A DNA stretch of 64,000 nucleotides, taken from Squalus acanthias. Its lineage: Eukaryota. The notes beneath the pieces were generated by a model. It did no database searches. It saw nothing but the letters and a program-made list of their open reading frames with translations, and had not been told where the DNA came from. Positions 1 through 64,000 of the stretch are shown here, one piece after another. Both the position numbers and the translations under genes were made by a program. Location of the stretch: contig CM059431.1 in NCBI GenBank assembly GCA_030390025.1, positions 135,410,001 through 135,474,000 on the forward strand, given 5' to 3'. Each line of letters starts with the position of its first letter. Within the stretch, counting starts at the first letter, position 1.

Positions 1-169
1 ATGAGCGCATCTTGAGCTCAAATCTCTTTATGTAAAACAAGTGTCAGGTAAAAAACCGAGTTAACCAACACTGCTGAACCATGGTTGCTGAAGCATGCAT
101 TACACTATGGGAAGTCTGTTAGTTGCCCGTTAGTGCCACCAATATAATTCTGCAAATCATTTTGATTAG

Positions 170-500
170 CAACAGGGGAGATGCTGGGAGGAAGTTTCCC
201 CTGGCTGGGAAGCCTAGAACCAGGGGTCACAGTCTCAGAATAAGGGATCGGCCACTTAGGACTGAGATGAGAAGAAATTCCTTCACTCAGGTTGTGAATC
301 TTTGGAATTCTCTACCCCAGAGGGCTGTGGAGGCTCAGTCATTGAGGATATTCAAGACAGAGATCGATAGATTTTCGGGCACTAGGGGAATCAAGGGATA
401 TGGGGATAGTGTGGGAAGGTGGAGTTGAGGTAGAAGATCAGCCATGATCTTATTGAATGGCGGAGCAGGTTCGAAGGGCTGAATGGCCTACTCCTTGTGT
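170..500 (+). mobile_element. CR1 LINE 3' end fragment
   Basis: Translates to the CR1 ORF2 C-terminus (RTRGHSLRI...EMRRNSFTQ-VVNLWNSLP), followed by the CR1 3'UTR (gatcagccatgatc...gaatggcctactcct) shared with other copies in the window. Confidence 0.9.
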
Positions 501-667
501 ACTTAAACTGGATAAAATGTGTCTAAAACACTATTGTTCACCAGACATCTAGAAGAATTATCTCCGTCATTGCAAATATCAAAACTGTTTTGCAGGCCCC
601 AGCTGATAGTTATATTCAAACTGTAAAACTTTTTTTTTGCTTAATATATGTTTTGTAATCTTCAAAA

Positions 668-1230
668 CACATAGAAGTTACAACACGAAAACAGGCCATT
701 CGGCCCAACCAGTCCATGTCACCATTCACCCTCCACATGAGCAAATAGCTCTAATCGCATTTACTCGCCCGGTACCCATATCTCTTAGCTCCTTTTCCTT
801 CATCCACCTATGCAATTATGAATGTTACATAGTTTCTTCCTCAACTACTTATCCCAGTGAATTCCACAGCCTCTGAACTCTCTGTGTAAAGAAGTTTCTC
901 CTGCTCTCTGTTACATTTAATCTTCTAGCTGTGGCCTTTCGTTCTTCACCTCTCAATTACTGGAAACAGTCTGCTTCTATCTACCCCATCCCATCCTTTC
1001 ATCATTTTAAACACTTTAGTCATATCACCCCATAATCTACATTGTTCTAATAAAAAAGATCCAGTTTTTCAAGTCTTTCTTCATATTTGTATTTCCTCAT
1101 ACCAGGCAGCATCCTAGTGAATCTGCATTGTACCCTCGCTAAAGCCGCGCTATCCTTCCTATAGTGTCGATTCTAATACTGCACACAATACTCTAACTGA
1201 GGTCTTATTAAGGTTTTATATAGGCTTATT
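668..1230 (-). mobile_element. Degenerate CR1-like LINE 3' fragment
   Basis: Reverse-complemented CR1 tail (acatagaa...aggccattcggccc) and ORF2 C-terminal remnants (gaattccacagcctc, ctgcacacaatactc). Confidence 0.7.
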
Positions 1231-1232
1231 AA

Positions 1233-1460
1233 TGGCCCGGATTTTGCGGTCAGTGGCATAATTAAGGATTACGCCGCTGGCATTCGAACGGAAGGCGCAC
1301 TTACCTGCGGGGACCCCTCCTCCGAGAAGTTGCTGTCAGACGCTGTGTAGTAGAGGGCAGCGTAGTGGCCCACGGATCCCAGGGGCACACCGTCTGCGTA
1401 AGTGTACCTGGGATCACGTGGGCCAGTGCTCCAAACAGTAATCAGAAGGTCTCTCATTAA
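1233..1460. mobile_element. End fragment of a Harbinger-type MITE
   Basis: Starts ggcccggattttgcggtcag, matching the reverse complement of the element end at ~29950-29968 (ctgaccgcaaattcagggcc). Confidence 0.55.
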
Positions 1461-4186
1461 TACTATTAGAGATCATTAGTCTTTGCACTTCAGAACTTTG
1501 AAAATAACTTAAATGTGTGATTTGGGGGTCTGGGTGTGTGCAGAATGCATTTTGTAAGTCATCTACATTTTCATATTTTTCCTCCCAGCAAAAATATTTT
1601 AAAAACCTGAGAATAGTGCTTTCTTCAAAAATCTATTGGAAGACAGTTCTTTATTTTTCATGAACAAAATCCTGTGGGTCATATGTAAATGTTTCCATTT
1701 CAGGCCTCGTATAGCTTTTAAAATTAAATATATTACTTGGATTTGTCAGGGGGTATCCCCTTACGCTGCGCTACTTTGCACCAGCCATAACATTTTCATA
1801 CGTAATTGCTGGGCAGTTGCTGGGCAATTAGCCCAACTCTGTGCCAGCAATTAGGATTTCAACATCGGTGCGGATCATCTGTCAAGTCGGAACATGACAG
1901 ATCGCGAGTTCGGGATTTAGCGCATGTGGAAATCCCAAACTTGCTATCCATTTCAAAGGCGGTAGGACGGCGTACTCTCAGAGTATGCCGTCATACCCAC
2001 TGCAAATTATAGCCCGTTACCTCTAAGCTTTTATACTTCTTGAGATAAAACCTAGAATTCCATTCTTTTTTTTAATGTCCTTATTAACCTGAGATGCTGC
2101 TGTAAATGTCACGTGAATCCGTATACTCAAATCTCTTTCCTCTTCCACAGCACTGAACCTATTTCCATTCAGACTATAATAACTGCTCTTTTTTTTTACC
2201 AAAATGCATCACACTTACTTACATTGAGTTTCATTTGTTACTATTTAGTCCATTCCCCATCAACCAGGCCTAGTTCCTTGTCTTCCTTTAACTTCCTGAG
2301 CCTGTCTGTGGCCACCTTATCTGAAGTTTCTATTTCTTTCAGCACCTCCTCTGTCCCCCTTCCCCTCAGTCCCACATCGAATTTCAATCTCCATGCTGGG
2401 GAGGCTACCAATGACTACCTCTGTGAACACAGAAAAGAAGAATCACTTAGCATATTTGTTAATCCTTGGCCGCTTAATATTTTTTGCAAACATACTGGAT
2501 CCTTTTTGACTTTGTGTATATAATATAAATAGATGAAAGTTTAACTATAACTTCAAACTAAAAGACAACCAAACTCAAATATCTGTACAAATGACCTTTC
2601 GTTGATAAACTACAATGTTAAAAAATAAGTAATTGTTTTAATTAAATGAGGATACATATGACAGTGGTTTTGCAATTATTATGATGAAGTTGTTTTTACT
2701 CAGTAGCACTGTGTAATGATTCTATTTTTATTATCTTTAGTGTCTCATCAGGATTATTTGTTTAGCGCAAAAAGAATCAGATCCTTGGTTGGCCATTTCA
2801 AAATCAATTTCATGCCTGAGCGACCTTTCTCTGGGACCTCTGTCATTTCCCTGTCAGCAAGCCTCAGGAGACACATTACATTGACAAAAGGATGGATGGG
2901 ACACCAAAAAAAGTTTGTACATTAGAATTAATTTGAAGCACTGTTCTCCTAATGAACAAATTTACTTTTGAAGTCTGCATTAAAGAAAGTAATCACACGA
3001 TGGAATGTTGCACCTTTCTCTGACCCTTTGCCAAAGATTTCGTTTTAACACAAGAAATAACAATGGGAATTACAAATCCAAGTTTTTGGGTCTTGTTCAG
3101 AAAATACTTTTTATAAAGTACAGCTGGATAAGCTGTATCAGGGAGCTAAGTTTTATATGTAGTTCATGGAATCAAAACCTAAGATAAGCAGTCATTCAAA
3201 GATCAGTATGACAGCATCTGTTTTCTACATAAATAAATCTTATAAATATTGACGAATATCTACCATGTGATTCAAATGGGAATTCCTCAGGAGTTTTCCT
3301 GCTCAGCCAGCCTAATTTTGGCAGAAACCTCAGTTACAGCGGTGGAGTGGGAGAGGCCACATGGAAATTCACTGCCATTTACTCCAATGCAGATGAAATG
3401 ATCTTTCCTTAACCATGCTGTATCCTTACGTTCGACTATATGACTCCGAAAGGAACAATTAGACTTTTTATCTGCTAGTTTAGTTAAAGGTAAGTTATCC
3501 CCATTCTTCAATTTGTCTGGCTCTCTGATCTTTGCTGCCCAGAAGGTGGGTGTCTTCTTCCCGCACACTAATATCCCCTTTTGACCAGCTGCTATAAAAC
3601 ACTCTGGGCGGATTTGCCTGGCTGATTTCCTCCTCCTGGCAGGCACTAAATGAAAGAATTTGAATCTGAATTTGGCTCCAGATTAGGGACACTGGGAGTG
3701 AAATTAGGCTCGGTAGCACCTGTTTTTTGGGTGCTACAAGGCCCCTTAACGTTTCAAAAAGGTGATGATGCGTGCGCACTCTTCTGATGCAAAGTGCGCT
3801 GGACGCCATATTGGTAAAGGGGTTAGCGCGTGCACACCTAACATCTGCCAGCAGCATGCCGAGTAACAAGATCATGACAGCAATGCTGATTTGACACCAG
3901 CGCTACCATTTTGGACCTCCAGCCTATGCCTTCTTTTAACCTTGCACAGCTGAACACGTGCTAAACAGCAGAAAGGATCCCCTGCTAGCGCTATTTAAAG
4001 GGATCATCAGCTACTTACAGGTTTGTTGCTGGTTTATTTCTTCTGGCTGTTGCTGCAATTCTGCAAGTTTTAGGTGCTTTCTACAGTTGGTTAAAGTTTC
4101 AGTAGTATTTAAGGAGTGGTGTGGCAGGTGCTGAAGTTCTTTTTTGCTGACGTAAAAGCTTCTGCACAGACCAGTTGCTCCCAGAC

Positions 4187-5325
4187 ATGGGCGGACTAGT
4201 GGGCCTTCCTCTTAGCATTGAACATGACTGGGAGAATGAAGAGAGGCCACACAGAGCAGGACAAGCTGCTAAAAGAGGGAGGAGGAGGAGGGGGGAGAAG
4301 GGCTCTCAGCAGGAGGCCATATCCGCAGATGGTGTTCAGGGGGCAGTTCTCCTACCTGAACTTCAGCCGTGACCAATGCTTCAGAAGTCTGCGCTTCACA
4401 AAAGAGGTCATCACTAAAATCTGCCTCCTGGTGCAGCCACAACTCCAAGCTCAGAGCAGGGCAAGGGCTGCACGGCCTGTGGCTGTCAAGGTGACTGTGA
4501 CTCTGAACTTCTATGCATCTGGCTCCTTCCAAACTGCTGCTGGAGATATAAGCAACATCTCACAGTTTGCAGTGCACTGCTGCAAAAGGGAGGTCACTGA
4601 GGCTCTCTATACACAGAGAGACAGCTTCATTTCATTTCCTCTTGCCAGAGAGAAGCAGGCAGAGCGAGCATGAGGGCTTGCAAGGATTTCAGGCTTCCCC
4701 ATGGTGGAGGGTGCCAATGACTGCATGCACATTGCTTTGCATGCATTGCATGTCAACTCTGCCATTTACCCAAACCGAAAGGGATTCCACTGCTTCAATG
4801 CGCAGCTGGTGTGTGACCACAGGCAGTGCATCATGCAAATCAATGCCCGCTATCCTGGCAGCAATCACAATGCATTTGCAGCAGTCCTCTGAACCAGCTA
4901 TACTTCAACCACCACGGCAAACTAAAGGGTGGCTACTGGGCGACAAGGGTTATCCGCTGACGACATGACTCATGACTCTGGTGCCCAACCCACGCACACG
5001 TGCACAGTAGACATACAACGAGAGCCATGCTGCCACAAGAAATGTGATAGAGCAGACCATTGCCGTCCTGAAGCAATGATTCTGCTGCCTGGACCGCTCT
5101 GGAGGAGCCCTGCAGTACTCGGCTGAGCAGGTCTCAAGATTTGTCCTAGTTTGCTGCATGCTGCAAAACCTTGCCATCATGAGTGAACCACCTATCAGGT
5201 GAGAAGCTGAGGAGCAGGAGACAGAGGAGGAGGATATGGAAGAGGAGGAAGAGGAAGGGAAGCTGCAACCTAGACAGCCCCTTTCTGCCTGGCCTCTACA
5301 TGAATAAATAATTAATGAGTCATAG
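4187..5325 (+). pseudogene. Harbinger (HARBI1-like) DDE transposase, frameshifted
   Basis: Motifs across frames: VAVKVTVTLNFYASGSFQ, ISQFAVH, GANDCMHI, NRKGFHCFNAQLVCD, WLLGDKGYP, acidic tail; several stops and frameshifts. Confidence 0.9.
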
Positions 5326-6559
5326 CAATAACCTCAACCACAACTTCCCAATCACCAACACTCATTACCTTCCCTCTGTCACTGACCATCACATCCTCTT
5401 TCCCACAATGCAAAAATAAAAGCCAACACAAAATACACATTCCAATCCAAATTTATAAATTAAATCATGCCATAATGCAAACAAAAATAAAGTAATCACC
5501 CTTGTGCATTCCCTTAGTGCCTTTCCCATGTGCCTTTGCCTGTCCTAGTGCTCCTACGAGGTACTGCCCCAGTGGCTGCAGCATGGCTGGTGGAAGGCTG
5601 CTGACTTTCAGTGGAGAGGGCTGCAGATGTCCTTGGAGGGCGACCTCGAGCAGCTCTGGGCCTAGAAAACCCAGTTGCAGACTGCACCATCTTGGCATGG
5701 GCAGCAGCAGTCTGGGCTGGCTGGCTGACGGGTAACAGCAAGGGCACTTGTGGCGTGGCAGGAGTGGGAGCACAAATGCTGTCTTCCAGAGAGAGGATAG
5801 CAGGTTCGTACTCCATGGAGCCACTGCCACTCTCCTGGGGCAGCGCCTCAGCAATTCAATACTCTGTTGGAGAGCAGCTTGCTGGAGTGCTCTGACACCC
5901 TGGAAGCCCCTTTGAACACTGGTTTCCAGAGCCATGAATGCAGCAATCTGAGCTTCCATGCCAGCAAGCTGAGATTGCATGACAGCAGTCTGAGCTTCCA
6001 CTGCAGCACTCAGACGTTGGGTGGCTGCTGCTTGTGCTGCAATGGAAGCTGTGACATCGGCCATTAGAAGCTGCATCATGGTGGGTTCCACAAGTGTTCT
6101 CATGGAGTTGGCCACCACATCCATGCTGGAAAAGATGGGCTCCAAGTTCTGTGCAAAACCCTGTGCCAAGTTGGTGTCAGACTCTTCAATGCCCCTTGAC
6201 ATTGAATGCAGGCTTTCTGGCAGGCTTTCCAGTGCACCAAGCAGTTGGGTGTGTACACCCAGCAGCCTTCTTCTGTAGCCTGGCCCATCAAAGTCATCAT
6301 CTGAGTCCTCTGCAGCAGAACTAGTGTGCGACCTTGCCCTCCGATGAGCTGGCACCTGCTCTATCCTTTTCCCCTGCCCTGGCTGCAGGTCACTTGTGCC
6401 TGGTGTCTCACCATGTGCAAATCCCGCCTCTATGCTATCCTCTAAATTATGCACAGTGTCAGTATCTGAGCTGGTAGCTGCGAGTGTGAAATTGAGTGAC
6501 GGTGTGTCGTCATCTTCACTGTCTTCTTTCTCTTCCTCCACTGCCTGGGCAGGTAGTAG

Positions 6560-6774
6560 TGTCATAAATCGCAAGTAACAACTCAGGAAGTACTACTGGG
6601 CGGCCAGCTGGGGCGCCGTCCAGGGAGTATAAATACTCAGGCATGGGCCCACCTTGGGCAGAGACAATCTGGAAACAGGAAGCTAGTGACTGCTAACTAG
6701 ACCTCCATGTTTTGTTACAAGTTGATTAAAGCCTTGCTTTATGTTCAAGTGCGTAGTGAGTCTTTATTACGTCA
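6560..6774 (+). repeat. Gypsy 5' LTR
   Basis: tgtcataaatc...attacgtca; TATA-like tataaata at 6628-6635; ATTAAA at 6725-6730. Confidence 0.97.
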
Positions 6775-6874
6775 ATTTAATCAACTTGAAATCGTCTCCA
6801 CGCTTTGGGTGATTCGGAACAACCAGCTGAAACTCGAACCACAGAAGGGAACTAGGGCAAGAAACTGATCCATC

Positions 6875-9800
6875 ATGGAAAAACTCCTTAGACCCGCTCG
6901 TCTCGACCTGGACCCGAATGCACCTGCGGCAGCGAAGGTATGGAAGCATTGGTTTCGTACCTTTAGCAACTTTCTTGAAGAATGTGGGGCGGATGTCCCT
7001 AATAAGTTACGAATGCTTATCAACTATGTGTCTCCTCATGTGTATGACTATATTGAGGACTGTATAGTCTATGACACTGCTATCGAAATCTTACAGCAGC
7101 TATATGTCAAGTCCCCAAATGAAATATTTGCTCGACACCTACTGGCCACAACTCAGCAGCAGCCTGGGGAATCACTCGATGAATTTCTCCAGAAACTTCG
7201 CAGGCTCAGCAAGGATTGTAACCTTAAAGCAGTTACAGCTGAACAGTATCAAGAGGAACGAATCCGCAATTCCTTTATCAATGGGATCGCGTCCCCTTTT
7301 ATACGTCAGCGCCTGCTGGAAAATAAAACCCTCAATTTACGGGCTGCTTATGACCAGGCGTGTTCCTTGGACTTGGCCAAGAAAAATGCAGACACTTATC
7401 TCCCACCACGTGCACGGGCGGCGGCTATCTCCTTTAATGAGTCTTTCGGTAGGTCTCGGGCGGATGCCCCCACTGATGTTGACTCTACTCTAACGGACGA
7501 CGACCCTACCCTAGAGGCCTTCGCTGATGACGACCCCGCCCTAGCAGCATCCTGGCAATCGGGAAGAAAGTGTTTCTTTTGTGGAGGGGCGTGCCATCAC
7601 AGAAAATCTTGCCCGGCTCGTAATGTGACCTGCAATCATTGCAGCAAGAAAGGACACTTTTCCAAGGTATGCCAGTCACGGGCCTCTGCTAACCAGAAAG
7701 GCCGCTCCTCTAAAGTATACCGGTCGAGAGCTCCTGTTAGCTTCACAGCTGCTATCTATGGAGCTGCTCCTCCCCCAAGAATTACTGTTAAGGCTACAGC
7801 TGCCAAAGGGAAAATTGTCCCTCCTCCCATCACAGCTGTTTTTCCCCAAAGTTTGTCCCATGCAGCCACGAAGGTTTCAGTAAATGGGCACACTCTAAGC
7901 GCGCTAATCGACTCCTGCAGCTCTGACAGCTTCATTAGTAAGCGGGCTGTCAACAGGTTAAAACTGCACATTTATCCCTCGGACAGGGAGATTGCAATGG
8001 CTCTGACGACTCTGACCACCAATTCTTCTGGCTTCTGTCTGGTCAACCTCATCCTCAACGGCCGCACGTATCTCTCCACCCGGCTCGGAGTACTCGCAAA
8101 CTTATGCAGCGATGTGCTTCTGGGACAGGACTTCCAGAAGCAGCACAAGAAAATCACTTTTGAGTTTGGAGGGTCAAGGCCGGAGCTTACCATTTCTAAG
8201 GTGCCGTTTTGTGCACTCTCGGCAGCCTTACTCGGTGAACCCTCCCTGTTTGCCAATCTTCCCCCCCGCTGTAAACCCATAGCCACCAAATCGCGGCGCT
8301 TTAGCCAAGACGATCGAGCGTTTATTGAGGCGGAAATCTCTCGCCTTTTAGTCGACGGTATTATCGAGCCATGTTCATCTCCCTGGCGGGCTCAGGTCGT
8401 CATTGTGAGGAATCCCTTAAAACAACATAAAAAACGTCTGTGTATCGATTATTCGCAGACTATTAATCAATATACCGATCTGGATGCCTACCCACTGCCA
8501 CGCATAGATGACATGGTCAACAACCTTGCCAAATACAAGGTATTCTCGACCTTCGATTTAAAAAGCGCGTACCATCAGGTGCCACTGCAAGACTCCGACA
8601 AGAAGTATACGGCCTTTGAGGCCAATGGTCGGCTTTTCCAGTTTCGCCGCCTTCCATTCGGGGTCACCAATGGGGTGGCCGTCTTCCAACGGGCCATGGA
8701 TGGCCTAGTCCGGCAAGAGAACTTGACGGATACCTTTCCGTATTTAGACAATATCACTATTGCCGGTCATGATCAAAAGGAGCATGACGCCAATCTTCAG
8801 AGATTTTTTGACGTACTCCGCCGTCGCCACTTAACGTTAAACGAATCCAAATCGGTGAAGTCGGTGCCATCGGTGAACATTCTTGGCTACTGCGTGGGCA
8901 ACGGTGTTATTAAACCGGACCCAGAGCGACTTCGTCCACTTCAGGAGCTCCCTCCCCCGACGAACCTCGGCTCTCTTCGTCGGGCACTTGGCATGTTTGC
9001 TTATTACGCAAAATGGATACCACACTTCTCCGATAAAATACAGCCCCTGCTCCATGCGAAGTCTTTTCCATTGGAAGCTACGGCTATTTCTGCCTTCAAC
9101 CTCCTCAAACGACAGCTGGAGAAAGCCACGCTTCGCTCCATTGACGAAAATCTTCCTTTTGTGGTCGAATGCGATGCATCGGAGGTGGCGATCTCCGCTA
9201 CCTTGAATCAAGGTGGCCGACCCGTGGCATTCCTATCCAGAACCTTGCAGGGTAGCGAGTTCCATTACCCCCCCGTCGAGAAGGAGGCTACGGCCATCAT
9301 CGAGGCTGTACGCCAATGGGGTCATTTTCTTGCTCGGCGTCATTTTACGCTTATAACTGACCAGCGCTCTGTGGCCTTCATGTTGGATAACCGGAGGCGC
9401 ACGAAAATCAAAAATAATAAAATTCAACTCTGGAGGATGGAGCTGGCTGCCTTTGGATATACTATCTGTTACCGACCCGGCAAACAGAACGTGGCCCCAG
9501 ATACCTTCACACGGGCATTTTGCTCCTCAATGTCAACGTCGACTCTGGCGGATTTGCATATGGACTTGTGCCATCCTGGTGTGACCCGCATGTTGCACTT
9601 TGTGCGCTCCAAAAATCTACCATTTTCAACCGAGGACGTAAAGAAAACATGCTCCTCCTGTAGGATTTGTGCAGAATTGAAACCACAATTCTTTCGCCCA
9701 TCAGATGGCTTACTCATACATGCAATGCAGCCTATGCAGAGGCTCAGCATAGACTTTAAAGGGCCATTGCCTTCGTCGACAAGGAACACCTACCTACTTA

Positions 9801-10816
9801 CGATGGTGGACGAGTATTCACGCTTTCCCTTCGCCTTCCCCTGCCCTAATATGCTTACCTCTACGGTAATTAAATGCCTCGATCAGGTCTTTTCCCTTTG
9901 CGGGACGGCCAATTTTATCCACACTGATCGGGGTCCCTCCTTTATGTCGAGTGAACTTAAAAGTTATCTCTCCCAACGTGGAATCGCCTCAAGTAGGACG
10001 ACACCATATCACCCAATCGGTAACGGAGAGGTTGAACGATACAATGCCATCATCTGGAACGCTGTCCGTCTGGCACTAAGGTCACGCAACCTACCGGACC
10101 AGCAGTGGGAAACGGTGCTCCCCGACGTGTTACACTCTATCAGGTCTCTTCTCTCCACATCTACTAATGTCACGCCTCATGAGCGATTCTTCAAATTCCG
10201 GCGTCGCTCTACACATGGGACGTCTCTACCGTCATGGTTGGTGGCTCCAGGCCCGGTGCTACTCCGGAGGTTCGTCCGGTCTGCCAAAAACGACCCTCTC
10301 GTTGACGAGGTGGAGTTAACGGAGGTAAACCCCACGTATGCGCACATATGGTACCCTGATGGCCGGGAGACCACCGTCTCGCTCCGAGATCTGGCTCCCT
10401 GCCCAACCGGTCACACGGGCCCGAATGATGAAGGATCCCACGACGATGATATCAACACTCCGCACCCCTATGAAAATGACGCCCCGCCTGGGACATCGGG
10501 GGATCTGCCGGCAACGCTACCGGATCAACTCAGGGAGCTGGACGCTCCCCGTAGGATGGCCACCCGAAACCAGGACGCCGGACAATCTCCAGCCACGACC
10601 CGGGATGAGGCCAGCTCAGCACCTGTGGGGACCCGCACCCGGAGTCATGATATTCCCAGTCCTCCACAGGATGATCAAGATGACGCGGACTCTACTGACT
10701 TACCGGTATGGGCCAAGCGACCCAGGGACCAGGACACGGTCCGGGGAGACGTGCCTTCCGGTCACAAGCAGAGAGCTAAACGTCTACGGCTATTTCTGGT
10801 CCGCCTAGTCCGTTAA
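6875..10816 (+). CDS. gag-pol: Gypsy Gag-Pol polyprotein (Gag with 2 Zn knuckles, protease, RT, RNase H, integrase), 1313 aa
   Basis: CFFCGGACHHRKSC and CNHCSKKGHFSKVC; LIDSCS protease; RLCIDY, FDLKSAYHQV, LPFG, YLDN RT; CDAS...EKEA...TDQ RNase H; HHCC and D-D-E (IDFKGP, HTDRG, EVERYN) integrase, in Gypsy domain order. Confidence 0.97.
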   Translation: MEKLLRPARLDLDPNAPAAAKVWKHWFRTFSNFLEECGADVPNKLRMLINYVSPHVYDYIEDCIVYDTAIEILQQLYVKSPNEIFARHLLATTQQQPGESLDEFLQKLRRLSKDCNLKAVTAEQYQEERIRNSFINGIASPFIRQRLLENKTLNLRAAYDQACSLDLAKKNADTYLPPRARAAAISFNESFGRSRADAPTDVDSTLTDDDPTLEAFADDDPALAASWQSGRKCFFCGGACHHRKSCPARNVTCNHCSKKGHFSKVCQSRASANQKGRSSKVYRSRAPVSFTAAIYGAAPPPRITVKATAAKGKIVPPPITAVFPQSLSHAATKVSVNGHTLSALIDSCSSDSFISKRAVNRLKLHIYPSDREIAMALTTLTTNSSGFCLVNLILNGRTYLSTRLGVLANLCSDVLLGQDFQKQHKKITFEFGGSRPELTISKVPFCALSAALLGEPSLFANLPPRCKPIATKSRRFSQDDRAFIEAEISRLLVDGIIEPCSSPWRAQVVIVRNPLKQHKKRLCIDYSQTINQYTDLDAYPLPRIDDMVNNLAKYKVFSTFDLKSAYHQVPLQDSDKKYTAFEANGRLFQFRRLPFGVTNGVAVFQRAMDGLVRQENLTDTFPYLDNITIAGHDQKEHDANLQRFFDVLRRRHLTLNESKSVKSVPSVNILGYCVGNGVIKPDPERLRPLQELPPPTNLGSLRRALGMFAYYAKWIPHFSDKIQPLLHAKSFPLEATAISAFNLLKRQLEKATLRSIDENLPFVVECDASEVAISATLNQGGRPVAFLSRTLQGSEFHYPPVEKEATAIIEAVRQWGHFLARRHFTLITDQRSVAFMLDNRRRTKIKNNKIQLWRMELAAFGYTICYRPGKQNVAPDTFTRAFCSSMSTSTLADLHMDLCHPGVTRMLHFVRSKNLPFSTEDVKKTCSSCRICAELKPQFFRPSDGLLIHAMQPMQRLSIDFKGPLPSSTRNTYLLTMVDEYSRFPFAFPCPNMLTSTVIKCLDQVFSLCGTANFIHTDRGPSFMSSELKSYLSQRGIASSRTTPYHPIGNGEVERYNAIIWNAVRLALRSRNLPDQQWETVLPDVLHSIRSLLSTSTNVTPHERFFKFRRRSTHGTSLPSWLVAPGPVLLRRFVRSAKNDPLVDEVELTEVNPTYAHIWYPDGRETTVSLRDLAPCPTGHTGPNDEGSHDDDINTPHPYENDAPPGTSGDLPATLPDQLRELDAPRRMATRNQDAGQSPATTRDEASSAPVGTRTRSHDIPSPPQDDQDDADSTDLPVWAKRPRDQDTVRGDVPSGHKQRAKRLRLFLVRLVR

Positions 10817-10854
10817 AGGAAGACTGGACTTCCAAACCTTTTAGGGAGGAAGAA

Positions 10855-11069
10855 TGTCATAAATCGCAAGTAACAACTCAGGAAGTACTACTGGGCGGCC
10901 AGCTGGGGCGCCGTCCAGGGAGTATAAATACTCAGGCATGGGCCCACCTTGGGCAGAGACAATCTGGAAACAGGAAGCTAGTGACTGCTAACTAGACCTC
11001 CATGGTTTGTTACAAGTTGATTAAAGCCTTGCTTTATGTTCAAGTGCGTAGTGAGTCTTTATTACGTCA
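10855..11069 (+). repeat. Gypsy 3' LTR
   Basis: Identical to 6560-6774 except ccatgTtttg vs ccatgGtttg. Confidence 0.97.
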
Positions 11070-11289
11070 AGTAGTTCTTGGATAACTGTAAGGAAAAAGC
11101 GACTAGGGAAGTGTTGTGGTGAGGGGAGAGGAGAAAGCAGGAAGTGCATGCTTTGGCGCCTTTCACCATAGGGAAGCCTGCCATGCGTGTGAAACCTGGT
11201 CCTGCTTTGCTTTGTCCATAGAGAAGGAGATTTATGTGTTTCTCCAGGTGTAGAGAGCCTCGGTGATAGATCGGTGCGATGCGAACTGG

Positions 11290-11610
11290 GATATGTCACT
11301 TATTTCACTTGCTGTGGCCTGAAAGGAGCCCATGGCACAAGAGTTAAGGGTCATGGTAACCTTGACAGCCACAGGCAGTGCTGTCCATCCCCTGGTGTGA
11401 GCCTTGAGTTATGGCTTCAGTAGGTGACATAGCTCAGGGACAGCCTCCTTGGTTGAGGTAGGAGAAGTACTCCCTGAATACTACTGTTATTATGGCCTCC
11501 TATGCAGTGCCCTCCTCCTCCCTCTTTTGGCAGCTGCTCATGCTGTCTTCCTTGCTGCTCTCCATCCTCCCCCAGCCTTGAAAATAGCCCTACCAGACCA
11601 CCCATGACAA
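11290..11610 (-). pseudogene. Inverted 5' fragment of a Harbinger transposase
   Basis: MGGLVGL... N-terminus like 4187+, and the reverse complement of cctgtggctgtcaaggttacc (PVAVKVT). Confidence 0.7.
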
Positions 11611-11952
11611 TACTTCAGCTGGAACCTAAACAGTAATTCTGGGACCACCTCAGGAGGAGGAGGAGGAGGGAGAGGAGGAGGAGGAGGACAAGAAAGAGGA
11701 CGAGGAGGTGGACGAGGAGGAAGGGAGGAGGCAGGCAGCAGATCCCCATTCCGCCCAGGCTGTCCGTGAAGGCCTCATCAGACTCCAAATCCAGTGAATG
11801 AAACCCCAGATTGTGGTTGCTCACCACATCCCCATCATACCATCCCTCTGTCACAAAATATCTCAACATCCTCCTGGGCACAAAGCTGAAATGAGAGCCA
11901 CCACAAAACAAATATTCCAAACAAAATTAATAAATTTAACACTATTCAATCA

Positions 11953-12275
11953 ACACGGTGGCATAGTGGTTAGCACTGTTACCTCACAGCGCCAGGGACC
12001 CGGATTCGAATCTGGCCTTGGGTGACTGTCTGTGTGGAGTTTGCACATTCTCCCCGTGTCTGCGTGGGTTTCCTCCGGGTGCTCCGGTTTCCTCCCACAG
12101 TCCAAAGATGTGTGGGTTAGGTTGATTTGGCTATGATAAAAAAAAAATTGACCCTTAGTGTTAGCGGGGATTAAATACGTGGGGTTATGGGGATAGGGTG
12201 GGATATGTGTCGGTGCAGGCTCGATGGGCCGAAATGGCCTCTATCTGCACTGTGGGGATTCTGTGACTTCTGTGA
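11953..12275 (+). mobile_element. HE1-like V-SINE (tRNA head, V-domain, CR1-type tail)
   Basis: A box tggcatagtgg, B box ggattcgaatc, V-domain gtctgtgtggagtttgcacattctccccgtgtctgcgtgggtttcctccgggtgctccggtttcctcccac, tail gggccgaaatggcct. Confidence 0.88.
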
Positions 12276-12289
12276 ATTACAATATGAAC

Positions 12290-14216
12290 TAATTACCCTT
12301 GTGCAATCCCTTAGTGCCTGTCGTTCGAGTGCCTTTTCCTACTCTAGTGCTCCTATGCAGTGTTCCCCCAGTGTCTGCAGCATGGCTGGTGGAAGGCTGC
12401 TGTGTTTCCATGGGGGAGACAATGGATGGCCTTGCAGAACAACCTGAACCAGCTGTGGACCGAGACAATCCAGCTGTACACTGCACCACTTCGGCACGGG
12501 TGAAAGCAGCCTTGGCTGGCTGACCGGCAACAGCAAGAGCAATGGTGGACTGGCAGTGGTGGGAGCAGGAATGCTGTCATCCTGAGAGAGGACCGCAGGT
12601 TCTTGCTCCACAGACCCACTGCCACTCCCCCGGGGTGGCCCCTCAGCATTGCTAACCATCTGTTGGAGGACACCCTGCAAGGCCCCTTTCGACACTCGTA
12701 AACCCAGCGACGATGGCAGCAGCCTGAGCTTGGGTGGCAGCAAGCTGAGCCTGCAGGAGAGCAGTCTGTGCCTCCACTGCAGCAGTGAGACATTGGGTCA
12801 CTTCCGCCTGTGCTGCAATGGAAGCTGCAACATCGCTCATCACACCCAGCATCACGGCTGGATCGACAAGGTCTCTCCTGGAGTTGTCCATCATTTCCAG
12901 CCTGGAAATCATGGGCTCCAAGCTCTGTGCAAAGCCCCGTCCATTGTTGGAGCAGGACTCCTCCATGCTCCTTGACATTGACAAGAGGCTCTCTAGCAGG
13001 CTTGCCATTGCACCAAGCATTTCGGTGTGCATGGCCATCACCCTTCTTCTGAAGGCCGCCCCATCGAGGTCATCATCTGAGTCCTGTGTAGCAGGACTTG
13101 TGTGCGAACTCGCCCTCCGGGGAGCTTCCCCCTGAGCTACCCTTTCCCTCTGGCCTTGCTGCAGCCCACTCATGCCCGGTGCCTCACCCTGTGCAGATCC
13201 CGCCTCTATACTACCCTCTACATTCCGCGCAGTACCAGTTTCTGAGCTGCTGTCTACGAGTGTCAGATGCAGTGATGATGTGTCTTCTTCTTCTCCTTCA
13301 ATTGCCTCCACAGCATGATGGACAGACTGGCCTGCTGGCAGTTCTTGGGTATCTGAAAGCAGAAAGGCACAAGAGTCGGCTAGCGGTGAGGAGAAGGGAG
13401 AAAGCAAGATATCCATGCATGCACCATCAGCAGCTTGTAAGTGAGAAGAGATTGTGGGATGAGGGGGAAGTGGGATGTAAGAAGAAGGATTAGGAATGAG
13501 CATACCGTCATTGTCAGCAAGAGCTTCAACTTTGCCCGTTGCCACGGCATTGGTGACTGCCTCTCAAATGATGTCGAGCATGGACTCCTCCAGTTGGCTC
13601 AGGTTCTGTACAGTGGCTTGGTCGTCTCCTGTCTGCCATTGTTCCCAGCAGTTATGAGCCACCTTTGACTGCAAGAGAAAGAGAAGGGTGTGAGTGAGTG
13701 TAGTGTAATGTGTTTAGGTCTTGTTCCTGCCATAGTTGAATAGCTGTCAGTGTGTGTGATGTGGGTGTGAGTGTTGCAGCAGTGGTTAGGTTGTGAGGGT
13801 GAAGTGAAGCTATGATTGTGAGTTATGAGTGGTGATCGGTGAGGCTTGTGGTGCAGATGGTGGGAATTGGCATTTGCTAAAGTCTTCACTCACCTTGACA
13901 TAAGAACATAAGAAATAGGAGCAGGAGTAGGCCATTCGGCCCCTCGAGCCTGCTCCGCCATTCAATAAGATCATGGCTTGACCTGCCGTGTAAGGTCATT
14001 AAACTTCTTTCAGCACTGGATCCATGTTCTTGGCATGACGCTGGTGGCTGTGATGTAGGTAGCGATCTCCTGCCAGAGCCTTCTACTTTTAGCCTTCGAT
14101 GGATTCCTGCCACCCTGCGGGAACAGGACAGCCTGCCTTCTTTCAACTGCCACTACCAAGGCCTCGAGTGCAGCATCTGAAAACCTTCTTGCTCTCTCTC
14201 TGGATTGTTGTGCTAT
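12290..14216 (-). pseudogene. Harbinger ORF2, Myb/SANT-like DNA-binding protein
   Basis: Exon 1 RARRFSDAALEALV...LFP...WQEIA...RTWIQC*KKFNDL (Myb/SANT-like); later exons are homologous to 5494-6559. Confidence 0.82.
13900..13976 (-). mobile_element. 77-bp 5'-truncated CR1 tail insertion
   Basis: (ataagaac)n tail plus CR1 3'UTR, flanked by TSD CTTGAC (13894-13899 / 13977-13982). Confidence 0.9.
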
Positions 14217-14514
14217 GGCTTCGATCAGGCTGACAATGAGGTGCTGCTGTAACAAAGCACCTCCCATTTAAATAGTGCAGTGAGCCTAGGCCAAACATTA
14301 CTGGCCAGTAGACTGCACCCGATATTGGCCAACCTGTTGAGTGTTAAGCCAATCGGCAGCGTGTTTAGCGCAGAGATCACCACTACAATCATTATAATGA
14401 GCAGGCAGAACTAATTTTGCGTGCTGCCTGGACTACTATCAATGGGCGGAGGCAAATAGCGCTGGCCCTTGAAACCATCTGTTTTCGAGCCTTATCCAAT
14501 TTCTAGGCCATCGA

Positions 14515-15896
14515 TTCCAAATGCTTTTTTAATAGCTTTCTCAACTTACTCTGCCACCATCAAAGATTTTTGTATGTAGAACCCCCAGGTCTCTGTTCCT
14601 GCACCCCCTTTAAAATTGTAAAATTTTGTTTATATTGCCTCTCCTCATTCTTCCTACCAAACTGCATCACTTCAAACTTCTATGTGTTAAATATCATCTG
14701 CCATGTGTCTGCCCATTTCACCAGTCTATCTATCTCCTCCTGAAGTCTTTTACTATCTTCCTCACTGATCTAGACGAGGGAACTAGATGTAATATCTCCA
14801 AGTTTGCAGACGATACAAAGCTGGGTGGGCGTGTGTGCTGTGAGGAGGATGCAGAGAAACTCCAGTATGATTTGGATAGGTTGGGTGATTGGGCAGATGC
14901 ATGGCAGATGCAGTATAATGTGGATAAATGCGAGGTTATCCACTTTGGTGGCAAAAACAGGAAGGCAGATTATTATCTGAATGGCAAAAGATTGAGAAAA
15001 GGGGAAGTGCAACGAGACCTGGGTGTCCTTGTGCACCAGTTGCTGAAGGTAAGCATGCAGGTGCAGCAGGCGGTTAAGAAGGCAAATGGTATGTTGGCCT
15101 TCATAGCGAGAGGATTCGAGTACAGGAGCAAGGATGTCTTGCTGCAGTTGTACAGGGCCTTGGTGAGATCACACCTTGAGTATTGTGTGCAGTTTTGATC
15201 ACCTTATCTGAGGAAGGTTGTTCTTGCCATGGAGGGAGTGCAGCGAAGATTCACCAGACTAATACCTGGGATGGCAGGAATGACGTATGAAGAGAGATTG
15301 GGTCGATTGGGCTTGTATTCACTAGAGTTTAGAAGAATGAGAGGGGTTCTCATTGAAACTTATAAAATTCTAACAGGACTAGACAGACTAGATGCAGGAA
15401 GGATGTTCCCGATGGCGGGGGAGTCCAGAACCAGGGGTCACAGTCTAAGGATAAGGGGTAAGCCATTTAGGACTGAGATGAGGATGAATTTTTTCACCCA
15501 GAGAGTGGTGAACCTGTGGAATTCTCTACCACAGAAGGCAGTTGAGGCCAATTCATTAAATATATTCAAGAAGGAGTTCGATATATTTCTTAAGGCTAAA
15601 GGGATCAAGGGATATGGGGAGAAAGCAGGGACAGGGTACTGAATTTGGATGATCAGCCATGATCTCATTAAATGACGGAACAGGCTCGAGGGGCCGAATG
15701 GCCTACTCCTGCTCCTATCTTCTATGTTTCTATGTTACTACATTTCCGAAGTTTGTTTCATCTGCAAACTTTGAAATTATTCAGTGTATTGCCAAGTCCA
15801 GGTCATTAATATATATCAAAAAGAGCAATGGCTCTTAGCACCGACCCCTAGGGGACAACACTGTATACTTACCTCCAGTCTGAAAAACAACCATTC
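14515..15896 (-). mobile_element. Old CR1 fragment split by a younger CR1
   Basis: Minus-strand RT remnants at 14515-14765 and 15736-15896 (tcatctgcaaacttt = KFADE/D). Confidence 0.7.
14766..15735 (+). mobile_element. CR1 LINE 3' part (RT C-terminus and tail)
   Basis: SKFADDTKLGG...HLEYCVQF...; tail tctatgtttctatg; very similar to 27718-28633. Confidence 0.95.
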
Positions 15897-18800
15897 TTTT
15901 TTTTATTCATTCCTGGGATGTGGGTCTCGCTGACAAGGCCAGTATTTATGGCCCATCCCTAATTGCCCCTGAGAGGCTGGTGGTGAGCCGCCGCCTTGAA
16001 CCGCTGCAGTCCTTGTGGTAAAGGTACTCCTACAGTGCAGTTATGGAGGGTGTTCCAGGATTTTGACCCAGTGCCGAGGAAGGAACGGCGATATATATTC
16101 AAGTCAGGATGGTGTGTAACTTGGAGGGGAACTTAGAGGTAATGATGTTCCCATGTGTCTGCTGCCCTTGTCCTTCTAGGTGGTGGAGGTCGCGGGTTTG
16201 GGAGGTGCTGACGAAGAGGCCTTGTCGAGTTGCTGCTAATGCCATTGAATGTCAAAGGGAGGTGGTTAGACTTTCGCTTGTTGGAGATAATCATTGCCTG
16301 GCACTTGTGTGGCGTGAATGTTACTTGCCACTTATCAGCCCAAGCCTGAATGTTATCCAGGTCTTGCTGTATCAGGACATGGACTGCTTCATTATCTGAA
16401 GTGTTGCGAATGGAACTGAACACTGCAAAATTATCAGCAAACATCCCCACTTCTGACCTTATGATGGAGAGAAGGTCAATGATGAAGCAGCTGAAGATGG
16501 TTGGACCTAGGACACTGCCCTAAGGAATTCCTGCAGCATTGTCCTGGGGCTGAGATGATTGACCTCCAACAACCACAACCATCTTCCTTTGTGCTAGGTA
16601 TAACTTCAGACAGTGGAGAGTTTTCCCCCTGATTCCCATTGACTTCAATTTTACTGGGGCTCCTTGATGCCACATTCGTTCAAATGCTGCCTTGATGTCA
16701 AAGGCAGTCACTCTGGAATTCAGCTCTTTTGTCCATGTTTGGACAATGATGTCTGGAGCCGAGTGGTCCTGTTGGAACCCAAACTGTGCATCGTTGAGCA
16801 GGTTATTGGTGAGTAAGTGCCGCTTGATAGCATTGTCGACGACACCTTCCATCACTTTGCTGATGATTGAGAGTAGACTGATGGGGTGGTAATTGGCCAG
16901 ATTCGATTTGTCCTGTGGACAGCACGTACCAGGGCAATTTTTCACATTGTCGGGTAGATGCCAGTGTTGTAGCTGTACTGGAACAGATTGGCTAGATGCG
17001 CGGCTAGTTCTGGAGCACAAGTCTTCAGTACGACAGCTGGGAAGTTGTCGAGGCCCATAGCCTTCGCTGTATCCAGTGCGCTTAGCCGTTTCTTGATATC
17101 ACGTGGAGTGAATCGGATTGGCTGAAGACTGGCCTCGGTGATGGTGGGGACCTCAGGAGGAGACCGAGATGGATCAGCCACTCGGCATTTCTGGCTGGAG
17201 ATGGTTGCAAATGGTTCAGCCTTGTCTTTTGCACTCACGTGCTGGGCTCCACAATCATTGAGGATGGGGATATTCATGGAGCCTCCTCCTCCCATTCGTT
17301 GTTTAATTGTCCACCACCATTCACGACTGGATGTAGCAGGACTGCAGAACATTGATCTGATCCGTTGGTTGTGGGATCACTTAGCTCTGTCTATAGCATG
17401 CTGCTTCCACATTTTAGCATGCATGTAGTCCTGTGTTGTAGCTTCCCCAGGTTGGCACCTCATTTTTAGGTACGCCTGGTGCTGCTCCTGGCATGCTCTT
17501 CTGTTCTCCTCATTGAACCAGGGTTGGTCCCCTGGCTTGATGGTAATGTTAGAGTGAGGGATATGCCAGGCCATGAGGTTACAGATTGTGGTGGTATATA
17601 ATTCTGCTGCTACTGATGACCCACAGCACCTCATGGATGCCCAGTTTTGAGCTGCTAGGTCTGTTCTGAATCTATTCCATTTAGCACGGTGGTAGTGCCA
17701 CACAACACGTTGGAGGGGTCCTCAGTGTGAAGACGGGACTTCGCCTTCACAATGAATGTGCGGTGGTCACTGCTACCAATACTGTCATGGACTGTTGCAT
17801 CTGCGACAGGTAGATTGGTGAGGAAGAGGTCAAGTAGGTTTTTCCCTCGTGTTGGTTCTCTCACCACCTGTCGCAGGCCCAGACTGGCAGTTATGTCCTT
17901 CAGGACTCGGCCAGCTCGGTCAGTAGTGGTGCTACCGAGCCACTCTTGGTGATGGACATTGAAGTCCCCCACCCAGAGTACCTTTTGTGCCCTTGCTACC
18001 CTCAGTGCTTCTTTCAAGTGGTGTTCAACAGGAGGAGTACTGATTCATCAGCTGAGAGAGGGCGGTAGGTGGTAATTAGAAAGGATATACTTGCCATAGA
18101 GGGAGTGCAGCGAAGGTTCACCAGACTGATTCCTGGGATGGCAGGACTGTCGTATGAGGAGAGATTGGGTCGACTAGGCCTGTATTCACTAGAGTTTAGA
18201 AGAATGAGAGGGATCTCATTGAAACATATAAAATTCTGACAGGGCTAGACAGACTGGATGCAGGGAGGATGTTTCTCCTGGCTGGGGGTCTAGAACGAGG
18301 GGTCACAGCAGTCTTAGGATACTGGGTAGGACATTTAGGACTGAGATGAGGAGAAATTTCTTCACTCAGAGGGTGCTGAACCTGTGGAATTCTCTACCAC
18401 AGAAGGCTGTGGAGGCCAAGTCACTGAATATATTTAAGAAGGAGATAGATAGATTTCTAGACACAAAAGACATCAAGGGGTATGGCGAGAGAGCGGGAAT
18501 GTGGTATTGAGATGGAGGATCAGCCAGGATCATATTGAATGGCGGAGCAGGCTCGAAGGGCTGAATGGCCTTCTCCTATTTTTCTATGTTTCTATGTAAT
18601 CAGCAGACAGTTTCCTTGCCCATACTTGAGCTGAAGCCACGAGACTTCATGAGGTCCGGAGTCAATGTTGAGGACTCCCAGGGCCACTCCCTCCCGACTG
18701 TATACCACTGTGCCACCACCCCTGGTTGGTCTGTCCTGCCGGTGGGACAGGACATACCCAGGGATGGTGATGGAGGAGCCTGGGACATTCGCTGAAAGGT

Positions 18801-19331
18801 TTAAATCTGTGAGTATGACTATGTCAGGCTGTTGCTTGACTAGTCTGTGGGCCAGCTCTCCCAATTTTGGCACAAGTCCCCAGATGTTAGTAAGGAGGAC
18901 TTTGCAGGTTTGATTGGGCTGGGTGTTCCTTTGTCGTGTCCGAAGCCAGTGCCTGGGTGGTCCATCCGTTATTTTTCTTATTATTGTTTTCCGTAGTTGG
19001 TACAACCTAGTGTTTTGCTGGGCCATTTCAGAGGTCAGTTAAGAGTCAACCACATTGCTGTGGGTCTGGAGTTACATATAGGCTAGACCACGTAAGGACG
19101 ACAGATTTCCTTCCCTAAAGGACATTAGTGAACCAGATGGGTTTTTACGAGAATTCGATAGTTTCATGGTCACCATTACTGATTATAGCTTTTTATTCCA
19201 GATTTAATTAACTGAATTTAAATTCCCCAGCTGCCGTGTTGGGATTTGGCACTATCACCGTGCTAAATGGGATCATTAGGCCAGTCCTCTGGATTACTAG
19301 TCCAGTAACTTAACCACTATGCTACCGTACC
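15897..19331 (-). mobile_element. tRNA-headed single-ORF LINE (CR1/L2 group EN-RT), copy 1, decayed
   Basis: tRNA-like head at ~19235-19331, then APE endonuclease (LTNIWGL, DIVILT, GDFNVH, LLDL, SDH) and RT (KAMGLDN, FDIKAAFERMWH, MFADN); 3' tail gggatgggccataaat...poly(A). Confidence 0.88.
18076..18596 (+). mobile_element. CR1 3' fragment inserted in the tRNA-headed LINE
   Basis: CR1 ORF2 end and tail; short duplication (g)taat at both junctions. Confidence 0.9.
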
Positions 19332-19334
19332 TGA

Positions 19335-20370
19335 TAAACCACTACTCTCTACTTTCCGACTCATAGCCAATGTTGTATCCACGCTGCCACTGCCTCTTTA
19401 ATCCCATGGGCTTTGATTTTGCTAACAAGTCTATTATGTGGTACTTCTGCAAATCCTTTTGAAAGTCCATATATGCAACATAAACCACGTTACCTCCTCT
19501 CCGTTTGTTCATCAAAGAACTCAATCAAGTTAGCCAAACATTTGCCTTTAACAAATTCGTGCTGGCTGCCATTTATTCACCCATATTTTTCTAAGTGACA
19601 ATTAATTTTGTCTCAGTTTATTGTCTCTAAAATTTCCCCCACCGCCGACGTTAGGCTGACCGGCCTGTAGTTGCTGGGTGCATCCTTCTGACCTTTTTTG
19701 AACAGGGGTTTAACATTTGCAATCCTCCATTCTTCTGGCACCACTCCCACATCTAAGGAGGATTGGAAGATTGTGGCCAGAGCCTCTGCCTATTTCCACC
19801 CTTACTTCCCTCAGTAATGTAGGATGCATCCCATCCAGACCGGGTGACTTTTCCACTTTGAGGGCTGCCAACTTTTAAGTACCTCCTCTTTATTTATTTT
19901 TTTCCTATCCAATTTCTCTACCACCTGCTCCTTTACTGTAACATTGGCAGCATCCACTTCTTTGTGAAGACAGATGGAAAGTACTCATTTCGTACCTCAG
20001 CAATGCCCTCTGCCTCCACAAAAATATCTCCTTTTTCATCCTTATTTGGCTCCACTTCTTTTGACTATCCTTTTACTCTTTATATATTTATAAAAGATTT
20101 TATTGTTCCCTTTTATGTTACCCACTAATTCTCTTTGCGCCTCTTATTTCCATTTTTCAGCTTTCTTCTGCACTTTTTGTATTCAGCTTAATTCTCTACT
20201 GTATTATGAATCTGACATTTATTAAAAACCTCCGGTATCTGTTTCATTTCAACCTCAATTTCCTTAGTCATCTCAGGAGCTCTAGCCTTAGATGCCCTTC
20301 CTATCCCCCTCATAGGATGTTTCTAGTTTGTACCCGAACCATCTCCTCTTTGAAGGCCTTCCATTGAACA
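19335..20370 (-). mobile_element. Degenerate CR1 ORF2 fragment
   Basis: YMDFQK, reverse complement of NYRPVSLTS, and KSPG motifs. Confidence 0.8.
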
Positions 20371-20374
20371 TTTT

Positions 20375-21560
20375 GGGCTAGAAATTCGGTATGTTAGCGC
20401 CTCCCGTTAGCGCCTAGCAGGGGCGTGATCGGGGTGCTAAGGGGTTAGCGCCCGGGCGTGTCGAATGCAGTGATGCCCGCGAACTTCAGTGCCGGTTTAA
20501 TGCTAGCACTAACTCTAAACGCCTGGGCCTCTAGCGCCTCGCAGATCGTGACGTCATAAAGTGCGCAGCGCTCCGTTACCATCCCGGATGGAAAATTCAC
20601 TCGCGCCCCCTGCTTTTTTGCATCGCACCGACAACGCCAGCAAGAGGAGGCATTGTGAACTCAGCTGGCCTCTTCAGGAGCGGTAATTAAAGGGAATGAT
20701 TTTCAGCTAGTGCATCCTTTATTATTTGCACCAGCCTGGTGCCTGCTCAAAGTTTTTAATGTTTCATTGGTGCAAGATGTCCAAACCCTCCACTTTGTGA
20801 GAGTGTTTGGGGCTGTAATGGCAGTCGCCCAGGTCGCCTTGCAAAACAGTACTCAGATGGGGATGTGAGTATGTACATAGAGAGAGAGGGATGGGTGGAT
20901 GTGCAAGGTATGTTGGTGTGAGTAATGATGTGCAGGAGTAGGCTTGGGAAGGCAGAGTAATGGGGATGTAGGTGAGTGTGGCATTGCACTCACCTTTCCT
21001 AACCTCATCAGATCATTTAGTCGTTTCCTGCACTGTATTCAGGTCCTCCTGACCACATCCCTGCTGCTGACCGCCTCAGCAATTTCCAGCCAGACTCTTC
21101 GGGGGTGATTTTCTCACTGGAGGCGAGATGGAGGTGGGTTTCGGTTTGGGTGGGTTTGAAACCCGCCTCCACTGATAGTTTTCAAAAATTTGCGATTTTC
21201 CCATGATTGGCCACTTGATTTCAGAGGTGTGGGATGCCCTTGGTCAATTAGTGTTTTTGGACTGAAACTCGCCTCTGTTGACATCACTTTTCCAGTCTGA
21301 TTTTATGGCTTCTTGCTGCCTTGGCTCATTCCGCAGGATTTATGCCTATGCTGCTCCACCTGCAACATATTCTTAGAAACCACTATGTCCAATTCCAAGA
21401 CAAGGGCCTCCCTGAGGCTCTCGGATGAGGCGCTGCAAATGTTGTTTGAGGGGGTGAGAGCTAGCAGGGAGGTGCTCTTCCACTCATCTGGGAGGAAGAG
21501 GCCTACCAAAGAAACCAAGGCTGTGTGGGTCCGGCTGGCAGGGGATATAAACTCCAGATC
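20375..21560. mobile_element. Harbinger-derived fragments (GC-rich terminal region and two Myb/SANT exon remnants)
   Basis: gggctagaaatt end with many agcgcc subterminal motifs; minus-strand Myb remnant at ~20990-21100; plus-strand RLSDEALQMLFEGV...VLF...W at 21385-21560. Confidence 0.7.
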
Positions 21561-21811
21561 TGTGTGCAGATTGGGAGAATGTTTCTGTGTATTGATGAAA
21601 TGCCATCCCTGTTGGAAAGCATTAAAATGATTTGATGCCAAAATGTTGGCGTTATGGCATCGGTTCTTTTGCCTTAGGCAGCTCCACATTGCGGGCACCG
21701 CCACACTTCCATTGTCAGGTTGGTGGCCTGAGTGAAAGGAGGTCAGAGAGTTTAGTCCATTGTCAATGATGTCTTAGGATGGAGCCAAGGACATGTGCCA
21801 ACTTGGGCTAC

Positions 21812-23050
21812 CTACGCAAATCTGGCCATGATAAGTTCATCCCTTGTATCCCGGGCAGCCTTGTGCTCGCGTGCTGCTGCTGCTGCTGGTCGATACACCG
21901 GCGCTCTGACCTCCTCCTGCTCCTCCTCCTCCTCCAGATCCTCCTCCTCCTCCTCCTCAGCCTCCTCCTCCTCCTCCTCCTCCTCCTCATCCGAGGAGGG
22001 CTGGAACTGAGCCGCTTGCTCATCAGGATGCTGCAAGCCACGACACTGTGTGATGTTGTGCAGTGTACAGCAGACCACGACCATTCTGGAGACCCTGTAT
22101 GGTGTATACTGCAGGGTCCTGATCGGTCAAGGCAACGGAAGCACATCTTCAAAAACCCAATGGTTTGCTCGATGATGGACCTGGTCGAAGTGTGGCTGGC
22201 ATTGTAGTGCTCTTCAGCCTCGTTAGCTGGCCTCCTGATTTGTCACCAAGGAGCCATCCATTAAGTTGGTTTGGTGGATTGAAAAGCGGAGGAACACTGG
22301 AGTGCCGCAGGATGAAAGAGTCATGGCAACTACCACAGAACTTGCTGCAAACATTCAAAAACTCCTCCTTGTGGTTACACACCAGCTGTACGTTGAGGGA
22401 GTGGAAGCCCTTTCGGTTGACAAAGATAGCTGGGTTGTGATGGGGTGCTCTAAGGGCCACATGTGTGCAGTCTATGACGCCCTGCACCATTGGCATGCCT
22501 GCCATATTTGCAAAGCCAACCGAACGGGCGGTTATACTTGCTTGATCCCTTGAGAAGTGGATGTAATTGTGGGCCTTAGCAAAAAGGGCATCAGTAACCT
22601 GCGTGATGCAACTGTGGGCGGCCGACTGAGAGATGCCGCTGATGTCTGCTGATGATCCCTGGAAGGAGCCTGAGGCAAGGAAGTTGAGTGTGGTGGTGAC
22701 TTTGACAGCCACTGGTAAGGGATGTCCACCCGTTCCTCTGGGCACCAGGTCTTGCTGCAGCAGGCCACAGATCTCTTGGACAACCTCTCGTGAAAATCTC
22801 AGCCTCCTTTGGCACTGCTGCTCACTCATGTTGAGGTAGCTCATCCTTTGTAAACCCTCTGTTGAAGGTATCTCCTGCGATGAGGTGCCTCGATGCGCTG
22901 GCGCCTTCTGCCCTGTGCAGCATCAGGTGGCTGAGCAGGAGGTTGGGGCTCCTGCTGCTGTTGCTGCCTGAGCTGCCTGGTTCTGCTGCTTCCGTGGATG
23001 CTCCTCATCCTCATCTGAGTCCATGCAGAAAGAAAACGAATGGTTCCCAT
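21812..23050 (-). pseudogene. Harbinger (HARBI1-like) transposase, frameshifted
   Basis: [66 protein letters not shown], poly-E tail. Confidence 0.92.
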
Positions 23051-23328
23051 GCTGCTTGCAGATGCCTCCTTTGGGGAAGCGCTCACTGCAAGCGGGAAGA
23101 GGGTCTTCCAAGGAGGTCCCACAGTTGATAGATTGCAACCCAAATGTTCCTTTTGAGAGGTTTAGATGACTCTCATAAACTACTCAAACTTCACTGAAGT
23201 GGTTTACAATATTGTCTGATCCCCTCTGTGGAATTATTGCCTTGCAACTCTCTCCCTAATATCCATTATCTGATTGTTTTGCATATGGCACTTAATGTTC
23301 TTTTCACAAGTATGAGAGACCCTGAACT

Positions 23329-23759
23329 TTTTTTTTTATTCGTTCTTTGTGATGTGGGCGTCGTTGGCAAAGCCAGCATTTATTGCCCATCCCTAATTGC
23401 CCTTGAGAAGGTGATGTTGAGTCGCCTTCTTGAACCGCTGCAATACGAGTGGTAACTGAGTGGCTTGCTGGGCCATTTCAGAGTCAACCACATTGCTGTG
23501 GGTCTGGAGTCATATATAGGCCAGACAAGGTAAGGATGACAGATTTCCTTCCCTAAAGGACACTAGTGAACCAGATGGGTTTTTACAACAATCCAGTAAT
23601 TTCATAGTCACCCATACTAGCTTTTTAATTTCAGATTTATTTAATTAACAGCAGCAGCATCCCAGCATTCATGGTGGGATTTGAACTCGTGTCACTGGAT
23701 CATTAGTCCAGGCCTCTGGATTACTAGTCCAGTAACATAACCACTATGCTACCATTCCC
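23329..23759 (-). mobile_element. tRNA-derived SINE made of the 5' head and 3' tail of the tRNA-headed LINE
   Basis: A box tagcatagtgg, B box gttcaaatcc; body matches 55953-56235; tail matches ~58255-58333. Confidence 0.88.
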
Positions 23760-23997
23760 TTGATCATTTACATAAATGATTTGGACTCGTCAATCGAATA
23801 TACATTATCAAAATTTGAGGATGATACCAAATTGGGAGGCACAGTTAATACTGAGGAAGAATGCACAAAATATAAATTGATGTGAACAAATTTGCAAAAT
23901 GGGTGTTTAAATGGCAAATGAATTTCAATATAAATAAGTGTGAGGTAGTGCATTTTAGTAGGAAGAATAAGGAGGCCAGCTACTCCTTGGAAAATAA

Positions 23998-24890
23998 GGG
24001 GTAGAAATTAGGTCGCGCCCCATTTGGGGCGCAAATATCGTCTGGACGCAAATATTAGCGCCTGGCGCTAATTATCGGCACTGACAGGAAACTTCACTTT
24101 TACCGCCCCGGGAGGTGAGTGGAGCGCTAAAGCAGGCGCTGCACACCTGTCTTAAGGCGCAAAGGCCGAGCAGTGAGGCGCTAACTCAGAGCGCTGGCGA
24201 AGCTCATGTAATGTCAGTCAGCAATGAAACACACACACAATGGCACGGGCCAGTTCTTAAAGGGGATGGTTAATCTTGCTTTCCATCCACATCCTGTTCA
24301 TTGCAGCCTTGAATCTCGGCCTGGAGAGACTTGCACATCAAATGTGCTGGAAAGAACAATGGAGAGTAACAGGCAAAGAGCTCAGAGTGCAGCTCCCACA
24401 GTCTCTGCTAAATCGATACAAGGAATGGCAAATCAAAATGAACCTGCAAAGTGCTGCTGAGTACCCAAAACTCCTTCACACAACGTTGAATCTCTCCAGA
24501 AGTCTCTCCCTCTCTCTCTCAGAATGCGTAGTTCAAAAATGCCACCAACAATAAAAGACAGGAAGAGGCCCCCTTTAAATAGCGCCCCCCCCAGCCCCAC
24601 AGCGATTGATAACGTTCCAGTCTTCTGGTCGTTGGATGCGCCAGGCGGTAAGGCAGGGGGTGCCACTCAATTTCCGCTCCGGGGCGCCACAAGGGCGTTG
24701 CACCATGGAATGACGTCGCAATCTGCGCGCGCAGGTGGTCGCAGCGGTAAGTTTTAGCGCCGCCGCACAATCTCAAGTTAAGTTCTCGAGCGGCGCAAAC
24801 ATCGCTGCGCACGGGCGTTAGCGGCTTTGCGCCCCATTAGCGCCCTCTTAAGGCGCTAACGGGAGGCGCAACCAAGTGAATTTTTACCCC
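23998..24890. mobile_element. Non-autonomous Harbinger element (MITE), 893 bp
   Basis: TIRs ggggtagaaatt / aatttttacccc (11/12), TSD TAA; removing it restores the CR1 sequence aaaataagaatct. Confidence 0.92.
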
Positions 24891-25064
24891 TAAGAATCTA
24901 AATGGGGTAGAGGCACAAAGGGATCTAGGAGTACAGGTACACAAATTATTAAAAGTAGCAACACATGTTAACAAAGCCATAAAAAAGTACAAAGAAAGAA
25001 CTGGGGTTCATTTCTGGAGGAATAGAATTCAAAAGCGGAGAAATTATGTTAAACTTACATAGAA

Positions 25065-25352
25065 TCATAGAATCATCGAAGATAGGAGCAGGAGTAGGCC
25101 ATTCGGCCCCTCTAGCCTGCTCCGCCATTCAATGCGATCATGGCTGATCATCCAAATTCAGTACCCTGTCCCTGCTTTCTCCCCATATCCCTTGATCCCT
25201 TTAGCCTTAAGAAATATATCCAACTCCTTCTTGTATCTATTTAATGAATTGGCCTCTACTGCCTTCTGTGGCAGAGAATTCCACAGGTTCACCACTCTCT
25301 GGGTGAAGAAATTCCTCTGCATTTCTGTCCTAAATGGCTTACCCCTTATCCT
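25065..25352 (-). mobile_element. CR1 3' end insertion
   Basis: Reverse complement of the 15450-15735-type end with a (catagaat)n tail; tagaa duplicated at the junctions. Confidence 0.88.
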
Positions 25353-26065
25353 TAGAACCTTGGTTAGACCACACTTGGAGTATTGTGCACAGTTCTGTTC
25401 TCTATGTTACAAAAAGGATATAGAAGCAGTTGAGAAGGTGCAAAAAAGATTTACTGGGACGATCCCAGAACTGAGAGGGTATAACTATCAGGAAAGACTG
25501 AACAGGCTGGGACTCTTTTCTCACAAAGACTAGGAGACTAGAAAAGGTGGCTTGATAGAGGTCTTTAAAATTATGAAGGGATTTGATAGGGTAGAAATAG
25601 AGAAGATATTTCCACTTGTGGGGGAATCTAAAACTAGGCACCAGAAATTTAAGATAGTCTCTAATAAATCCAATAAGGAATTCAGGAGAAACTTCTTTTC
25701 TCAGAGAATGGTGAGAATGTGGAACTCGCTACCAAATTGAGTGATTGAGGCGAATAGCATAGATGCATTTAAGGGGAAGCTAGACAGGTACATAAGGGAG
25801 AAAGGAATAGAAGACTATGTGATAGTGTCAGATGAAGTAAGATGGAAGGAGAGTCATGTGCATCATAAAAATCAGCATATGTCTTTCTGTGCTGTAAATT
25901 CTATGTAATGCTATGTAACTTTCAAGTATCAAAGACCTAAGTGTATTCTGAAATGCTTTTTTTCATGAATAAAAGAACAATTTTATCTCCTTATATTTTA
26001 TGGGTACTGGCAGAATTTATTTTAAATTACTTCTAGAAATTACTAGCTAAATCCAAATTACTAGA

Positions 26066-28633
26066 GAAATACCAAGGGGCAGAAAACGTTAGTGGGAGTG
26101 GTATACAGACCCCCAAACAGTAATGCGGAGGTTGGGGATGACATTAAAAAGGGAAATTAGAGAAGCGTGCAATAATGGCACAGCAGTTATCATGGGTGAC
26201 TTTAATTTACATATAGATTGGGCTAACCAAATTAGTAAAAGTACTGTGGAGGAGGAATTCCTGGAGTGTATACGGGATGGTTTCCTGGACCAATATGTCG
26301 AGGAACCAACTAGAGATCAGGCCATCTTAGACTGGGTATTATGTAATGAGAAAGGATTAATTAACAATCTTGTTGTGCGAGGCCCCTTGGGTCAGAGCGA
26401 TCATAATATGATAGAATTCTTCATTAAAATGGAGAGTGAAGTAGTTGACTCGGAGACTAGGGTCCTGAATTTAAATAAAGGAAACTACGATGGTATGAGG
26501 CGCGAGTTGGGTAGGATTGATTGGGGAATGTTACTCAAAGGGCTGACGGTGGATAGGCAATGGCAAACATTCAAAGATCGCATGGATGAACTGCAGAATT
26601 TGTTCATCCCTGTTTGGCATAAAAATAAAACAAAAAAGGTGACTCAACCATGGCTAACAAAGGAAATTAGGACTAGCATAAGATCCAAGGAGAGGACATA
26701 TAAATTGGCCAGAAAAAGCAGTAAACCTGAGGATTGGGAGCAGTTTAGGATTCAGCAAAGGAGGACAAAGGGATTAATTAAGAGGGGGAAAATAGAGTAT
26801 GAGAGTAAATTTGCAGGGAACATAGAAACTGACTGTAAAAGCTTTTATAGATATGTGAAGAGAAAAAGATTGGTGAAGTCAAACGTAGGTCCCTTGCAGT
26901 CAGAATCAGGGGAATTTATAATGGGGAACAAAGAAATGGCAGAGCAATTAAATACATACTTTGGTTCTGTCTTCACAAAGGAGTACATAAATAACCTCCC
27001 AGAGATGTCGGGGAACATAGGGTCTAATGAGAGGGAGGAACTGAAAGAAATCAGTATTTGTAGGGAAATGGTGTTAGCGAAATTGATGGGATTGAAGGCC
27101 GATAAATCCCCAGGGCCTGAAAATCTACATCCTAGGGTACTTAAGGAAGTGGCCCTAGAAATAGTAGATGCATTGCTGGTCATCTACCAAAATTCGATAG
27201 ATTCTGGAACAGTACCCATGGATTGGAGGGTAGCTAATGTTACCCCACTATTCAAAAATGGTGGTAGAGAGAAAACGGGGAATTATAGACCGATAAGCCT
27301 GACATCGGTAGTGGGAAAAATGCTGGAGTCCATTATAAAAGATGTAATAGCAGAGCACTTGGAAAACAGTGACAGGATCGGACAAAGCCAACATGGATTT
27401 ACAAAAGGTAAATCATGCTTCACTAATCTACTGGAATTTTTTGAAGATGTAACTGGTAAAATAGATAAGGGAGAACCAGTGGATGTGGTGTATTTGGACT
27501 TTCAGAAGGCTTTTGATAAGGTCCCGCATAACAGATTAGCATGTAAAGTTAAGGCACATGGGATTGGGGGCAAGGTATTGACTTGGATAGAGAACTGGTT
27601 GGCAGACAGAAGGCAAAGAGTTGGAATAAACGCGTCTTTTTCCGAGTGGCAGGCAGTGACTAGTGGGGTACCGCAGGGATCGGTCCTAGGACCCCAGCTG
27701 TTCACAATATACATTAATGATCTAGACGAGGGAACGAGATGTAATATCTCCAAGTTTGCAGATGACACAAAGCTGGGTGGGCGTGTGTGCTGTGAGGAGG
27801 ATGCCGAAAAACTGCAGTATGATTTGGACAGGTTGTGTGATTGGGCAGAATCATGGCAGATGCATTATAATGTGGATAAATGTGAGGTTATCCACTTTGG
27901 TGTCAAAAACGGGAAGGCAGATTATTATCTGAACGGCAATAGATTGGGAGAAGGGGAAGTGCAACGAGACCTGGGTGTCCTTGTGCACCAGTCGCCGAAG
28001 GTAAGCATGCAGTTGCAGCAGGCGGTTAAGAAGGCAAATGGTATGTTGGCCTTCGTAGCGAGAAGGTTCGAATACAGGAACAAGAATGTCTTGCTGCAGT
28101 TGTACAGGGCCTTGGTGAGACCACACCTTGAGTATTGTGTGCAGTTTTGGTCGCCTTATCTGAGGAAGGATGTTCTTGCCATGGAGGGAGTGCAGCGAAG
28201 ATTCACCAGACTGATACCTGGGATGGCAGGAATGACGTATGAGGAGAGATTGGGTTCATTGAAACTTATAAAATTCTAACAGGACTAGACAGACTAGATG
28301 CAGGAAGTATGTTCCCGATGGTCGGGGAGTCCAGAACCAGGGGTCACAGTCTAAAGAAAAGGGGCAAGCCATTTAGGACAGAGATGAGGATGAATTTCTT
28401 CACCCAGAGAGTGGTGAACCTGTGGAATTCTCTACCACAGAAGGCAGTGGAGGTCAATTCATTAAATATATTCAAGAAGGAGTTAGATATATTTCTTAAG
28501 GCTAAAGGGATATGGGGAAAAGGCAGGGACAGGGTACTGAATTTGGATGATCAGCCATGATCTCATTGAATGGCGGAGCAGGCTCGAGGGGCCGAATGGC
28601 CTACTCCTGCTCCTATCTTCTATGTTTCTATGT
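26066..28633 (+). mobile_element. CR1 LINE, 5'-truncated, with most of ORF2
   Basis: Starts in the endonuclease (VGVVYRPP), runs through RT and ends in the (tttctatg)n tail; small deletion near 28255. Confidence 0.96.
26123..28279 (+). pseudogene. CR1 ORF2 (partial endonuclease plus reverse transcriptase), 718-aa open frame
   Basis: MGDFN, SDH, KSPGP, NYRPISLTS, LDFQKAFDKVPH, GVPQGSVLGP, FADD; N-terminally truncated and C-terminally frameshifted. Confidence 0.93.
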
Positions 28634-28730
28634 CCCACAAACAGCAATGAGATACTGACCAGATAATCTTTTTTAGTGACGTGGTTGAGGAATAAATATT
28701 GGCCAGGACTGGGAGGACTCCTCTGCTCTT
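28634..28730 (-). mobile_element. SacSINE1-like DeuSINE internal fragment
   Basis: Reverse complement of gtcctggccaatatttat...ctcaacca...cactaaaa...gattatctggtca...ttgctgtttgtggg, recalled as the shark DeuSINE body. Confidence 0.6.
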
Positions 28731-29084
28731 ATTTTACTCCTCTGTACCGTACTAACAGTATAGTGTTGGAGGAGGGGGGAATTTAGAGAACAGGATAAAC
28801 CATAAGGAGCAACTTTATTCTGTGAGCAAGGAGGGCCACATAATTCATGAATAAGTTTCAGTGTTGTGAGCGGAATAGTTCTGCATTTTATATTTGGCTT
28901 GTACATTAGTTTGGAGGTCACTTTCTTTCAAAAGTAATTTCTATTTTACTAGTTTAAAATAAATCCATATTGATTGGGCCACTTCATAATTCCAAAGTTG
29001 TCATACCTGTTCCAAATATTGTTCCATATATGTTCCAAATGTTTTCTTAATCTTCTCCAGAGATCTTGGCTACCACTTTTACAT

Positions 29085-29300
29085 GGCAACTTTAATGTAG
29101 AATAACATCCCAAGGCACTTCACAGACGTGTAAAGAAAAAGAATAGATGGCTAGCCAAAAAAGGAGATACTGGAGGGATGACCAAATGTTTGGTCAAAGG
29201 CATCAGTTTTAAGAATGGTCTTAAAAGAGGGGAGGGAGATGGAGAGACCAAGGGGTTTAACGAGGGAATTATAAGGTGTGGGGCCTAGGCATAAGGGACT
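29085..29300 (-). mobile_element. L2-type 3' remnant
   Basis: Minus frame SFKTILKTDAFDQTF (L2 ORF2 end) and a gtgaagtgccttgggatgtt tail. Confidence 0.6.
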
Positions 29301-29427
29301 GAAGCTTACAAGTGATAAGCGAATATTTTCTTCTGTGCCTTTATGTGGATAATTGTACACAGGAAGGAAAATGGGTGACATACCTATTGTTAAGTTAGCT
29401 GAGGGTGAAGTTCAAAGATCTAAAGGC

Positions 29428-29496
29428 ATCAGTAAAGTTGGTGCTTAATATAAATCAGTAAAGTTGGTGCTTAATATAATCAGTAAAGTTGGTGCG
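29428..29496. repeat. Tandem repeat, ~25-bp unit x ~2.7
   Basis: atcagtaaagttggtgcttaatata(a) repeated. Confidence 0.9.
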
Positions 29497-29968
29497 TAAG
29501 GCCTGCTTTTACCAGCGTAAGAGTTTAAAAAAACATTAAAATTATTTTTATTCAATCATTTATATATAAATAAAACCTGTGCAATAAGGTAAGGTTATTT
29601 TTAGCCCCTTTAAAAGATTTAAATTAATTCATCAAAAAATAAAATTTTTGTTTTAAATATGTAATTTAAAAAAAATTATTTGATGTGTACATGTATTTTT
29701 TGGGGTATTCCCATTCATGCTTATGGGGTTTCCGTACATGCGGAATCCCCATAAGCATGAATGGGGATTCCCTTCTTTTATTGGTTGATCCCAGGGACGC
29801 TTGTGAACCGCCTGTGCCCCTGAGCTACGTGGGCCTCTACCCACGCGTATCTGGAGAGGCCCAGGACCGCGAGTCTCCGTACCTCCTGGACCACCAGGTA
29901 CGCGGGCATTTTATTTGCGGATCGGAGGCATTTTCCCGCGGGAAGCCTCTGACCGCAAATTCAGGGCC
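29497..29968. mobile_element. MITE half with an internal hairpin
   Basis: End ctgaccgcaaattcagggcc; 25-bp-arm palindrome at 29710-29765. Confidence 0.6.
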
Positions 29969-30376
29969 AATATAAAAACACTGGCCCTATGATCAGTCTA
30001 TTTCCACTGATAAGATACTGTATCTTGCTGTAGTAATGGTGTATGTTAGACTGCATTGGTGGAATATGTACTATTTTCCCTCTGCTAAAATAATTAGCCA
30101 CATTAATGTAGAATTTTAAAAATAACAGTCAAACACTATTTCACTAACACTGTGAGCACTGATATTTTTCAGTGGTTCGTTAAGGGAATTTTGTTTTTGG
30201 ATCTTATTTCCTGCTGAGAAATCTGCTATTAGATCCACACATGGGTAGGTTTGTAGATACCTCACAGCTTGCTGTGCACAAGTACATCATCCTCTTGTGG
30301 GGTCAGGTGTAGGTCACAGCATGCACAGCTTTAATTTACCTGCTTTGGAAGATGGTTCAGTGAGAAGAGCTGGATA

Positions 30377-31122
30377 GGCTGGATTTTGCAGTCATCGGCA
30401 AACGCACGGCGTTAGCTGTTCGCTGCACTACCACTTTCCCACAGACTGACATGGAAGTTCTCTCAGGCAACCATCGAAAAAGTGCAGTGCCCTCTACAGA
30501 GCATCTGGGACCTGTGTGAACAGGGCAAGCAACTGTGTATCTCCTTAACCAATCAGATTGAAGAATCGTTAATGAACAGTGCAGAGTCTAAACCAGGAAA
30601 TGTCAGTTAGAATATTGAATTCAATGTCAAATCAGGTACAGAAAGTGAAATAGAGGGAAAAAAGTTTGGATTAAGAGAGATAGAGAAAAGAGATGGAAAA
30701 AAAGAAATATATATTTTTTTAAATCTCCAACAATAATTGAAATCTGAAGGAATGAGACTCCACACTTGTTAAAGTTAATTTTCAGTATCAGAGTGATTTT
30801 TGGCAGTAATTAAGTCTTACCTCGCCATTAAAAGGGTATTTACACTGGAATGGATAAGCCCTAACTTTTTCTGGCGAGTTTAGTGGGTATATATCATGTA
30901 AGTAGAGCAACTTCATGCCGTTCCATTTATTTCAATGGCGCGTCTCTCGGCGAGATACTGGTATCACACAGCTTTTGGAGGAGCAGGGCAACTCGGACAG
31001 AAACTTCCGATTTCTGCATTTAGCTGCGCATGTGCATTTGCTGGAATTTGCTGTCCAATTTACACTTTAATAATGGTGAGCATTGTAAGTCTCACTGTCA
31101 CTTCTACCGCAAAATCCAGCCC
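30377..31122. mobile_element. Harbinger-type MITE (family also at ~35533-36960 inverted, and ~62205-62640)
   Basis: TIRs ggctggattttgc / gcaaaatccagccc; the internal sequence tgtgtatctccttaaccaatcagattgaag is shared by all three copies. Confidence 0.8.
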
Positions 31123-32611
31123 AATGTATTATCTCTCACAGGAGCTAGGGTTCAAATCCCATTATTGAACATTACCAACAGTGGGCTCTGACACTGGCTC
31201 AGCAGTGGCAGACTGAAAACTGAAAGTTCATGTTATGTGTTTGGTGCATGTCCTGCTGGGTACAATTGATCCACTTTAGCAGGATAATCTTGTTGCCCTG
31301 TTTCCTTTAATGCTATTAAATTCAATTATAATGCTGTTATTATAGTAGATCAATAATTATCTGCTGTGTTCTGTTTATGGTTCCTACTCTCAGTTGCCTA
31401 CCCAATATACTGCTTAGTACAACGTAAAATGTAAAAATCATATAGTTTAAAAAATATATACTGTACTGATGTTCGCTAAAATATAAAGCAATTAACATAG
31501 CAAAAAAGTGGCCTCAATATGGTTTTCAGACTCATTTTACTTGGGTTCCTTTTAATATCATAACAAAAACTTTAGCCACTGAATTTTTAGTCAGCACAAC
31601 TGTTAACACAATGGTTATTTTAAGCACTAGATTAAATTAGTTGCTTAGCATCATTAGTGGCATGTTGAAAACTGTCTATCTTACCTTTCCCTAATGCCAG
31701 CATAGGTGGTGACCTTTTAAAAAAACCTGTCTCTGGAATAGCTGTTTAGGCTGTCAGACGCTGGCACGCTCACCTCGTTAGAAGGTTGAGGTTGGCTCAC
31801 TGCAGCATTTACTGCATTGTCCACATTAAGGCTAATAAAACATAATTTAATAAATGCACCTGCTGTAACTGACAGAAGTTCACACAAAGCAGAATAACAG
31901 AGAGATCTAATTATTTGGTTATCAAAATGAAATTAAAATACACAAATCAGTCTGAAACATTTTTCAAATGATTGCGCTTTCCATCTTGTTAACGTTTCAA
32001 TTTAAAAGCTTTACAGTAGGTTTTGGTAATCACTGGAATGAATACAAATATTTAAACTTTCTGCATATTTGGGATTTGAAATCTGGTGTGAAGTACTTTA
32101 ACTACACCCTTGCCACTAAATGAGTTGGGTGCGAACAGGTAAAAACTACATTTCACACCTGAGATAGAAAGGACTTTGCATGGGTTGACCCTGTTCCTAC
32201 CACTCTCCTGGCACTTACCTGAGAGTTACTGCCAGCAAGACAGATGGCCCTAGTTTTTTTAGGGCCAGAGAGGTTGTTCAGCTGTAATTATGACTTAGTA
32301 CGTCATTAAAAACTCAGTTACACCTCAGTCCACAAGACTTAACTTTTTCAATGTTTTTTTACAGCGAGAATAGTGCGTAAAAAGTTGAAGTTTACGTCAA
32401 ATCACTTAATCTGTGCTGATTGCATCTGCGAAGACTGCAACAGCGCACCCTGTGGAGGAGCTGACAGTTTCACCATCATTACAGCTGCAAATTCCAGGCC
32501 AACATTGTTGCTACATTATCCAATCGGTCTCGGCAGCCCCTTGTATAAATTGCCTGGTTCCTAGTCAGGAGAGGTGTGTGTAAAGCTCTGCTCCCAGCCA
32601 ATAAATTTTAA

Positions 32612-33311
32612 GGGGGAGAAATACGGTTACACACCGTTTGGGGGCAGTAACCGAATTAGCACCACCCATTTAGCGCCTGGCGCGGGACTACCGCCCCGGC
32701 CGCTAAATTGGGCTTACTGCCCCAGCAAGGAAGCGGAGCACTATCTCGGGAGCTCCACTTCCTCTCGGGGCGCTATCTGGGGCACAAAGCACAGTAGTAC
32801 CAGCGTACTACGCGGCTGTTCCGCGTAGCACTGACACGTTACATCGCCCCTCCCCTTCCATTAAAGGGGAGGGATGCTGCGCACTCTGGCCACAGCTGGG
32901 CTGCTTGATGGCGGCCACAGCCCACACCAAGAGCCGCCATGAGGGGCCGACCTGGAGGTCGGCCAAAACAATGAGATGGCGGCGCAGAGCGCAGCCGGGT
33001 TTCCCCTTTAATTACTGCCTCGCGAGTGGAGGTCAGCCCGGTTTGCGACCTGCGAGGCTGTCGCTGACATCGCCCATGGCAGCTTCGTGGGGCGCAGCCA
33101 AATTTCTACCATGGCGGGGCGCTAAGCGATCGCCTCGCTCGGCGATGATGTCATCGCTGGAGGCGCAGCACCGCGGGGCGCTACCAGTTATTGCTGCTGC
33201 TAACCTCCCGCTGAATTTCACGGGAGGCATTAGCGGCACCACGCCCTGGTGCTAGGGGATTTGCTTCCCATTAGCGCCTCTGAGAGGCGCAAACCAACTT
33301 AATTTTTCCCC
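32612..33311. mobile_element. GC-rich Harbinger-type MITE
   Basis: taa|gggggagaaat ... aatttttcccc; subterminal similarity to 23998-24890. Confidence 0.75.
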
Positions 33312-34216
33312 AAAATATTTTGGGAGGTGAGAGCTCCCAAATAACTTGAAATAAGTTCTGCTGCAGCTTATAAAGCAAGCTCTCTGTGTACTTTTTAAAC
33401 TATACTTGACATTGCGCCGGAGTTATAATCCATCTGGTGTCAAGCAGAAGGAGTGAAGCCTGCTTCCTCCAAGGGTTCTCACACTACTTCCCTACTGAGA
33501 TCCAGCTCCACAGTTACATTGTCAGTTTTGGGCTACTTTTGGTGGCTGTCACCAAAAAATGGGAGTGCAACTGTTGCCTCCTTAATTGTTTAAAAACATA
33601 TGTTTGCTCCTAATGTATCCTGAAAAGGTTGTTTCACTGGAGTTTATAGTTGCAAAGATGCACACAAATAATTTTGCTTTGTCCAAGTATTAACCATCAA
33701 AAATTACATAAGCTATATGAAATAGCCAAATGTCTCTCCAAATAATCTTGCTAAATTCCAGATAAAGATGATTAGGGGCTGTCACATTTCAGAATTTTGT
33801 GCGCATATTTCCTTGAAAAGAATTTAGAAAAAAGTTTATTTTAAATGTTGATTTTAAAAAGCAAAGTGGATTTTAACAGGTTTAAAAAGGAAGCCTACAG
33901 GCAGTCATTTGCTGATTGACACAATTACCAGGGACAATGGGTGTGGCGAAGGGACATCAGCCTTTGGCTCACTGTAAATTGGACTTGGGTTTCATCTGCA
34001 TAAAAGAAGCCAGCTGTAGATACCAATCAGGTGCCCTGATGCAGCTTGAATCACAGTAGAATTTGGTTTTGCATTTATTTCTATTGCCCATGAGGTTATT
34101 GATTGATTGAGTTTCTTCTACGTTGTCCAGGCTTGTTGCTTTATTTGGTTGAGAGTTTACAATGTGAAGTTGTCTCTTTTGTACATATTTAAAATGCAGA
34201 TTTTTTTCTCCGCCCA

Positions 34217-34300
34217 CGTACTTCAGTGGCTGTAAAGCACTTTGAGACGTCCGGTGGTCGTGAAAGGCGCTATATAAATCCAGGTCTTTCTTTCTTTCTT
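34217..34300 (+). mobile_element. SacSINE1/L2-type 3' tail
   Basis: gtacttcagtggctgtaaagcactttgagacgtcc...gtgaaaggcgctatataaat...(cttt)n. Confidence 0.75.
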
Positions 34301-34449
34301 TTTATAACATGATTGTAGCCTACATGAGGTAGAATATTTACTCCTTGATTCCTACAAATCTGTTGGTAAGCCAAGTATCCTTTTGTAGGATGTCTCTCAT
34401 ATGTCGGAAACTCTGTGCTAGTGGACAGAGATGCAGACACAGAAACAGT

Positions 34450-35230
34450 ACCACCATGAAAGCCCCCCTTTCTTTGGGCGCTAAACAGCCTACTTATGTC
34501 TCATGGCGGCCAGCAAGCGCTCACACAAGACCAGCCACTAGTGCGCTGCCTGCCATATTGGTGAAGGTGGATGCATTGGTGGCAGGAGCACACATCCAGA
34601 GTATGAAAAGGGCAGAAAATATTATTTAAATTAAGCTCCTGCACTTCTTTCAGGACGCGTTTCCGATTTTGATATGCCCCAGCATGTTACACACCACGTG
34701 CTGAAGTTGCCTAGCAACACATGGCGCTGATGAGCAGGAAGGGCCTCTCACCAATGATATTTAACGGAATCATCTACTACTTACAGATTTGATGCTGGTT
34801 TGCCATTTCAGGTTGCTGGTTAACTTCTGGGCATATGTTGGTGGGTTTCATCACTCTGGAATGTTAAGTTTGTCTGCTGAGAACCAGATTTTGTTGGTGT
34901 TACACTGTTGTTGGCTGCCTCAGAGATAATCTAGCTGTATGTCTGGTCTCATAGGGTTGTCTTCTGGGCTGCAGGACAAGCAGGAGCAGCAAGGAAGATA
35001 CCAGAGAGCAGGAGCAGTTGCCAGATAAGGGAGGAGGAGGGCACTTTGCAGGAGGTCATATCCACAGCGGGTATTCAGGGAGCACTTCTGCTACCTCAAC
35101 TTTACTCAGGCGCAACATCTCCGGTACCTTCGCTTCACCATGGAGGCTGTCCCGAACTATGTCATCTGCTGCAGTCAGAACTCAAGCCTCAAACCCGGGT
35201 ATGGACAGCACTGCCTGTGGCTGTCAAAAT
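34450..35230 (+). mobile_element. Degenerate Harbinger left arm with transposase N-terminus
   Basis: Remnants of RRSYPQRVFREHF.YLNF...LRFT...ALPVAVK; followed by a CR1 tail to ~35345. Confidence 0.7.
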
Positions 35231-35899
35231 GCAGGGCTATGGGGAAAGAGCAGGGGAGTGGAACTATTTGGATGGCTCTTTCAAAGAGTTGGCACTGGCA
35301 CGATGGTCTACATGGCCTCTTTCTGTGCTGTATGATTCTATGGTATCATTCATCTGCACAAACAAACACACACGCACAGAATTTGTTAACAGTATCTCAG
35401 AATACCAGCTTTAGGCTTCAACAAAAGGGAAGTTTTAGCTGAGGGAAATTGTTGCAGGCACTTCTAACAGTTGTTAATCTATTTTTTTAGGAAAGCTTAG
35501 TGATTTTGTTTAGGATTATGTAATGTTTTTAATGGGCTGGATTTTGCACATGAGCAGTTAAATGCAGAAATCCGGAAGTTGCTATCCGCTATGCCTTGCT
35601 CATCCGAAAGCTTTCCTCATAGATAAGGACTAAACTCGCCAAAAAAGTTAGGGCTTATACATTTGAGTCTAAATACCCTTTTAACAGTGTTGTAAGTCTT
35701 AATTGCTGCCAAACAACCACTCTGGCACTGAAAATTAACTTTAACAAGTGTGGAGTCTCATTCTTTCAGATTTTAATTATTGCTCAAGGTTTAAAAAAAG
35801 AATTAAATACATTTTTGTTTTACTTTTTCTTTCTGTCTCTTTTAACTCTCTTAATTCGATCTGTTTTCTCTCTCTATTTCGCTTTCTGTACCAGATTTT

Positions 35900-36762
35900 T
35901 AAGGCTAGGCGCAGACTTCAGGAGAACATAGACAGACTGGTGAAATGAGCAGATGCAATTTAATGCAGATAAGTGTAAAGTAATGCACTTTGGGAGAAAT
36001 GACACAAAGAGGCAGTATAATCTAAATGGTACTATTTTGATTGGTGCAAGAGCAGAGGGACCTGGGGTGCATATTCTCAAATCCTTGAAGGTGGCAGGGC
36101 AAGTTGATAAGGCAGTTAAGAAAACATGTGGATACTTGACTTTGTAAGTAGGGGCATTGAATACAAAAACAAGTCAGTCATGCTAAACCTTTACAAATCA
36201 TTGGTTAGGCCTCAGCTGGAGTATTGTGTCCAATTCTGGGCATCACACTTTAGGAAGGATGTCAAGGCCTTGGGGAGGGTACAGAGGAGCTTTACCAGGA
36301 TGATACCAGGGATGAGGGATTTCAGTTATATGGAGAGATTGGAGTAGCTGGGATTGTTCTCCTTGGAGCAGAGAAGATTAAGGGGAGACATAATAGAGGT
36401 ATTCAAATTATGAGGGGTTTTGATAGAGCAAGTAGGGAGAAATGGTTTCCTCTGTCAAGTGGGTCAGTAACCAGAGTTCGCAGATTTAAAATAATTGGCT
36501 AAGAAACTAGAGGGGAAATGAGAAGAAACGATTTCACAAAGAGGGTTGTTATGATCTGGAATGCATTACCTGAAAGGGTGGTGGAATCAGATTACATAGG
36601 AACTTTCAAAAGGCAATTGGACATGTATTTAAAGAGAACTAATTAGCAGGGTTATGGGGATAAAGCTGAGGTGTGAGACTAAATTGGACTGCTCTTTCAA
36701 AGAGCCGGCACAGGCACAATGGGCCGAATGGCCTCCTTCTGTGCTGTAAGTGTCTATGATTC
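35900..36762 (+). mobile_element. CR1 3' fragment inside a MITE
   Basis: [27 protein letters not shown], 3' tail. Confidence 0.9.
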
Positions 36763-38050
36763 AACATTAAATTCAATATTCTAACTGACACTTTCTGGTT
36801 CACATTACTTTTTAATAATTCTTCAATCTGATTGGTTAAGGAGATACACAGTTGCTTACCCTGTTCACACAGGGCCCAGATGCCCTGTAGAGGGTGCTGT
36901 GCTTTTTGGATGGTTGGCTGACAGCAACTAGTTGTGCAAAAGCCCGTAGAAAGTCTGTGTTAGTTTTGTGGTGCTTGTTGTCAAGTGAATGATAGCTTTG
37001 GGAAAAAAATACCTATCTGGTCAATTTCTCCCGCAGTTGGTAATTGAATCAAACCATTGTTGGTTTGTTTACATTTGGTCCTTATTTCAGCCAATCACTA
37101 ATTTGTGCACCATGAACGTGTGGCACCTTAATGTATGATAATTTCAGGTGTGATGCAGCAGATGTGTGATAGATGCAAAACTTTTAGTCATATAGATTAA
37201 TTTGGTGAACTTTTTTGTGTTTGCTAAGCACTGTGACACATAATAGGAAAGTCTGGAGCAAACCTTTTGCATTCCAGATGCAGTGTATGGAAGGTCAATA
37301 GAACACTTGTCCACCATTGTAGTCATGCCACGTCACGTACAAGTCACATAACATCTTTGTAACCTAATGATGTGATGATGAATTCTATTGAGCTTCTATA
37401 CATTGCATTATGCATCATCTTGCTGTCGGCTCATATTCTTTTATAATATGCAAGGGCCGCAAGTTTGGAGAACAAGAAGCTTGGGATAGCTTCCTGCAAA
37501 GCCTTCTTTACACAGGAGCTGTAAGTTTACATTTGTTTGAGTTTATCTGCTCCCAAATACCCAGTATAGGTGGGCAGGAGTTATTTACTCTTATCACACA
37601 AAAAAATAATAGTTCTTACATTTTGTTCTCTCTTTAAATATAGGAAAATTTTGATTTACATTAGTCTGATATAAGCAGCATGGTGCATATTCCTTCCTGC
37701 AAAAAGCAATAATAGAGAAAAAATGTCCATGGTTATATTCTCCCAACACACTAACTGACATATGAGCTGCCCTCAGTATAAAAACTGAACTGTTGCGTTC
37801 CTTTTAATCACCTGGATTTGAAGATGAAGATGAAGATGGCCATGAGGGCAAGAGGGGTCAGGGCCTAGGGCTGATAGTACAAATAGAGAATTCATCTGTT
37901 CTGATGAGAAACCTAAATAGAAAAGGTAGTTAAGTGTGCTGCATAATTATTAGTAATGATTCTTTATGTTTCTTAAAGAGCTGTTGTACCTCATACTCAA
38001 TCATGATTTATCTTCTATTTAACCTTTTTATGTGCTCGCTAAGAAATAAT

Positions 38051-39270
38051 GGGCTAAAAATTCGTGGCCACCACGAGAGTTGCCTCGGGTTAACGGCCGC
38101 TGATAATGGACGAAGCACTACAAGAGAAAAATTCGCGCTGGGGCTAAAGGTATTTAGCCCAGCGCTAACTTACCGTGCAACGCCCTCCTGGTGTCATTAG
38201 TGCAGGCCTGGGAGTCGAAGTTGCCATCAAGAAGTGGCGTTCCAGCTTCTAACAGCCTCTGAAAGTGAGACAATAGAGTTTGCTAGGCATTGTGGGAAAT
38301 TAAAAGGGCAATGCATTAAAAGAATGCCTTCTGAACTAATAAAAATAAAAATGAAGTGAAAAAATGCAGTTTTCAGACCTTACTGCCTTTAAAAAAAAAT
38401 GAAAAGTCCCAAATGGGAGCCTTCAGCTCTTAAAGCTGAATTCCCTTCCGAACTTCCAAAAATGGAAAAAGTGCTTCAGCACTAACACAAATGGTTCAGC
38501 AAGCTAGGGAAGGGGCACCCAGGATCTCGCACGCAGCACTCCAGCTTTGTGCAGGGGGTCAAGACTGCAAGAGAAGTCCTCTAACCACAGGGGCCAGGTG
38601 GCCCGCTAGAAAGAAAAATGTGGGACCACATCACCGAGGCCATCACTTCCAACAGTGTTGCCCAACCACCTGGCTCCAGTGCCCAAAGAAGCTTCATGAC
38701 CTCAGACCACTGGTTAAGGTCAGTGAATGCATCTTCAAAAGCCACCTCCTACCAACTACACCACTAGCCTCACACACTGCTCAATGCACGACTCCCCCCG
38801 ACCCAACCAATCACTCACCTACCAACAATCTGTGCCAAACAGAAGGCACACCTCCCACTCCTAGCCTCATCTTACCCCCTTGGAGGAGACAGTGCTGGCT
38901 ATTCTTGGCAGGGGCATGGCTGAGATGCTGGTATCCTCATACGTTATCCTCCTTCTGGCATGCACCTCATGCTTTCCCACCCTCTCATCACCACAACTCC
39001 ACCCTTGTGCCTTCCTCATTTCACACACCCAAGAAAGGCAGCCTGCCCAGCCAGTGGTTGACCAAGAAAAGGAAGAGGAGAGTGAAGAAGAAGAAGAAAC
39101 ACCATCACTCGATTTGACACTCCCAGCCACCAGCTCCTCAAGGTCGACCAGCAAGGCGATTTGCTATGTCCCCCATTGAAAGTCAGCAGCCTTCCACCAG
39201 TCATGCTGCAGCCACTGGGATAGCACCACGTGACTGTAGGATAGGCAAAAGCAAACACAAAACAGTCGCT
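38051..39270 (+). mobile_element. Degenerate Harbinger arm with Myb/SANT ORF2 remnants
   Basis: gggctaaaaattc end; MVQQAREGAPRIS...TWLQCPKKLHDL; EEEETPSLDLTL homologous to the other ORF2 copies. Confidence 0.75.
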
Positions 39271-39274
39271 AAGG

Positions 39275-41117
39275 GAAGTTTTTCCAGAATTCCTTATTGG
39301 ATTTATTAGTAACTATCTTATATTTATGGAGCCTGGTTTTGGACTCCCCACAACTGGAAACATCTTCTCTACATCTGCCCTAACGAAACCTCAATCAGGT
39401 CACCTCTCAGTCTTTTCTTTTGTAGTGAAATGAGCCCCACCCTTTTTAAATAGTAGTACCCTCTCAGTTGAGGTATGATCCTGGTAAATATGTTTTTTAT
39501 TTTATCCAGTGCTTCTATTTCCTTTTTGTATTATGGAGATCAGAACTGTGCACAGTACTCTAAGGCAGAGATTTTGCGGGGTGTCAGCGGGCATGATCGG
39601 TGGCGGGACGGGTGGGAAAATGTTTTTTTTTGACAGCGGGTCGGCATCCCTACAATGCCCAAGCCATTCCTTTCACACTCACCACCATTGTGGGGGGTAC
39701 CGTTATGTCTCACCATTCACTGCAACTCACTAAGCCACTTCCAAAGGTGCACACAAATCTGTGCAAGAACGCAAAGTGTTGAAAATAAAGGTTGCAATGT
39801 TTGACACCACATTAACAGAAACTTTACATGAACATTGCATAAAACACTCAAGTGCCTACCCTTGTGTGTTGTTAGTTGGTATGATTGGACTAGGGTGAGG
39901 GTAAGTGTGAGGGGTGGCTAGTGAGATGGGGAAGTGATAATGTAGATAGAGAGGGATGGGTGGAGGTGCAAGGTAAGTTGGTGTGAGTAAGGATGTGCAG
40001 GAGTAGGGTAGGAAAGGCAGAGTGATGGGGATGTGATGAGTGGCACGGCAGGATGAGGTTGAGTGTAGATTTGTACTAACGTTTTGTGATCTACTGTGAT
40101 CATTGAAAGGTTTGCACCACTGCAGCCTGGTCCTCCTGACAACATCCCTGCTTGTGCCCTCCTGTGCAATGCGCAACCAGGCTGCAATGGTGTCCTGGGG
40201 AGGTCTCTTCCGCCCATGGGAAGGGAAGAGATCCTCCCTGCGTGCTGTGACTCCCTCCATAAGCCTATGGAGGGAATCATGGGAGAGCCTGGGTGCAGCC
40301 ATGCACCTCTGTGCAGTGCTCGTCAGTGTTTGCAGCACCTCAATGCTGTAGAACACTGACAGCACAACTGTCAAAATCAATTTACGCATGGTCCCTTTTA
40401 AGGAAACCAGCTGATGACGCGTCATCAAATTATGTCATCAGACCCGCTTCCTTCTATTGGCCGGCAAATGCACTGGGCGGGCTTAACAAACCCAATCATG
40501 GAAAATCATTTTGGTCAGCGGGTGGAGCCGGCAGTGAGGCCGGGACCTGCCACCGACCCGCCGAGGTTGGTAAAATCAAACCCTAAGTGTGGGCTAACCA
40601 AGGTTCTGTAACATGTTAACATAACTTTTCTGCTTTTCATAGAATCATAGAATGATACAGCACAAAAGGAGGCCAATCGGCCCATTGTGCCTGTGCCAGC
40701 TTTTAGAAAGAGCTATCCAAGTATCACAGAATCATAGAATGGTTACATCATGGAAGAAAGACATTCAGCCCATCGAGCCCGTGCCGACTCTCTGCAAGAG
40801 CAGTTCAGCTAGTCCCTCGCCCCCGCCCTTTCCCCGTAGCCCTGCAAATGTTATTCTTTCAGGTGCTTATCGAACTCCCTTTTGAAAGCTGTGATTGAGT
40901 CTGCCTCCACCATCCTTTCAGGCAGTGCATTCCAGATCCTAACCACTCGCTGCGTAAACAAGTTTTTCCTCATGTCGCCATTGTTTTTTTTGCCAATCAC
41001 CTTAAATCTGTGTCCTCTGGTTCTCGACCCTTCTGCCAATGGGAACAGTCTCTCTCTATCTACCCTGTCTAGACCCCTCATGATTTTGAATACCTCTATC
41101 AAATCTCCTCTCAATCT
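39275..41117 (-). mobile_element. CR1 fragments (several stacked 3' ends)
   Basis: RGDLIEVFKIMRG...IWNALP; two consecutive (catagaat) tails at 40638-40790. Confidence 0.85.
39564..40583. mobile_element. Non-autonomous Harbinger element with a Myb/SANT exon remnant
   Basis: TSD TAA (39561-39563 / 40584-40586); removing it restores CR1 gtactctaagtgtgg; minus frame APRLSHDSLHRLMEGV...W...RTRLQWCKPFND. Confidence 0.85.
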
Positions 41118-42816
41118 TGTAAGGGGTCACGGTACTGGTGCGAGGTGAGGCCTTCGTTGCCTATACTATTGCTTGCTCTGGTCTCCGGCCAGACTTTGGC
41201 AATAAGCACCTGTGAGTGGTTCGACCCACTCGCCCTTACGGTTCTGACACCTGGACTTAGATGCAAGGAGCAGTAATGCAGAGAAAGACTCAAATAGACC
41301 CGGTTGAATAGCACGAAATGAATGTCTTTATTGCATGGCGTCTAAAATCATGAAATACATGTCATAGGTGCAGATCAAAGAGAGAACAAGTATACACACG
41401 TTCATAAAACTTGGTCTATGGAAATGAGGAACACACGACACATCGAAAAAGGGGGAACACATTATACATTAACCTTAGAAAAACCACCCTCCCTCAATAT
41501 ACCTAAACTACGTCTGGATTTGTAGGATCGGAAAACATGCTCACCACTCGGCTCACTTCGGAAATGTAAAATGAGGCACTCAGCTCGTTTCGCTGCAGCG
41601 CCTGACTGTCACGTGGTTGTAAGGGTTTCTGCACCCCACTTGTTTACTCTCGCTGCCGCGAATGGGTCTACCTGGGACGGCCCTGGTAAAGTTCATCGCG
41701 GATGGCTCAGGCTACCCGCTCAAAGAGCCGGAGGGTAAGCCAGATTCCCTGATGTCATGAAGTGGTCTATGGATTCAGACCGGATCGTGGAGTAGTCCGT
41801 AGAATTCAAAGATGGATTCTGTCGTTATATCTTCGGGCGCGGTCGGGGTTTACTGACCGCGGCGGCACGTGGAATTTCTTCTCGTCTTGCTTCTTGTTTT
41901 TCTTCTTGTTACTCGGGCCTCTGGGTCCGGACACCGTTTACCGACGCTCGGGATGGTGTACCCTGTTACCTGCCCTGTCGAGGCGGCTCGTTCCGATTGA
42001 GCTCCACCCAACACTCGAATAACCGACCAGCACAGGCGAAGAGTCAAGAGCCAAGAGAGCCCGAGAGAGTCCAGCCCGAGAGAGAGAGCCCGATTCCTCT
42101 TTTCTCCGTAACTGACTGTAACTGCTTCATCTCCAACACGTAACTGTGTCTGTGTCTGTTTCAAAACTCACTCCCGATGAACATTTGTCCTCTATAGTTA
42201 TACTGTTTTGTCTGCCTTATCCCCCGCTCAAATCAAAGTGTTTATCCTTTGTGTGATTTTGGCGCCCAAAACTCCCAGCATGGGGTGATTATCTTCTTAA
42301 CGGGTTTCGGTATCACCTGAAACTGGCCAACTATCCGTTAATACCTTCTCCATTGTTGAGCCAGCCAGGATGTGTATGAATCGTCTCCTCGACTGGTTTT
42401 GGGGCCCCCCGAATACTGGCTTAATCACCCGCCAATGTCTCTCTCATTGTTGAGCCGGGGGGGTATTTGTGTGTTGATGTGTCTGGATGGGTTCTCGATG
42501 GCCCAGTTCAATGATCCTTACTGTGCGTATGAAACGATTCCAGCACTTATATCATTGCTATTGTCCAGGATGCAAACGGGTTGCATCCTGCCTTTTCAAT
42601 GTGTACCGAGTATGATCCGATCTCATACTGAATGTGTATTTGACGCCATCTTGTCTGCCCACTGTGTCTCTGGAAGCTTCTGCCACGATGCGCGGCGGCC
42701 ATTTTACAGACTTCTGTGTCCTTTATTATCAGGACAGCATTTCGTTTAATAAAAATGATCAATCGAATCTGCTTCTCTCATGTTATTTTGAATCGCGATA
42801 ATTGCGAAACTCTACA
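41118..42816 (-). repeat. Putative 3' LTR (~1.7 kb)
   Basis: On minus: PPT (42817-42829), then TGTAGAG...CCCTTACA abutting CR1 sequence; AATAAA at 41327-41332. There is no second LTR to confirm it. Confidence 0.65.
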
Positions 42817-43211
42817 GTCCCTCCTGTTGATGCGAATAACTCCGCTTATCGTATCAATTAAATGCTGGTGAGCAAATTATCCCGATTCTCCACATCCAAA
42901 CACTCCCGGTAATTAAACTATCTATGGCCTCCATGACACATGTAGTCCTCATTTCCCAGAGAAAACACACTGTCTATCTTGGACAAATCGTAGGCAGTAT
43001 TGCCTTTAACTTACACTGCGTATTCGCCTTCCAGTTGCAAAAGGCCGATGCCTCTCGCACTACCTGTATATGCATGTTTTATTACAAAAGGAAAAACAAT
43101 TAAACCCACTGTTTAAAAAATACAAAAGTTCCAAACTTAGTCACAAATACTTATAACTACAACAATTACAGAAACACACACGGTAAAATGGAGGGGCGTC
43201 ATCCTGGCAGT

Positions 43212-45564
43212 TTACACGGTACTTTCCTCGTTCACGCGCACGTAACGCTCTCTCCACTCCCCTGTGTTCTCCTGCCTCGTGAGGCGTTTGCCTCTTTTGC
43301 AGTGCACGAACAACAGGTACACTACAATTACAACTTGACATACTACCAAAATGTGGGAGGCTATCCTGATCCATGACGGGACTTCGATATTAGTGAACAG
43401 ATCCCACCACGGTGGGGTTACTATGTCCAATATCTCTGCCCCTATCTCTGCAGTTTTCTGTTCCAGGGTGTAAAAATGTTTCTGTGATACCATGACGGCT
43501 TTTAAAATCTTGGTGAGGTGTTCAGGGAGAGGGGGAATGATGTACCCGAAATGCGTGACGAATCGCTGCAAGTCTGTGAAATTCTCTTTTACAGTGAGGT
43601 GGACGGTAGATGGTTCAGGGATTGGGACAATTCGCTGTTGTGCCACTTGAACTTCAGCCCTGGGTTTAAAACAGAAACTGCTGTCACTCACCAGACACCG
43701 GCTGTGCTGTCCATGCTGGTAGTGTTGCGCTGCAGTGGTAACGCAATACGTTCCACCCCCTATGTATGCCACCTGTGGGGGCACATGATCTTGTGTCATT
43801 GCTTCCATGGTGCAATTCATGGGCTTCGCGCCAGCCGTTCTGAACCCGCATTGTGGTATTAAAAAGGCATTCAAGTGCTGGGGACACAGTATGATGTGTG
43901 CTCCCCTGCTACGACAACCCGAGAGGTCGGTACCTGTCATCGTTTGCTCCCAGCGAATGACGTAAGGTGGGACCGCTGCGTAGCGAATGTGGGCTCCCCC
44001 CTGAATGACTCCAATGTTCTCCACCCTGTACACCGGGGCGGGCTTTGCTGTGTCGCCCAACACCGGCATCCGTACTACTATACCCATGATAGTGTGATTT
44101 GACTGTCCGCAGTCCACTGGGACTGGGTATGCCTCTGAGACTAGCCTGAGCTGGCACGGGCTTAATGCGTTCTGAAAAGGGTGGAGCGCCTGCAGGTGTT
44201 TGTTGCTTATCCAGGACGGGACCGAACCTTGTTTTAAATCCTCCAAATTACTGCGGCCCTCGCCCAGTAACCACGCCCCGTATAGTACGCACACCTCGTT
44301 CTGCGCAGCTTGATCGGATGCATTTCGATCTTCCCTGATCAGGGCATTTACCGTTCTCGCATGTTTCTCCAGCTCTGCTATAATCTCTTTTAAGTGTAGT
44401 GTCATGGCCTGGTCCTCATGTAACTCAGACCCTACTACCTTGTTCTCGTTTGTGAGGATGCTTTTTAACTGTGTCTTTAAACCGTTGATCTGTGTCTGCA
44501 GGTCCACATTATCTAGAGCGTTGACCACAGATGTTCCCGTATTAAAAGCAGTGAACACATCGTTCACAGCACCCCTTCTTTGCCTCCCCACCTGACCCAA
44601 AACTTCGTGTGGTGTGGTGTATAAGCCTGTTTTGTCAACCTCTGCAAAATCAAACTCATAAAACTGCCTGAACATGTTTGTTCACAGGACCTGGTACAAT
44701 TTTTCCGTTTCTTTGGGGCACCACTCTGGTAAATGCACCTCGGTGAGATTTAGAATCACCGAGGCCACCGCGTAATGTACCCCCTGATACAGTATCTGTT
44801 CCGTTGGCACCAGTACCAGACCATTCCCGGGCCCCTTAGTGGTTTTAGGGCACCCTTCCTCCTGAGCCAATGCCACCGGAATCGTGGGCGGAGACTTGCG
44901 TGGGCGCGTGATGAGTTCAGTGGCGTTTACCGGGATCGGGGAGAATGGAGCTCCGCACCCCCGGGAGCTGACGTCCCACCTCATCCCTTTCCCGGCATCC
45001 TGCCACTGTTGTAGGAAAAATATGGATATACCCTTGGGGCAAACGTACGTCGATCCCCACATACAAACATATATTCCCTCATCCGGCTCCCACCATTTGT
45101 CCCAACAGACGCTCAATTGTCCGTTAGTCCCCGTAATTGTCCGATGGGTATTGTTACCCAATCGCTCCCACTCGACCGAGGAATTTCTCATAGTCTTGCT
45201 TAACTTCCATAACCACCACCATCGGCTCAATGGGCCGTTCCCATTGCACACCAAACAAATCCTTTTGCCGACGGTGACGCTGATTCTGGGTGCAACGATC
45301 TTCACCCTGGGACACAGTCAAAGAAGTCTCTTGGTACGCAAACCCGGATGCGCTGGAGTATTCCGTTGAATTCGTTCCCAGCCATCCCGGCCACCTTCCC
45401 TTGTGGAAATAAGTGGCGGTTTCCTCAGCGTTTCGCTCCCCGGTCCCATCCGTCGCGATGGGGGCCGTGTCCCTGGAGCAACCGAACACAACGACATCCT
45501 TGGTGAGGCCCCGATAGGCCAATCCACATCCGATCGTTGCGAGCACCACCAGAATCCTTTCCAT
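43212..45564 (-). pseudogene. env: Env: signal peptide, Ig domain, F2-like region, furin site, F1-like ectodomain, TM; 1 frameshift and 1 stop
   Basis: MERILVVLATIGCGLA; C..W..DEGIYVC; RQRR at 44574-44585, then GAVNDVFTAFNTG, a long heptad, a Cys-rich region, a second heptad, PWW and a hydrophobic TM. TGA at 44682-44684 is in frame; an acceptor-like ttttatctgatcacag lies 12 nt before the ATG. Confidence 0.88.
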
Positions 45565-45837
45565 ATCTCCTGGTTCCTGTGATCAGATAAAATGATGTAG
45601 CCAGCCTCCCAAGAGTCTCTGGCTTTTGTGAAGGGTGAGCGGGTCCCTTGACCTCGGCTCACGTACAAGACATGTATACTGGATAGACCTTAACTGTTCC
45701 TATCACTAACTCCCATCATTTTACCATTTACTTATGAAATTAAACTACAATCTTAACCTGATAATTAAAACACTATAAACTTAAACTTATCCTCCTAAAA
45801 TAACTGTACAGTGCCGCCCGTTCCCAGGGCGGCCTAG

Positions 45838-46834
45838 CTAAATCCTGAAAAGGCTGCCACGAGCTGTTTCCCGTGGCGGGGGGGCACTGACCCTTGTCTT
45901 TGATCTGCCGCAGCCTGTCGCTGCCGAGCGGGGACTGGGACCTCCCTGGGCTGCCTTGGACTTACGCCTGGGGGTGTACGAGGGATCTGGCCACAACTTC
46001 CTGGGCTGGGACGTCCGACTCGACCTGCGGAGGGCCACCTTGGGCAAGGTCTCCAGGGCCGACGGACCGGGGACCGGGACTTCCACCGTCACAGCCTGTG
46101 GTCCCACCACAGCTGCCGGCTCTGTCTCCCCTGGCTCCGCCCCCCTGGGCTCGGGATCTGCGGTTTCCGACTCCACCCTACTTGTTTCTCCAGTAGGTGG
46201 ATCTCCACTCACAATCCCTACCTCCCCTATGCTTGGGTCGAGGGCGGAACCTCCGTCCTAACCACCTCTCCGACCGGGTCACTAACTTGGTTGTGCCCTC
46301 CGAGCTCTTCCTCATCTGAATCCCAAGAAAAAGAAAAGATCCTACACTTCTCCAGAATGTCCTCTCCCCTCACGCAGGCTGCTTTACCGGCCTGTGTGCC
46401 CTGCGGTTCTACCCGGGGCTGAGAGTCCCCACTCGCAGGTTTGGCCCCTCCCCTAAGACAGGCCACCGCCCCTGCTTGTGCATTCTGTGTAATCTCGCCT
46501 GCTGGAGGCTGAAGATTTCTATTCTGTTTTAGTTTGGGCAACTCTGCTACCATGGCTTGCAACTGCAGGGTGGTGAATTCCCCCGGGGTTGTTGAGCAAA
46601 CCATCCCTCTGGCTTTGGATAGGGCTTGGGTCAGACCTTTTATCCTTTCCTCACAGGGCCCGTGGTTTAAATCCTCATACTCCCTGCTCCTGGCTACCCT
46701 GTAGCTGCCTTTATGTCTCTAAGCTGCCCTTCTAGCTCGTCTACTTTCCCCATTAAGCGGGCGTTCTCCTCCCGCAAGGCCTGCTCTTTTAACCTGGCCT
46801 CCTTACAGGAGGCCCCCTCCTGTGCGTGTCTTTC
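45838..46834 (-). pseudogene. Accessory ORF, paralogue of the Gag coiled-coil region, frameshifted
   Basis: 25/69 identical residues in an ungapped hand alignment to the element's own Gag; low-complexity C-terminal part ending LRRSSRTSQPRKLWPDPSY... Confidence 0.75.
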
Positions 46835-46870
46835 AAGGGGACACAGGTAGGCAAGCTGCACCGGTTCCAG

Positions 46871-48424
46871 TCAGAAGTCTGGGTTGTATGGGGCTGTTGC
46901 TACCTTCGCGTGTGAGGTCATGAGAGACCGCATGGCTCCTAACATGGACTCTATCGCATCGGGATGGATAGGCACACCAGCTCCTCTCTCAGAGACAGGC
47001 GTTTGGGCTCGGACTGCGGGAGCTTTTTCCCTGGAGTCCTTCCAGGGATTCCTACAGTTTTTGCGCCAGTGACCTGCCTTCCCGCACCCGTAACAAACAC
47101 TATTGGTTTGTGGGGCGCGATTTCCCTCCTGATGCCACTCTTTCTGAGCCGGAGCTGCGGGCTTTGCTTCATGCACTTTTCCCTTAAGGGGACGCGCTCC
47201 CGTGCTTCTAGTGTTCCGATACCCTATGGTGAGGTGACTCAGGACAGACTCCTCCGTTGTCTCGGGGTTGGTGGGATCAAACCACGCTCTGGCCTGCTCC
47301 CTGACGGCTGGCAAGCTGTTGGCCACTATGCACCTGAGCCAATGAGCTTTCCCGGCACCGTCCAGGTAGCGGCGCTCTGGCGCACCTGGGCATCTACGCT
47401 GGTATACTGGCCACAGTCTTTCGGCGAAAACCCGTGGGGGTTCTCCCTCTATCTGCACGGTCTGACCCAGTCTGACGAACGGACCTTCGTCATCCACCCC
47501 TAACACTTCTTGGACCTCGTCTCGTAAATCCCCATAGCCCTTAGCTCCCCTCTTGGTCTCGTCGGAGAGACACTGAAGGATTGAGCTATCTAAAGAGAAC
47601 AGCAACATCTTGGTCTTTTCCTCGTTGTCGCAGCCATTAATCGCTGCGGTCTGTTCTACTTCTCTAAAATGCACGGAAGGGTCTCCTGACTCGGACAGCT
47701 TCCGGACATGGCTGATCATTGCCCTCAGCTGCTGTGAGCTGTGGGGCACTACAAGTTGGTTCAGGATGTCCCCGTCTTCCCCATTGTTCCCATTCGGGCC
47801 TCGCTTATGACCTCGGACCGGACACATCGGTCCCGGTCTCGACACTACCTCCGGGGATTGTCCTACCTCGGGAACCTTCTTCTCTATTTCCACCACTTCC
47901 TCCCTTACCCAGGTTTCTGTATAGCTGGGTGGCGCGGAGGGCTTGGTGGTAGATACCACATCTGCTTTTCCCGGTAGGGATTTTGGGAATTCCCTACCTA
48001 CCTGTGGCTGGCTCGCTGATGGGCTGATGAGACACACCAAGCCGTTTGCCTTATTCAGGGCCTCTCTCAGGTTCTCTATCTCCCTCTGGCAAACACTGTG
48101 GTCGGCTCCCTCATGCCTATCCTCGAGAGCCATCTTGTATGCCACCCTAACTCCCCTCAAACTTTCTTCTTGGGCCTTTATCTGGTTAGCTAGGCGGATA
48201 CACCGTTCTTTAATCCTTCCCTCACTTAATTTTGCTTCCGTGACCTGACATTCTAAGTAATCGATCCTAGCCTCGTGGTGGTTGGCTATTATTTGGCGTT
48301 CCTGATGCAACGCATTCAGTGATACAATCAGTCTCTGTCCTCCCGTAACCTTTTCCTCCATCTCTGTTTCTAATTCTCTGATCTGAGCTGCCATGACCTG
48401 GTCCGAAAGTTGGACTTGCTTCTT
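46871..48424 (-). CDS. gag: Retroviral Gag (N-terminally truncated; open frame continuous with the Penelope RT fragment up to 49210)
   Basis: Coiled coil, PSAPPSY late domains, QIEGEPPRVFAERL MHR-like segment, CYGCGKAGHWRKNC knuckle, TGA stop. Confidence 0.88.
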   Translation of the reverse strand, partial: KKQVQLSDQVMAAQIRELETEMEEKVTGGQRLIVSLNALHQERQIIANHHEARIDYLECQVTEAKLSEGRIKERCIRLANQIKAQEESLRGVRVAYKMALEDRHEGADHSVCQREIENLREALNKANGLVCLISPSASQPQVGREFPKSLPGKADVVSTTKPSAPPSYTETWVREEVVEIEKKVPEVGQSPEVVSRPGPMCPVRGHKRGPNGNNGEDGDILNQLVVPHSSQQLRAMISHVRKLSESGDPSVHFREVEQTAAINGCDNEEKTKMLLFSLDSSILQCLSDETKRGAKGYGDLRDEVQEVLGVDDEGPFVRLGQTVQIEGEPPRVFAERLWPVYQRRCPGAPERRYLDGAGKAHWLRCIVANSLPAVREQARAWFDPTNPETTEESVLSHLTIGYRNTRSTGARPLKGKVHEAKPAAPAQKEWHQEGNRAPQTNSVCYGCGKAGHWRKNCRNPWKDSREKAPAVRAQTPVSERGAGVPIHPDAIESMLGAMRSLMTSHAKVATAPYNPDF

Positions 48425-50210
48425 GTTGTTCAATGTGAGAACAAGTTCAGCCAGGTGGAGGAGGGTGGTGGTGGATGGGGTCTGGTTGGGCCTCTGTTCA
48501 AGGAAGAAGCGGAGCGACTTCAGGCCATCCTGGTGGGGGATGGAGGTATAGAGGGATTGTACGCCCATAGTGAAAAGGAGGCGGTCAGGGCCAGGAAATT
48601 GGAAACTGTTAAAGTGGCGGAGGGCGTCGGAAGAGTCGCGGATGTAGGTGGGAAGAGACTGGACAAGGGGAGAAAAAATAGAGTCGAGATAGGAAGAGAT
48701 AAGTTCCGTGGGGCAAGTACAGGCTGAAACGATGGGTCTACCAGGGCAGTCCTGTTTGTGGATCTTGGGAAGGAGGTAGAAGCGGGCTGTGCGGGGTTGG
48801 GGAACTATGAGGTTGGCGGCCGTGGGGGGAAGATCTCCAGAGGAGATGAGGTCAGTGACAGTCTTGGAAACGGTGGCTTGATGTTCGGTCGTGGGGTTAT
48901 GGTCCAGGCAGAGGTAGGAGGTGTCGGAGAGTTGGCGTTCAGCTTCCGCTAGGTAGAGGTCGGTTCGCCAAACAACAAAAGCACCACCCTTGTCAGCAGG
49001 TTTAATGACAATGTCGGGGTTGGATCTGAGAGAATGGAGTGCTGCAAGTTCAGAGGGAGGAAGGTTGGAGTGAGTGAGGGGAGCAGAGAAATGGAGACGG
49101 CCGATGTCACGCCGGCAGTTTGCAATGAAAAGATCTAGAGAGGGTAAGAGGCCAGAGGGAGGGGTCCAGGTAGAACGAGAATTCTGAAAGCGGGAGAAAA
49201 GGTCAGCCATGCGGGGGGAAGACTCCTGGCCAAAGAAGTGGGCACGGAGGCGAAGGCGGCGGAAAAAGAGCTCAGCATCGTGCCGAGCTCGAAATTCATT
49301 GAGGTGGGGGCGTAAGGGGATGAAGCTCAGGCCTTTGCTAAGGACTGATCGTGCGGGGTCAGAGAGGGGAAGGTCAGAGGGGATCGTGAAAACGCGGCAG
49401 GGGGTGAGATTGGGAGAAGGGATGGGTCAGAGGAAAGTGAAGGGGAAGAAGGTTCCGGAGGTGCGTTGGTGTCCAAGAGTTGTTGAAGCTTGCGATCCTT
49501 GCCACCTGAAAGGAAGAAAAAAAGTTTTTTGTTAACGCGCCAGATGAGGCGAAGGATGAAATGGAACTGCGAATCAGGACGGCTTTGAGATAGAGTGAGT
49601 CGGTGCTGCTGAAGAGAGAGGTCGAGAGTGTTCATGTGGCATTGCATGGCATTCAGCGTGGATCTCAGGATGCGGCGAGAGCAGTGGTTCGAGGAACGCT
49701 GAATATCTTGGAGATATCTGTAGTCCTGGGTGGATCCAAAACACGAAGGGTGAATTTCAGTTGGAATCCACGTGGAGTAAGTCGGAGCCGGAGACAGTTG
49801 CTGAGGAAAGATATGTGGCTGTGAAAGCGAGTTTTGGTAGATCCTGATCAAACACGAGAAGGAGACAGAAAGCAATGAAGATGAACAAGGTAAAAGAGAC
49901 AAACGGAAATCCCGTCGAAGAGAAGAGCAGAACTTCTTCAAGGTGGGCATTCCTGGAAGAGAGGTGGCAGTGAATAAACACTAATACAAAAAGAAAATAC
50001 TGCAGATGCTGGAAATCTGAAATAAAAACAGAAAATGCTGGAAATACTCAGCAGGCCAGGCAGCATCTGTGGAGAGAGAAACAGAGTTAACGTTTCAGGT
50101 CGATGACCTTTCGTCAGAACTGGAAAAAAGCAGGAAATGGAACAGATTTTTAAGCAAGTGTAGTGGCTGGGAAATGGGGGAGGGGATGAAAGAACAAAAG
50201 GGAAGGCCTA
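48425..50210 (-). mobile_element. Penelope-like element, 5' half (pseudo-LTR, N-terminal region, RT N-terminal part)
   Basis: Highly similar to 60826-61933 over the shared part; IKPADKGG, YLLPKIHK, GRPIVS; breaks at LTLNN. Confidence 0.93.
50085..50121 (-). ncRNA. Minimal type I hammerhead ribozyme (Penelope pLTR)
   Basis: agtt-CUGACGA-a-aggtc/atc/gacct-GAAA-cgtt-aact: core boxes, stem II, palindromic stem III, stem I agtt/aact. Confidence 0.85.
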
Positions 50211-50214
50211 TTTT

Positions 50215-50350
50215 TATGTTATGATGTGGAGATGCCGGCGTTGGACTGGGGTGGACAAAAATGAGAAGTCGCACAACACCAGGTTATAGTCCAACAGATT
50301 TATTTAAAATTACAAGCTTTCGGAGCTGTCGCCCCTTCCTCAGGTAGAGT
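50215..50350 (-). mobile_element. pLTR fragment of a second Penelope-like family
   Basis: Hammerhead followed by aataaa and ctgttggactataacctggtgttgtg. Confidence 0.65.
50311..50346 (-). ncRNA. Minimal hammerhead ribozyme, second family
   Basis: tac-CUGAGGA-a-ggggc/gaca/gctcc-GAAA-gctt-gta. Confidence 0.72.
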
Positions 50351-50519
50351 AGCTGTGAGAGAATCTCCCAGAATTCACAATATAAACACAGAAAAAATGT
50401 ATTCAAATCTTTCCCTACATCAAAGACACACTAAGAGCTCTGTCTTTCTGAAGCCATCTCTGCAAGGCTGAGCAATAACCAGATGGTGATATGTATTGCC
50501 TGCACACTCCTAGATGAAC

Positions 50520-50743
50520 CTTCAAATGCAATGTGGCCAAGGCTGCATTAAATATCCCCGTTGGAAATGAGTCATCGATGACGTCATCAGACCCGCACCA
50601 TTCAATAGGGCCAGGAAACGCCTTAATAGGCACCATTAACGGAAAATTGCTCTGAGGAGCGGGATGAAAAGAAGAACGGGGTTCCGAGCCACCATGCCGA
50701 CCGCCCGAACCGGACCCGCGCAGGTAATGAAAATTCCGGCCCT
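50520..50743. mobile_element. Harbinger-type terminal fragment
   Basis: Ends gaaaattccggccc; resembles 40400-40583. Confidence 0.6.
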
Positions 50744-50879
50744 GGAGTCCAAGAAGACTTCTCATCCTGGCCACCACCTTGCATCTTCCTCAAGAAATAT
50801 GCACTGATATTGTCTAATGCTATTTCTTCAATTTCGCTTACTCCCTGTGCAGCATTACTTCTCCTGTGATGAAATAACA

Positions 50880-52537
50880 GAGAATATTGATGAAGGTAAT
50901 GCCATTGATGTTGTGTATACGGACTTTCAGAAGGCGTTTGATAAAGTACCACATAATAGATTTGCTAGAAAAATTGAAGCCCATGAAATTGGCTGAGAGA
51001 CAGAAAGCAGAGAGTAGTAGTGAATGGCTATTTTTCAGAATGGAGGGAAGTATACAGTGGTTTCCCCCAGGGTTCAGTATTAGAACCACTGCTCTTTTTG
51101 ATGTATATTAATGACCTGGACTTTGATACAGAGGGCATAATTTCAAAGTTTGCGGATGACACAAAACTTGGAAATGTAGTAAACAATTAGGAGGATAGTA
51201 GCAGACTCCAGGAGGACATAGACAGACTGGTGAAACGGCAGATGAAATTTCATGCTTTGGAAGGAAAAATAAGGAGTGGCAGTATAATCTGAATGGTATA
51301 TTTTTTAAAGCGGGTGCAGGAGCAGAGAGACCTGGGGGTTCACATACACAGATCTTTGAAGGTGGCAGGACAAGTTGATCAAGATGATGAAAAAAACATA
51401 GGCTTTATAAATAGAGGCATAGGGCAGAATTTTCATTGACCCATGGAGGCGGGTTTGGAGGCCTGTGGGGGGTTAAAATTGCGAAAACTGGCGGGCGGGC
51501 ACGAGCCCGCCTCCATCCCGTCTCCACGCAATTTTCATTAAATCGTGTCTGCTGGTCCCGACTCTGCCCCGGCTCTAAGAGGTGGGATAGGCTGTTAAGG
51601 CCCTTAACAAGCACTAAATTGCCTCTATAATGCCATTTTGAAAGGCCTTTGTGATTTTAACCCTTTTTCTACATGAAGCACGCCTGTTCTGAACCACGAA
51701 TGTGAAACCTGGCGGGAGCACATTTCGATAGCTGACTATCAGCTGCAGGTCCACTATTACAACGGGGAGGAGGAGGAGGATGATGATGACATCATCAGAG
51801 GCGACTTTCAGACTGAAAACACTAATTGGGTCATGGGTTCCCACATGCTGGAACTCAATTGCCCAATTAGGTGAAAATCGCATCAATCTCCCACATCCAA
51901 TTGCAGTCGGGTGGATAACACGAAAAGTGGATGACACGACCCCAACTCGCCCCAGTATCAAAATCCAGCCCATAGAGTACAAAAGCAAGGGAGTTATGGT
52001 AAACCTTTATAAATCACTAGTTAGACCTCAGCTGGAGTATTGTGTCCAATTCTGGGCACCGCACTTTAGAAAGGACGTCAAGGCCTTGGAGTGGGTGCAG
52101 AGGAGAGTTACTGGAATGGTATGAGGGAATTCGGTTATGTGGAGACACGAGAGAAACTGGGATTGTTCGCCTTGGAGCAAAGGTGTTTAGGGGAGATTTA
52201 ATAGAGCTGTTCAAAATTATGAGGGGTTTTGAGTAGATAGGGAGGAGGGTTGGTAACCAAAGGATACAAATTTAAGATCAATGTGAAAAAAGATGAGAAG
52301 AAATTGTTTTAATTAGTGAGTTGTTATGGTCTAGAATGCACTGCCTGAAGGGTGGTGGAAGCAGATTCAATAGTAACTTTTGAAAGGAAATTAGATATAT
52401 ACTTAAAAAAAGAAAAAAACTGCATGTCTATGGGTAAAGAGCACAGGGGGTGAGACTAATTAGCAGCTCTTTCAGAGAGCTAGCACATGCATGATGGACG
52501 GAATGGTCTCCTTCTGTGTTTTATGATTTTATGATTC
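50880..52537 (+). mobile_element. Degenerate CR1 (RT to tail)
   Basis: [33 protein letters not shown]; interrupted by a MITE. Confidence 0.88.
51422..51971. mobile_element. Harbinger-type MITE, 550 bp
   Basis: gggcagaatttt / aaaatccagccc TIRs with a 3-bp TSD ATA; removing it restores CR1 ggcatagagtac. Confidence 0.85.
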
Positions 52538-52679
52538 CTTAGGAATTTGCTCAAGTTAGCCCTATGCATAAAAAGGCAGTCCCTCTCACATTTCCAACCA
52601 TTGCCCCGTTGCCCTTACATTTAAAGTTATGAAAGCTACTGTTAACTTTTAAATTATCCATTGCCTTGAAAGTTCTAGC

Positions 52680-53000
52680 TAATTCATTATTACCAGTATA
52701 ATTTTTGGCACGCCCTGTTTATTGTGATCTTGTTGGACCTCTGAAATTCTGTTTTTGAACACTTTGATGAATAATTTCACATTGTGTCGGACGTCTCCAA
52801 GATATTTGACAAGGTCTGGGAATGTGCACTTATAAGCAAGTTCCCATGATAAGGCCTCCCACTAAAAGTATTATCATGGCTATCTAGTTTCTACTCAAAT
52901 CACTCAATCTATGCTGTTGTTGATGACTCATCTCATTTTCTAAGAACTCAGGAGCACCTCAGAGCTCTTCATAGCATTGATCTTCTCATTCAGCAGTTTC
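52680..53000 (+). mobile_element. Ancient LINE RT remnant
   Basis: SDVSKIFDKVW...SWLSSF...NSGAPQ degenerate RT motifs. Confidence 0.5.
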
Positions 53001-53559
53001 CTACCGCCTATGCATCCTTGATGCACGCAAGCTCAATTTCTCTTGCAGAGCAATGGCTGAATCATGACATCTTAATTCCTTCCATGTCTTTTGAAGAATT
53101 GAAAGAAATAAGGTTGACAATGCTTAATCAAAGACAGTTTCTTTACGTCTAAACAACAGTTATCATCTTGCATCCTTAATCCTGCATTTGTTGACATTCT
53201 TGCCTCATTATATCCTCAGATCACCAATCAAATTCTCATATTCCTCCAGACGTCTCTGAGAAACTAGCTTTTCTCTTTCATGGCAAATATGTGTTTTCCC
53301 TCAATTGGAGAAATTTTCGTGTCACTGTTTTTCAGCATGAATGGAATGGTACCAAGATTACTTTTTTTTTTAAACTTACCGTTGGCTTCTCCTCAGAGGC
53401 CTGCCTGGATATGATTTTCGAGCAGGCCTTGATTCAGGTGGCTAGTGCTCCACTCTGAAACAGGCAGGAGCCTTCTTAAAATATTTGATATGGGGCCCAA
53501 GATGCATTTAGGTCACTGATGCAATTTTGATTTTTGACTGGGCGTTGAGTGCCCAAACC

Positions 53560-55143
53560 TTAAGGGGTTTAGCAGCTTTAACAGTGGATAAATCCCCAGG
53601 CCCGGATGAAATGTGTCCCAGGCTGTTAAGCGAAGCAAAAGAGGAAATAGCAGAGGCCCTGACCATCATTTTCTAATCTGCTCTGGCTTCAGGTGTGGTG
53701 CCGGAGGACTGGAGGACTGCTAATGTGGTACCCTTGTTTAAAAAGGGAGAAAAGGATAGACGAGTAATTACAGGCCAGTCAGCCTAACCTCGGTGGTGGG
53801 AAAATTATTGGAAAGAATTCTGAAGGACAGGATAAATCTTAATTTAGAAAGACACGGATTAATCAAGGATAGTCAGCACGGATTTGTTAAGGGAAGGTCG
53901 TGTCTGACAAACTTGATTGAATTTTTTGAGGAGGTAACAAGGAGGGTAGATGAAGGTAGTGCATTTGATGTAGTGTATATGGACTTTAGCAAGGCTTTTG
54001 ATAAGATTCCACATGGCAGACTGGTCACGAAGTTAAAAACCCATGGGATCCAGGGCAAAGTGTCAAGTTGGATTCAAAACTGGCTCGGAGACAGGAAGCA
54101 GAGGGTAATGGTTGATGGGTGTTTTTGTGACTGGAAGGCTGTTTCCAGTGGGGTTCCGCAGGGCTCAGTACTAGGTCCCTTGCTTTTTGTGGTATATATC
54201 AATGATCTAGACTTGAATATAGGGGGTATGATTAAGAAGTTTGCAGATGATACTAAAATCGGCTGTGTGGTTGATACTGAAGAAGGAAGCTGTAAACTGC
54301 AGGAAGATATCAATAAATTGGTCAGGTGGGCAGAACAGTGGCAAATGGAATTCAATCCGGAGAAGTGTGAGGTAATGCATTTGGGGAGGGCTAACAAGGA
54401 AAGGGAATGCACATTAAATGGTAGGACACGGAGTAGTGTAGAGGAACAAAGGGACCTTGGAGTGCATGTCCACAGATCCCTGAAGGTAGCAGGCCAGGTA
54501 GATAAGGTGGTTAAGAAGGCATACGGAATGCTTGACTTTATTAGCCGTGGCATAGAATACAAGAGCAGGGGGGTTATGCTTCAACTGTATAAAACACAAG
54601 TTAGGCCTCAGCAGTTCTGGTCACCACATTACAGGAAAGATGTGATTGCACTAGAGAGGGTACAGAGGAGATTTACAAGGATGTTGCCAGGAGTAGAGAA
54701 TCTTAGCTATGAGGAAAGATTGGATAGGTTGGGTTTGTTTTCCTTGGAACAGAGGAGGCTGAGGGGAGACCTTATTGAGGTGTATAAAATTATGAGGGGC
54801 CTAGATAAAGTGGATAGAAAGGACCTATTTCCCTTAGCAGAGGGGTCAAAAACCAGGGGCCACAGATTTAAAGTAATTGGGGGAAGGTTTAGAGGGTATT
54901 TGAGGGGAAATTTCTTCACCCAGAGGGTTGTGAGGGTCTGGAACTCACTGCCTGAAAGGGTGGTAGAGGCAGAAACCCTAACCACATTTAAAAAGTACTT
55001 GGATGTGCACTTGGGATGCTGTAACCTGCAGGTCTATGGACCTAGAGCTGGGAAGTGGGATTAGGCTGGATAGCTCTTTGTTGGCCGGCGCGGACACGAT
55101 GGGCCGAAATGGCCTCCTTCCGTGCTGTAACTTTGTATGATTC
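53560..55143 (+). mobile_element. CR1 LINE, 5'-truncated (423-aa RT frame 53793-55064)
   Basis: MDFSKAFDKIPH, GVPQGSVLGP, FADD, CR1 C-terminus and tail. Confidence 0.95.
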
Positions 55144-55424
55144 TTAAAGGGACTACTGCAGGTTGCTCCAAAAAAGTTTAAAAACAGCTTTTCCAATCAT
55201 TTTTGTAGGGCCAGGTAGAGCATGAATGCTCCTCTTAGACCGAGAGAAATGTTCCCCCATTGTTGGATCTTCCATGCCACCCCCTCAGGATTTCCTCTCC
55301 TCTTTAATTGAAAATGTCAGGCTCGGCTCCACAAGGAAGCCGTTGTGAATCCTACCACCTCCTCCTCCTCCTCTTCCCCGATCAGCGAGCTGTCTGTCAG
55401 TATTGTTCACTGCTCACAGCTTTC

Positions 55425-55900
55425 CATTCATAGGAACAACAGTAGGCAAATCAGCCTCTCAAGCCAGTTCCGCCATTCAATTAGATCTTGGCTGATCTGT
55501 ACCTCAACCCCATTTACCCACCTTTGCACCAGCGAGTTCCAGATTTCCACTACCCTTTGTGTGAAAAAGTGGTTCCCGATTTCATTCATGAATGATTAGT
55601 TCTAGTTTTAAGGTTATGCCCTCTTTTTCTGGATTCCCCCACCAGAGAAAATAGTTTCTTTGTATCAAACTTATCGAATCCTTTTATCATTGTGAAGACA
55701 TCATCAACTTCAACTTGTACGCTGACAACACCCAGCTCTACCTCTCCACCACCTCTCTTGACCACTCCCCTGCATTTATGTTGTCAGACTGCTTGCTTGA
55801 TATCATCTTGGATGAGCAGCAATTTCCTCAAGTTAAGCATTGTGAAAACTGAAATCATTGTTTTGAGTTCCCATCATGAGTCCATCCCCTAGCATGAAAA
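55425..55900. mobile_element. CR1 tail remnant (-) followed by an L2 RT remnant (+)
   Basis: gttccagatttccactaccctttgtgtgaa; then LYADNTQLYLS...WMSSNFLKL...KTE. Confidence 0.7.
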
Positions 55901-55952
55901 TCCATCTCCCTTCCCAGCCCCCTCTGTACTTCTTCCAGCCATTTCTGTTTTC

Positions 55953-58333
55953 GGGAACGGTAGCCTAGTGATTACGTTACTGGACTAGTAATCCAGAGGC
56001 CTGGACTAATGATCCAGCAGACATGTGTTCAAATCCCACCATGGCAGCTGGGGAATTTAAATTCAGTTAATTAAATAAATCTGGAATAAAAGAATTGTTG
56101 TATCTGGTTCACTAATGTCCTTCAGAAGTAAATCTGTCGTCCTTACCTGGTCTGGCTTATATGTGACTCCAGACCCACAACAATGTGGTTGACTCTTAAC
56201 TGCCCTCTGAAATGGCCTAGCAAGCCACTCAATTGTAACAAACCACTACAGAAAACAATAAGAAGAATAAAATCGGATGGACCACTCGGCACCGACTTTT
56301 ACTTCAGACACAGCAACGGCACACGCAGCCTGGTTGACCCTGCAAAGTCCTCCTCCCTAACATCTGTGGACTTGTGTCAAAATTTGGGGAGCTGTCTCAC
56401 AGACTAGTCAAGCAACAGCCTGACATAGCCATTCTCACAGAATCATACCTTTCAGCCAATGTCCCAGACTCCTCCATCACCATCCCTGGGTATGTCCTGA
56501 CCCACTGGCAGCACAGACCCACCAGGGGTGGCGGCACAGTGGTATACAGTCAGGAGGTAGTGGCCCTGGGAGTCCTCAACATTGACTCTGGAGCCCATGA
56601 AGTCTCATGGCTTCAGGGCAAGCATGGGCAAGGAAACCTCCTGCTGATTACCACCTACTGCCCTCCCTCAGCTGATGAATCAGTACTCCTCCATGTTGAA
56701 CACCACTTGGAAGAGGCACTGAGGGTAGCAAGGGCAGAAAATGTACTCTGGGTGGGGGACTTCAATGTCCATCACCAAGAGTGGCACGGTAACACCACTA
56801 CTGATCGAGCTGGCCAAGTCCTGAAGGATATAACTGCCAGACTGTGGTGGGAGAACCAACACGAGGGAAAAACCTAGTTGACCTCGTCCTCACCAATCTA
56901 CCTGTCGCAGATGCATCTGTCCATGACAGTATTGGTAGCAGTCATTGTGGAGACGAAGTCCCGTCTTCACACTGAGGACACCCTCCATCGTGTTGTGTGG
57001 CACTACCACCGTGCTAAATGGGATAGATTCAGAACAGATCTAACAGCTCAAAACTGGGCATCCACCACAATCTGTAACCTCTTGGCCTGGCATATCCCTC
57101 ACTCTACCATTACCATCTAGCTAGGGGACCAACCCTGGTTCAATAAGGAGTGTAGAAGAGCATGCCAGGAGTAGCACCAGGTGTACCTAAAAATGAGGTA
57201 CCAACCTGGGGAAGCTGCAACACAGGACTACATGCATGCTAAAAAGCACAAGCAGCATGCTATAGACAGGGCTAAGCGATCCCACAATCAACAGATCAGA
57301 TCAAAGCTCTGTAGTCCTGCCACATCCAGTCCTGAATGGTGGTGGACAATTAAACAACTAACCGGAGGAGGAGGCTCCATGAATATTTCCATCCTCAATG
57401 ATGGAGGAGGCCAGCACGCGAGTGCAAAAGACAAGGCTAAAGCGTTTGCAACCATCTCCAGCCAGAAGTGCTGAGTGGATGATCCATATCGGTCTCCTCC
57501 TCAGGTCCCCACCATCACAGAAGCCAGTCTTCAGCCAATTCGATTCACTCCACAAGATATCAAGAGACGACTGAGCGGACTGGATACAGCAAAGGCTATG
57601 GGCCCTGACAACATCCCAGCTGTCGTACTGAAGACTTGTGCTCCAGAACTAGCCGCACCTCTAGCCAAGCTGTCCAGTCCAGCTACAACACTGGCATCTA
57701 CCTGTCAATGTCGAAAACTGCCCAGGTATGTTCTGTCCACAAAAAGCAGGACAAATCCAATCTGGCCACTTACCACCCCATCAGTCTACTCTCAATCATC
57801 AGCAAAGTGATGGAAGGTGTCGTCGACAGTGCTATCAAGCGGCACTTACCAATAACCTGCTCACCGATGCTCAGTTTGGGTGCTGCCAGGACCACACAGC
57901 TCCCAACCTCATTACAGCCTTGGTCCAAACATGGACAAAAGAGCTGAATTCCAGAGGTGAGGTGAGAGTGGCTGCCCTTGACATCAAAGCAGTATTTGAC
58001 CGAGTGTGGCATCAAGGAGCCCTAGTAAAATTGAAGTCAATGGGAATCAGGGGGAAAACTCTCCATGGGCTGGAGTCATACCAAGCACAAAGGAAGATGA
58101 TTGTGGTTGTTGGAGGTCAGTCTTCTCAGCCCCAGGACAAGGCTGCAGGGGTTCCTCAGGGCAGTGTCCTAGGCCCAACCATCTTCAGCTGCTTCATCAA
58201 TGACCTACCCTCCATCATAAGGTCACTGTGGGAGCACCTTCACCACATGGACTGCAGCGGTTCAAGAAGGCGGCTCCCCACCACATTCTCAACAGCAATT
58301 AGGGATGGGCAATAAATGCTGGCACTGCCTCAT
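55953..58333 (+). mobile_element. tRNA-headed single-ORF LINE, copy 2, decayed with a 3' internal deletion
   Basis: tRNA-like head at 55953-56045, EN (DIAILTES, GDFNVH), RT (KAMGPDN, LDIKAVFDRVWH, GVPQGSVLGP), shared tail and poly(A). Confidence 0.88.
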
Positions 58334-59286
58334 CCCAGGAACAAAAAAAAAAATATTTCTCTGTTGTTTGCAGCCCATTAATAGCTGCTGGCTGCCTTTA
58401 AGTGGCATCCGTGAAGCCCGATTTCCTACCCACCAAACAGGAGAGCTGGCTGCACGCCTGAAACATTGGCCCAAAAATTGCTGTGGCTGGCCAACAAACG
58501 TCACCCACCAATAGTTACACTTGCTCTTGCCCATATAATCTCCATGATATTTTGCCCTGCAAGTTGCTCAAAGTGTGCGATAGAAACATAAGAACATAAG
58601 AACATAAGAAATAGGAGCAGGAGTAGGCCAATCGGCCCTTCGAGTCTGCTCCGCCATTCAATCAGATCATGGCTGATCTGATCCTCACCTCAAATCTAAA
58701 GAACACAAGAAGTAGGAGCAGGACCCGGCCACTCAGCCCCTGGGCCCGCTACGCCACCCACAGGGCCTCGACCGATCCGAACTCAGCCTCATGTCCAATT
58801 TCCTGCCCGCTTCCCGTAACCCCTAATTCCCTTTACTTCTAGGAAACTGTCTATTTCTGTTTTAAATTTATTTAATGATGTAGCTTCCACAGCTTCCTGG
58901 GGCAGCAAATTCCACAGACCTACTACCCGCTGAGTGAAGAAGTTTCTCCTCATCTCAGTTTTGAAAGAGCAGCCCCTTATTCTAAGACTATGCCCCCTAG
59001 TTCTAGTTTCACCCATCCTTGGGAACATCCTTACCGCATCCACCCGATCAAGCCCCTTCACAATCTTATATGTTTCAATAAGATCGCCTCTCATTCTTCT
59101 GAACTCCAATGAGTAGAGTCCCAATCTACTCAACCTCTCCTCGTATGTCCACCCCCTCATCCCGGGGATTAACCGAGTGAACCTTCTTTGTACTGCCTCG
59201 AGAGCAAGTATGTCTTTTCTTAAGTAACAACAGAAAACGCTGGAAAAACTCAGCAGGCCAGGCAGCATCCGTGGAGAGAGAAAGAG

Positions 59287-59323
59287 AGTTAACGTTTCAG
59301 GTCGATGACCTTTCGTCAGAACT
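59287..59323 (-). ncRNA. Minimal type I hammerhead ribozyme (Penelope pLTR)
   Basis: Same sequence as 50085-50121. Confidence 0.85.
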
Positions 59324-59603
59324 GTGAAGAGCCGGAAATCAAATAGATTTAAGGCCAGAGTAAAGCTGGGAAAAGGGGGAGGGGATAAAAGAACAAAGGG
59401 GGAGATGAAGAGACATTAAGAGACATTAAGAGATATGCAAGGCTAGAGGTGGTGTTAATGTGACAGATTAAGGCTGAAAGAAGTGTGAAATCCACTGGCA
59501 GAATGAAGGACAGCTGCCAGCTTCTAGGAGGAAAAAAAAGGTGGGGGGGGGGGGCAAATAAAAGGGTGGAAAAAATAAAATATAAATGTGATTGGAGCTG
59601 AGG

Positions 59604-61271
59604 TTATGATCTAAAATTGTTGAACTCGATATTGAGTCCAGAGGGCTGTAGCGTGCCTAAACGAAAGATGAGGTGCTGTTCCTCGAGCTTACGCTGCGCT
59701 TCCGTGAAACAGTGTAATAGGCCGAGGACGGTGAGGTCAGAGTGGGAGTGAAGCGGTGAATTAAAGTGACAGGCCACCGGGAGCTCGGGGTCCCCCTTAC
59801 GGACTGAACGGAGGTGTTCCGCAAAGCGGTCACCCAATCTGCGTTTGGTCTCCCCAATGTAGAGGAGACCACATCGTGAGCAGCGAATACAGTATACTAA
59901 ATTGCAGGAAGTACAAGTAAATCGCTGTTTCACCTGGAAGGGGTGTTTGGGGCCCTGGACAGTGGGAAGAGGGGAGGTGTAAGGGCATGTGTTGCATCTC
60001 CTGCGCGTGCACGGGAAGGTGCCGGGCGAAGGGGAAGGGGTGCTGGGGGTGGTAGAGGAGTGGACTAGGGTGTCGCGGAGGGAGCGGTCCCTGCGGAATG
60101 CTGAAAGGGGAGGTGAGGGGAAGATGTGTTTGGTGGTGGGATCACGCTGGAGGTGGCGGAAATGGCGGAGGATGATCCGTTGAATGTGGAGGCTGGTGGG
60201 GTGAAAGGTGAGGACAAGGGGAACCCTATCGTGGTTCCGGGAGGGAGGGGCAGGGGTGAGGGCAGAAGTGCGGGAGATAGAACGGACACGGTCGAGGGCC
60301 GTGTCGACCACGGTAGAGGGGAATCCTCGGTTGAGGAAAAAGGAAGACATGTCGGAAGCACTGGTATGGAAGGTGGCATCATCAGAGCAGATGCGGCGGA
60401 GACGGAGAAACTGGGAGAATGGAATAGAGTCCTTACAGGAGGCGGGGTGGGAGGAAGTGTAGTCCAGGTAGCTGTGGGAGTCAGTGGGCTTGTAGTGAAT
60501 GTTAGTCAAAAACCTATCCCCAGAGATGGAGATGGAGAAGTCGAGGAAGGGAAGGGAAGAGTCGGAGATGGACCATGTGAAGGTGAGGGAAGGGTGGAAA
60601 TTGGAAGTATAGTGAATGAAATGTTCTAGTTCAGGGCGAGAGCAGGAGACGGCACCGATACAGTCATCAATGTACCGGAAAAAGAGGTGAGGGAGGGGAC
60701 CCGAGTAGGACTGGAACAAAGAGTGTTCCACATATCCCACGAAAAGGCAGGCATAGCTAGGACCCATGCGGGTACCCATAGCAACACCTTTAATTTGGAG
60801 GAAATGGGTAGAGTCAAAGGAGAAGTTGTTCAATGTGAGAACAAGTTCAGCCAGGCGGAGGAGGGTGGTGGTGGATGGGGACTGGTTGGGCCTCTGTTCA
60901 AGGAAGAAGCGGAGCGCCCTCAGGCCATCCTGGTGGGGAATGGAGGTGTAGAGGGATTGTACGTCCATAGTGAAGAGGAGACGGTTGGGGCCGGGAAACT
61001 GGAAACTGTTAAAATGGCGGAGGGCATCGGAAGAGTCGCGGATGTAGTTGGGAAGAGACTGGACAAGGGGAGAAAAAATAGAGTCGAGATAGGAAGAGAT
61101 AAGTTCCGTGGGGCAAGAACAGGCTGAAACGATGGGTCTACCGGGGCAGTCCTGTTTGTGGATCTTGGGAAGGAGGTAGAAGCGGGCTGTGCGCGGTTGG
61201 GGAACTATGAGGTTGGCGGCCGTGGGGGGAAGATCTCCAGAGGAGATGAGGTCAGTGACGGTCTTGGACAC
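59604..61271 (-). CDS. Penelope RT plus GIY-YIG endonuclease (555-aa open frame, N-terminally incomplete)
   Basis: TMDVQSLYT, GVAMG, RYIDD, FLD, linker CTRRRCNTC, VYCIRC..C.LLYIGET.R.L..RF.EH, E, GLN. Confidence 0.92.
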   Translation of the reverse strand: MSKTVTDLISSGDLPPTAANLIVPQPRTARFYLLPKIHKQDCPGRPIVSACSCPTELISSYLDSIFSPLVQSLPNYIRDSSDALRHFNSFQFPGPNRLLFTMDVQSLYTSIPHQDGLRALRFFLEQRPNQSPSTTTLLRLAELVLTLNNFSFDSTHFLQIKGVAMGTRMGPSYACLFVGYVEHSLFQSYSGPLPHLFFRYIDDCIGAVSCSRPELEHFIHYTSNFHPSLTFTWSISDSSLPFLDFSISISGDRFLTNIHYKPTDSHSYLDYTSSHPASCKDSIPFSQFLRLRRICSDDATFHTSASDMSSFFLNRGFPSTVVDTALDRVRSISRTSALTPAPPSRNHDRVPLVLTFHPTSLHIQRIILRHFRHLQRDPTTKHIFPSPPLSAFRRDRSLRDTLVHSSTTPSTPSPSPGTFPCTRRRCNTCPYTSPLPTVQGPKHPFQVKQRFTCTSCNLVYCIRCSRCGLLYIGETKRRLGDRFAEHLRSVRKGDPELPVACHFNSPLHSHSDLTVLGLLHCFTEAQRKLEEQHLIFRLGTLQPSGLNIEFNNFRS

Positions 61272-62644
61272 GGTGGCTTGATGTTCAGTAGTGGGGTCAT
61301 GGTCCAGGTGGAGGTAGGAGGAGGTGTCAGAGAGTTGGCGTTCAACTTCCGCTAGGTAGAGGTCGGTTCGCTAAACAACAACAGCGCCACCCTTGTCAGC
61401 AGGTTTAATGACAATGTCAGGATTGGATCGGAGAGAATGGAGTGCTGCAAGTTCAGAGGGAGGTAGGTTGGAGTGAGTGAGGGGAGCAGAGAAATTGAGC
61501 TGGCCGATGTCACGGCAGCAGTTAGCAATGAAAAGATCTAGAGAGGGTAAGAGGCCAGAGGGAGGGGTCCAGGTGGAACGAGAATTCTGAAAGCAGGAGA
61601 AAGGGTCAGCCGTGTGGGGGGAAGACTCCTGGCCAGAGAAGTGGGCACGGAGACGGAGGCGGCGGAAAAAGAGCTCAGCATCGTGCCGAGCTCAAAATTC
61701 ATTGAGATGGGGGCGTAAGGGGATGAAGGTCAGGCCTTTGCTGAGGACTGATCGTTCGGAGTCAGAGAGGGGAAGGTCAGAGGGGATAGTGAAAACGCGG
61801 CAGGGGGTGAGATTGGGAGAAGGGGGGTCAGAGGAAAGTGAAGGGGAAGAAGGTTCCGGAGGGGCGTTAGTGTCCAAGAGTTGTTGAAGCTTGCGATCCT
61901 TGACATCGGAAAGGAAGAAGAAAAGTTTTTTGTTGTCTTTTCTTAAGTATGGACACCAAAACTGTATGCAGTATTCCAGATGCGGTCTCACCAATACCTT
62001 ATATAACTGCAGCAATACCTCCCTGTTTTTATAATCTATCCCCTAGCAATAAAAGCCAACATTCCGTTGGCCTTCTTGATCACCTGCTGCACCTGCATAC
62101 TAACTTTTTGATTTTCTTGCACTAGGACCCCCAGATCCCTTTGTACTGCAGTACTTTCCAGTTTCTCGCCATTAAGATAATAACTTGCTCTCTGATTTTT
62201 CCTGCCAAAAAACAGCGCAGTACCCTCTACAGGGCATCTGGGATGTAAGTGAACAGGATAAGCAACTGTGTATCTCCTTAACCAATCAGATTGAAGGATC
62301 ATGAAATTAACAGCGCAAGGTCTGTGTGAGTTAGAATGGTGAATTCAATGTCAAATCAGGTACAGAAAGAGAAATAAAGAGAGCGAAAGAAAGATTGGAT
62401 TAAGGAGAGAGAGAAAAAAGAAACAAAAAGATAAAGTAAAAAAAAAATTGTTTTAATTGTTTAAAAAAAAACTCAAACCACAATTAAAACCTGAAGGAAT
62501 GAGACTTTACAATTGTAACAGTTAATTTTCAATGGCAGAGAGGTTGACTGGCAGTAATTAACACTTATCACATCATTAAAAGTGTTTTTGATGAGTAATG
62601 ACTAGAATAAACTTCTTGTTGCGAGTTTAGTTCTTATCTACTGT

Positions 62645-62985
62645 GCACTTTTTGATATATATTAATGACCTGAACGTGGCTGTAGAGGGCATAATTTCAA
62701 AGTTTGCAGATGACACATAATGCAGAAATGTAGTAAACAATGGGAAGGATAGTAACAGACTTCAAGAGGACAAACTGGTGAAATAGGCAGACACATGGCA
62801 GATGAAATTTAATTCGGAGAAGTGTGAAGTGATACTTTTTGGTATGAAGAATGCAGAGAGGCAATATGAACGAAATGGTACAATTTTAAAGGGGGTGCAG
62901 GAACAGAGAGACCTGTGTGTGTATGTATAGAAATCTTTGAAGGTGGCAGGACAAGTTGAGAAGGCTGCTAAAAAAGAATATGGGA
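62645..62985 (+). mobile_element. Degenerate CR1 RT fragment
   Basis: YINDL...KFADDT...WQMKFNSEKCEV. Confidence 0.8.
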
Positions 62986-62989
62986 AAAT

Positions 62990-64000
62990 TTGCTTTTGTA
63001 CTCTATTCCTCCATTAATAAAGCTAATGCATTACTTAACACTTCTCCAGATTGAATTCCATTTGCCACTTTTCTGCCCACCTTACCTGATATCTACCTGC
63101 AGTCTACAGCTTTCTTCCTCACTATCAACCACACGGCCAATTTTTGTATCATCTGCAAACTTCTTAATCATGCCCACTACATTGAAGTCTAAATCATTGA
63201 TATATGCCACACAAAGCAAGGGACCTAGTACTGAGCCCTGCGGAACTCCACTGAAAACAGCCTTCCAGTCACAAAAACACCCGTCGACCATTACCCTTTG
63301 CTTCTTGCCACTGAGCCAATTTTGGATGCAACTTGCCACTTTCCCTTGGATCCCATGGGCTTTTACTTTCCTGACCATGTGGGAAATTGTCAAAAGCCTT
63401 GCTAATATCCATGTAGACTATATCAAATGCACTACCTCATCGACCCTCCTTGTTACCTCCTCAAAATATTCAATCAAGTTAGTTAGACACTACCTTCCCT
63501 TAACAAATCCATGCTGACTGTCCTTGATTAATCTGTGCCTTTCTAAATGACAATTAATACTATCCCTCAGAATTTTTTCCAACAATTTGCCCACCACCGA
63601 GGTTAGGCTGACTGGCCTGTAATTAATCGGTCTATCCCTTGCTCCCTTTTTAAACAACAGTACAACATTAGCCATCCTCCAGTCCTCAAGCACCATGCCT
63701 GTAGCTAGAGAGGATTGGAAAATGATGGCCAGAGCCTCTGCTATTTCCTCCCTTGCTTCTCTTAACAGCCTGGGATACATTTCATTCAGGCCTGGTGATT
63801 TATCTACTTTTAAAGATGCTAAACCCCTTAATACTTCCTCCCTCACTATGTTATCTCATCTAATATTTCACACTCCTCCTCCTTAACTACAATGTCTGCA
63901 TCATCCCTCTCCTTTGTGAAGACAGATGCAAAGTATTCATTAGGAACCATACCCACATCTTCCACCTCCATAGAAACATAGAAACATAGAAGATAGGAGC
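62990..64000 (-). mobile_element. CR1 ORF2 fragment and the start of another CR1 tail
   Basis: KSPG, NYRPVSLTS, GVPQGSVLGP, FADD; (catagaaa)n at the window end. Confidence 0.9.

What the first reader, a model, noticed from the sequence alone, without database searches (positions are those of the whole stretch)
6718..6788. Gypsy element has no tRNA PBS; the PBS position is complementary to its own LTR poly(A) signal
Seen: after the 5' LTR end (6774) there is no TGG. Instead tttaatcaacttg (6776-6788) is the perfect 13-nt reverse complement of caagttgattaaa (6718-6730), which contains the ATTAAA signal and recurs in the 3' LTR. Established: Tf1/sushi-type elements self-prime using the first ~11 nt of the transcript. 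Here the partner lies ~85 nt downstream of the TATA-like box, so it is probably not the RNA 5' end. Inference: a variant self-priming mode, using an internal fold-back or the RNA 3' end, that would also mask the 5' LTR poly(A) signal.
Basis: partly seen in the sequence, partly recalled or inferred. Interest (0 to 1): 0.74.

Follow-up and report, generated by a model that had tools for sequence, protein, structure and literature searches.

The report
Self-priming animal Gypsy retrotransposon clade
This young jumping gene and 29 distant relatives carry, where a borrowed tRNA normally docks, letters that pair exactly with a 13-letter piece of their own end-repeat, and a mutation hot spot right behind that site suggests that this piece of their own RNA likely starts the DNA copy.

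Summary
Confirmed. The element (6560-11069) is a young Ty3/Gypsy retrotransposon without a chromodomain. Its primer site (6776-6788) is the exact complement of 6718-6730 in its own LTR. The pairing holds in 30 of 40 related families, with 27 different 13-mers; on a Gag tree both arms change together (68/69/70 steps). The LTR arm ends at AAA|RCC, usually before a small hairpin. Added here: the base right after the primer site (6789) mutates recurrently and independently of lineage (111 of about 606 copies genome-wide; 27 of 147 versus 2 of 1911 inside the site). That fits plus-strand DNA ending after copying an exact 13-nt primer. Self-priming is therefore likely (about 0.9). Which copy of the arm primes, and where transcription starts, stay open: a TATA box points to 6660, but three footprint tests failed, and the C6659G variant proved inherited. 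The hexamer is canonical in only 20 of 30 families, so poly(A) masking is secondary. It works like Tf1 but is not a Tf1/sushi member. This scan reported the same clade before on other DNA; my literature searches found no description.

The parts
6555..6559 (+). left target-site duplication (AGTAG)
   Evidence: identical to 11070-11074
6560..6774 (+). 5' LTR, 215 bp, TG...CA
   Evidence: one mismatch to the 3' LTR
6628..6635 (+). TATA-like box after GC-rich boxes; predicts a start near the C-A step 6659/6660 (inferred, unmapped)
   Evidence: sequence; textbook TATA-to-start spacing (recalled)
6672..6713 (+). predicted hairpin upstream of the arm; site of a recurrent fold-back junction in aberrant insertions
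   Evidence: folds; 6 genome-wide junction hits
6718..6730 (+). LTR arm = candidate 13-nt self-primer, ending in ATTAAA
   Evidence: pair probabilities 0.52-1.0
6731..6752 (+). GCC.. and small hairpin directly 3' of the arm; candidate cut site 6730|6731
   Evidence: RCC in 25 of 30 families; stem of 4 bp or more starting at this base in 24 of 30; weak in this copy
6751..6772 (+). predicted U5 hairpin next to the primer site
   Evidence: pair probabilities 0.82-0.98
6776..6788 (+). primer-binding site, complementary to the LTR arm, 1 nt after the LTR end; no TGG
   Evidence: 2 differences in 1911 bases over 147 copies
6789..6790 (+). recurrent mutation hot spot = inferred 3' end of plus-strand strong-stop DNA
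6875..10816 (+). single gag-PR-RT-RH-IN reading frame, 1313 aa, two CCHC knuckles, RT motif YLDN, no chromodomain
10843..10854 (+). polypurine tract (12 nt) behind a T4 run
10855..11069 (+). 3' LTR; holds a second copy of the arm at 11013-11025
11070..11074 (+). right target-site duplication (AGTAG)

Best explanation
The element's primer site pairs exactly with a 13-nt stretch of its own LTR, and that stretch likely serves as the primer for reverse transcription in place of a tRNA, probably folding back from inside the 5' R region and being cut free at AAA|GCC. Steps: (1) SHOWN: complementarity, clade-wide covariation over positions 1-13, fixed 3' edge, 1-nt spacer after the LTR. (2) INFERRED: transcription starts near 6660; arm and primer site pair over a 45-nt loop holding two hairpins. 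(3) INFERRED from Tf1: the element's RNase H cuts at 6730|6731 and the new 3'-OH primes minus-strand DNA through U5; this jumps to the 3' R stretch between the hexamer and the poly(A) site. (4) SHOWN as a footprint, mechanism INFERRED: plus-strand DNA copies exactly 13 nt of primer, often gains an untemplated base, and so mutates 6789. The primer must end at 6718 by then, by a second cut, by trimming, or because RNase H, 11-13 nt behind the polymerase in Ty3-type enzymes, releases it. (5) INFERRED side effect: the 5' ATTAAA is hidden in the helix. Self-priming in any geometry about 0.9; this geometry about 0.47.
For: 30 of 40 families have a stem of 12 bp or more (Watson-Crick plus at most 2 G-U), against 0.25% of 1200 shuffles. 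Own arm pairs 12.8 of 13, another family's arm 8.4; 27 different 13-mers. On a Gag tree (32-91% identity), positions 4-12 need 68 changes in the arm, 69 in the site, 70 jointly; coupling fades at 14 and is lost by 15. The predicted LTR end matches the direct-repeat end exactly in 6 families and within 1 nt in 2 more. Copy L071 carries a change in both LTR arms and the matching change in its primer site. Hot spot: 111 non-A against 487 AT and 8 A-nonT genome-wide; of the first 100 listed, GT 83, CT 14, GC 2, GA 1, none T. 45 variant copies of 165 need 38 tree steps (shuffled 40), whereas markers with 26 or more variant copies need 3-18; r2 with neighbours at most 0.06. The same +14 place is polymorphic (6 T, 4 G) in a second family from another genome. 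For an internal arm: TATA plus C-A step at +31/32; pyrimidine at arm position 13 in 26 of 30 and 14 in 27 of 30, with a YR start step there in only 4 and 2 of 30; no C excess after the site (PBS +14: C 1 of 30). Ty3 RT cuts 11-12 nt and CaMV RT 10-14 nt from the polymerase site (PMC11363490, passages). Tf1 RT adds untemplated bases (PMC3185545, passage).
Against: No RNA end was mapped. No hot spot marks the predicted minus-strand end at 6730 (4 variants among about 1800 LTRs, 3 on one contig). TATAWA occurs within 200 nt upstream in only 9 of 30 families, at 42-174 nt from the arm's 3' end; in L054 (42-44 nt) it would put the start at the arm itself. No family-wide pairing between sequence upstream of the arm and the leader (mean rank 0.51 and 0.49). 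An internal arm needs a second event to end the primer at 6718. The absence of T at 6789 may reflect poor extension of T-T mismatches. 10 of 40 families fail the 12-bp cut-off: 2 have 9 bp with the same motif, 1 has 12 bp with a 2-nt spacer, 7 have 7 bp or less. The best copy per family was scored, while the null shuffled one copy. Covariation would also arise from templating of the site by the primer, so it does not measure selection alone.
Confidence: 0.47

Rival explanations
1. Tf1-type self-priming: the replicating RNA starts at or next to 6718, its first 13 nt are the primer, and R is short (arm plus 10-30 nt).
For: The primer demonstrably ends at 6718 when copied. Coupled pairing stops at 13-14 across families. 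Arm positions 8-11 are conserved as A/G/T/T (19, 25, 21, 25 of 30), which resembles an initiator element (recalled). In L054 a TATA lies at the right distance. The precedent is experimental (PMC10085805, PMC4600332, PMC5341516, passages).
Against: Here the only TATA lies 90 nt upstream and nothing TATA-like is at -30 of 6718. The arm's 5' edge is a pyrimidine in 26-27 of 30 families. An initiator start at position 11 cannot explain perfect pairing at position 12 (30 of 30, four pair types). The added base is mostly G, not the C that a cap would template (recalled).
Confidence: 0.27
2. The primer is the arm's 3' R copy or comes from the second packaged RNA. A cut at AAA|GCC removes the tail, minus-strand DNA runs to the cap near 6660, and RNase H later leaves 13 nt attached.
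For: It explains a primer ending at 6718 without a second special cut, gives about 60 nt for strand transfer, and fits the lack of a hot spot at 6730. Two of the variants shared by both LTRs fall at 6659-6660 (the C6659G lineage and one doublet).
Against: C6659G (96 LTRs) is one inherited lineage: all 22 full-length carriers share the 3' marker at 10786 and nested LTR markers, and 21 of 24 share one internal haplotype. 6660 shows only 5 variants, like the control (6). The 5' arm, 45 nt away, is predicted to occupy the site with probability near 1.
Confidence: 0.17
3. The helix only silences the 5' poly(A) signal or aids packaging; the primer is something else.
For: 20 of 30 arms end in AATAAA or ATTAAA. 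Hiding a 5' poly(A) signal in a stem is known from retroviruses (recalled).
Against: The partner always begins 1 nt after the LTR end, where a primer must end. 10 of 30 arms lack a canonical hexamer yet keep the pairing. The hot spot marks the helix end. No alternative primer site is present (no TGG in 30 of 30).
Confidence: 0.05
4. A host tRNA fragment or other small RNA primes (the arm consensus loosely recalls a tRNA D-loop; recalled, not tested).
For: Host tRNAs could not be screened: none in the window, no credible tRNA in the fetched loci.
Against: A primer differing from the site would write its letters into new copies, as happens at +14; the site shows 2 differences in 1911 bases. 27 different 13-mers follow their own LTR. 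No Rfam match over the region.
Confidence: 0.03

Closest known systems
Tf1/Tf2 (Schizosaccharomyces pombe), Tj1, Tosmo1-3 and the Tf1/sushi group of chromoviruses
   Same: No tRNA site; primer site complementary to the element's own 5' LTR; helix flanked by further stems; RNase H cut at the primer's 3' end expected (PMC10085805, PMC4600332, PMC5341516: passages).
   Different: No chromodomain. 13-14 nt arm ending in a poly(A)-like hexamer plus RCC. The arm is probably not the RNA 5' end. The flanking stems are hairpins inside the loop, not Tf1's pairings between primer-site neighbours and the LTR. RT motif mostly YxDN. Hosts are animals (cnidarians, crustaceans, molluscs, tunicates by source names).
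Plant Tcn1 (Ty3/gypsy) and TAR (Ty1/copia, e.g. Houba) lineages with predicted self-priming
   Same: Self-priming predicted from at least 10 bp of complementarity between the post-LTR sequence and the LTR (PMC6317226, passages).
   Different: Other lineages and hosts. The passages read give no covariation, hexamer link or primer-end footprint.
Fungal GalEa Copia 'Conserved Hairpin Site'; Dictyostelium Skipper polypyrimidine site
   Same: tRNA-less primer position, unknown priming (PMC5445492, PMC5006619: passages).
   Different: There the hairpin lies after the LTR or no LTR complement exists; here the partner is inside the LTR.
Mag lineage / MolGy clades of animal Gypsy elements
   Same: Compact single-frame animal Gypsy with a double CCHC knuckle (108 of 121 homologues); resemblance to Mag is recalled. 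PMC6238403 (passages) lists unnamed mollusc clades.
   Different: The clade's RT word VTNGV was absent from the supplements searched, so no named reference could be matched; placement untested.

Membership tests
Ty3/Gypsy (Metaviridae) | domain order PR-RT-RH-IN | tested here: met
   Pfam positions 333-420, 527-672, 737-860, 888-1047
Ty3/Gypsy (Metaviridae) | TG...CA LTRs, polypurine tract, 4-6 bp target duplication | tested here: met
Ty3/Gypsy (Metaviridae) | RT-RH closest to Ty3 among solved structures | tested here: met
   4ol8 and 7q5b best, E about 1e-46; caulimovirus 2e-31; retroviruses 1e-19 or weaker
tRNA-primed LTR elements | TGG-starting site complementary to a tRNA 3' end | tested here: not met
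   no TGG within 6 nt of the LTR end in 30 of 30 families
tRNA-primed LTR elements | match to a host tRNA half or fragment | tested here: inconclusive
   host tRNA set not obtained; indirect test against it: 2 of 1911 differences in the site
Tf1/sushi group | chromodomain at the integrase C-terminus | tested here: not met
   no chromo family at E<=0.1; tail is low-complexity
Tf1/sushi group | nests among chromoviruses in an RT tree | not tested
   no reference sequences were available to the tools
Tf1/sushi group | primer site complementary to own 5' LTR | tested here: met
Tf1/sushi group | self-primer is the first nucleotides of the mRNA | tested here: inconclusive
   primer ends at 6718 when copied, but TATA predicts 6660; footprints at 6659, 6660, 6730 uninformative
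Tf1/sushi group | three-duplex 'pretzel' with primer-site neighbours paired to LTR sequence downstream of the primer | tested here: inconclusive
   folds give arm helix plus hairpins inside the loop; a U5 hairpin adjoins the site in this copy; Tf1's exact pairings not searched family-wide
Tf1/sushi group | RNase H of RT cuts the RNA duplex to free the primer | not testable with these tools
   needs biochemistry
Kuafuorterviruses | RT motif IADD/VADD/LADD, 5-6 kb | tested here: not met
   YLDN, 4.5 kb; definition from PMC11673190 parts 1-2 of 3
Mag lineage | RT/RH phylogeny with Mag, SURL, CFG1 | not tested
   no references on hand; only the recalled double knuckle was counted

The most novel reading that the evidence does not exclude
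A widespread animal Gypsy clade evolved tRNA-free priming independently of Tf1. Its primer is not the RNA's first nucleotides but a 13-nt piece excised from inside R, or from the RNA's 3' end, at the poly(A) hexamer, sized like its polypurine primer by the polymerase-RNase H spacing and used by an RT that naturally carries YxDN.
Probability: 0.55. Interest if true: 0.75.

Novelty: new variant of a known kind. Interest (0 to 1): 0.6.

Why it matters
Self-priming is proven only for fission-yeast Tf1 and predicted mainly for its chromoviral relatives. A separate, large animal clade doing it would show that tRNA independence arose again, or is old, and that these elements escape control by 3' tRNA fragments (inference). 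If the primer is internal or comes from the 3' end, it is a priming geometry not described in the papers I could search. The +14 hot spot gives a way to read primer length from genome copies alone.

Tried and rejected
1) C6659G as a cap-templated footprint of a start at 6660: 96 G, 3 T, 0 A against 1706 C, control site 6 variants. Rejected as evidence because it is one inherited lineage. 2) Hot spots at 6730 and 6660: none. 3) Constant TATA-arm distance: none. 4) Pairing upstream of the arm with the leader: a 5-bp helix is predicted in this copy (6661-6665 with 6794-6798, p about 0.98) but not family-wide. 5) LTR intron: acceptor-like motif in 2 of 27 families against 0.19 expected; not pursued. 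6) Sequencing runs: no RNA holder listed. Four contig-only runs could not show a start or end, and no poly(A) loose end was among those shown (7 not shown). 7) Viral contigs and phages: no relatives. 8) A search of G000 with a distant Gag returned only this family. 9) Whole-leader folding energy is unremarkable (z -0.2); the signal is the local helix. 10) Kuafuorterviruses rejected. [quoted passage not shown] Literature searches; none listed a paper on this clade's priming.

Full report
THE ELEMENT. Window 6560-11069 is a complete LTR retrotransposon: 215-bp LTRs with one mismatch, TG...CA ends, a 5-bp target duplication and a 12-nt polypurine tract. [quoted passage not shown] Ty3 RT is the closest solved structure. 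The family is young and large in the 3.7-Gb host genome: the 150 Gag hits scored are 97-100% identical, exact patterns count about 1800 LTRs and about 600 primer-site copies, and 20 of 64 LTR pairs are identical. Named homologues come from cnidarians, crustaceans, molluscs and tunicates. That the host is a cartilaginous fish is taken from earlier notes and recalled repeat types; I did not test it.

One base after the LTR end, 6776-6788 is the exact complement of 6718-6730; none of 3000 LTR shuffles reaches 13 bp. Folding gives the helix pair probabilities of 0.52-1.0 whether the RNA starts at 6660 or 6718, with a weak hairpin after the arm and a 9-bp U5 hairpin before the site.

COVARIATION. 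A Gag alignment fetched 80 metagenome and 6 genome-bin loci. Of these 86, 84 had at least 70 nt upstream; with the window they form 40 families at under 85% Gag DNA identity. Scoring the best copy per family, 30 of 40 have a stem of 12-20 bp starting 1 nt after a CA, against 0.25% of 1200 dinucleotide shuffles. Of the 10 others, two have 9 bp with the same motif, one has 12 bp with a 2-nt spacer, and seven have 7 bp or less, some with short or decayed flanks. The CA matches the LTR end found from direct repeats exactly in 6 families and within 1 nt in 2. The 30 arms comprise 27 different 13-mers; own pairs average 12.8 of 13, cross-family pairs 8.4. On a Gag tree, positions 4-12 need 68 steps in the arm, 69 in the site and 70 jointly; coupling weakens at 14 and is gone by 15. 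The loop varies from 24 to 68 nt. The arm's 3' edge is fixed: 13 end in ATTAAA, 7 in AATAAA, 10 in other A-rich words, and 25 of 30 are followed by RCC. That RCC opens a stem of 4 bp or more in 24 of 30 families (mean 4.3 against 2.8; Wilcoxon p about 1e-6), though only weakly in this copy. Copy L071 has a change in both LTR arms and the matching change in its site. No family has TGG.

A FOOTPRINT OF THE PRIMER. The base right after the site, 6789, is non-A in 111 copies genome-wide, against 487 AT and 8 A-nonT; among the first 100 listed are GT 83, CT 14, GC 2, GA 1 and no T, while the next two places do not vary in 100 listed. In 147 copies not chosen for this site, 27 differ at 6789 against 2 of 1911 bases inside the site. 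The variants are not a subfamily: r2 with all 16 markers is at most 0.06, and 45 variant copies of 165 (which include loci fetched for being non-A) need 38 steps on a leave-one-out tree, like shuffled labels (40), whereas markers with 26 or more variant copies need 3-18. Rarer sites, mostly CpG, also look shuffled, but 6789 is not CpG and is far more frequent. A second family in another genome is polymorphic at the same +14 place (6 T, 4 G of 10); there G is also the complement of the base upstream of the arm, so that case is ambiguous. My reading (inference): plus-strand strong-stop DNA copies the primer, stops after 13 nt and often gains an untemplated purine, as Tf1 RT does in vitro (PMC3185545, passage). 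A primer differing from the site, such as a wobble-paired tRNA piece, would overwrite the site itself, and it does not. Ty3 RT cuts 11-12 nt and CaMV RT 10-14 nt behind the polymerase site (PMC11363490, passages), close to both the 13-nt arm and the 12-nt polypurine tract.

WHAT STAYS OPEN. The footprint fixes the primer's length, not its origin. For a start upstream: TATAAATA at 6628 after GC-rich boxes with a C-A step at 6659/6660, and a pyrimidine at the arm's 5' edge in 26-27 of 30 families. Against: TATAWA is present in only 9 of 30 families, at scattered distances, and in one fits a start at the arm; the arm's middle resembles an initiator (recalled). I looked for the minus-strand end three ways. 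C6659G looked like a cap-templated base (96 LTRs, many paired; control 6), but all 22 full-length carriers share the nearest 3' marker and nested LTR markers, so it is one lineage. 6660 and 6730 show 5 and 4 variants. I put the local 5' fold-back at 0.47, a Tf1-type start at 0.27 and a 3' or trans copy at 0.17.

COMPARISON. It works like Tf1, whose self-primer is the mRNA 5' end held in a three-duplex structure (PMC10085805, PMC4600332, PMC5341516; passages). It is not a Tf1/sushi member: no chromodomain, and tree placement was not tested. Predicted self-priming in plant Tcn1 and TAR (PMC6317226, passages) and the tRNA-less GalEa and Skipper sites (PMC5445492, PMC5006619, passages) concern other lineages. 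Kuafuorterviruses differ in motif and size (PMC11673190, parts 1-2 of 3). PMC3601003, PMC6934838, PMC4402516, PMC6238403 and PMC13524379 were seen as passages and PMC2148107 as abstract; none of these describes this site. Ten searches found no paper on it, but Repbase Reports and most subscription journals lie outside the library. This scan noted the same clade several times on other DNA; those notes are not independent support.

VERDICT. Real, strongly conserved, and very probably a self-priming site in a non-chromoviral animal Gypsy clade: a new variant of a known kind. The poly(A)-masking part and the non-5'-end geometry are plausible but unproven. Interest 0.6.

Noticed in passing
window 6875-10816, RT motif; homologues P0001-P0121: The RT active-site motif is YLDN in 103 of 103 hits in family loci and YxDN in 78 of 108 homologues where the motif was found (13 of 121 unparsed). 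In Ty1 the same Asp-to-Asn change abolishes transposition and is partly rescued by RNase H mutations (PMC2148107, abstract). YxDN also occurs in Bel/Pao and HEART RTs.
   Followed up: partly
L317, L318, L321, L322 (G000); also L319/L323, L320/L324: 266-bp palindromic insertions: LTR start to 6712, then an inverted copy back to the LTR start, with 5-bp target duplications in 4 of 6 junction hits, on both 6659 alleles. One more sits in a rearranged element. They look like recurrent template switches at the 6672-6713 hairpin, integrated by two U3 ends.
   Followed up: partly
G000:C4:938041/942336, C5:93134932/93139218, L299: Tandem copies one unit apart that appear to share an LTR; L299 is a deleted tandem with three LTRs.
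   Followed up: no
G000, whole family: Young, large family: about 1800 LTRs and about 600 internal-bearing copies by exact patterns; 20 of 64 LTR pairs identical, median divergence 0.7%; mosaic haplotypes point to frequent recombination.
   Followed up: partly
L057-L064, L123: A family from another record, 58% identical in Gag, has the very same 13-mer as the window's element.
   Followed up: no
L131-L136: Six GTDB bacterial genome bins contain this animal retrotransposon, probably host DNA in the bins.
   Followed up: no
window 5465-6592 and 12329-13563: The element interrupts a repeat with long minus-strand frames and a second copy 75-76% identical downstream; no Pfam match.
   Followed up: partly
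window 26093-28279, 53760-55064, 59604-61370, 46871-49426: LINE-type RT fragments, an RT with a weak GIY-YIG match (Penelope-like), and a long frame with a zinc knuckle.
   Followed up: no
window 6625-6656 in runs X1, X3, X5, X10: Contigs hold a sister LTR matching the TATA region with 2 differences in 32 letters and diverging beside it.
   Followed up: no
L094, L105: Splice-acceptor-like motifs upstream of the arm in 2 of 27 families (0.19 expected).
   Followed up: no

Follow-up and report, generated by a model that had tools for sequence, protein, structure and literature searches.

LINEs are by textbook definition protein-coding units that RNA polymerase (Pol) II transcribes, and SINEs are non-coding units transcribed by Pol III. 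The minus strand of positions 15897–19331 of a 64,000-nt stretch of the Squalus acanthias genome (contig CM059431.1; hereafter the window) carries a LINE that begins with a tRNA-like head and has almost no runs of four or more T (T4) on its sense strand. This locus raises the question of whether the coding strand of a LINE can be under selection to be read by Pol III, for which T4 is the minimal terminator (Gao 2017) and degenerate terminators of at least five T have also been described (Orioli 2011). SVA has been argued not to be a Pol III unit because of the many terminators inside it (Kroutter 2009), so T4 content is already in use in the field as a Pol III criterion. A preliminary description of this DNA concluded that the coding sequence had been selected for Pol III reading, and it took the depletion of T4 as independent support for a Pol III-transcribed protein-coding element.

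Structure of the tRNA-Headed LINE

The region 15897–19331 (copy 1, minus strand) is one near-full-length copy of an abundant non-LTR retrotransposon of ~3.3 kb, as determined by BLAST to a second copy in the window and to 30 genomic loci; no fewer than 27,102 candidates came up in an initial search of the genome. From 5′ to 3′, the element consists of a tRNA-derived head, a 5′ UTR of ~300 nt, a single long endonuclease/reverse-transcriptase frame, and an A-rich tail of ~100 nt. In copy 1, and always on the minus strand, the head occupies 19247–19331 (with box A intact and the box B region rearranged), the 5′ UTR 19033–19326, the endonuclease region 17658–19038, the reverse transcriptase region 16136–17098, and the 3′ tail, including its A-rich end, 15897–16021. 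The endonuclease region is in two frame pieces separated by a nested insertion, and Pfam identifies in it PF14529 (Exo_endo_phos_2) on 17655–18044 (E = 8.6e-13) and, as a weak match, PF03372 on 18592–19038. The reverse transcriptase matches PF00078 (RVT_1) with E-values of 4.4e-12 and 6.8e-09. An endonuclease followed by a reverse transcriptase on the sense frames is the arrangement of LINEs with an AP-type endonuclease. The insertion is a CR1-like fragment foreign to the LINE (about 18078–18597, plus strand), recognized by BLAST to the CR1-like copies at 15211–15735 and 28163–28633. Copy 1 also shows a gap at 16236–16237 (minus strand), where it lacks ~360 nt that other loci carry (inserted, in reference coordinates, between 2575 and 2576).

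Copy 2 (55954–58353, plus strand; by BLAST to 58323, the remaining tail by eye) has the head, and the C-terminal part of its reverse transcriptase has been removed by an internal deletion. In another copy (L005), a frame of 733 aa runs without interruption. Among 21 aligned copies, none has an in-frame ATG ahead of the endonuclease domain. The protein has 26% identity over 583 aa with a CR1-like copy of the window, and only 26–35% identity with the other LINE families that an endonuclease search retrieved from the genome; by sequence, it looks CR1/L2-like. Among the 30 loci, which lie on many contigs, 5′ truncation is variable (starts at reference positions 1–993) and the 3′ tail is common; the A-rich 3′ end was compared in 22 copies. 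No target-site duplication was detected at the boundaries of 11 copies (no exact repeats of at least 6 nt), so the ends of the element are not fixed by such duplications, which are often absent from CR1/L2-type elements. Short contigs from four sequencing runs (150–350 nt, uninformative on starts, strands, and expression) show a copy-number-like depth profile and contain the joints of the short form described in the following section.

The Head and the Companion SINE

In most full-length copies, box A (TAGCATAGTGG) lies at +8 to +18 of the head and box B (GAGTTCAAATCC) at about +72, both named after the consensus motifs. Two such boxes close to the 5′ end and spaced as in a tRNA are a feature of type-2 Pol III units. 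When compared with the Rfam tRNA model, the head of copy 1 reaches 14.3 bits (model positions 1–71), which is below the gathering score of 29 and counts against a Pol III reading. The scores of the heads are 14.3, 16.9, 22.5, 23.1, and 31.8 bits, the last belonging to the only one of 16 short-form heads that passes the gathering score, and ARAGORN detected no tRNA in the window. The first 400 nt are reached by 26 copies, of which 15 have the head from within its first 20 nt (12 of them from +1 to +4), and the upstream flanks of headed copies are unrelated to one another. In the remaining 11, the truncation points are scattered and form no second cluster of starts. Judging from this distribution, the head is the true 5′ end of the full-length LINE, at +1.

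The window also contains a short form (23330–23753, minus strand), which is made of a head, a 5′ UTR, and a tail of ~100 nt and is free of T4. By BLAST, the 5′ UTR of copy 1 is 80% identical to its positions 23471–23753 and the tail of copy 1 is 82% identical to its positions 23330–23455. The relationship is also seen in an alignment of 14 LINE 5′ ends with 17 short forms, and the short form as a whole consists of the head, 5′ UTR, and tail of the LINE. The short form matches 39 further places in the genome with 79–85% identity (36 of them over 395 nt or more of its full length of 424 nt), a first look gave 7990 candidates, and the 16 copies that were fetched are 410–450 nt long. It has the characteristics of a tRNA-derived SINE, i.e., it is short and non-coding, with a tRNA head, a LINE-derived tail, and many dispersed copies. 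The head is inherited within a LINE lineage: head variants common to at least five LINE copies occur in none of the 17 short forms.

Distribution of T4 in the Family

Once the nested CR1 fragment is set aside, copy 1 has a single sense T4 in 2915 nt (T fraction 0.214), at 16427–16430 (minus strand); the fragment itself contains two of the three plus-strand AAAA runs of the copy (18230–18233 and 18465–18468). Copy 2 has one TTTT in 2370 nt (55954–58323), at 56297–56300 (plus strand). Sense runs of four or more A are common (18 in copy 1 and 15 in copy 2), and two CR1-like LINEs of the window, both on the plus strand and used as controls, have five (26066–28633) and six (53560–55143) sense T4+ runs. 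These T4 counts, and the abundance of A4, reproduce what the preliminary description had reported. Over the window in its entirety, T4+ runs on the plus strand number 343, or 5.36 per kb.

T4 is absent from 21 of 30 genomic LINE copies and from 27 of the 39 that were aligned. The MAFFT alignment of these 39 copies (103.7 kb) contains 16 T4 runs, all of exactly four T, which corresponds to 0.15 per kb. They fall at 15 alignment positions, one of which is common to two copies, the others being private. The T4 of copy 1 (W1 in the alignment) is at L014 coordinate 2403 and that of copy 2 (L001) at coordinate 372, and each is found in its own copy only, as one would expect from the earlier suggestion that neither is ancestral. 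Conserved T4+ runs, named at the outset as what would speak against selection, were not found in the family, since none of the 15 positions is ancestral. Judged from the per-position T-run frequencies in the 39-copy alignment, the sense strand of the family ancestor is free of T4 over ~3.3 kb. The ancestral sequence has, like a type-2 Pol III unit, no T4+ between its start and its 3′ end.

Statistics of the T-Run Deficit

Full-length copies (3.2–3.3 kb) have no T4, compared with 4.2–4.8 expected from base composition (P = 0.005–0.008). The expectation is 1.7–2.0 under a first-order Markov model (P = 0.14–0.19) and 0.5–1.1 under a second-order one (P = 0.34–0.61). In the 2.2-kb ORF, dinucleotide, codon-permutation, and synonymous shuffles predict 0.8–1.8 T4 (P = 0.14–0.46); the dinucleotide expectation is 0.76 (P = 0.46), and that of synonymous shuffles is 1.8 (P = 0.12–0.14). 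Judged against the low T content of the strand, the depletion in full-length copies is significant with base composition as the only constraint, and it loses significance once dinucleotide frequencies or codon usage are preserved. Taken by themselves, the two copies of the window depart only marginally from chance under mononucleotide shuffles (one T4 versus 4.7 expected in copy 1, P = 0.047; one versus 3.9 in copy 2, P = 0.096), and only 0–1 T4 occur in each of four further 2.4-kb stretches of this window. T4 alone is therefore weak, underpowered evidence for Pol III selection, and T4-only statistics (Markov-1, Markov-2, and codon models) were rejected as proof of it. With 0.8–1.8 runs expected in the ORF (P = 0.14–0.46), T4 depletion does not provide the independent support for a Pol III-transcribed protein-coding element that had been claimed for it.

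The codon shuffles proposed in the preliminary description gave a different result for shorter or imperfect runs. The ORFs have four runs of three or more T (T3+) versus 9.8, 8.4, and 7.4 expected under synonymous shuffles (P = 0.0035, 0.0065, and 0.066). Clusters of at least four T in 5 nt number 1–6 in full-length copies, where ~14 are expected (P ≤ 0.005), and 1, 1, and 2 in the ORFs, where synonymous shuffles predict 5.2, 4.2, and 4.4 (P = 0.011 for the first). Observed/expected ratios of T3+ runs and T-rich clusters under synonymous-codon shuffles are about 0.2–0.5, and runs of A, C, and G are near expectation. T-run avoidance exceeds what base composition and codon usage account for, and it is confined to a single base, T, on the sense strand.

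The deficit is graded, with observed/expected ratios of ~0.7 for TT and ~0.3–0.4 for TTT, and T-rich pentamers are low too. We know of no Pol III stop at T2 or T3, and the lack of a step at T4 counts against selection on Pol III terminators. Because all LINE copies derive from one ancestor, the deficit is statistically a single observation. Part of it can be attributed to C-rich third codon positions without any Pol III argument, the frequency of C at third positions (C3) being 0.34 in the tRNA-headed LINE versus 0.12–0.15 in other LINE families. In the comparison of Phe usage suggested earlier, Phe codons show a stronger bias (TTT:TTC of 5:27) than the other T/C codon pairs (34% T; Fisher P = 0.022), which supports the earlier interpretation. 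The deficit is absent in eight controls, namely seven sequences from six transposon families (two CR1-like, two other LINE, a Gypsy element, and a Penelope-like element) and the host RAG1. This includes C3-rich controls, as C3 is 0.30 in the Gypsy element and 0.53 in the Penelope-like element.

Alternative Explanations

The deficit may be a by-product of composition and codon context (little T, third positions rich in C, and a small number of TTT, TTA, and TTG codons) in a LINE transcribed by Pol II, whose head would be a relic 5′ UTR obtained by recombination or template switching with its SINE. LINEs and their deletion derivatives are treated as Pol II units by Kojima (2018; PMC5786205), all T/C codon pairs of the element favour C, the T4 deficit is non-significant in all three kinds of shuffles, there are further T4-poor stretches within the window, and TT and TTT are low as well, which T4-specific selection does not predict. 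We regard this explanation as doubtful, though far from negligible. It leaves aside that T3+ runs and T-rich clusters are low at fixed amino acids and codon usage (P = 0.0035–0.03) when A, C, and G runs are not, that the C3-rich Gypsy and Penelope-like elements and RAG1 have no deficit, and that the Phe bias goes beyond the one of other T/C pairs; furthermore, a uniform start at +1 of the head requires an added assumption under Pol II. Avoidance of T runs for an RNA-level reason other than Pol III would accommodate a strand- and T-specific deficit that includes TT, TTT, and T4, in keeping with an overall aversion to U tracts. Such an aversion might involve U-tract-binding proteins, U-rich destabilizing or polyadenylation elements, polypyrimidine tracts of cryptic splice sites, or slippage of the reverse transcriptase on U runs. 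Similar avoidance is not found in the other transposons or in the host gene tested; C runs show no deficit, a point against pyrimidine tracts, AATAAA motifs are kept on the sense strand (in the 5′ UTR and in the tail), and the head is left without explanation. We consider this improbable. Finally, the single ancestor of all copies may have lacked T4 by chance, as P for T4 is only about 0.1–0.4 in realistic null models, but the combined T3+ and T-cluster deficits have P of about 0.001–0.01 and concern one base and one strand only, making such an accident very improbable.

Among single explanations of the T-run deficit, we rank selection for Pol III read-through first, although it is unproven and we would place it slightly short of an even chance. 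The tRNA-like head, the lack of ancestral T4, and the T3+ and cluster deficits agree with the earlier statement that the sequence was selected for Pol III reading; the non-significance of T4 and the low TT and TTT do not. The corresponding model, which we hold as tentative and somewhat below even odds, is an autonomous LINE whose template would be made by Pol III from the tRNA-derived promoter, with a 2.9-kb coding region purged of canonical and degenerate terminators and with the SINE as its internal-deletion derivative; the LINE would amount to a SINE coding for its own enzyme. In the head, boxes A and B would be bound by TFIIIC and TFIIIB, and the first G would be the start point of Pol III, which would traverse the full 3.3 kb and terminate on a T run of the 3′ flank. 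The absence of canonical T4, together with the scarcity of degenerate T-rich terminators, would allow this read-through of 3.3 kb. The resulting RNA would be the template of target-primed reverse transcription, recognized through the shared tail, and the T-run deficit would be the trace of selection for read-through on master copies. Translation of the uncapped Pol III RNA is one conceivable source of the protein, another being separate Pol II or read-through transcripts that supply it in trans. We know of no natural precedent for Pol III transcripts of 3 kb that code for protein, which counts against the model.

Comparison with Known Systems

U6/LINE-1 chimeric retrocopies (PMC6789731) reportedly have a Pol III RNA fused 5′ of LINE sequence and are one-off dead chimeras with a 5′-truncated L1. 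They resemble the headed LINE in having a Pol III RNA on the 5′ side of a LINE, whereas the headed LINE forms a lineage that replicates, its junction is uniform, and its copies number in the thousands. The tRNA-SINE/LINE pairs of cartilaginous fishes, HE1/HER1 and SacSINE1/L2-type (PMC3747384, PMC5499810), offer a further comparison: as here, the short element has a head with A and B boxes and shares its 3′ tail with the long one. Set against the published descriptions of these pairs, the system studied here differs in that the coding element also has the head and ~330 nt of 5′ sequence. The SINEs described by Kojima (2018; PMC5786205) are composed of a small-RNA head, a LINE 5′ part, and a LINE 3′ part, and the short form has the same composition, with a tRNA head. 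In that model, the head is on the SINE only and the 5′ parts come only from the RTE and Vingi clades, whereas here the autonomous LINE is headed too and the protein looks CR1/L2-like by sequence. By these features, the system described here would not belong to that class.

The engineered Alu-neoTET and B2-neoTET (PMC2666806) also place a type-2 Pol III promoter ahead of a sequence far longer than a SINE, Pol III use being putative in the LINE. These constructs need a T4-free cassette, and T4 content is used there for and against Pol III transcription. They are artificial and, as described in that source, encode no retrotransposition protein translated from Pol III RNA, unlike the LINE as proposed here. 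The split between Pol II-transcribed LINEs and Pol III-transcribed SINEs is also held in PMC2666806 and by Kojima (2018; PMC5786205). Searches confined to the research literature yielded no account of autonomous LINEs that bear a tRNA-derived head.

Should the deficit be purely compositional, it would still serve as a useful warning that T4 counts require codon-aware null models. If Pol III read-through is the cause, the boundary between LINEs and SINEs would be blurred by a LINE lineage that replicates with a head of SINE type and has no terminators on its coding strand, and this family would be a natural example of Pol III making a long transcript, perhaps one that codes for protein as well. 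The origin of its SINE would then be simple, that is, the internal deletion of a headed LINE.

Structure and Copies of the tRNA-Headed LINE

Two copies of the tRNA-headed LINE, a non-LTR retrotransposon, lie in the window. Copy 1 (15897–19331, reverse strand) has frames matching Pfam Exo_endo_phos_2/Exo_endo_phos and RVT_1 and contains a nested CR1-like fragment on the opposite strand (about 18078–18597). Copy 2 lies on the forward strand at 55954–58323, with a tail continuing to about 58353. A search of the 3.7-Gb host genome, where RAG1 is present, with copy 2 gave at least 27,102 first-look candidates, 40 of which were scored and gave 30 loci. These loci contain about 360 nt that are missing from copy 1 at 16236/16237; hence the full-length element measures about 3.2–3.3 kb. 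Its protein shares 26% identity over 583 aa with that of a CR1-like copy of the window, and 26%–35% with those of other LINE families found in the genome. Target-site duplications, sought as exact repeats of at least 6 nt at the boundaries of 11 copies, were not found. Words of the element also occur in sequencing runs (short contigs) labelled as nine organisms.

The companion SINE, or short form, has a 424-nt copy at 23330–23753 (reverse strand), which joins the 5′ 300 nt or so of the LINE to its 3′ 125 nt or so; in the alignment of further copies, short form and LINE have about 330–345 nt in common at the 5′ end and about 100 nt at the 3′ end. It is dispersed, with at least 39 further genomic places at 79%–85% identity (7990 first-look candidates), and 36 of these 39 matches cover at least 395 of the 424 nt. 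In coordinates of the genomic copy L014, its joints (about 1025–1063 to 3932–3975) were found in all four organisms compared with L014. Run depth along L014:742–4036 (runs X1, X4, X9, and X10) is high in the head and 5′ UTR, drops to low values where the ORF begins, and is greatest at the 3′ end.

The head is part of the LINE itself. Among the 26 copies reaching the first 400 nt, 15 have a head that begins somewhere in its first 20 nt, and 12 of these 15 start at head positions +1 to +4, with unrelated upstream flanks; truncation points in the remaining 11 are scattered, without a second start cluster. Head variants common to at least five LINE copies are found in none of 17 short forms; the head is therefore passed down within a LINE lineage rather than being gained anew by each copy. 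The typical head reads GGAACGGTAGCATAGTGG ... GAGTTCAAATCC, with a box A and, about 53 nt later, a box B, and with a long variable-arm-like insert. Rfam tRNA scores are 14.3 and 16.9 bits for the heads of copies 1 and 2, and 22.5, 23.1, and 31.8 bits for short-form heads; one of 16 short forms exceeds the gathering score of 29, and ARAGORN detected no tRNA in the window. The first 45 nt of five LINE copies (L014, L025, L004, L029, and L013) carry a LINE-specific variant, GGTAATGTCACTGGGC. The short-form variant, GGTTATGTTACTGGAC (L061–L076), is also found on LINE copies L001 (copy 2), L036, and copy 1. These variants suggest that the headed LINEs form two sublineages or have undergone some exchange with the SINE.

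A tRNA-derived SINE and a LINE with a common tail form a well-known kind of pair, cartilaginous fishes included (PMC3747384, PMC5499810). The SINEs described in Kojima 2018 (PMC5786205) consist of a head plus 5′ and 3′ parts of a LINE; there, the LINE parts are only from RTE or Vingi, the LINEs are taken to be Pol II units, and the head is limited to the SINE, whereas here it is on the LINE too. No description of an autonomous LINE with a tRNA-derived head was found in the literature searched, and the element may have been annotated previously in repeat databases or supplements.

T Runs on the Sense Strand

The preliminary description held that the coding strand is nearly free of TTTT (T4), the canonical Pol III terminator, and its counts for the window copies and CR1 controls were all reproduced. 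Across 30 copies, sense T4 is absent from 21 and occurs once in seven, three times in L013, and eleven times in L004, where all eleven lie within an insertion of about 600 nt between reference positions 331 and 391. Excluding L004, 39 aligned copies (103,691 nt) contain 16 T4 runs, each of exactly four T, at 15 positions, a single one of which is common to two copies; the ancestral sites of this alignment hold no T4 and only seven T3. The density of T4+ in the whole window is 5.4 per kb. Sense A4+ runs number 9–20 per copy (26 in L004), near expectation.

The deficit extends to shorter runs. Under 2000 synonymous shuffles with amino acids and codon usage fixed, three long frames have 4 T3+ runs each versus 9.77, 8.42, and 7.40 expected (P = 0.0035, 0.0065, and 0.066), these tests not being independent because the frames overlap and share an ancestor; runs of A, C, and G are mostly near expectation (observed/expected 0.78–1.06). 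T-rich clusters, defined as four or more T within 5 nt and including the degenerate T≥5 signals treated by Orioli et al., number 1–6 in full-length copies versus about 14 expected (P ≤ 0.005), and 1, 1, and 2 in the three frames, where synonymous shuffling predicts 5.2, 4.2, and 4.4 (P = 0.011, 0.031, and 0.145). The same measure for A matches expectation. As controls served a pair of CR1-like copies, two further LINE families (represented by three sequences for T3+ and by two for clusters), a Gypsy with a C3 (C at third codon positions) of 0.30, a Penelope-like element with a C3 of 0.53, and the 3099-nt frame of host RAG1. Their observed/expected ratios under synonymous shuffles are 0.79–1.10 for T3+ and 0.64–1.06 for T clusters. 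Two are nominally low, L056 for clusters (10 versus 15.7, P = 0.015) and CR1a for T3+ (22 versus 27.8, P = 0.028), effects far weaker than the deficit of the tRNA-headed LINE. A 15-copy LINE family with a T fraction of 0.22–0.23 has 6–8 T4 in 1.9 kb versus 0–2 in nine target copies retrieved by the same search.

Composition, Chance, and Other Causes

Whether the T4 deficit goes beyond composition depends on the null model. Five full-length T4-free copies have 0 versus 4.2–4.8 expected under mononucleotide shuffling (P = 0.005–0.008), 1.7–2.0 under a first-order Markov model (P = 0.14–0.19), and 0.5–1.1 under a second-order one (P = 0.34–0.61); a sixth, L025, has one T4 (P = 0.026, 0.34, and 0.85, respectively). 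The 733-codon frame of copy L005 has none versus 0.76 expected under dinucleotide shuffling (P = 0.46), 1.64 under codon permutation (P = 0.17), and 1.8 under synonymous shuffling (P = 0.12–0.14). The proposed T4 depletion is significant against mononucleotide shuffles of full-length copies and not against the Markov, dinucleotide, codon, and synonymous nulls. Pooled over 29 copies, TT occurs 2485 times, TTT 228 times, and TTTT 10 times (second-order expectation 22), with TT at about 0.7 and TTT at about 0.3–0.4 of the composition-only expectation; since these are low as well, the deficit is graded and not T4-specific. This LINE also favors C in the third codon position: C3 is 0.34 versus 0.12–0.15 in other LINE families, Leu TTR:CTR is 12:51, and Phe TTT:TTC is 5:27, the latter, a comparison suggested earlier, being a stronger bias than that of other T/C pairs (138:268, Fisher P = 0.022). 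That the deficit is a compositional by-product, in a LINE transcribed by Pol II, is a serious but less probable explanation; the T3+ deficit persists with codon usage fixed.

When both strands of the 64 kb are scanned in 2.4-kb steps of a sliding frame, the median count of T4+ runs is 13. Unrelated stretches of this length at 4201–6600 (+), 11601–14000 (+), 12201–14600 (−), and 59401–61800 (+) have 0–1 T4 versus 2.2–6.1 expected, and by T4 alone copies 1 and 2 (P = 0.047 and 0.096) stand out no more than these four do. TT observed/expected is 0.85–0.98 in the four stretches versus 0.69–0.79 in the window copies, and T-rich clusters are mildly low or not low there. Chance is a very improbable cause of the T-run deficit, and avoidance of U tracts for some other reason is an unlikely one.

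Other Elements of the Window

The first three of the four T4-poor stretches are GC-rich (0.52–0.53), with almost no T4 versus 4–6 expected, and 5484–6517 is 76% identical to 12281–13293. A 229-nt repeat (98% identity, 6547–6775 and 10844–11070) lies on both sides of an unbroken 1315-aa Gypsy-type polyprotein frame (6869–10813, forward strand; protease, RT, RNase H, and integrase) with 17 sense T4+ runs. A Penelope-like frame with RVT_1 and GIY-YIG occupies 59607–61370 (reverse strand); its antisense strand is G-rich and T4-free over 2.4 kb. Frames with DDE_Tnp_4 at 21811–22922 (reverse strand) are probably remains of a PIF/Harbinger-type transposase. Two open frames on the reverse strand, 46874–49426 (851 aa) and 43215–44681 (489 aa), have no Pfam match and T4 above expectation under mononucleotide shuffles (9 and 10 versus 3.7 and 2.3).

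Translation Signals

Across 21 aligned copies, no in-frame ATG precedes the endonuclease domain in the endonuclease/reverse-transcriptase frame. The region concerned is L014:1030–1260, about 290–520 of the element and about 18850–19040 of the window in copy 1 (reverse strand), and a 12-nt in-frame indel is polymorphic among copies. In most of the 21, a frame of about 45–50 codons that overlaps the start of the endonuclease frame begins at an out-of-frame ATG (context AAGAATGAAACC), and the 5′ UTR contains about nine ATGs, as counted by eye. Initiation therefore looks unconventional under either polymerase; other transcripts may also provide the protein in trans. The sense strand has conserved AATAAA hexamers, as seen at the 3′ ends of 22 copies and in the 5′ UTR: a pair within the 5′ UTR (about +100 to +125), a third some 50 nt upstream of the 3′ end, and a fourth at the very end, directly before the A run.

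Possible Read-Through by Pol III

In the account of Gao et al., the minimal terminator for Pol III is T4, and in that of Orioli et al., degenerate T-rich signals cause partial stops. Kroutter et al. (PMC2666806) apply the terminator logic in reverse to SVA, and their marked SINEs driven by Pol III carry T4-free cassettes. In conclusion, T-run avoidance in the tRNA-headed LINE is real and family-wide, affects only T and only the sense strand, and exceeds what codon usage accounts for; the element that shows it has a tRNA-type head precisely at its 5′ end. Weak stops would accumulate over 3.3 kb of Pol III transcription, which could explain why the deficit is graded, although this argument is flexible. 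The simplest single account, which we favor tentatively and at somewhat short of even confidence, is that master copies may have been selected for read-through by Pol III.

Follow-up and report, generated by a model that had tools for sequence, protein, structure and literature searches.

Does a retroviral envelope protein of the shark Squalus acanthias carry an immunoglobulin (Ig) domain ahead of an F-like fusogen, and if so, what would such a domain do there? Discussions of F-type fusion proteins usually treat them as bare machines in need of an attachment partner, and paramyxovirus F works with a separate attachment protein. The env locus described here lies in a stretch of 64,000 nucleotides of contig CM059431.1 (assembly GCA_030390025.1, positions 135,410,001 to 135,474,000), which we call the window, and a first reading of its letters had proposed a captured Ig module between the signal peptide and an F-like body, serving as a built-in receptor-binding or immune-decoy domain. 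The Env of the lokiretroviruses is F-like and related to F0 of the Mononegavirales, not to orthoretroviral Env (Wang and Han 2020, PMC7947760), and foamy virus Env gp130 (8RM0/8RM1; Fernandez et al. 2024, PMC11468914) combines an F-like core with its own receptor-binding module. The latter describes the F fold as a minimal scaffold that takes receptor-binding modules either N-terminally or as insertions (PMC11468914).

Results

The env gene, its sister copies and the provirus

The env remnant of the window (Table 1) corresponds to a single open reading frame (ORF) of 783 amino acids in intact copies, whose residue numbering is used here. A single frameshift and an in-frame stop interrupt the remnant. 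The suspected frameshift is real: the extra base at about 45319 is missing at the aligned position in all seven other copies. The TGA at codon 294, whose conservation had been named beforehand as the sign of a separately encoded Ig part, is private to the window copy and occurs in none of the seven others. Three copies hold an uninterrupted env ORF, namely L003 and L005 (both 783 amino acids) and L002, which is ten residues shorter with identical start and end, and the N-terminal 300 Env residues are unbroken in five of the seven other copies. The order in intact copies is signal, short N-terminal segment, Ig-like domain, F2-like strands, RQRR, fusion peptide and transmembrane (TM) anchor, and signal, Ig and F parts are thus encoded as one continuous ORF in L002, L003 and L005, as had been anticipated. 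This ORF is kept open in many sister copies within the same genome, with about 120 of the 150 best-scoring N-terminal Env matches free of internal stops, and the endogenous retrovirus family to which the window copy belongs is very abundant.

The window copy itself is a dead, 5'-truncated, pol-deleted gag-env derivative. The 5' end of gag and the 5' LTR are missing, the gag ORF continues upstream into a LINE-like RT fragment, and no protease, RT or integrase core was found in the segment between gag and env. The LTR of the reference copy L009/L010 measures about 1.6 kb. The full-length copy L011/L007, which also has LTRs of about 1.6 kb, shows the order LTR-gag-pol-env-LTR that characterizes lokiretroviruses, and it encodes PR, RT, tether, RNase H and IN (RVP, RVT_1, RT_RNaseH_2, RNase_H, Integrase_H2C2 and rve); no second glycoprotein gene was found between its pol and LTR. 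The Gag knuckle reads C-Y-G-C-G-K-A-G-H-W-R-K-N-C (Pfam zf-CCHC, E 0.0027 on the full copy). Compared with solved structures, the RT scores 235 bits against chains that we take to be gammaretroviral RT (XMRV/MLV), 203-215 bits against chains read as foamy PR-RT and 147 bits against Ty3.

Table 1. Features of the provirus in the window; residues follow the intact 783-amino-acid Env.
Feature	Position	Strand	Residues	Remarks
3' LTR	41118..42816	minus		homology split into four blocks
env remnant of provirus	43212..45564	minus		783-aa single ORF in intact copies
Transmembrane anchor	43299..43370	minus	732-755	direct reading
Hydrophobic GAVNDVFTAFNTGTSVVNAL	44573-44514	minus		directly after RQRR; fusion peptide by position
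Basic cleavage motif R-Q-R-R	44574..44585	minus	327-330	direct reading
F2-like part	44586..44852	minus	238-326	
In-frame TGA	44684-44682	minus	codon 294	
Pro-rich linker	44853..44900	minus	222-237	low pLDDT in AF2 model
Ig V/I-type domain	44901..45314	minus	84-221	138-residue segment
Cys167 of DEGIYVC (F-strand)	45065-45063	minus	167	
WWW (C-strand)	45221-45213	minus	Trp115-117	
Cys106 (B-strand)	45248-45246	minus	106	
Frameshift	45319 (approx.)	minus		one extra base relative to copies L003 and L005
N-terminal segment	45320..45516	minus	about 17-82 or 17-83	67 residues
Start codon and hydrophobic N-terminus MERILVVLATIGCGLA	45517..45564	minus	1-16	direct reading
Gag-env intervening segment (pol-deleted form)	45838..46870	minus		gag-like coiled-coil piece and integrase C-terminal tail
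gag remnant	46871..48426	minus		coiled coil, capsid-like part, CX2CX4HX4C knuckle

Hallmarks of an Ig domain at the N-terminus of Env

Residues 1-16 (MERILVVLATIGCGLA) read as a putative signal peptide that would be cleaved, and the AF2 model described below places a low-confidence helix at residues 2-13. The N-terminal segment that follows has a conserved Cys29 and the motif H-x-G-R-W-P-G-W-L-G-x-N-S-T, and is modelled as strands 23-30, 36-38 and 48-59 and then a disordered loop. The idea that it holds the remains of another Ig domain found no support: with 67 residues, few modelled strands and a disordered loop the segment is too short for a full Ig domain, and since the proposed signature is in part frameshift text, we do not regard it as a second one. 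The piece 'SLTVS' is out-of-frame text past the frameshift, and was discarded; intact copies read ...QETSLLCPRV... at this point.

The Ig hallmarks themselves were found on the minus strand where they had been described, in a domain located past the signal peptide and ahead of the conserved F2-like strand. Positions 45248-45063 (minus) translate to a 62-residue stretch with a cysteine at both ends, and the resulting Cys106-Cys167 spacing of 61 falls within the range of about 55-75 residues expected of an Ig domain; the two cysteines would form the canonical B-F disulfide. The F-strand D-E-G-I-Y-V-C fits the pattern D/E-x-G-x-Y-x-C. The C-strand tryptophan had been placed 13 residues past the B-strand cysteine, and here the details needed correction: tryptophan is present at 9-11 residues past Cys106 (Trp115-117), which we count as agreeing with the usual 10-15, and the one at +13 is a private substitution of the window copy. 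A second cysteine pair, originally numbered 17/67, is present as Cys103/Cys153. The 10 natural sequences scored for conservation share 50-96% identity with the first; both B-strand cysteines, the third tryptophan of WWW, the E-strand cysteine and the F-strand glycine and isoleucine are invariant in all 10, and the F-strand tyrosine and cysteine as well as the first two tryptophans of WWW are kept in at least 90%. Other features are unusual for an Ig domain, namely the WWW run itself, a W-D-K-W-W in the E-F region and six cysteines within residues 84-203. By direct reading there are four N-x-S/T sequons within residues 65-213.

Profiles, language models and predicted structure

Pfam returned no significant family for three ORF pieces of the window and the protein P0001. 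For the ORF with the Ig domain, the only family listed is Ig_3 (11.5 bits, E 0.44, cut-off 30), and the best relative, P0011, reaches 17 bits and E 0.0085, also below the cut-off. The Pfam check proposed for 45305-45030 names the expected kind of domain at sub-threshold strength. When a profile of the domain was searched against the PDB, the two best matches were CRTAM Ig V, aligned end to end at marginal E-values of 0.011 and 0.022. For residues 80-200 the language model returns Ig clusters as neighbours (0.88-0.90), and nine of the ten best family-carrying matches belong to one clan.

A first AF2 run from a 10-sequence alignment was poor (pLDDT 40.6) and was not used for the fold search. The second run, with 21 natural sequences, gave a pLDDT that averages 62.6 and lies at 69-89 across residues 81-170; of its five models, four score 42-55, and 96 of 300 residues fall below a pLDDT of 50. 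Its strands (81-97, 102-107, 115-120, 132-134, 141-145, 149-154, 163-171, 180-186, 200-204 and 215-220) are predicted, with moderate confidence, to include those of a two-sheet Greek-key sandwich that can be superposed on solved Ig domains. Foldseek found 110 matches in the PDB at E<=0.001, and among the matches listed all are V domains (IgNAR V, VL) with a TM-score by target of 0.55-0.66, many of them titled after the parent antibody complex. In a comparison by VIA-align with 48,161 representative chains, the best rows (at least 50) have Z-scores of 7.0-7.9, a range that by the tool's own note is common for models without a clear match; the rows listed are mostly of Ig type (CD8a, CD79b, TCR V, titin, NCAM2), and some bear the title of a complex with a Fab or nanobody. 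Applied to the Foldseek matches, VIA-align reached up to Z 8.2 with an rmsd of 2.4 A over 95 of 107 residues, and some alignments lie wholly inside residues 84-221. The AlphaFold check that the original prediction had called for yielded a model that matches Ig V domains, at moderate confidence. The CRTAM V match over the whole length, taken with a predicted fold that matches Ig V, means that the Ig pattern exceeds chance.

A viral structure library gave as best matches Ig-bearing proteins of pox-, herpes- and adenoviruses, three of them at E<=0.001. Poxvirus haemagglutinin A56, herpesvirus vIgFam and adenovirus CR1 are, like the shark Env, viral membrane proteins with an N-terminal Ig V-like domain; unlike it, they are separate proteins outside the fusogen, with a TM-score by target of 0.22-0.40 and no sequence relation seen.

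The F-type body

The F2-like part, with the pattern C-P-x-T-x-G-P-x-N-G-L-V...L-Y-x-x-V-x-Y...N-L, is the first stretch common to all distant Env relatives. The skate and sawshark Env relatives have an RxxR site as well, and 28 residues of tail follow the TM anchor. A profile of the Env family matches foamy virus Env (8RM1 chain D, E 1.2e-4; 8RM0 chain A, E 5e-4) over profile positions 328-486, about 160 residues of the beta-rich core, and the language-model matches of residues 236-745 are PF00523 F0 clusters (0.92, 200-203 shared features). The PF00523 HMM has no match in P0001 at E<=1, and matches one of 18 family members (E 0.036). The foamy Env profile match and the F0 neighbours bear out the proposed F-like body, and judged by its sequence the Env body is F-type, of the paramyxovirus-F / foamy-virus-Env kind. 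Paramyxovirus and pneumovirus F (PF00523) share with it the F2-like strands, basic site, fusion peptide, long heptad, beta-rich domains, second heptad and TM anchor, whereas they have no N-terminal extra domain and the shark Env has about 220 residues before F2.

Distribution and evolution of the domain

Env relatives in Rhinoraja (75-79% identity), Pristiophorus (53-63%) and Rhincodon (44-48%) share this architecture, as do two further Env subfamilies of the Squalus acanthias genome, and the domain is common to Env subfamilies that are only 50-65% identical, other sharks and skates included. It is conserved under constraint. Between subfamilies, dN in the Ig region is 0.28-0.34 with dS saturated, and dN in the F1 body is 0.09, so that the head evolves about three times faster, as is usual for receptor-binding subunits.

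We also looked for a host donor of the domain. A HMMER search of the whole protein library with full Env gave 49 proteins, each aligning to some Env stretch; no host IgSF protein was found among the 25 examined, in which host-gene names belong to chimeric gene models. The domain profile, run among longer proteins (word-indexed), gave six proteins, five of which are known Env relatives or chimeric models. The suggestion of a captured module, read as recent host capture, is therefore unsupported: the two sequence searches returned no host IgSF protein, and the domain is present in diverged subfamilies and in other sharks and skates.

UniRef automatically names P0014, which is distantly homologous to the Env and also comes from a shark, 'Ig-like domain-containing protein'. 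Aligned by hhalign with the N-terminal alignment of the P0014-like family, the domain profile gave a 25-column match over the E-F strands (probability 6%, E 0.006), and PDB searches with that alignment and with the N-terminus of P0039 were non-significant (E 0.3-1.8), with Ig proteins included among the matches. Position and pattern nevertheless suggest that the heads of the two families may be homologous. Env proteins of the P0013 group carry a Cys-rich head.

Discussion

We propose, with a probability of roughly 0.55, that the region is the membrane-distal Ig-like head of the F2-equivalent subunit of an F-type retroviral Env, and most likely its receptor-binding module. Behind the signal peptide, a short beta segment (17-83) would lead into an Ig V/I-type beta-sandwich (about 84-221) held by the B-F disulfide Cys106-Cys167 and further conserved cysteines, and from this head a Pro-rich linker would run on into the first conserved F2-like strands; the RQRR site, fusion peptide, F-like body, TM anchor and short tail would come next. 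Engagement of a receptor by the head would then release the metastable F-like trimer, at whose outer end the head is expected to sit. We favour receptor binding because the provirus has a single env gene and the F scaffold has no dedicated attachment module of its own.

Some F proteins, such as pneumovirus F, attach alone, and binding could therefore reside elsewhere than in the head. The head could instead be a genuine Ig-like cap that stabilises the prefusion trimer, a glycan shield, or an immune decoy or modulator, with attachment left to the F-like body or to unspecific factors. The four sequons would suit such a role, as would the immunomodulatory or surface function of the Ig-bearing pox-, herpes- and adenovirus proteins that are most similar in fold, and in foamy Env the RBDs likewise seal the prefusion trimer at its apex (PMC11468914). 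We nevertheless find this unlikely: the placement of the head and the fact that it evolves faster than the fusion core are in keeping with a receptor-binding subunit, and Env offers no other candidate binding module; moreover, capping and receptor binding can coexist in one domain.

A different objection is that the segment may not belong to the IgSF at all, being some other small beta-sandwich or a Cys-rich mimic that AF2 has drawn to the commonest sandwich. Every sequence score is sub-threshold, model confidence is moderate and the Z-scores middling; the tryptophan runs and the six cysteines are atypical, and hhalign linked the domain to the P0014-like family over the short, low-probability stretch given above. 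Against these points, four independent kinds of signal agree (conserved hallmarks, PDB profile, language model and fold search), and UniRef names P0014 as Ig-like, which makes a non-Ig fold quite unlikely in our view. Large DNA viruses have repeatedly captured Ig domains, Ig domains are typical of hosts, and viral Ig proteins are among the structure-library matches, all of which could suggest that the retrovirus family of the window copy recently took up a host IgSF exon. This we consider very improbable: Env subfamilies with 35-50% residue differences and saturated synonymous sites share the domain, skate, sawshark and whale shark relatives have it too, and the searches described above give no close host IgSF gene.

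Returning to the receptor-binding head, we compared the shark Env with known systems. The coronavirus spike, compared with it solely through one language-model row at 0.87, has N-terminal modules that are much larger and are not known to be a single Ig V-like domain. Like the shark module, they lie N-terminal to an F-related core ('subclass Ib', PMC11468914). Lokiretroviruses resemble the shark elements in having proviruses with gag, pol (tether and RNase H) and env between LTRs and an Env with signal peptide, basic cleavage site, fusion peptide, coiled coil and TM (PMC7947760), and frogs, one of their reported host groups, carry distant full-length relatives of the shark Env. An N-terminal Ig-like domain is undescribed for lokiretrovirus Env in the available text of PMC7947760, where 'immunoglobulin' occurs 0 times, and the hosts named there are lampreys, bony fishes, amphibians and reptiles, with cartilaginous fishes unlisted.

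The Gag of foamy viruses is not known to carry a Cys-His knuckle, whereas the shark Gag has one of the CCHC type. Foamy Env is, like the shark protein, a retroviral class I fusogen with an F-like core, and it has its binding module upstream of the furin site (PMC11468914), as the shark Env has its putative one. The foamy RBD, however, comprises about 330 residues of a previously unseen fold, placed as an insertion that separates the HRC helix from the furin site (PMC11468914), while the extra module of the shark Env is Ig-like, about 140-200 residues long, N-terminal, and ahead of all F2-like strands. From the conserved Cys282 to RQRR the shark Env has a stretch of only about 45 residues, and a foamy-type RBD insertion is not found there. 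No long leader peptide was seen in the shark element, nor any accessory genes after env. A foamy-like endogenous retrovirus, an assignment raised by the gp130 match, was rejected on the Gag knuckle, the position of the extra domain and the lack of genes after env. As foamy Env already is a retroviral F-like fusogen with its own binding module (PMC11468914), the general architecture has a precedent among retroviruses, which the original prediction did not know of; the shark Env differs in that its module is Ig V-like and lies at the N-terminus. Such an Ig domain is undescribed in the available portions of PMC7947760, PMC9040795, PMC12440569, PMC13524379, PMC13709493 and PMC11468914, and we found no description of an Ig-headed F-type retroviral Env in the searchable lokiretrovirus literature.

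A bolder extension of our reading, which we think unlikely, is that the Ig V-like head is ancestral to an F-type retroviral Env lineage reaching from cartilaginous fishes to frogs, that it derives from a nectin/CRTAM-like adhesion V domain, that entry runs through V-to-V contacts of the head with an IgSF adhesion molecule of the host, and that the lineage, which has many open env genes in the Squalus acanthias genome, was infectious very recently or still is. If this were true, the virus would show a mimic of its receptor's natural ligand, and the Ig head would be a third solution on the minimal F scaffold beside the foamy insertion and coronavirus S1.

Foamy virus Env has shown that retroviruses can graft a binding domain onto an F scaffold (PMC11468914). 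A second, different graft, in the form of a small N-terminal Ig V-like domain conserved in diverged shark and skate Envs and possibly in those of frogs, would offer a compact and tractable candidate RBD for an otherwise uncharacterised group of vertebrate retroviruses. The shark Env adds cartilaginous fishes to the hosts of retroviruses with an F-type Env, and how F-like fusogens gain attachment would become testable with a domain of 140 residues.

Results

The Ig-like segment lies in the env gene of an endogenous retrovirus (ERV), and our data show that one gene encodes the signal peptide, the Ig-like segment and the fusion protein. A DNA search of the shark's own 3.7-Gb genome with window positions 44685-45564 gave 2,582 candidates, and the 40 that were scored have identities of 96-100% and lengths of mostly 879, not 880, bases. 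Seven sister copies (L002-L008) were retrieved for comparison. Two of these, L003 and L005, carry a 783-codon env without interruption, and L002 has a likewise uninterrupted frame that starts and ends at the same points but is 10 residues shorter. The window env differs from L003 and L005 by one extra base and by 40 and 50 substitutions, respectively, over 2,352 bases; neither the extra base nor the in-frame TGA occurs in any of the seven other copies. Env is uninterrupted in three of the sister copies and both lesions are private to the window copy. The stop at 44682 is thus not a conserved one, and the check that was to refute the original prediction favours a single ORF.

Features of the provirus and its surroundings in the window
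Feature	Window position	Strand	Remark
3' LTR	41118-42816		homology in four blocks, gaps near 41662-41734 and 42055-42174
Natural stop of env	43214-43212	minus	same frame as after the TGA
In-frame TGA in env	44684-44682	minus	env continues beyond it in the same frame
Extra base in env	~45319	minus	env sense carries on in a different frame until the TGA
env, first frame	from 45564 downward	minus	MERILVVLATIGCGLAYRG..., single frame
gag and the spacer before env	45838-48426	minus	counterpart L009 1-2527
End of proviral homology	48426		5' LTR missing
LINE-like reverse-transcriptase fragment	48426-49426	minus	gag frame runs into it without stop
Second copy of the LINE piece	60825-61618		12.4 kb off, 93-94% identity

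A full-length provirus copy (L007/L011) encodes a Gag with a CCHC knuckle, followed by protease, reverse transcriptase (RT), a tether-like RT_RNaseH_2 domain, RNase H and integrase (H2C2 and rve), with env next. Against solved structures its RT scores about equally with chains that we take to be gammaretroviral and foamy enzymes. Pol has been deleted from both the window copy and the L003/L009 copy. Here Gag and env are separated by a spacer, made up of a piece similar to the coiled coil of gag itself and of integrase's C-terminal tail; in L009, the reference copy for the LTR, about 22 residues of this spacer are duplicated internally. In several of the pol-deleted copies gag and env are both still open, suggesting a non-autonomous form that full-length copies helped to spread. 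At about 1.6 kb in the reference copy, the 3' LTR is of unusual length. The two LTRs on either side of the L003 copy share 96.7% identity, a value that, at this one locus, points to fairly recent activity. The window copy has lost its 5' end, and the read-through of its gag into the LINE-like fragment makes an 851-codon stop-to-stop frame. Candidate matches to this Env number thousands genome-wide, and the genome has four or more diverged families of Env (that of the window copy and the L012, L023 and P0014/L027 types); open frames of 780-870 codons occur in several of the further Env loci L012-L033, for example 784 in L027.

Numbered as in the intact copies, the Ig hallmarks are Cys106 within I-C-L-V-C, Trp115-117, Cys153 and D-E-G-I-Y-V-C ending in Cys167; their window coordinates were verified by translation, and the positions are invariant or nearly so in 10 natural sequences with 50-96% identity to the first. 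Sequence methods point weakly in one direction, towards Ig. Pfam Ig_3 matched with E 0.44 in the window copy and 0.58 and 0.0085 in two relatives, all far under the gathering score; the domain profile against the PDB placed the CRTAM Ig V domain in its top two matches (E 0.011 and 0.022, whole-domain alignment) and DIP-eta, an Ig protein, third; and in the language-model search residues 80-200 have Ig clusters as neighbours, with scores of 0.88-0.90 that the tool rates as borderline.

A first structure model, from 10 sequences, was poor (pLDDT 40.6). The second alignment was enlarged with natural, unaltered translations from the same genome, taken from two more Env subfamilies and from one Env family at a greater distance, and the best model, from 21 sequences, reached a mean pLDDT of 62.6 (69-89 at residues 81-170, 61-88 at 21-60). 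Foldseek searches of the PDB with the head model gave 110 matches at E<=0.001, those listed being V domains (shark IgNAR V, antibody VL chains). An all-against-representatives comparison with VIA-align, independent of Foldseek, returned 50 rows at Z 7.0-7.9 that include CD8 alpha, CD79b, TCR and antibody V, titin, NCAM2 and BTLA, a few rows being titled by a complex with a Fab or nanobody. On re-examination the Foldseek matches reached Z 8.2 (rmsd 2.4 A, 95/107 aligned), and several of these alignments fall wholly inside residues 84-221. In a viral structure library the best matches were Ig-bearing proteins from pox-, herpes- and adenoviruses. Since these independent lines agree, despite Z values that are middling by the tool's own caution and a model of moderate confidence, an Ig V/I-type sandwich is the most likely predicted fold of the head, at a probability of about 0.8-0.85. 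The proposed remnant of a second Ig domain upstream is not supported: part of the evidence cited for it was out-of-frame text, and for residues 17-83 (67 residues, with conserved Cys29 and Cys84) the model shows three strands plus a loop that is disordered.

Read directly, Env continues past the head with F2-like strands and, at 327-330, RQRR. Next come a hydrophobic peptide, a long helical stretch and a beta-rich part that contains Cys, and the protein ends with a TM segment at 732-755 and a tail of 28 residues. The F-type relation of this body is also seen in the language-model neighbours of residues 236-745, which are F0 clusters (0.92; 200-203 shared features), then baculovirus-F and gypsy-Env clusters. 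PF00523 matches only one of the 18 family members (E 0.036). The profile of these 18 matches the foamy virus Env structures 8RM1 (E 1.2e-4) and 8RM0 (5e-4), codes that belong to PMC11468914.

Named relatives of this Env come from the cartilaginous fishes Rhinoraja longicauda, Pristiophorus japonicus, Rhincodon typus, Chiloscyllium punctatum and Mustelus asterias and, more distantly, from the frogs Pelodytes and Mantella. Relatives from skate, sawshark and whale shark (44-79% identity) share this N-terminal architecture, as do two or more further subfamilies in this genome, and about 120 of the best 150 N-terminal matches (out of 5,830 candidates), a sample skewed to intact copies, have no internal stop. 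Between subfamilies the Ig region has a dN of 0.28-0.34 with synonymous sites saturated; L003 and L023 share 0.59-0.63 amino-acid identity in the head against 0.85 in the F1 body (dN 0.09). This is the pattern of a constrained yet faster-evolving surface subunit.

Discussion

The original prediction that the Ig module was captured by the virus fares differently for recent and for ancient capture. A whole-library HMMER search with the full Env gave 49 proteins, each aligned along some stretch of the query; 25 were examined, and the host-gene names among them belong to chimeric gene models. A word-indexed profile search with the domain over longer proteins gave six matches, five of them already in that set. 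Recent capture from a host is unlikely, because neither the full-Env search (25 of 49 proteins examined) nor the domain search (six proteins) contained a host IgSF protein; an ancient capture may have occurred. In the public models P0004, P0009 and P0016, pieces of ERV env are joined to host genes, among them the Pristiophorus japonicus models named 'Niban 1-like' and 'zinc finger protein ZFP2-like' and a Rhinoraja model rich in repeats; all are probably chimeras of gene annotation and not cases of co-option.

In some more distant full-length Envs, too, a B-strand Cys, Trp and F-strand-like pattern stands just ahead of the conserved C-P...G-L-V...L-Y motif: P0014 of Chiloscyllium (named 'Ig-like domain-containing protein' by UniRef), the two frog proteins, P0039 (V-set match, E 0.045) and, within this genome, the L027 family. 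Profile-profile comparison of the heads of two shark Env families gave no significant match, and PDB searches with the more distant heads gave non-significant matches only, so that an Ig head ancestral to the entire Env lineage is a lead, not a result. A related lineage with 24-31% identity in the F-like body (P0013 of Mustelus asterias, P0024 and P0032 of Pristiophorus) has a different, Cys-rich N-terminus that keeps an I-C-F-T-C ... L-Y-V-C pattern at similar spacing; it may represent an Ig head after strong divergence, or else a module that was exchanged.

The data establish gene continuity, conservation, a predicted fold and the F-type relation. As the provirus has one glycoprotein gene and the F-like core offers no other candidate attachment domain, we infer that the head is a receptor-binding module at the trimer apex, in an Env whose signal peptide would be cleaved and whose head would be held by disulfides. 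Receptor engagement, possibly aided by low pH, would release the fusion peptide, and F-like refolding could follow. The main rival is that the head is a cap, shield or decoy; such roles are compatible with receptor binding and do not exclude it.

Retroviral Envs of the F-like type are already known, and so is one that carries a receptor-binding domain (RBD) of its own. Lokiretrovirus Envs are related to F0 (PMC7947760), and the present provirus matches lokiretroviruses in genome plan and F-type Env; cartilaginous fishes are absent from the hosts named in the accessible part of that paper. In foamy virus Env the F-like core has an RBD inserted between subunits (PMC11468914), whereas the extra module here is N-terminal, and foamy-like membership does not hold, given Gag and the position of this domain. 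The authors of PMC11468914 regard the F fold as a minimal scaffold that carries receptor-binding modules N-terminally (coronavirus spike) or between subunits (foamy virus). The present Env has the N-terminal topology of the coronavirus spike, with a module that is much smaller and Ig-like.

In the main texts of the literature searched, we found no description of an Ig V-like N-terminal head on an F-like retroviral Env. The likeness of the family profile to 8RM1 and 8RM0 falls, at the sequence level (E ~1e-4), in the beta-rich core of foamy virus Env, and this similarity may serve as a bridge between F-like ERV Envs and the spumaviral Env.

Follow-up and report, generated by a model that had tools for sequence, protein, structure and literature searches.

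Between gag and env of an endogenous retrovirus (ERV) of Squalus acanthias lies a segment that resembles part of Gag, and the locus raises the question of whether this segment is an accessory gene of the virus or the product of some other event. The locus is contained in a 64,000-nt stretch of the genome (assembly GCA_030390025.1, contig CM059431.1, positions 135,410,001 to 135,474,000 of the forward strand), hereafter the window. An earlier note, made from the letters alone, had proposed that an old intragenomic duplication of gag became an accessory gene able to assemble together with Gag.

A decayed provirus in the window

The window ERV is read on the minus strand. Its homology to other copies begins at 48426, with positions 1910-8181 of L027, a copy with intact ORF2 and env, corresponding to window positions 48426-42174 at 95.4% identity. 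Adjacent to this boundary (48427..49426, minus strand) is the N-terminal part of the RT ORF of a Penelope-like element, whose match to a GIY-YIG-bearing ORF (59604..61370) extends as far as '...LTLNN'. This part and the truncated gag make up one stop-to-stop frame (46871..49426, minus strand) with the switch at 48426; its length of 851 aa is explained by the in-frame fusion of the Penelope-like RT to gag, which is a chance event. The gag itself (46874..48426, minus strand) is 5′-truncated, starting at about codon 79 of 599, and is open to its stop. Its translation (P0003) comprises a coiled coil, the capsid and one CCHC knuckle (zf-CCHC, E-value = 0.0021). The stop codon, TGA (46871-46873), and about 38 nt of conserved context (together 46833..46873, minus strand) are followed by a further reading frame, ORF2, in gag's frame.

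ORF2 consists of three segments, all on the minus strand. Residues 1-12 (46835..46870; LEPVQ.AYLCPL) are a remnant of the protease N-terminus, as judged by comparison with the full-length element and with family B (see below). Residues 13-141 (46450..46834) constitute the gag-like patch, with the coil at about 46584-46801 and a helix resembling the capsid start at about 46450-46583. Residues 141-346 and the stop (45838..46449) correspond to the C-terminal tail of Pol following the SH3-like domain and are in Pol's frame, position 8881 of the full-length element being equivalent to window position 46449. In the window, ORF2 is broken into the frames 46694-46870, 46227-46718 and 45838-46257. The frames reported previously, such as 46801-46596, were confirmed on re-reading the window, and the frameshift noticed near 46705 corresponds to a 1-nt deletion in the patch, placed at about 46704 by comparison with a natural intact copy. 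That account of the breaks was incomplete in one respect: it missed a 7-nt deletion in the tail at about 46260, which is responsible for the second frame change ahead of the basic tail. Neither deletion occurs in any of the 18 other aligned copies.

The env gene of the window copy (43212..45564, minus strand) is broken into ORFs 45154..45582, 44682..45317 and 43212..44681; one or more frameshifts and an in-frame stop (44682-44684) separate them. Intact env copies, including that of L027, encode 783 aa with a signal peptide, an RQRR cleavage site and a membrane anchor. The 3′ LTR is located at 41110..42819 (minus strand), with LTR segments of L027 matching 42819-42174, 42067-41788 and 41662-41129. 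The copy has no 5′ LTR, and there is no pol between its gag and env. The window ERV is a decayed, 5′-truncated member of a pol-deleted subfamily of an elasmobranch ERV, which we call family A.

The pol-less subfamily and its full-length relative

The pol-less element is about 9.1 kb long (about 9.07 kb) and has the structure LTR (1.6 kb), gag-TGA-ORF2(346 aa)-env, LTR, without pol. In three pol-less copies fetched with their flanks, LTR pairs that are 98.2-98.8% identical enclose only gag, ORF2 and env. L027 encodes a Gag of 599 aa, an ORF2 of 346 aa from stop to stop (307 aa from the first ATG) and an Env of 783 aa. A search of the 3.7-Gb assembly with a 1033-nt stretch of the window produced at least 51 matches of 92-100% identity on many contigs (best 40 of 2486 candidates scored). 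A single ORF2 frame of 346-369 aa, directly after gag's stop and in its frame, is present in 11 of 20 copies.

The same genome contains a full-length family A element of about 12.4 kb, organized as LTR-gag-TGA-pro-pol-env-LTR with pro-pol in gag's frame. Pro-Pol is intact in one full-length copy, where it spans 1437 aa and contains the RVP, RVT_1, RT_RNaseH_2, RNase_H, Integrase_H2C2, rve and SH3 domains; the last of these (SH3_Tf2-1 in Pfam) ends at residue 1223 of 1437. The best solved relatives of this Pol are Ty3, the XMRV/MLV RT and the foamy virus PR-RT, with HIV scoring far lower.

Comparison of L027 with the full-length element delineates the difference between the two forms. Positions 70-3439 of L027 correspond to 1740-5126 of the full-length element (94% identity), the match reaching up to the last ~12 gag codons, and positions 3897-9136 correspond to 8881-14100 (95%). 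The approximately 460 nt between these two matched blocks have no DNA counterpart in the full-length element. Thus, about 3.75 kb, from the last gag codons to just past the integrase SH3-like domain, are replaced by a patch of about 460 nt. ORF2 accordingly joins the 12 protease-start residues (compare 'LEHAQPVYLCPL' in the full-length element and 'REPAQPVYLCS' in family B; 10/18 identical to full-length 5186-5239 in a tblastn search), the gag-like patch of ~128 residues and the last ~206 residues of Pol, that is, the disordered integrase tail. In the four full-length loci that were translated (in addition to three longer full-length stretches, one of which overlaps one of the 12 loci described below), the integrase continues in frame as 'GAKPASGDSQPRVEPQG...' until it reaches the stop that also ends ORF2. 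The low-complexity basic tail, taken previously as the end of a Gag paralogue, is therefore the C-terminus of Pol in Pol's own frame.

We drew 30 loci with the ORF2-env spacer as query: 12 were of the full-length type, 17 were pol-less and one was truncated inside ORF2. All 12 full-length-type loci are collinear from pol into the tail and carry no gag-like piece, which is confined to the pol-deleted form, where it occupies the place of pol. The segment does lie between gag and env, as described earlier, but none of the 12 full-length loci carries it as a separate ORF between pol and env, where the earlier note had advised looking for it. In all 17 pol-less loci the homology to the full-length element ends at 5114-5126 and restarts at 8880/8881, and these common breakpoints show that they descend from one recombinant ancestor. 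As to abundance, a first look yielded 1720 candidates for the patch versus 1689 for the pol segment, so that the pol-less form, with some 50 copies read out of more than 1000 candidates, is about as abundant as the full-length one. The subfamily is a non-autonomous derivative of an autonomous ERV that was amplified after the deletion. Given that pol is absent and that full-length copies with an open Pro-Pol are abundant, it is presumably mobilized in trans by the Pol of the latter. ORF2 itself is the vestigial pol reading frame of a recombinant, a chimeric delta-pol frame.

Homology of the patch to Gag

The likeness of the patch to Gag was assessed by BLASTP and by shuffling. The N-terminal part of the window ORF2, with X at the break, aligns to the window Gag over 73 residues without gaps with a Smith-Waterman score of 126, a value reached by none of 2000 composition-preserving shuffles (mean 35.5, sd 5.3, z = 17). 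Of the two window pieces separated by the break, the second is 15/41 identical to the window Gag (E-value = 9e−8, composition-adjusted BLASTP), and the first on its own is not significant (E-value = 1.6) because the break splits the alignment. In L027 the intact ORF2 and its own Gag share 27 of 73 residues with no gaps (E-value = 3e−12). The ungapped alignment to the Gag coil in the earlier note is hence upheld under both tests. The patch is collinear with the coiled-coil region of Gag, including the Y[RK]xA, HxxC and GxVC motifs, and matches a catshark protein (P0016) with E-value = 3e−15. Its coil is followed directly by the first ~40 capsid residues, after which the Pol tail begins; the patch lacks the late-domain linker, the full capsid and the zinc knuckle, as had been observed before. 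The likeness to the capsid start, also claimed before, depends on the sequence used for comparison: it is weak with respect to its own Gag (6/16 identical, a score equalled by 66 of 2000 shuffles), and is collinear and stronger with the Gag of a relative, P0006 (10/14). Taken together, these comparisons confirm, at the level of sequence, that the derivation of the patch (coiled coil and capsid start) from gag reflects real homology.

The Gag coil was not picked up when the patch was used in tblastn against the full-length element and the window. ORF2 had no match with E-value ≤0.01 among database proteins of 190-606 aa, its residues 1-141 had none at E-value ≤1 among longer database proteins, and no family was found in a Pfam search. 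AlphaFold2 models of ORF2 from seven natural copies are of low confidence (mean pLDDT of 38), with helices at residues 22-60, 63-69, 72-92 and 101-119 and a mostly unstructured tail, and the predicted complex of the Gag coil with the ORF2 patch has a score of 0.02.

Origin of the patch

A HMMER search with Gag against 1.84 billion representatives retrieved 32 relatives, including the catshark protein and a whale-shark gene model, and a genome search with one Gag relative disclosed a second ERV family (B) in the same genome, whose Gag is 43-44% identical to that of family A. In BLASTP, the patch matches the family B Gag better (38/74, E-value = 2.5e−21) than its own Gag (29/81, E-value = 6e−12). 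Over the 74 coil columns, the identities are 38/74 between patch and family B, 33/73 between patch and the catshark protein, 27-28/74 between patch and its own Gag, and 33-34/74 between families A and B. In the approximately unbiased (AU) test, a clade of ORF2 with its own Gag was rejected (p = 0.0004, at a cost of 26.5 log-likelihood units), and a clade of ORF2 with the family B Gag was not (p = 0.27). In the maximum-likelihood tree, the own Gag joins P0007, a Gag from another data set, with support 100/99 and ORF2 falls outside, although the long branch of the patch calls for caution. Moreover, the flanks of the two forms are only about 5% apart, yet the protein identity between the patch and its own Gag is only 36%, and the patch therefore cannot be a recent copy of the latter. 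Since the patch is nearer to family B and the own-Gag clade is rejected, capture is favored over duplication in place, and the simplest reading is that the patch was captured from another ERV lineage related to family B. Likewise, the final codons of the pol-less gag ('GKVAT...') are nearer to family B than to full-length family A, so the foreign stretch may begin already there. A DNA search with the patch alone recovered no donor lineage among the best 40 of 1720 candidates, all of which were copies of the family itself (96-100% identity).

Duplication of the element's own gag, the origin suggested in the earlier note, does not survive these comparisons. The patch is, to be sure, collinear with the own Gag coil and aligns to it without gaps; however, its absence from the full-length loci, the divergence of the patch between flanks that are 94-95% identical, its proximity to the family B Gag and the topology of the tree all speak against an old duplication within the element followed by decay, which we regard as hardly credible. 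The note had also considered that a second, unrelated ERV could have contributed its gag by recombination at this locus only. This is in substance what was found, except that the event is not restricted to this locus and is ancestral to the subfamily.

Stop context and possible expression of ORF2

The codon following gag is TGA, with ORF2 in gag's frame, in 17 of 17 pol-less loci. Similarly, gag and pro-pol share one frame and are separated by one stop in all three full-length family A copies examined in this respect and in family B. The ~38 nt past the gag stop are conserved at the DNA level among the pol-less form, full-length family A and family B. The shared frame suggests that the gag TGA would be passed by stop-codon read-through, for which the conserved stretch is a putative context; a UGA codon followed by C is a leaky stop. 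Single-sequence RNA folds past the stop were no better than those of shuffled sequences (z = −1.2, +1.3 and +1.4; pseudoknots are outside the model). Because ORF2 inherits the place and frame of pol behind the TGA, it would, if translated at all, be made as a Gag-ORF2 read-through product. The first ATG of ORF2 is codon 40, inside the homologous coil, and the homology to Gag begins 16 residues upstream, so that a free-standing ORF2 protein would miss part of the coil. Contigs from four runs of uncertain kind span the patch/tail junction at 3897, and a splice joint linking the leader to env or to ORF2 was not discernible in them.

Selection on gag, env and ORF2

To find out which parts of the pol-less element are constrained, we estimated pairwise dN/dS with flank masking in 20 pol-less copies. 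The values, which pool non-independent pairs of copies picked by similarity in the patch region itself, are 0.31 (0.24-0.39) for gag, 0.30 (0.23-0.43) for env and 0.84 (0.61-1.17) for ORF2, with 0.70 and 0.72 for the off-frame controls of ORF2. Thus, dN/dS, which had been proposed as a check of the accessory gene, reveals no purifying selection on the amino acids of ORF2 as a whole, but strong selection on gag and env. In 17 pol-less copies picked regardless of ORF2, dN/dS is 0.42 (0.21-0.86) for the patch and 0.23 (0.08-0.58) for the coil; in 52 copies the corresponding figures are 0.64 (0.33-1.29) and 0.505 (0.22-1.20). For the Pol tail it is 1.12 in the 17 pol-less copies and 0.96 in full-length copies, which indicates an equal lack of constraint in the two forms.

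Distinct variants were also counted relative to a natural copy. Among the 20 copies, the synonymous share is 0.418 versus 0.295 expected for gag (P = 7e−8; 0.53 for shared variants, P = 2e−10) and 0.442 versus 0.313 expected for env (P = 7e−5). ORF2 has no synonymous excess in the same copies (0.304 versus 0.307 expected, P = 0.56; 0.302 for shared variants), nor does the patch when 52 copies are compared (37 synonymous among 145 distinct variants, with a share of 0.283 expected). Gag and env of the pol-less subfamily are clearly under purifying selection, and the amino-acid sequence of ORF2 looks neutral in its drift.

The integrity of the frame was considered separately. Stop-creating variants in the ORF2 frame number 1 versus 5.4 expected in the patch (p = 0.027, 52 copies) and 2 versus 7.2 expected in the whole ORF2 (p = 0.023; shared ones 0 versus 2.9), two tests that share part of their data, and off-frame stop-creating variants are as frequent as expected. 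An open patch was found in 44 of 53 copies, and an open frame across the whole ORF2 in 11/20 and 8/17 copies; each patch frameshift is private to a single copy. An in-frame 69-nt tandem duplication, which adds 23 coil residues, occurs in 21 of 53 copies, of which two have a private frameshift within it, and one copy has the unit in triplicate. The shortage of stops and the coil duplications leave a small chance that the protein matters, and weak selection may keep the ORF2 frame open. Finally, distinct variants number 66 in the 423 nt of the patch, 174 in the 615 nt of the tail, 409 in the 1497 nt of gag and 206 in the 1185 nt of env; dS is 0.043 in the patch versus 0.044 in the tail.

A probable passenger in a vestigial pol frame and the alternatives

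We consider it probable that the locus belongs to a pol-deleted recombinant subfamily in which a foreign gag fragment is carried as a passenger in the vestigial pol frame. The ancestor would have been a full-length family A element that exchanged its ~3.75 kb for the ~460 nt in a single recombinant, presumably through template switches between co-packaged RNAs. The recombinant would have kept the gag stop with its ~38-nt context and 12 codons from the start of the protease, followed by a fragment of the other lineage's gag (coiled coil and, with no linker, the first ~40 capsid residues), and would have regained Pol's frame at the C-terminal tail of the integrase. Its descendants would retain their own gag and env and borrow Pol in trans from full-length copies. 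The gag-like domain is then most likely just carried along and does not function as an accessory protein.

It is unlikely that, much as the earlier note proposed, ORF2 does work as a protein, either as a Gag-ORF2 fusion or as a product of the ATG at codon 40, which enters or disturbs the assemblies of its own, helper or donor Gag; its coil would aid packaging of the pol-less element or interfere with a rival ERV. Such a role would agree with gag's frame being kept behind the conserved TGA context, with the shortage of stop codons in frame 0 only, with the low dN/dS of the coil in the 17-copy set, with the in-frame coil duplications and with the number of copies in which the patch is open; the fusion protein of the mouse IAP 1-delta-1 element, too, acts in cis (PMC6466679). 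However, ORF2 shows no synonymous excess while gag and env of the same copies do, the interval for the coil spans 1 in 52 copies, the tail is neutral in both forms, the Gag homology starts ahead of the first ATG, and our searches returned neither a Pfam family nor a homologous annotated protein. Rather improbable, in our estimation, is a parasitic ERV that has the Gag oligomerization domain of a rival in place of pol and, as a Gag-ORF2 fusion, would hijack or poison the particles of other lineages. The foreign coil, which the in-frame 23-residue duplications lengthen in a large sub-lineage, would be its means, and a mobile element would be armed with the assembly domain of its competitor.

Lower still we place the chance that the patch matters as RNA, namely as a cis-acting packaging or dimerization signal from the donor gag that would allow co-packaging by helper particles. 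Retroviral packaging signals reaching into gag are well established, and the patch has fewer variants per nucleotide than the tail or gag, without an amino-acid signature. Yet the variant density of env is similarly low, so the difference is not specific to the patch, dS is the same in patch and tail, and the 20-copy set was chosen by similarity in the patch region.

Implications

On the passenger reading, what appeared to be an accessory gene looks like a leftover of ERV recombination: one recombinant lost pol, gained a piece of gag from another lineage and then multiplied to about the abundance of its helper. This would also mean that an exchange of RNA took place between heterologous ERV lineages sharing the same cells. 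Helper-dependent ERVs that retain both gag and env have been little described, and among open-access papers we found no description of a pol-less gag-ORF2-env architecture. Non-autonomous deletion derivatives of ERVs are already known, and the captured gag fragment is the unusual feature. The subfamily offers a clean system for studying competition between a pol-less element and its helper. For annotation purposes, the 346-aa ORF is better labelled as a chimeric delta-pol frame than as a new gene.

Comparison with known systems

Gammaretroviruses and epsilonretroviruses produce Gag-Pro-Pol by read-through. Families A and B resemble them in having gag and pro-pol in one frame with a single stop between; they differ in that the stop is TGA and that no stable downstream structure is predicted.

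Lokiretroviruses (Wang and Han 2020) are ERVs of fish and amphibians with a gag-pol-env organization and a tether plus RNase H; their unusual Env is not of the gamma type and has a furin site, and some of them possess an extra gene called 'smc' that is coiled-coil-like (PMC7947760). The word 'shark' does not occur in the text of that paper (PMC7947760). The Env of family A matched no Pfam family, PF00523 included (E-value ≤1 for window pieces, ≤0.01 for the intact env), and no sequence in the PDB. Given this lack of Pfam and PDB matches, we do not conclude membership in the lokiretroviruses.

The nearest analogue is the mouse IAP 1-delta-1 (I-delta-1) element, a common, internally deleted ERV with a new fusion ORF and a high copy number, which is non-autonomous, receives proteins in trans from full-length copies and encodes a fusion protein acting in cis (PMC6466679). 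Like it, the pol-less element is deleted, helper-dependent, abundant and equipped with a novel fusion ORF. The IAP deletion, however, takes away part of gag and pol, and the element is without env, whereas the pol-less element has whole gag and env genes under selection. In the latter, moreover, hardly anything is left of pro-pol, and its place is taken by a gag fragment of foreign origin. Action in cis was demonstrated for the IAP fusion protein (PMC6466679) and would be speculative for ORF2. ETn/MusD and VL30/MLV are further pairs, in which the amplification of non-autonomous LTR elements drew on proteins encoded by an autonomous relative within the same genome (PMC6466679). Unlike ETn and VL30, which carry practically no coding sequence, the pol-less element has two constrained genes and lacks only pol.

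Fv1 and enJS56A1 are gag-derived interference genes in which a gag fragment acts on the capsid assembly of another virus. If ORF2 did hijack or poison the particles of other lineages, it would work like them. Fv1 and enJS56A1, however, are single loci fixed in the host and under selection, whereas ORF2 belongs to a mobile element present in many copies, and its amino acids change neutrally.

Variation within the pol-less form and its relation to full-length copies

ORF2, the 346-aa frame that takes the place of pol in the pol-less form of family A, has itself been remodelled in a large sub-lineage. In 21 of 53 pol-less copies read, including L018, L020, L029 and L033, a 69-nt tandem duplication at approximately nucleotide 112 of ORF2 repeats 23 residues of the gag-like coiled coil. 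The repeat units are perfect in several copies, and one copy (L049) carries three of them. The env-side sequence of pol-less copies lies equally near to that of a full-length copy and to that of a fellow pol-less copy: across all 17 pol-less loci among those selected via the shared pol-env spacer, without regard to ORF2, identity is 95.2-98.1% to a full-length copy versus 93.8-97.3% to another pol-less copy. This equal closeness is compatible with either a recent split or ongoing recombination between the two forms.

A second ERV family and the stretch following the gag stop

A search with Gag of the catshark lineage as a query, which returned 9869 first-look candidates, of which 70 were scored, uncovered a second ERV family, B (L084, L085 and L086, at C20:65965667-65967460 and C9:121722827-121724760), in the same genome as family A. 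Its gene order is gag-TGA-pro, with gag and pro sharing one frame, and its Gag is 43-44% identical to that of family A. Across these families, with Gag proteins only ~44% identical, the DNA sequence of the ~38 nt immediately 3′ of the gag stop is conserved, as seen in an intact pol-less copy (L027, 3472-3510), a full-length family A copy (L058, 5183-5221) and family B (L086, 19-57). This stretch is a candidate read-through signal; RNA fold prediction after the gag stop yielded no stable fold.

Retroelements surrounding the ERV copy

The window is a mosaic densely packed with retroelements. Two Penelope-like copies lie on the minus strand, at 48427-49426 and at 59604-61370, the latter with a 588-aa open frame containing RT and GIY-YIG domains. 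The former ends at '...LTLNN' and is joined in frame to the 5′-truncated gag of the ERV. Because the ERV copy retains its complete 3′ LTR, this boundary appears to have arisen by deletion or rearrangement. The plus strand carries LINE reverse-transcriptase ORFs, CR1/L2-like by eye (26093-28279, 53760-55064 and 14614-15642), one of them open over 728 aa, as well as a Ty3/gypsy-type LTR retrotransposon (6869-10816) unrelated to the ERV, whose 1315-aa open gag-pol frame displays CCHC, protease, RT and integrase motifs by eye.

Gag and Env relatives in other elasmobranchs

Only two annotated relatives of Env were found, namely, a skate 'uncharacterized protein' (P0004, 78% identity) and, in a sawshark, a protein annotated as 'Niban 1-like' (P0005, 60% identity over 32% of the query). 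The latter appears to be a host gene model with ERV env contamination. In a predicted protein of the whale shark (P0031), the Gag coiled coil (residues 2-73) is fused to the N-terminus of Env (residues 107-199), the Env part matching that of family A at 35 of 96 positions (E-value = 4e−17). P0031 is either a further pol-less gag-env derivative, from a shark other than the present one, or a gene-model artefact.

Follow-up and report, generated by a model that had tools for sequence, protein, structure and literature searches.

We analysed a window of 64,000 nt of Squalus acanthias DNA (CM059431.1:135410001-135474000, assembly GCA_030390025.1), and searched the 3.7-Gb genome with sequences from it. 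The window is rich in repeats and holds several LINEs. Two insertions, copy 1 on the minus strand and copy 2 on the plus strand, are members of a single LINE family that has thousands of genomic copies and a full length of ~3.28 kb, a figure taken from 13 copies examined with longer flanks. From 5′ to 3′, this LINE consists of a tRNA-Thr-like head of ~95 nt, a body of ~225 nt, a frame of ~960 codons for endonuclease (EN) and reverse transcriptase (RT), and a hairpin tail of ~65 nt. The window also contains a SINE of the same family. The features are as follows.

55953-58353, plus strand: copy 2 as a whole, without ~776 nt of the RT and C-terminus and ~45 nt of the body
55953-56048, plus strand: tRNA-Thr-like head of copy 2 (sequence, Rfam tRNA model at 16.9 bits, family alignment and relaxed ARAGORN)
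about 55961-55971, plus strand: A box of copy 2 (sequence)
56027-56036, plus strand: B box of copy 2, gttcaaatcc (sequence)
56049-56234, plus strand: body of copy 2, common with the SINE, with a ~45-nt deletion private to this copy (nhmmer profile match at 55953-56238, alignments)
56235-56330, plus strand: linker and start of the open frame of copy 2 (family alignment; N-terminus compared by eye with the relative P0001)
56370-56975, plus strand: remains of the APE-type endonuclease of copy 2, decayed, with approximate limits (PF03372 and PF14529 on the homologous copies L042 and L046, mapped by BLAST)
57760-58225, plus strand: reverse transcriptase of copy 2, interrupted at 58225 by an internal deletion of ~776 nt (Pfam RVT_1 on L042, E=4.6e-39, mapped by BLAST)
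58224-58353, plus strand: 3′ tail of copy 2, common with the SINE (TAG frame end at 58300-58302, hairpin-forming 3′ UTR, A run at 58343-58353)
15897-19332, minus strand: copy 1 as a whole, same LINE family (sequence, copy-copy alignment, BLAST mapping)
19332 to about 19236, minus strand: head of copy 1, B box overwritten (sequence, alignment)
to about 19013, minus strand: body of copy 1 (alignment)
18869-18596 and 18079-17761, minus strand: EN of copy 1, in two pieces (mapping)
18595-18080, minus strand: foreign, unrelated repeat of ~515 nt inserted within the EN of copy 1 (alignment, mapping)
about 16909-16234, minus strand: RT of copy 1, followed by a 357-nt deletion near the 3′ end (mapping)
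16236-15897, minus strand: tail of copy 1 (mapping)
19332-19343, minus strand: target-site duplication of copy 1, 5′ copy (..gtggtttatca..; local alignment score 11)
15880-15894, minus strand: target-site duplication of copy 1, partner aatggttgtttttcag (sequence)
23328-23759, minus strand: SINE of the same family, ~430 nt (alignment; Rfam tRNA model at 18.5 bits)

Both window copies are damaged by rearrangement. They are nonetheless collinear, with 80% identity in head and body, 86% in EN-RT and 82% in the tail, in agreement with a reading made from the sequence alone that had described two diverged insertions with one common layout. That sequence-only reading ended copy 2 at 58333, which we correct to 58353. 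The head of copy 2 has its anticodon arm duplicated in tandem (21 nt), and its linker holds a conserved TAA at 56236-56238 that is followed by a basic N-terminal stretch without an in-frame ATG.

Pfam models matched L042 and L046 in the order Exo_endo_phos (PF03372) with Exo_endo_phos_2 (PF14529), then RVT_1 (PF00078), all in one frame, and the best PDB match was L1 ORF2p (E=9e-11). An endonuclease and an RT in one element make the family an APE-type non-LTR retrotransposon. Its protein relatives are EN-RT proteins of 846-1195 aa that are at most 45-47% identical and lie mostly on contigs of 3.2-4 kb; the RT of another LINE in the window has just 29% identity. For naming the clade, homologue names were uninformative and the ESM Atlas gave generic RT clusters only. 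We observe open frames of up to 962 codons in the genome, and 34 of 89 scored copies encode a 481-aa stretch of RT and C-terminus without a stop. The 5′ UTR, at about 335 nt, holds only small upstream frames and has no room for a canonical ORF1, just as had been read from the two window copies.

The central claim of the sequence-only reading was that a SINE-type head forms the 5′ end of this LINE and that the junction of head and ORF recurs. With a 448-nt query of head, body and EN start, we found the body-to-ORF junction spanned in 39 of 39 other genomic places (40 best scored of 8798 candidates). To avoid selecting for the head, we also used an EN-only query, which gave 4853 candidates, of which we scored 40 and examined 29 other loci. 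The same body or head lies upstream of EN in all 29, and a different common 5′ sequence in none of them. Seven of these loci reach the start of the head, and the other 22 are 5′-truncated at scattered positions between 38 and 410. A loose cluster of truncation points at 105-135 (5/22) and two copies starting near 320 were considered as alternative 5′ ends and rejected, as their flanks are unrelated and the clustering is within chance expectation.

None of the full-length copies examined continues upstream of the head: the sequences flanking it there are unrelated to one another, with divergence setting in precisely at GGGAACGGTAGC, and full-length LINE and SINE copies begin at the identical nucleotide, GGG[A/T]A[C/T]GG. 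As shown by this common start nucleotide and the divergence of the flanks there, the SINE-type module forms part of the transposing RNA. Target-site duplications spanning head to tail are clear in copy 1 (score 11, matched by 0.9% of 110 mismatched flank pairs) but modest in copy 2 (score 8, reached by 11% of mismatched flank pairs). Across copies, flank pairs of the same copy had a mean alignment score of 7.18 versus 5.71 for mismatched pairs (permutation P=0.03), and most other copies are individually ambiguous. The family thus shows the hallmarks of a LINE, namely scattered 5′ truncation, a common 3′ end and target-site duplication, evident in copy 1 and weak across copies.

These data bear directly on whether chance adjacency, a segmental duplication or an assembly artefact brought head and ORF together at two loci. 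The repeat-rich window is all that speaks for such an origin. It is refuted by the recurrence of an identical junction at dozens of scored places, on many contigs and between unique, unrelated flanks; the target-site duplication of copy 1 spans head to tail, and contigs from four other organism labels match the LINE family. We regard the probability of such an accident as virtually nil, and it is near certain that this is a LINE family whose 5′ terminus is a SINE-type, tRNA-derived head. The head was also sought in 80 loci of distant relatives, which come from metagenome contigs. No homologue of head and body was found in these 80 loci (nhmmer with head-plus-body and SINE profiles, E up to 10), default ARAGORN called no tRNA head in 53 loci, and relaxed ARAGORN made 11 calls in 30.4 kb, which is near background. 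A pair of A and B boxes on the plus strand was likewise absent from the 30.4 kb of the relatives.

The likeness of the head to a tRNA is real but weak. Default ARAGORN found no tRNAs in the window and none in 16 loci, and the Rfam tRNA model scored copy 2 and the SINE at the 16.9 and 18.5 bits listed above, short of the gathering score of 29. Relaxed ARAGORN, in contrast, called 18 of 34 heads, 11 of them as Thr-AGT, versus 12 of 680 dinucleotide shuffles. The tRNA-like head of the sequence-only reading thus holds under relaxed search and falls short of the default thresholds. In the majority head sequence, a perfect A box, TAGCATAGTGG, occupies positions 9-19 and the B box, GTTCAAATCC, lies in the T arm at about 74-83; the same sequence has a D arm, an anticodon arm with AGT and a 21-nt tandem duplicate of the anticodon arm. 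Read directly from this majority sequence, the tRNA-like fold has lost its acceptor-stem pairing. Variants common to at least 15% of 34 copies never fall at invariant A-box positions or inside the B box, a conservation that, over about 27 positions only, is not significant. SINE2 elements likewise begin with a tRNA-derived head that contains A and B boxes. The ~430-nt derivative also agrees with SINE2 in being short and non-coding (about 100-700 bp), whereas the 3.28-kb element with its ~960-codon frame does not.

The SINE at 23759-23328 on the minus strand corresponds to the first ~320-340 nt of the LINE, minus a 12-nt segment, joined directly to its last ~125 nt, and this junction recurs in 39 other scored genomic places (among 3763 candidates). 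Inspecting 30 aligned SINE copies by eye, we found at least two classes of junction. In about 11 of the 30, ...CAGTT is joined directly to the tail; in about 15, 8-25 extra nt collinear with the LINE linker (GTTGTAACAAACCGCTAC) precede the tail; four are ambiguous. A simple deletion cannot turn either class into the other, and the existence of at least two classes suggests traffic in both directions between LINE and SINE. The 12-nt body segment is present in 17 of 17 LINE copies and absent from 11 of 17 SINE copies. Additionally, a derived head haplotype, 13G/21A/26C/32G, is found in 8-11 of 17 LINE copies versus 1-3 of 17 SINE copies, and its two changes in stems each leave a G-U pair. This enrichment shows that the head was inherited and kept changing inside the LINE lineage. 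The mean pairwise identity is 0.902 among LINE 5′ regions versus 0.864 among SINE copies, indicating that the SINE is older on average, which favours capture of the SINE 5′ module by the LINE. We infer that the module was captured in this direction and that deletion derivatives later fed back into the SINE pool.

LINE copies and the SINE also have a common 3′ tail. It forms a hairpin, GGGAUGGG...CCCACAUCCC, with an inner stem GCUGGC/GCCAGC, that folds at -22.4 kcal/mol (z=-3.4) in one representative copy and keeps its outer-stem pairs in 36-38 of 40 tails, without covariation. We take this tail to be of the kind found in CR1/L2-type LINEs, and the body of SINE and LINE may resemble the Deu domain. 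The majority LINE 3′ end consists of AATAAA, about 45 nt, a T run and an A run, with the first AATAAA about 50 nt upstream. The T run itself is variable: LINE copies have anything between T0 and T9, SINE copies mostly T1.

The sequence-only reading had proposed an ATG in the body of copy 1 (gaaATGgcc, 19026), in frame with the endonuclease. We reject this ATG as the start codon: in other copies its frame meets a TAG and/or the conserved TAA (in CAGTTGTAAC) downstream, and copy 1 alone, having a mutated TAA, keeps it open. Furthermore, in the 962-codon copy, which has the head, the frame opens straight after the TAA and contains no in-frame ATG, and the EN-RT frame in general has no AUG near its start. 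By eye, the N-terminus here (TATKNN) resembles that of the best relative, P0001 (MATKKN), which places the SINE-type module directly against the ancestral protein start. By our own reading, the Met-equivalent position is followed two codons later by an ACG that is ancestral at a CpG site. Separately, a frame of 48-76 codons in the +1 register relative to EN overlaps the beginning of the ORF and could fit a -1 frameshift; no canonical slippery heptamer was seen by eye at this overlap.

The lack of an AUG raises the question of whether the headed 3.3-kb elements are autonomous at all, or are over-long SINE-like passengers that the head would transcribe and that would be copied in trans by a headless sister LINE with the same tail. 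That one 3′ tail serves short and long elements alike would suit such passengers, as would the stops or frameshifts carried by all copies inspected in detail. Yet no headless full-length sister was found, the 29 EN-anchored loci offering no other 5′ sequence, and copies differ less from one another in the coding part than in the 5′ UTR. The frames open to 962 codons suggest that the headed masters have themselves been under selection for their protein, and we consider a purely passenger role improbable.

The module at the 5′ end of the LINE is likely to be its internal promoter, and the question becomes which polymerase reads it. We found no position at which a sense-strand T4 run is common to at least half of 12 full-length copies, whereas A4, C4 and G4 runs have 15, 12 and 9 such positions. 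In the majority sequence T4 occurs once, at position 3305 of 3330. The ORFs of 45 related intact LINEs contain 8-56 T4 runs each (observed/expected 0.60-2.66), and two other LINEs in the window 5 each. The absence of T4 is statistically marginal, P ranging from about 0.01 to 0.2 across null models: dinucleotide shuffles expect 1.4 runs (P=0.21) and synonymous-codon shuffles 2.0 (P=0.09). The element is T-poor (19.6% T versus 26.6% in the window) and has few T3 runs too (8, versus 46 A3 runs), suggesting that general composition explains much of the T4 absence. Contigs of four sequencing runs, of a type only guessed as RNA, cover 29 of 30 bins of L045:400-3900, including SINE-type joints; the depth profile of these runs resembles genomic copy number, and the contigs are uninformative on transcript starts or expression.

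Pol III products are normally short and uncapped. Weak processivity of Pol III is said, in the excerpts of Kojima 2024 (PMC10886601), to limit the length of SINEs and TRIMs. The unconserved T run at the 3′ end, the lost acceptor stem and a frame without a nearby AUG likewise count against Pol III here. The case for Pol III in this LINE is circumstantial, consisting of the A and B boxes that are kept, the same +1 as in the SINE and the lack of an internal T4 run, and we put Pol III specifically at a little under even chance; it is the slightly favoured, unproven polymerase. Our first choice, held tentatively and close to an even chance, is a SINE-headed LINE that uses the SINE-type module as internal promoter, most likely read by Pol III. 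The whole 5′ UTR of the LINE is the 5′ module of its partner SINE, head plus ~225-nt body, joined just upstream of the ancestral protein start, and the module would regenerate the exact 5′ end of the element at each round of transposition. The A and B boxes would most likely recruit TFIIIC and Pol III, and Pol III could run through 3.3 kb, a read-through made possible because the ancestral sense strand lacks T4 until the 3′ terminus. The uncapped LINE RNA may be translated from a non-AUG codon, for which the ancestral ACG near the Met-equivalent position is a candidate, with subsequent copying in cis relying on the 3′ hairpin. The SINEs would either have donated the module or have arisen from the headed LINE by internal deletion.

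The same structure could belong to a LINE driven by Pol II. A template switch or recombination would have put head and body before a 5′-truncated LINE, with the body serving as an internal Pol II promoter in the manner of other LINE 5′ UTRs; the head would be kept because transcription starts at or before it, or for RNA stability, export or contact with the ribosome. LINEs are regarded as Pol II transcribed in the excerpts of two reviews (PMC5786205, PMC10886601), the element is 3.3 kb long and must be translated, and composition can account for the missing T4 runs. The lower pairwise identity of the SINE fits capture from an older SINE, and the lack of a head or body homologue in the 80 distant relatives marks the module as a lineage-specific acquisition. 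Against a Pol II origin of the transcript, a start nucleotide common to LINE and SINE is what Pol III initiation directed by A and B boxes gives without further assumptions, and both boxes have stayed intact through the derived, LINE-specific head haplotype. We regard Pol II as a serious possibility, if one below an even chance. The Pol III reading in full, in which translation of a 3.3-kb, uncapped and T4-free RNA would begin at a non-AUG codon, perhaps aided by the tRNA-like 5′ structure, and in which the SINE body, possibly a Deu domain, would double as a working LINE 5′ UTR, is possible but rather doubtful.

A full-text literature search, with Dfam and Repbase entries outside its scope, found no description of a tRNA-headed autonomous LINE, in line with the sequence-only reading. 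Small Pol III RNAs are joined to the 5′ side of LINEs in U6/L1 and other template-switch chimeras, which are one-off dead insertions with variable junctions; here, in contrast, one junction is inherited by a whole family. In the excerpts of Kojima 2018 (PMC5786205), SINEs consisting of a tRNA head and the 5′ and 3′ parts of a LINE are described for the RTE and Vingi clades only, with headless LINE partners. The short element here is built in the same way as Bov-tA/Bov-A with BovB and SINE2-1_ACar with Vingi-2_ACar, having a tRNA head, a LINE 5′ part and a LINE 3′ tail, and internal-deletion ('bipartite') derivatives are involved in those pairs as well, as far as the excerpts describe them (PMC5786205, PMC4494074). 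The difference is that the autonomous LINEs of the BovB and Vingi-2_ACar pairs are headless in these excerpts, whereas the LINE here itself has a tRNA head at its 5′ terminus. In its habits the family here resembles RTE and Vingi LINEs: it is about 3.3 kb long, contains one ORF, ends in a short 3′ UTR and has derivatives with 5′ and 3′ parts.

Among shark elements, the nearest match by description is SacSINE1, a 463-bp tRNA-derived DeuSINE of which the tail alone matches its L2 partner, L2-2_CM, according to the excerpted accounts (PMC2746220, PMC5499810). Elements of this type are, like the SINE here, tRNA-derived shark SINEs of about 430-463 bp with a tail matching a LINE 3′ end. Compared by description only, SacSINE1 and L2-2_CM have tail homology alone, unlike the family here, in which head and body are common to the LINE too. 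The 3′ end also recalls T+ SINEs (B2, Dip, Ves), which in the excerpted source (PMC8466645) end in AATAAA signals, a Pol III terminator and an A tail; the majority LINE end has AATAAA, a T run and an A run, but its T run is variable and it has its first AATAAA about 50 nt upstream. A small-RNA-derived internal promoter, putative here, in a retrotransposon class normally transcribed by Pol II has a counterpart in TRIMp3 elements (Cassandra, Helenus, Ajax), which are LTR retrotransposons whose Pol III promoters derive from 5S or tRNA (excerpts of PMC10886601). TRIMp3 elements as described there are non-coding, LTR-type and at most about 1.3 kb, unlike the 3.3-kb protein-coding non-LTR element here. 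In the excerpts of Kojima 2024 (PMC10886601), non-LTR elements use Pol II and SINEs Pol III, and small-RNA promoters are described only in non-coding TRIMs.

Altogether, a LINE with a SINE-type tRNA head is confirmed here at family scale. The rule in excerpts of the specialist reviews is that LINEs combine Pol II transcription with protein coding and that SINEs have Pol III heads and no protein (PMC5786205, PMC10886601). If the full Pol III reading is true, the division between LINEs and SINEs by polymerase is not absolute, and if the body is a Deu domain, the link extends to the vertebrate enhancers derived from that domain. The family could be a first example of an autonomous retrotransposon driven by Pol III; otherwise it is a clear case of a LINE that took its promoter region from its own parasite. 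With it, both the origin of conserved SINE bodies and the assignment of LINEs to Pol II and SINEs to Pol III become directly testable.

The tRNA-Thr-like head of the headed LINE, the ~3.28-kb family with a single EN-RT frame, carries its anticodon arm as a tandem duplicate, CTGGACTAGTAATCCAGAGGC followed by CTGGACTAATGATCCAGAGAC. The two arms occupy positions 28-48 and 49-69 in the majority sequence of the aligned heads and, in the plus-strand insertion (copy 2), window 55980-56021 (+). The duplication places the A box and B box ~55 nt apart, and it probably accounts for the failure of standard tRNA finders. At the 3′ terminus, copies of the LINE and of the SINE, its ~430-nt partner, end in GAAT(T)n(A)n. 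Among the LINE and SINE copies drawn from loci L039-L051 and L053-L081, we counted by eye a terminal T3 or longer in 7 of 12 LINE copies versus 2 of 30 SINE copies.

Copy 1, the minus-strand insertion, is interrupted by a ~510-nt repeat starting CATAGAAACATAGAA, which is found at no fewer than 7 further sites in the window and is also present in the flanks of genomic loci.

18080-18595: ~510-nt repeat, inserted in copy 1
about 180-495: further site
about 13923-13978: further site
about 15211-15735: further site
about 25090-25356: further site
about 28163-28633: further site
about 54708-54970: further site
about 58619-59220: further site

Read directly, the sequences flanking copy 1 (19334-19600 and 15600-15896, -) resemble the RT region of another LINE, their translation giving ..VVNGCFSDW..GVPQGSVLG... 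If they are indeed LINE RT, copy 1 would be nested inside an older LINE.

Several other mobile-element frames share the window.

26093-28279, +: LINE fragment, 728-codon open frame
53760-55064, +: LINE fragment, 434-codon open frame
6869-10816, +: 1315-codon open frame matching aspartyl protease, RT, RNase H and integrase domains
59604-61370, -: 588-codon frame, matching GIY-YIG and, weakly, RVT_1
22149-22922, -: 257-codon frame matching DDE_Tnp_4 (PIF/Harbinger-type transposase)

Both LINE fragments served as composition controls for the headed LINE, with which the RT of the 728-codon fragment shares only 29% identity. The 1315-codon frame, with its four domains, reads as the pol of a Ty3/gypsy-type LTR retrotransposon, and the domain pair in the 588-codon frame is, as matched, typical of Penelope-like elements.

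In a comparison with one family locus (L045:400-3900), contigs from sequencing runs X1, X5, X9 and X12 match the headed LINE family at ≥88% over its entire length, and they also contain SINE-type joints. Because these runs carry four organism labels, their type being only guessed, the contig matches indicate that the headed LINE family is common to several species labels.
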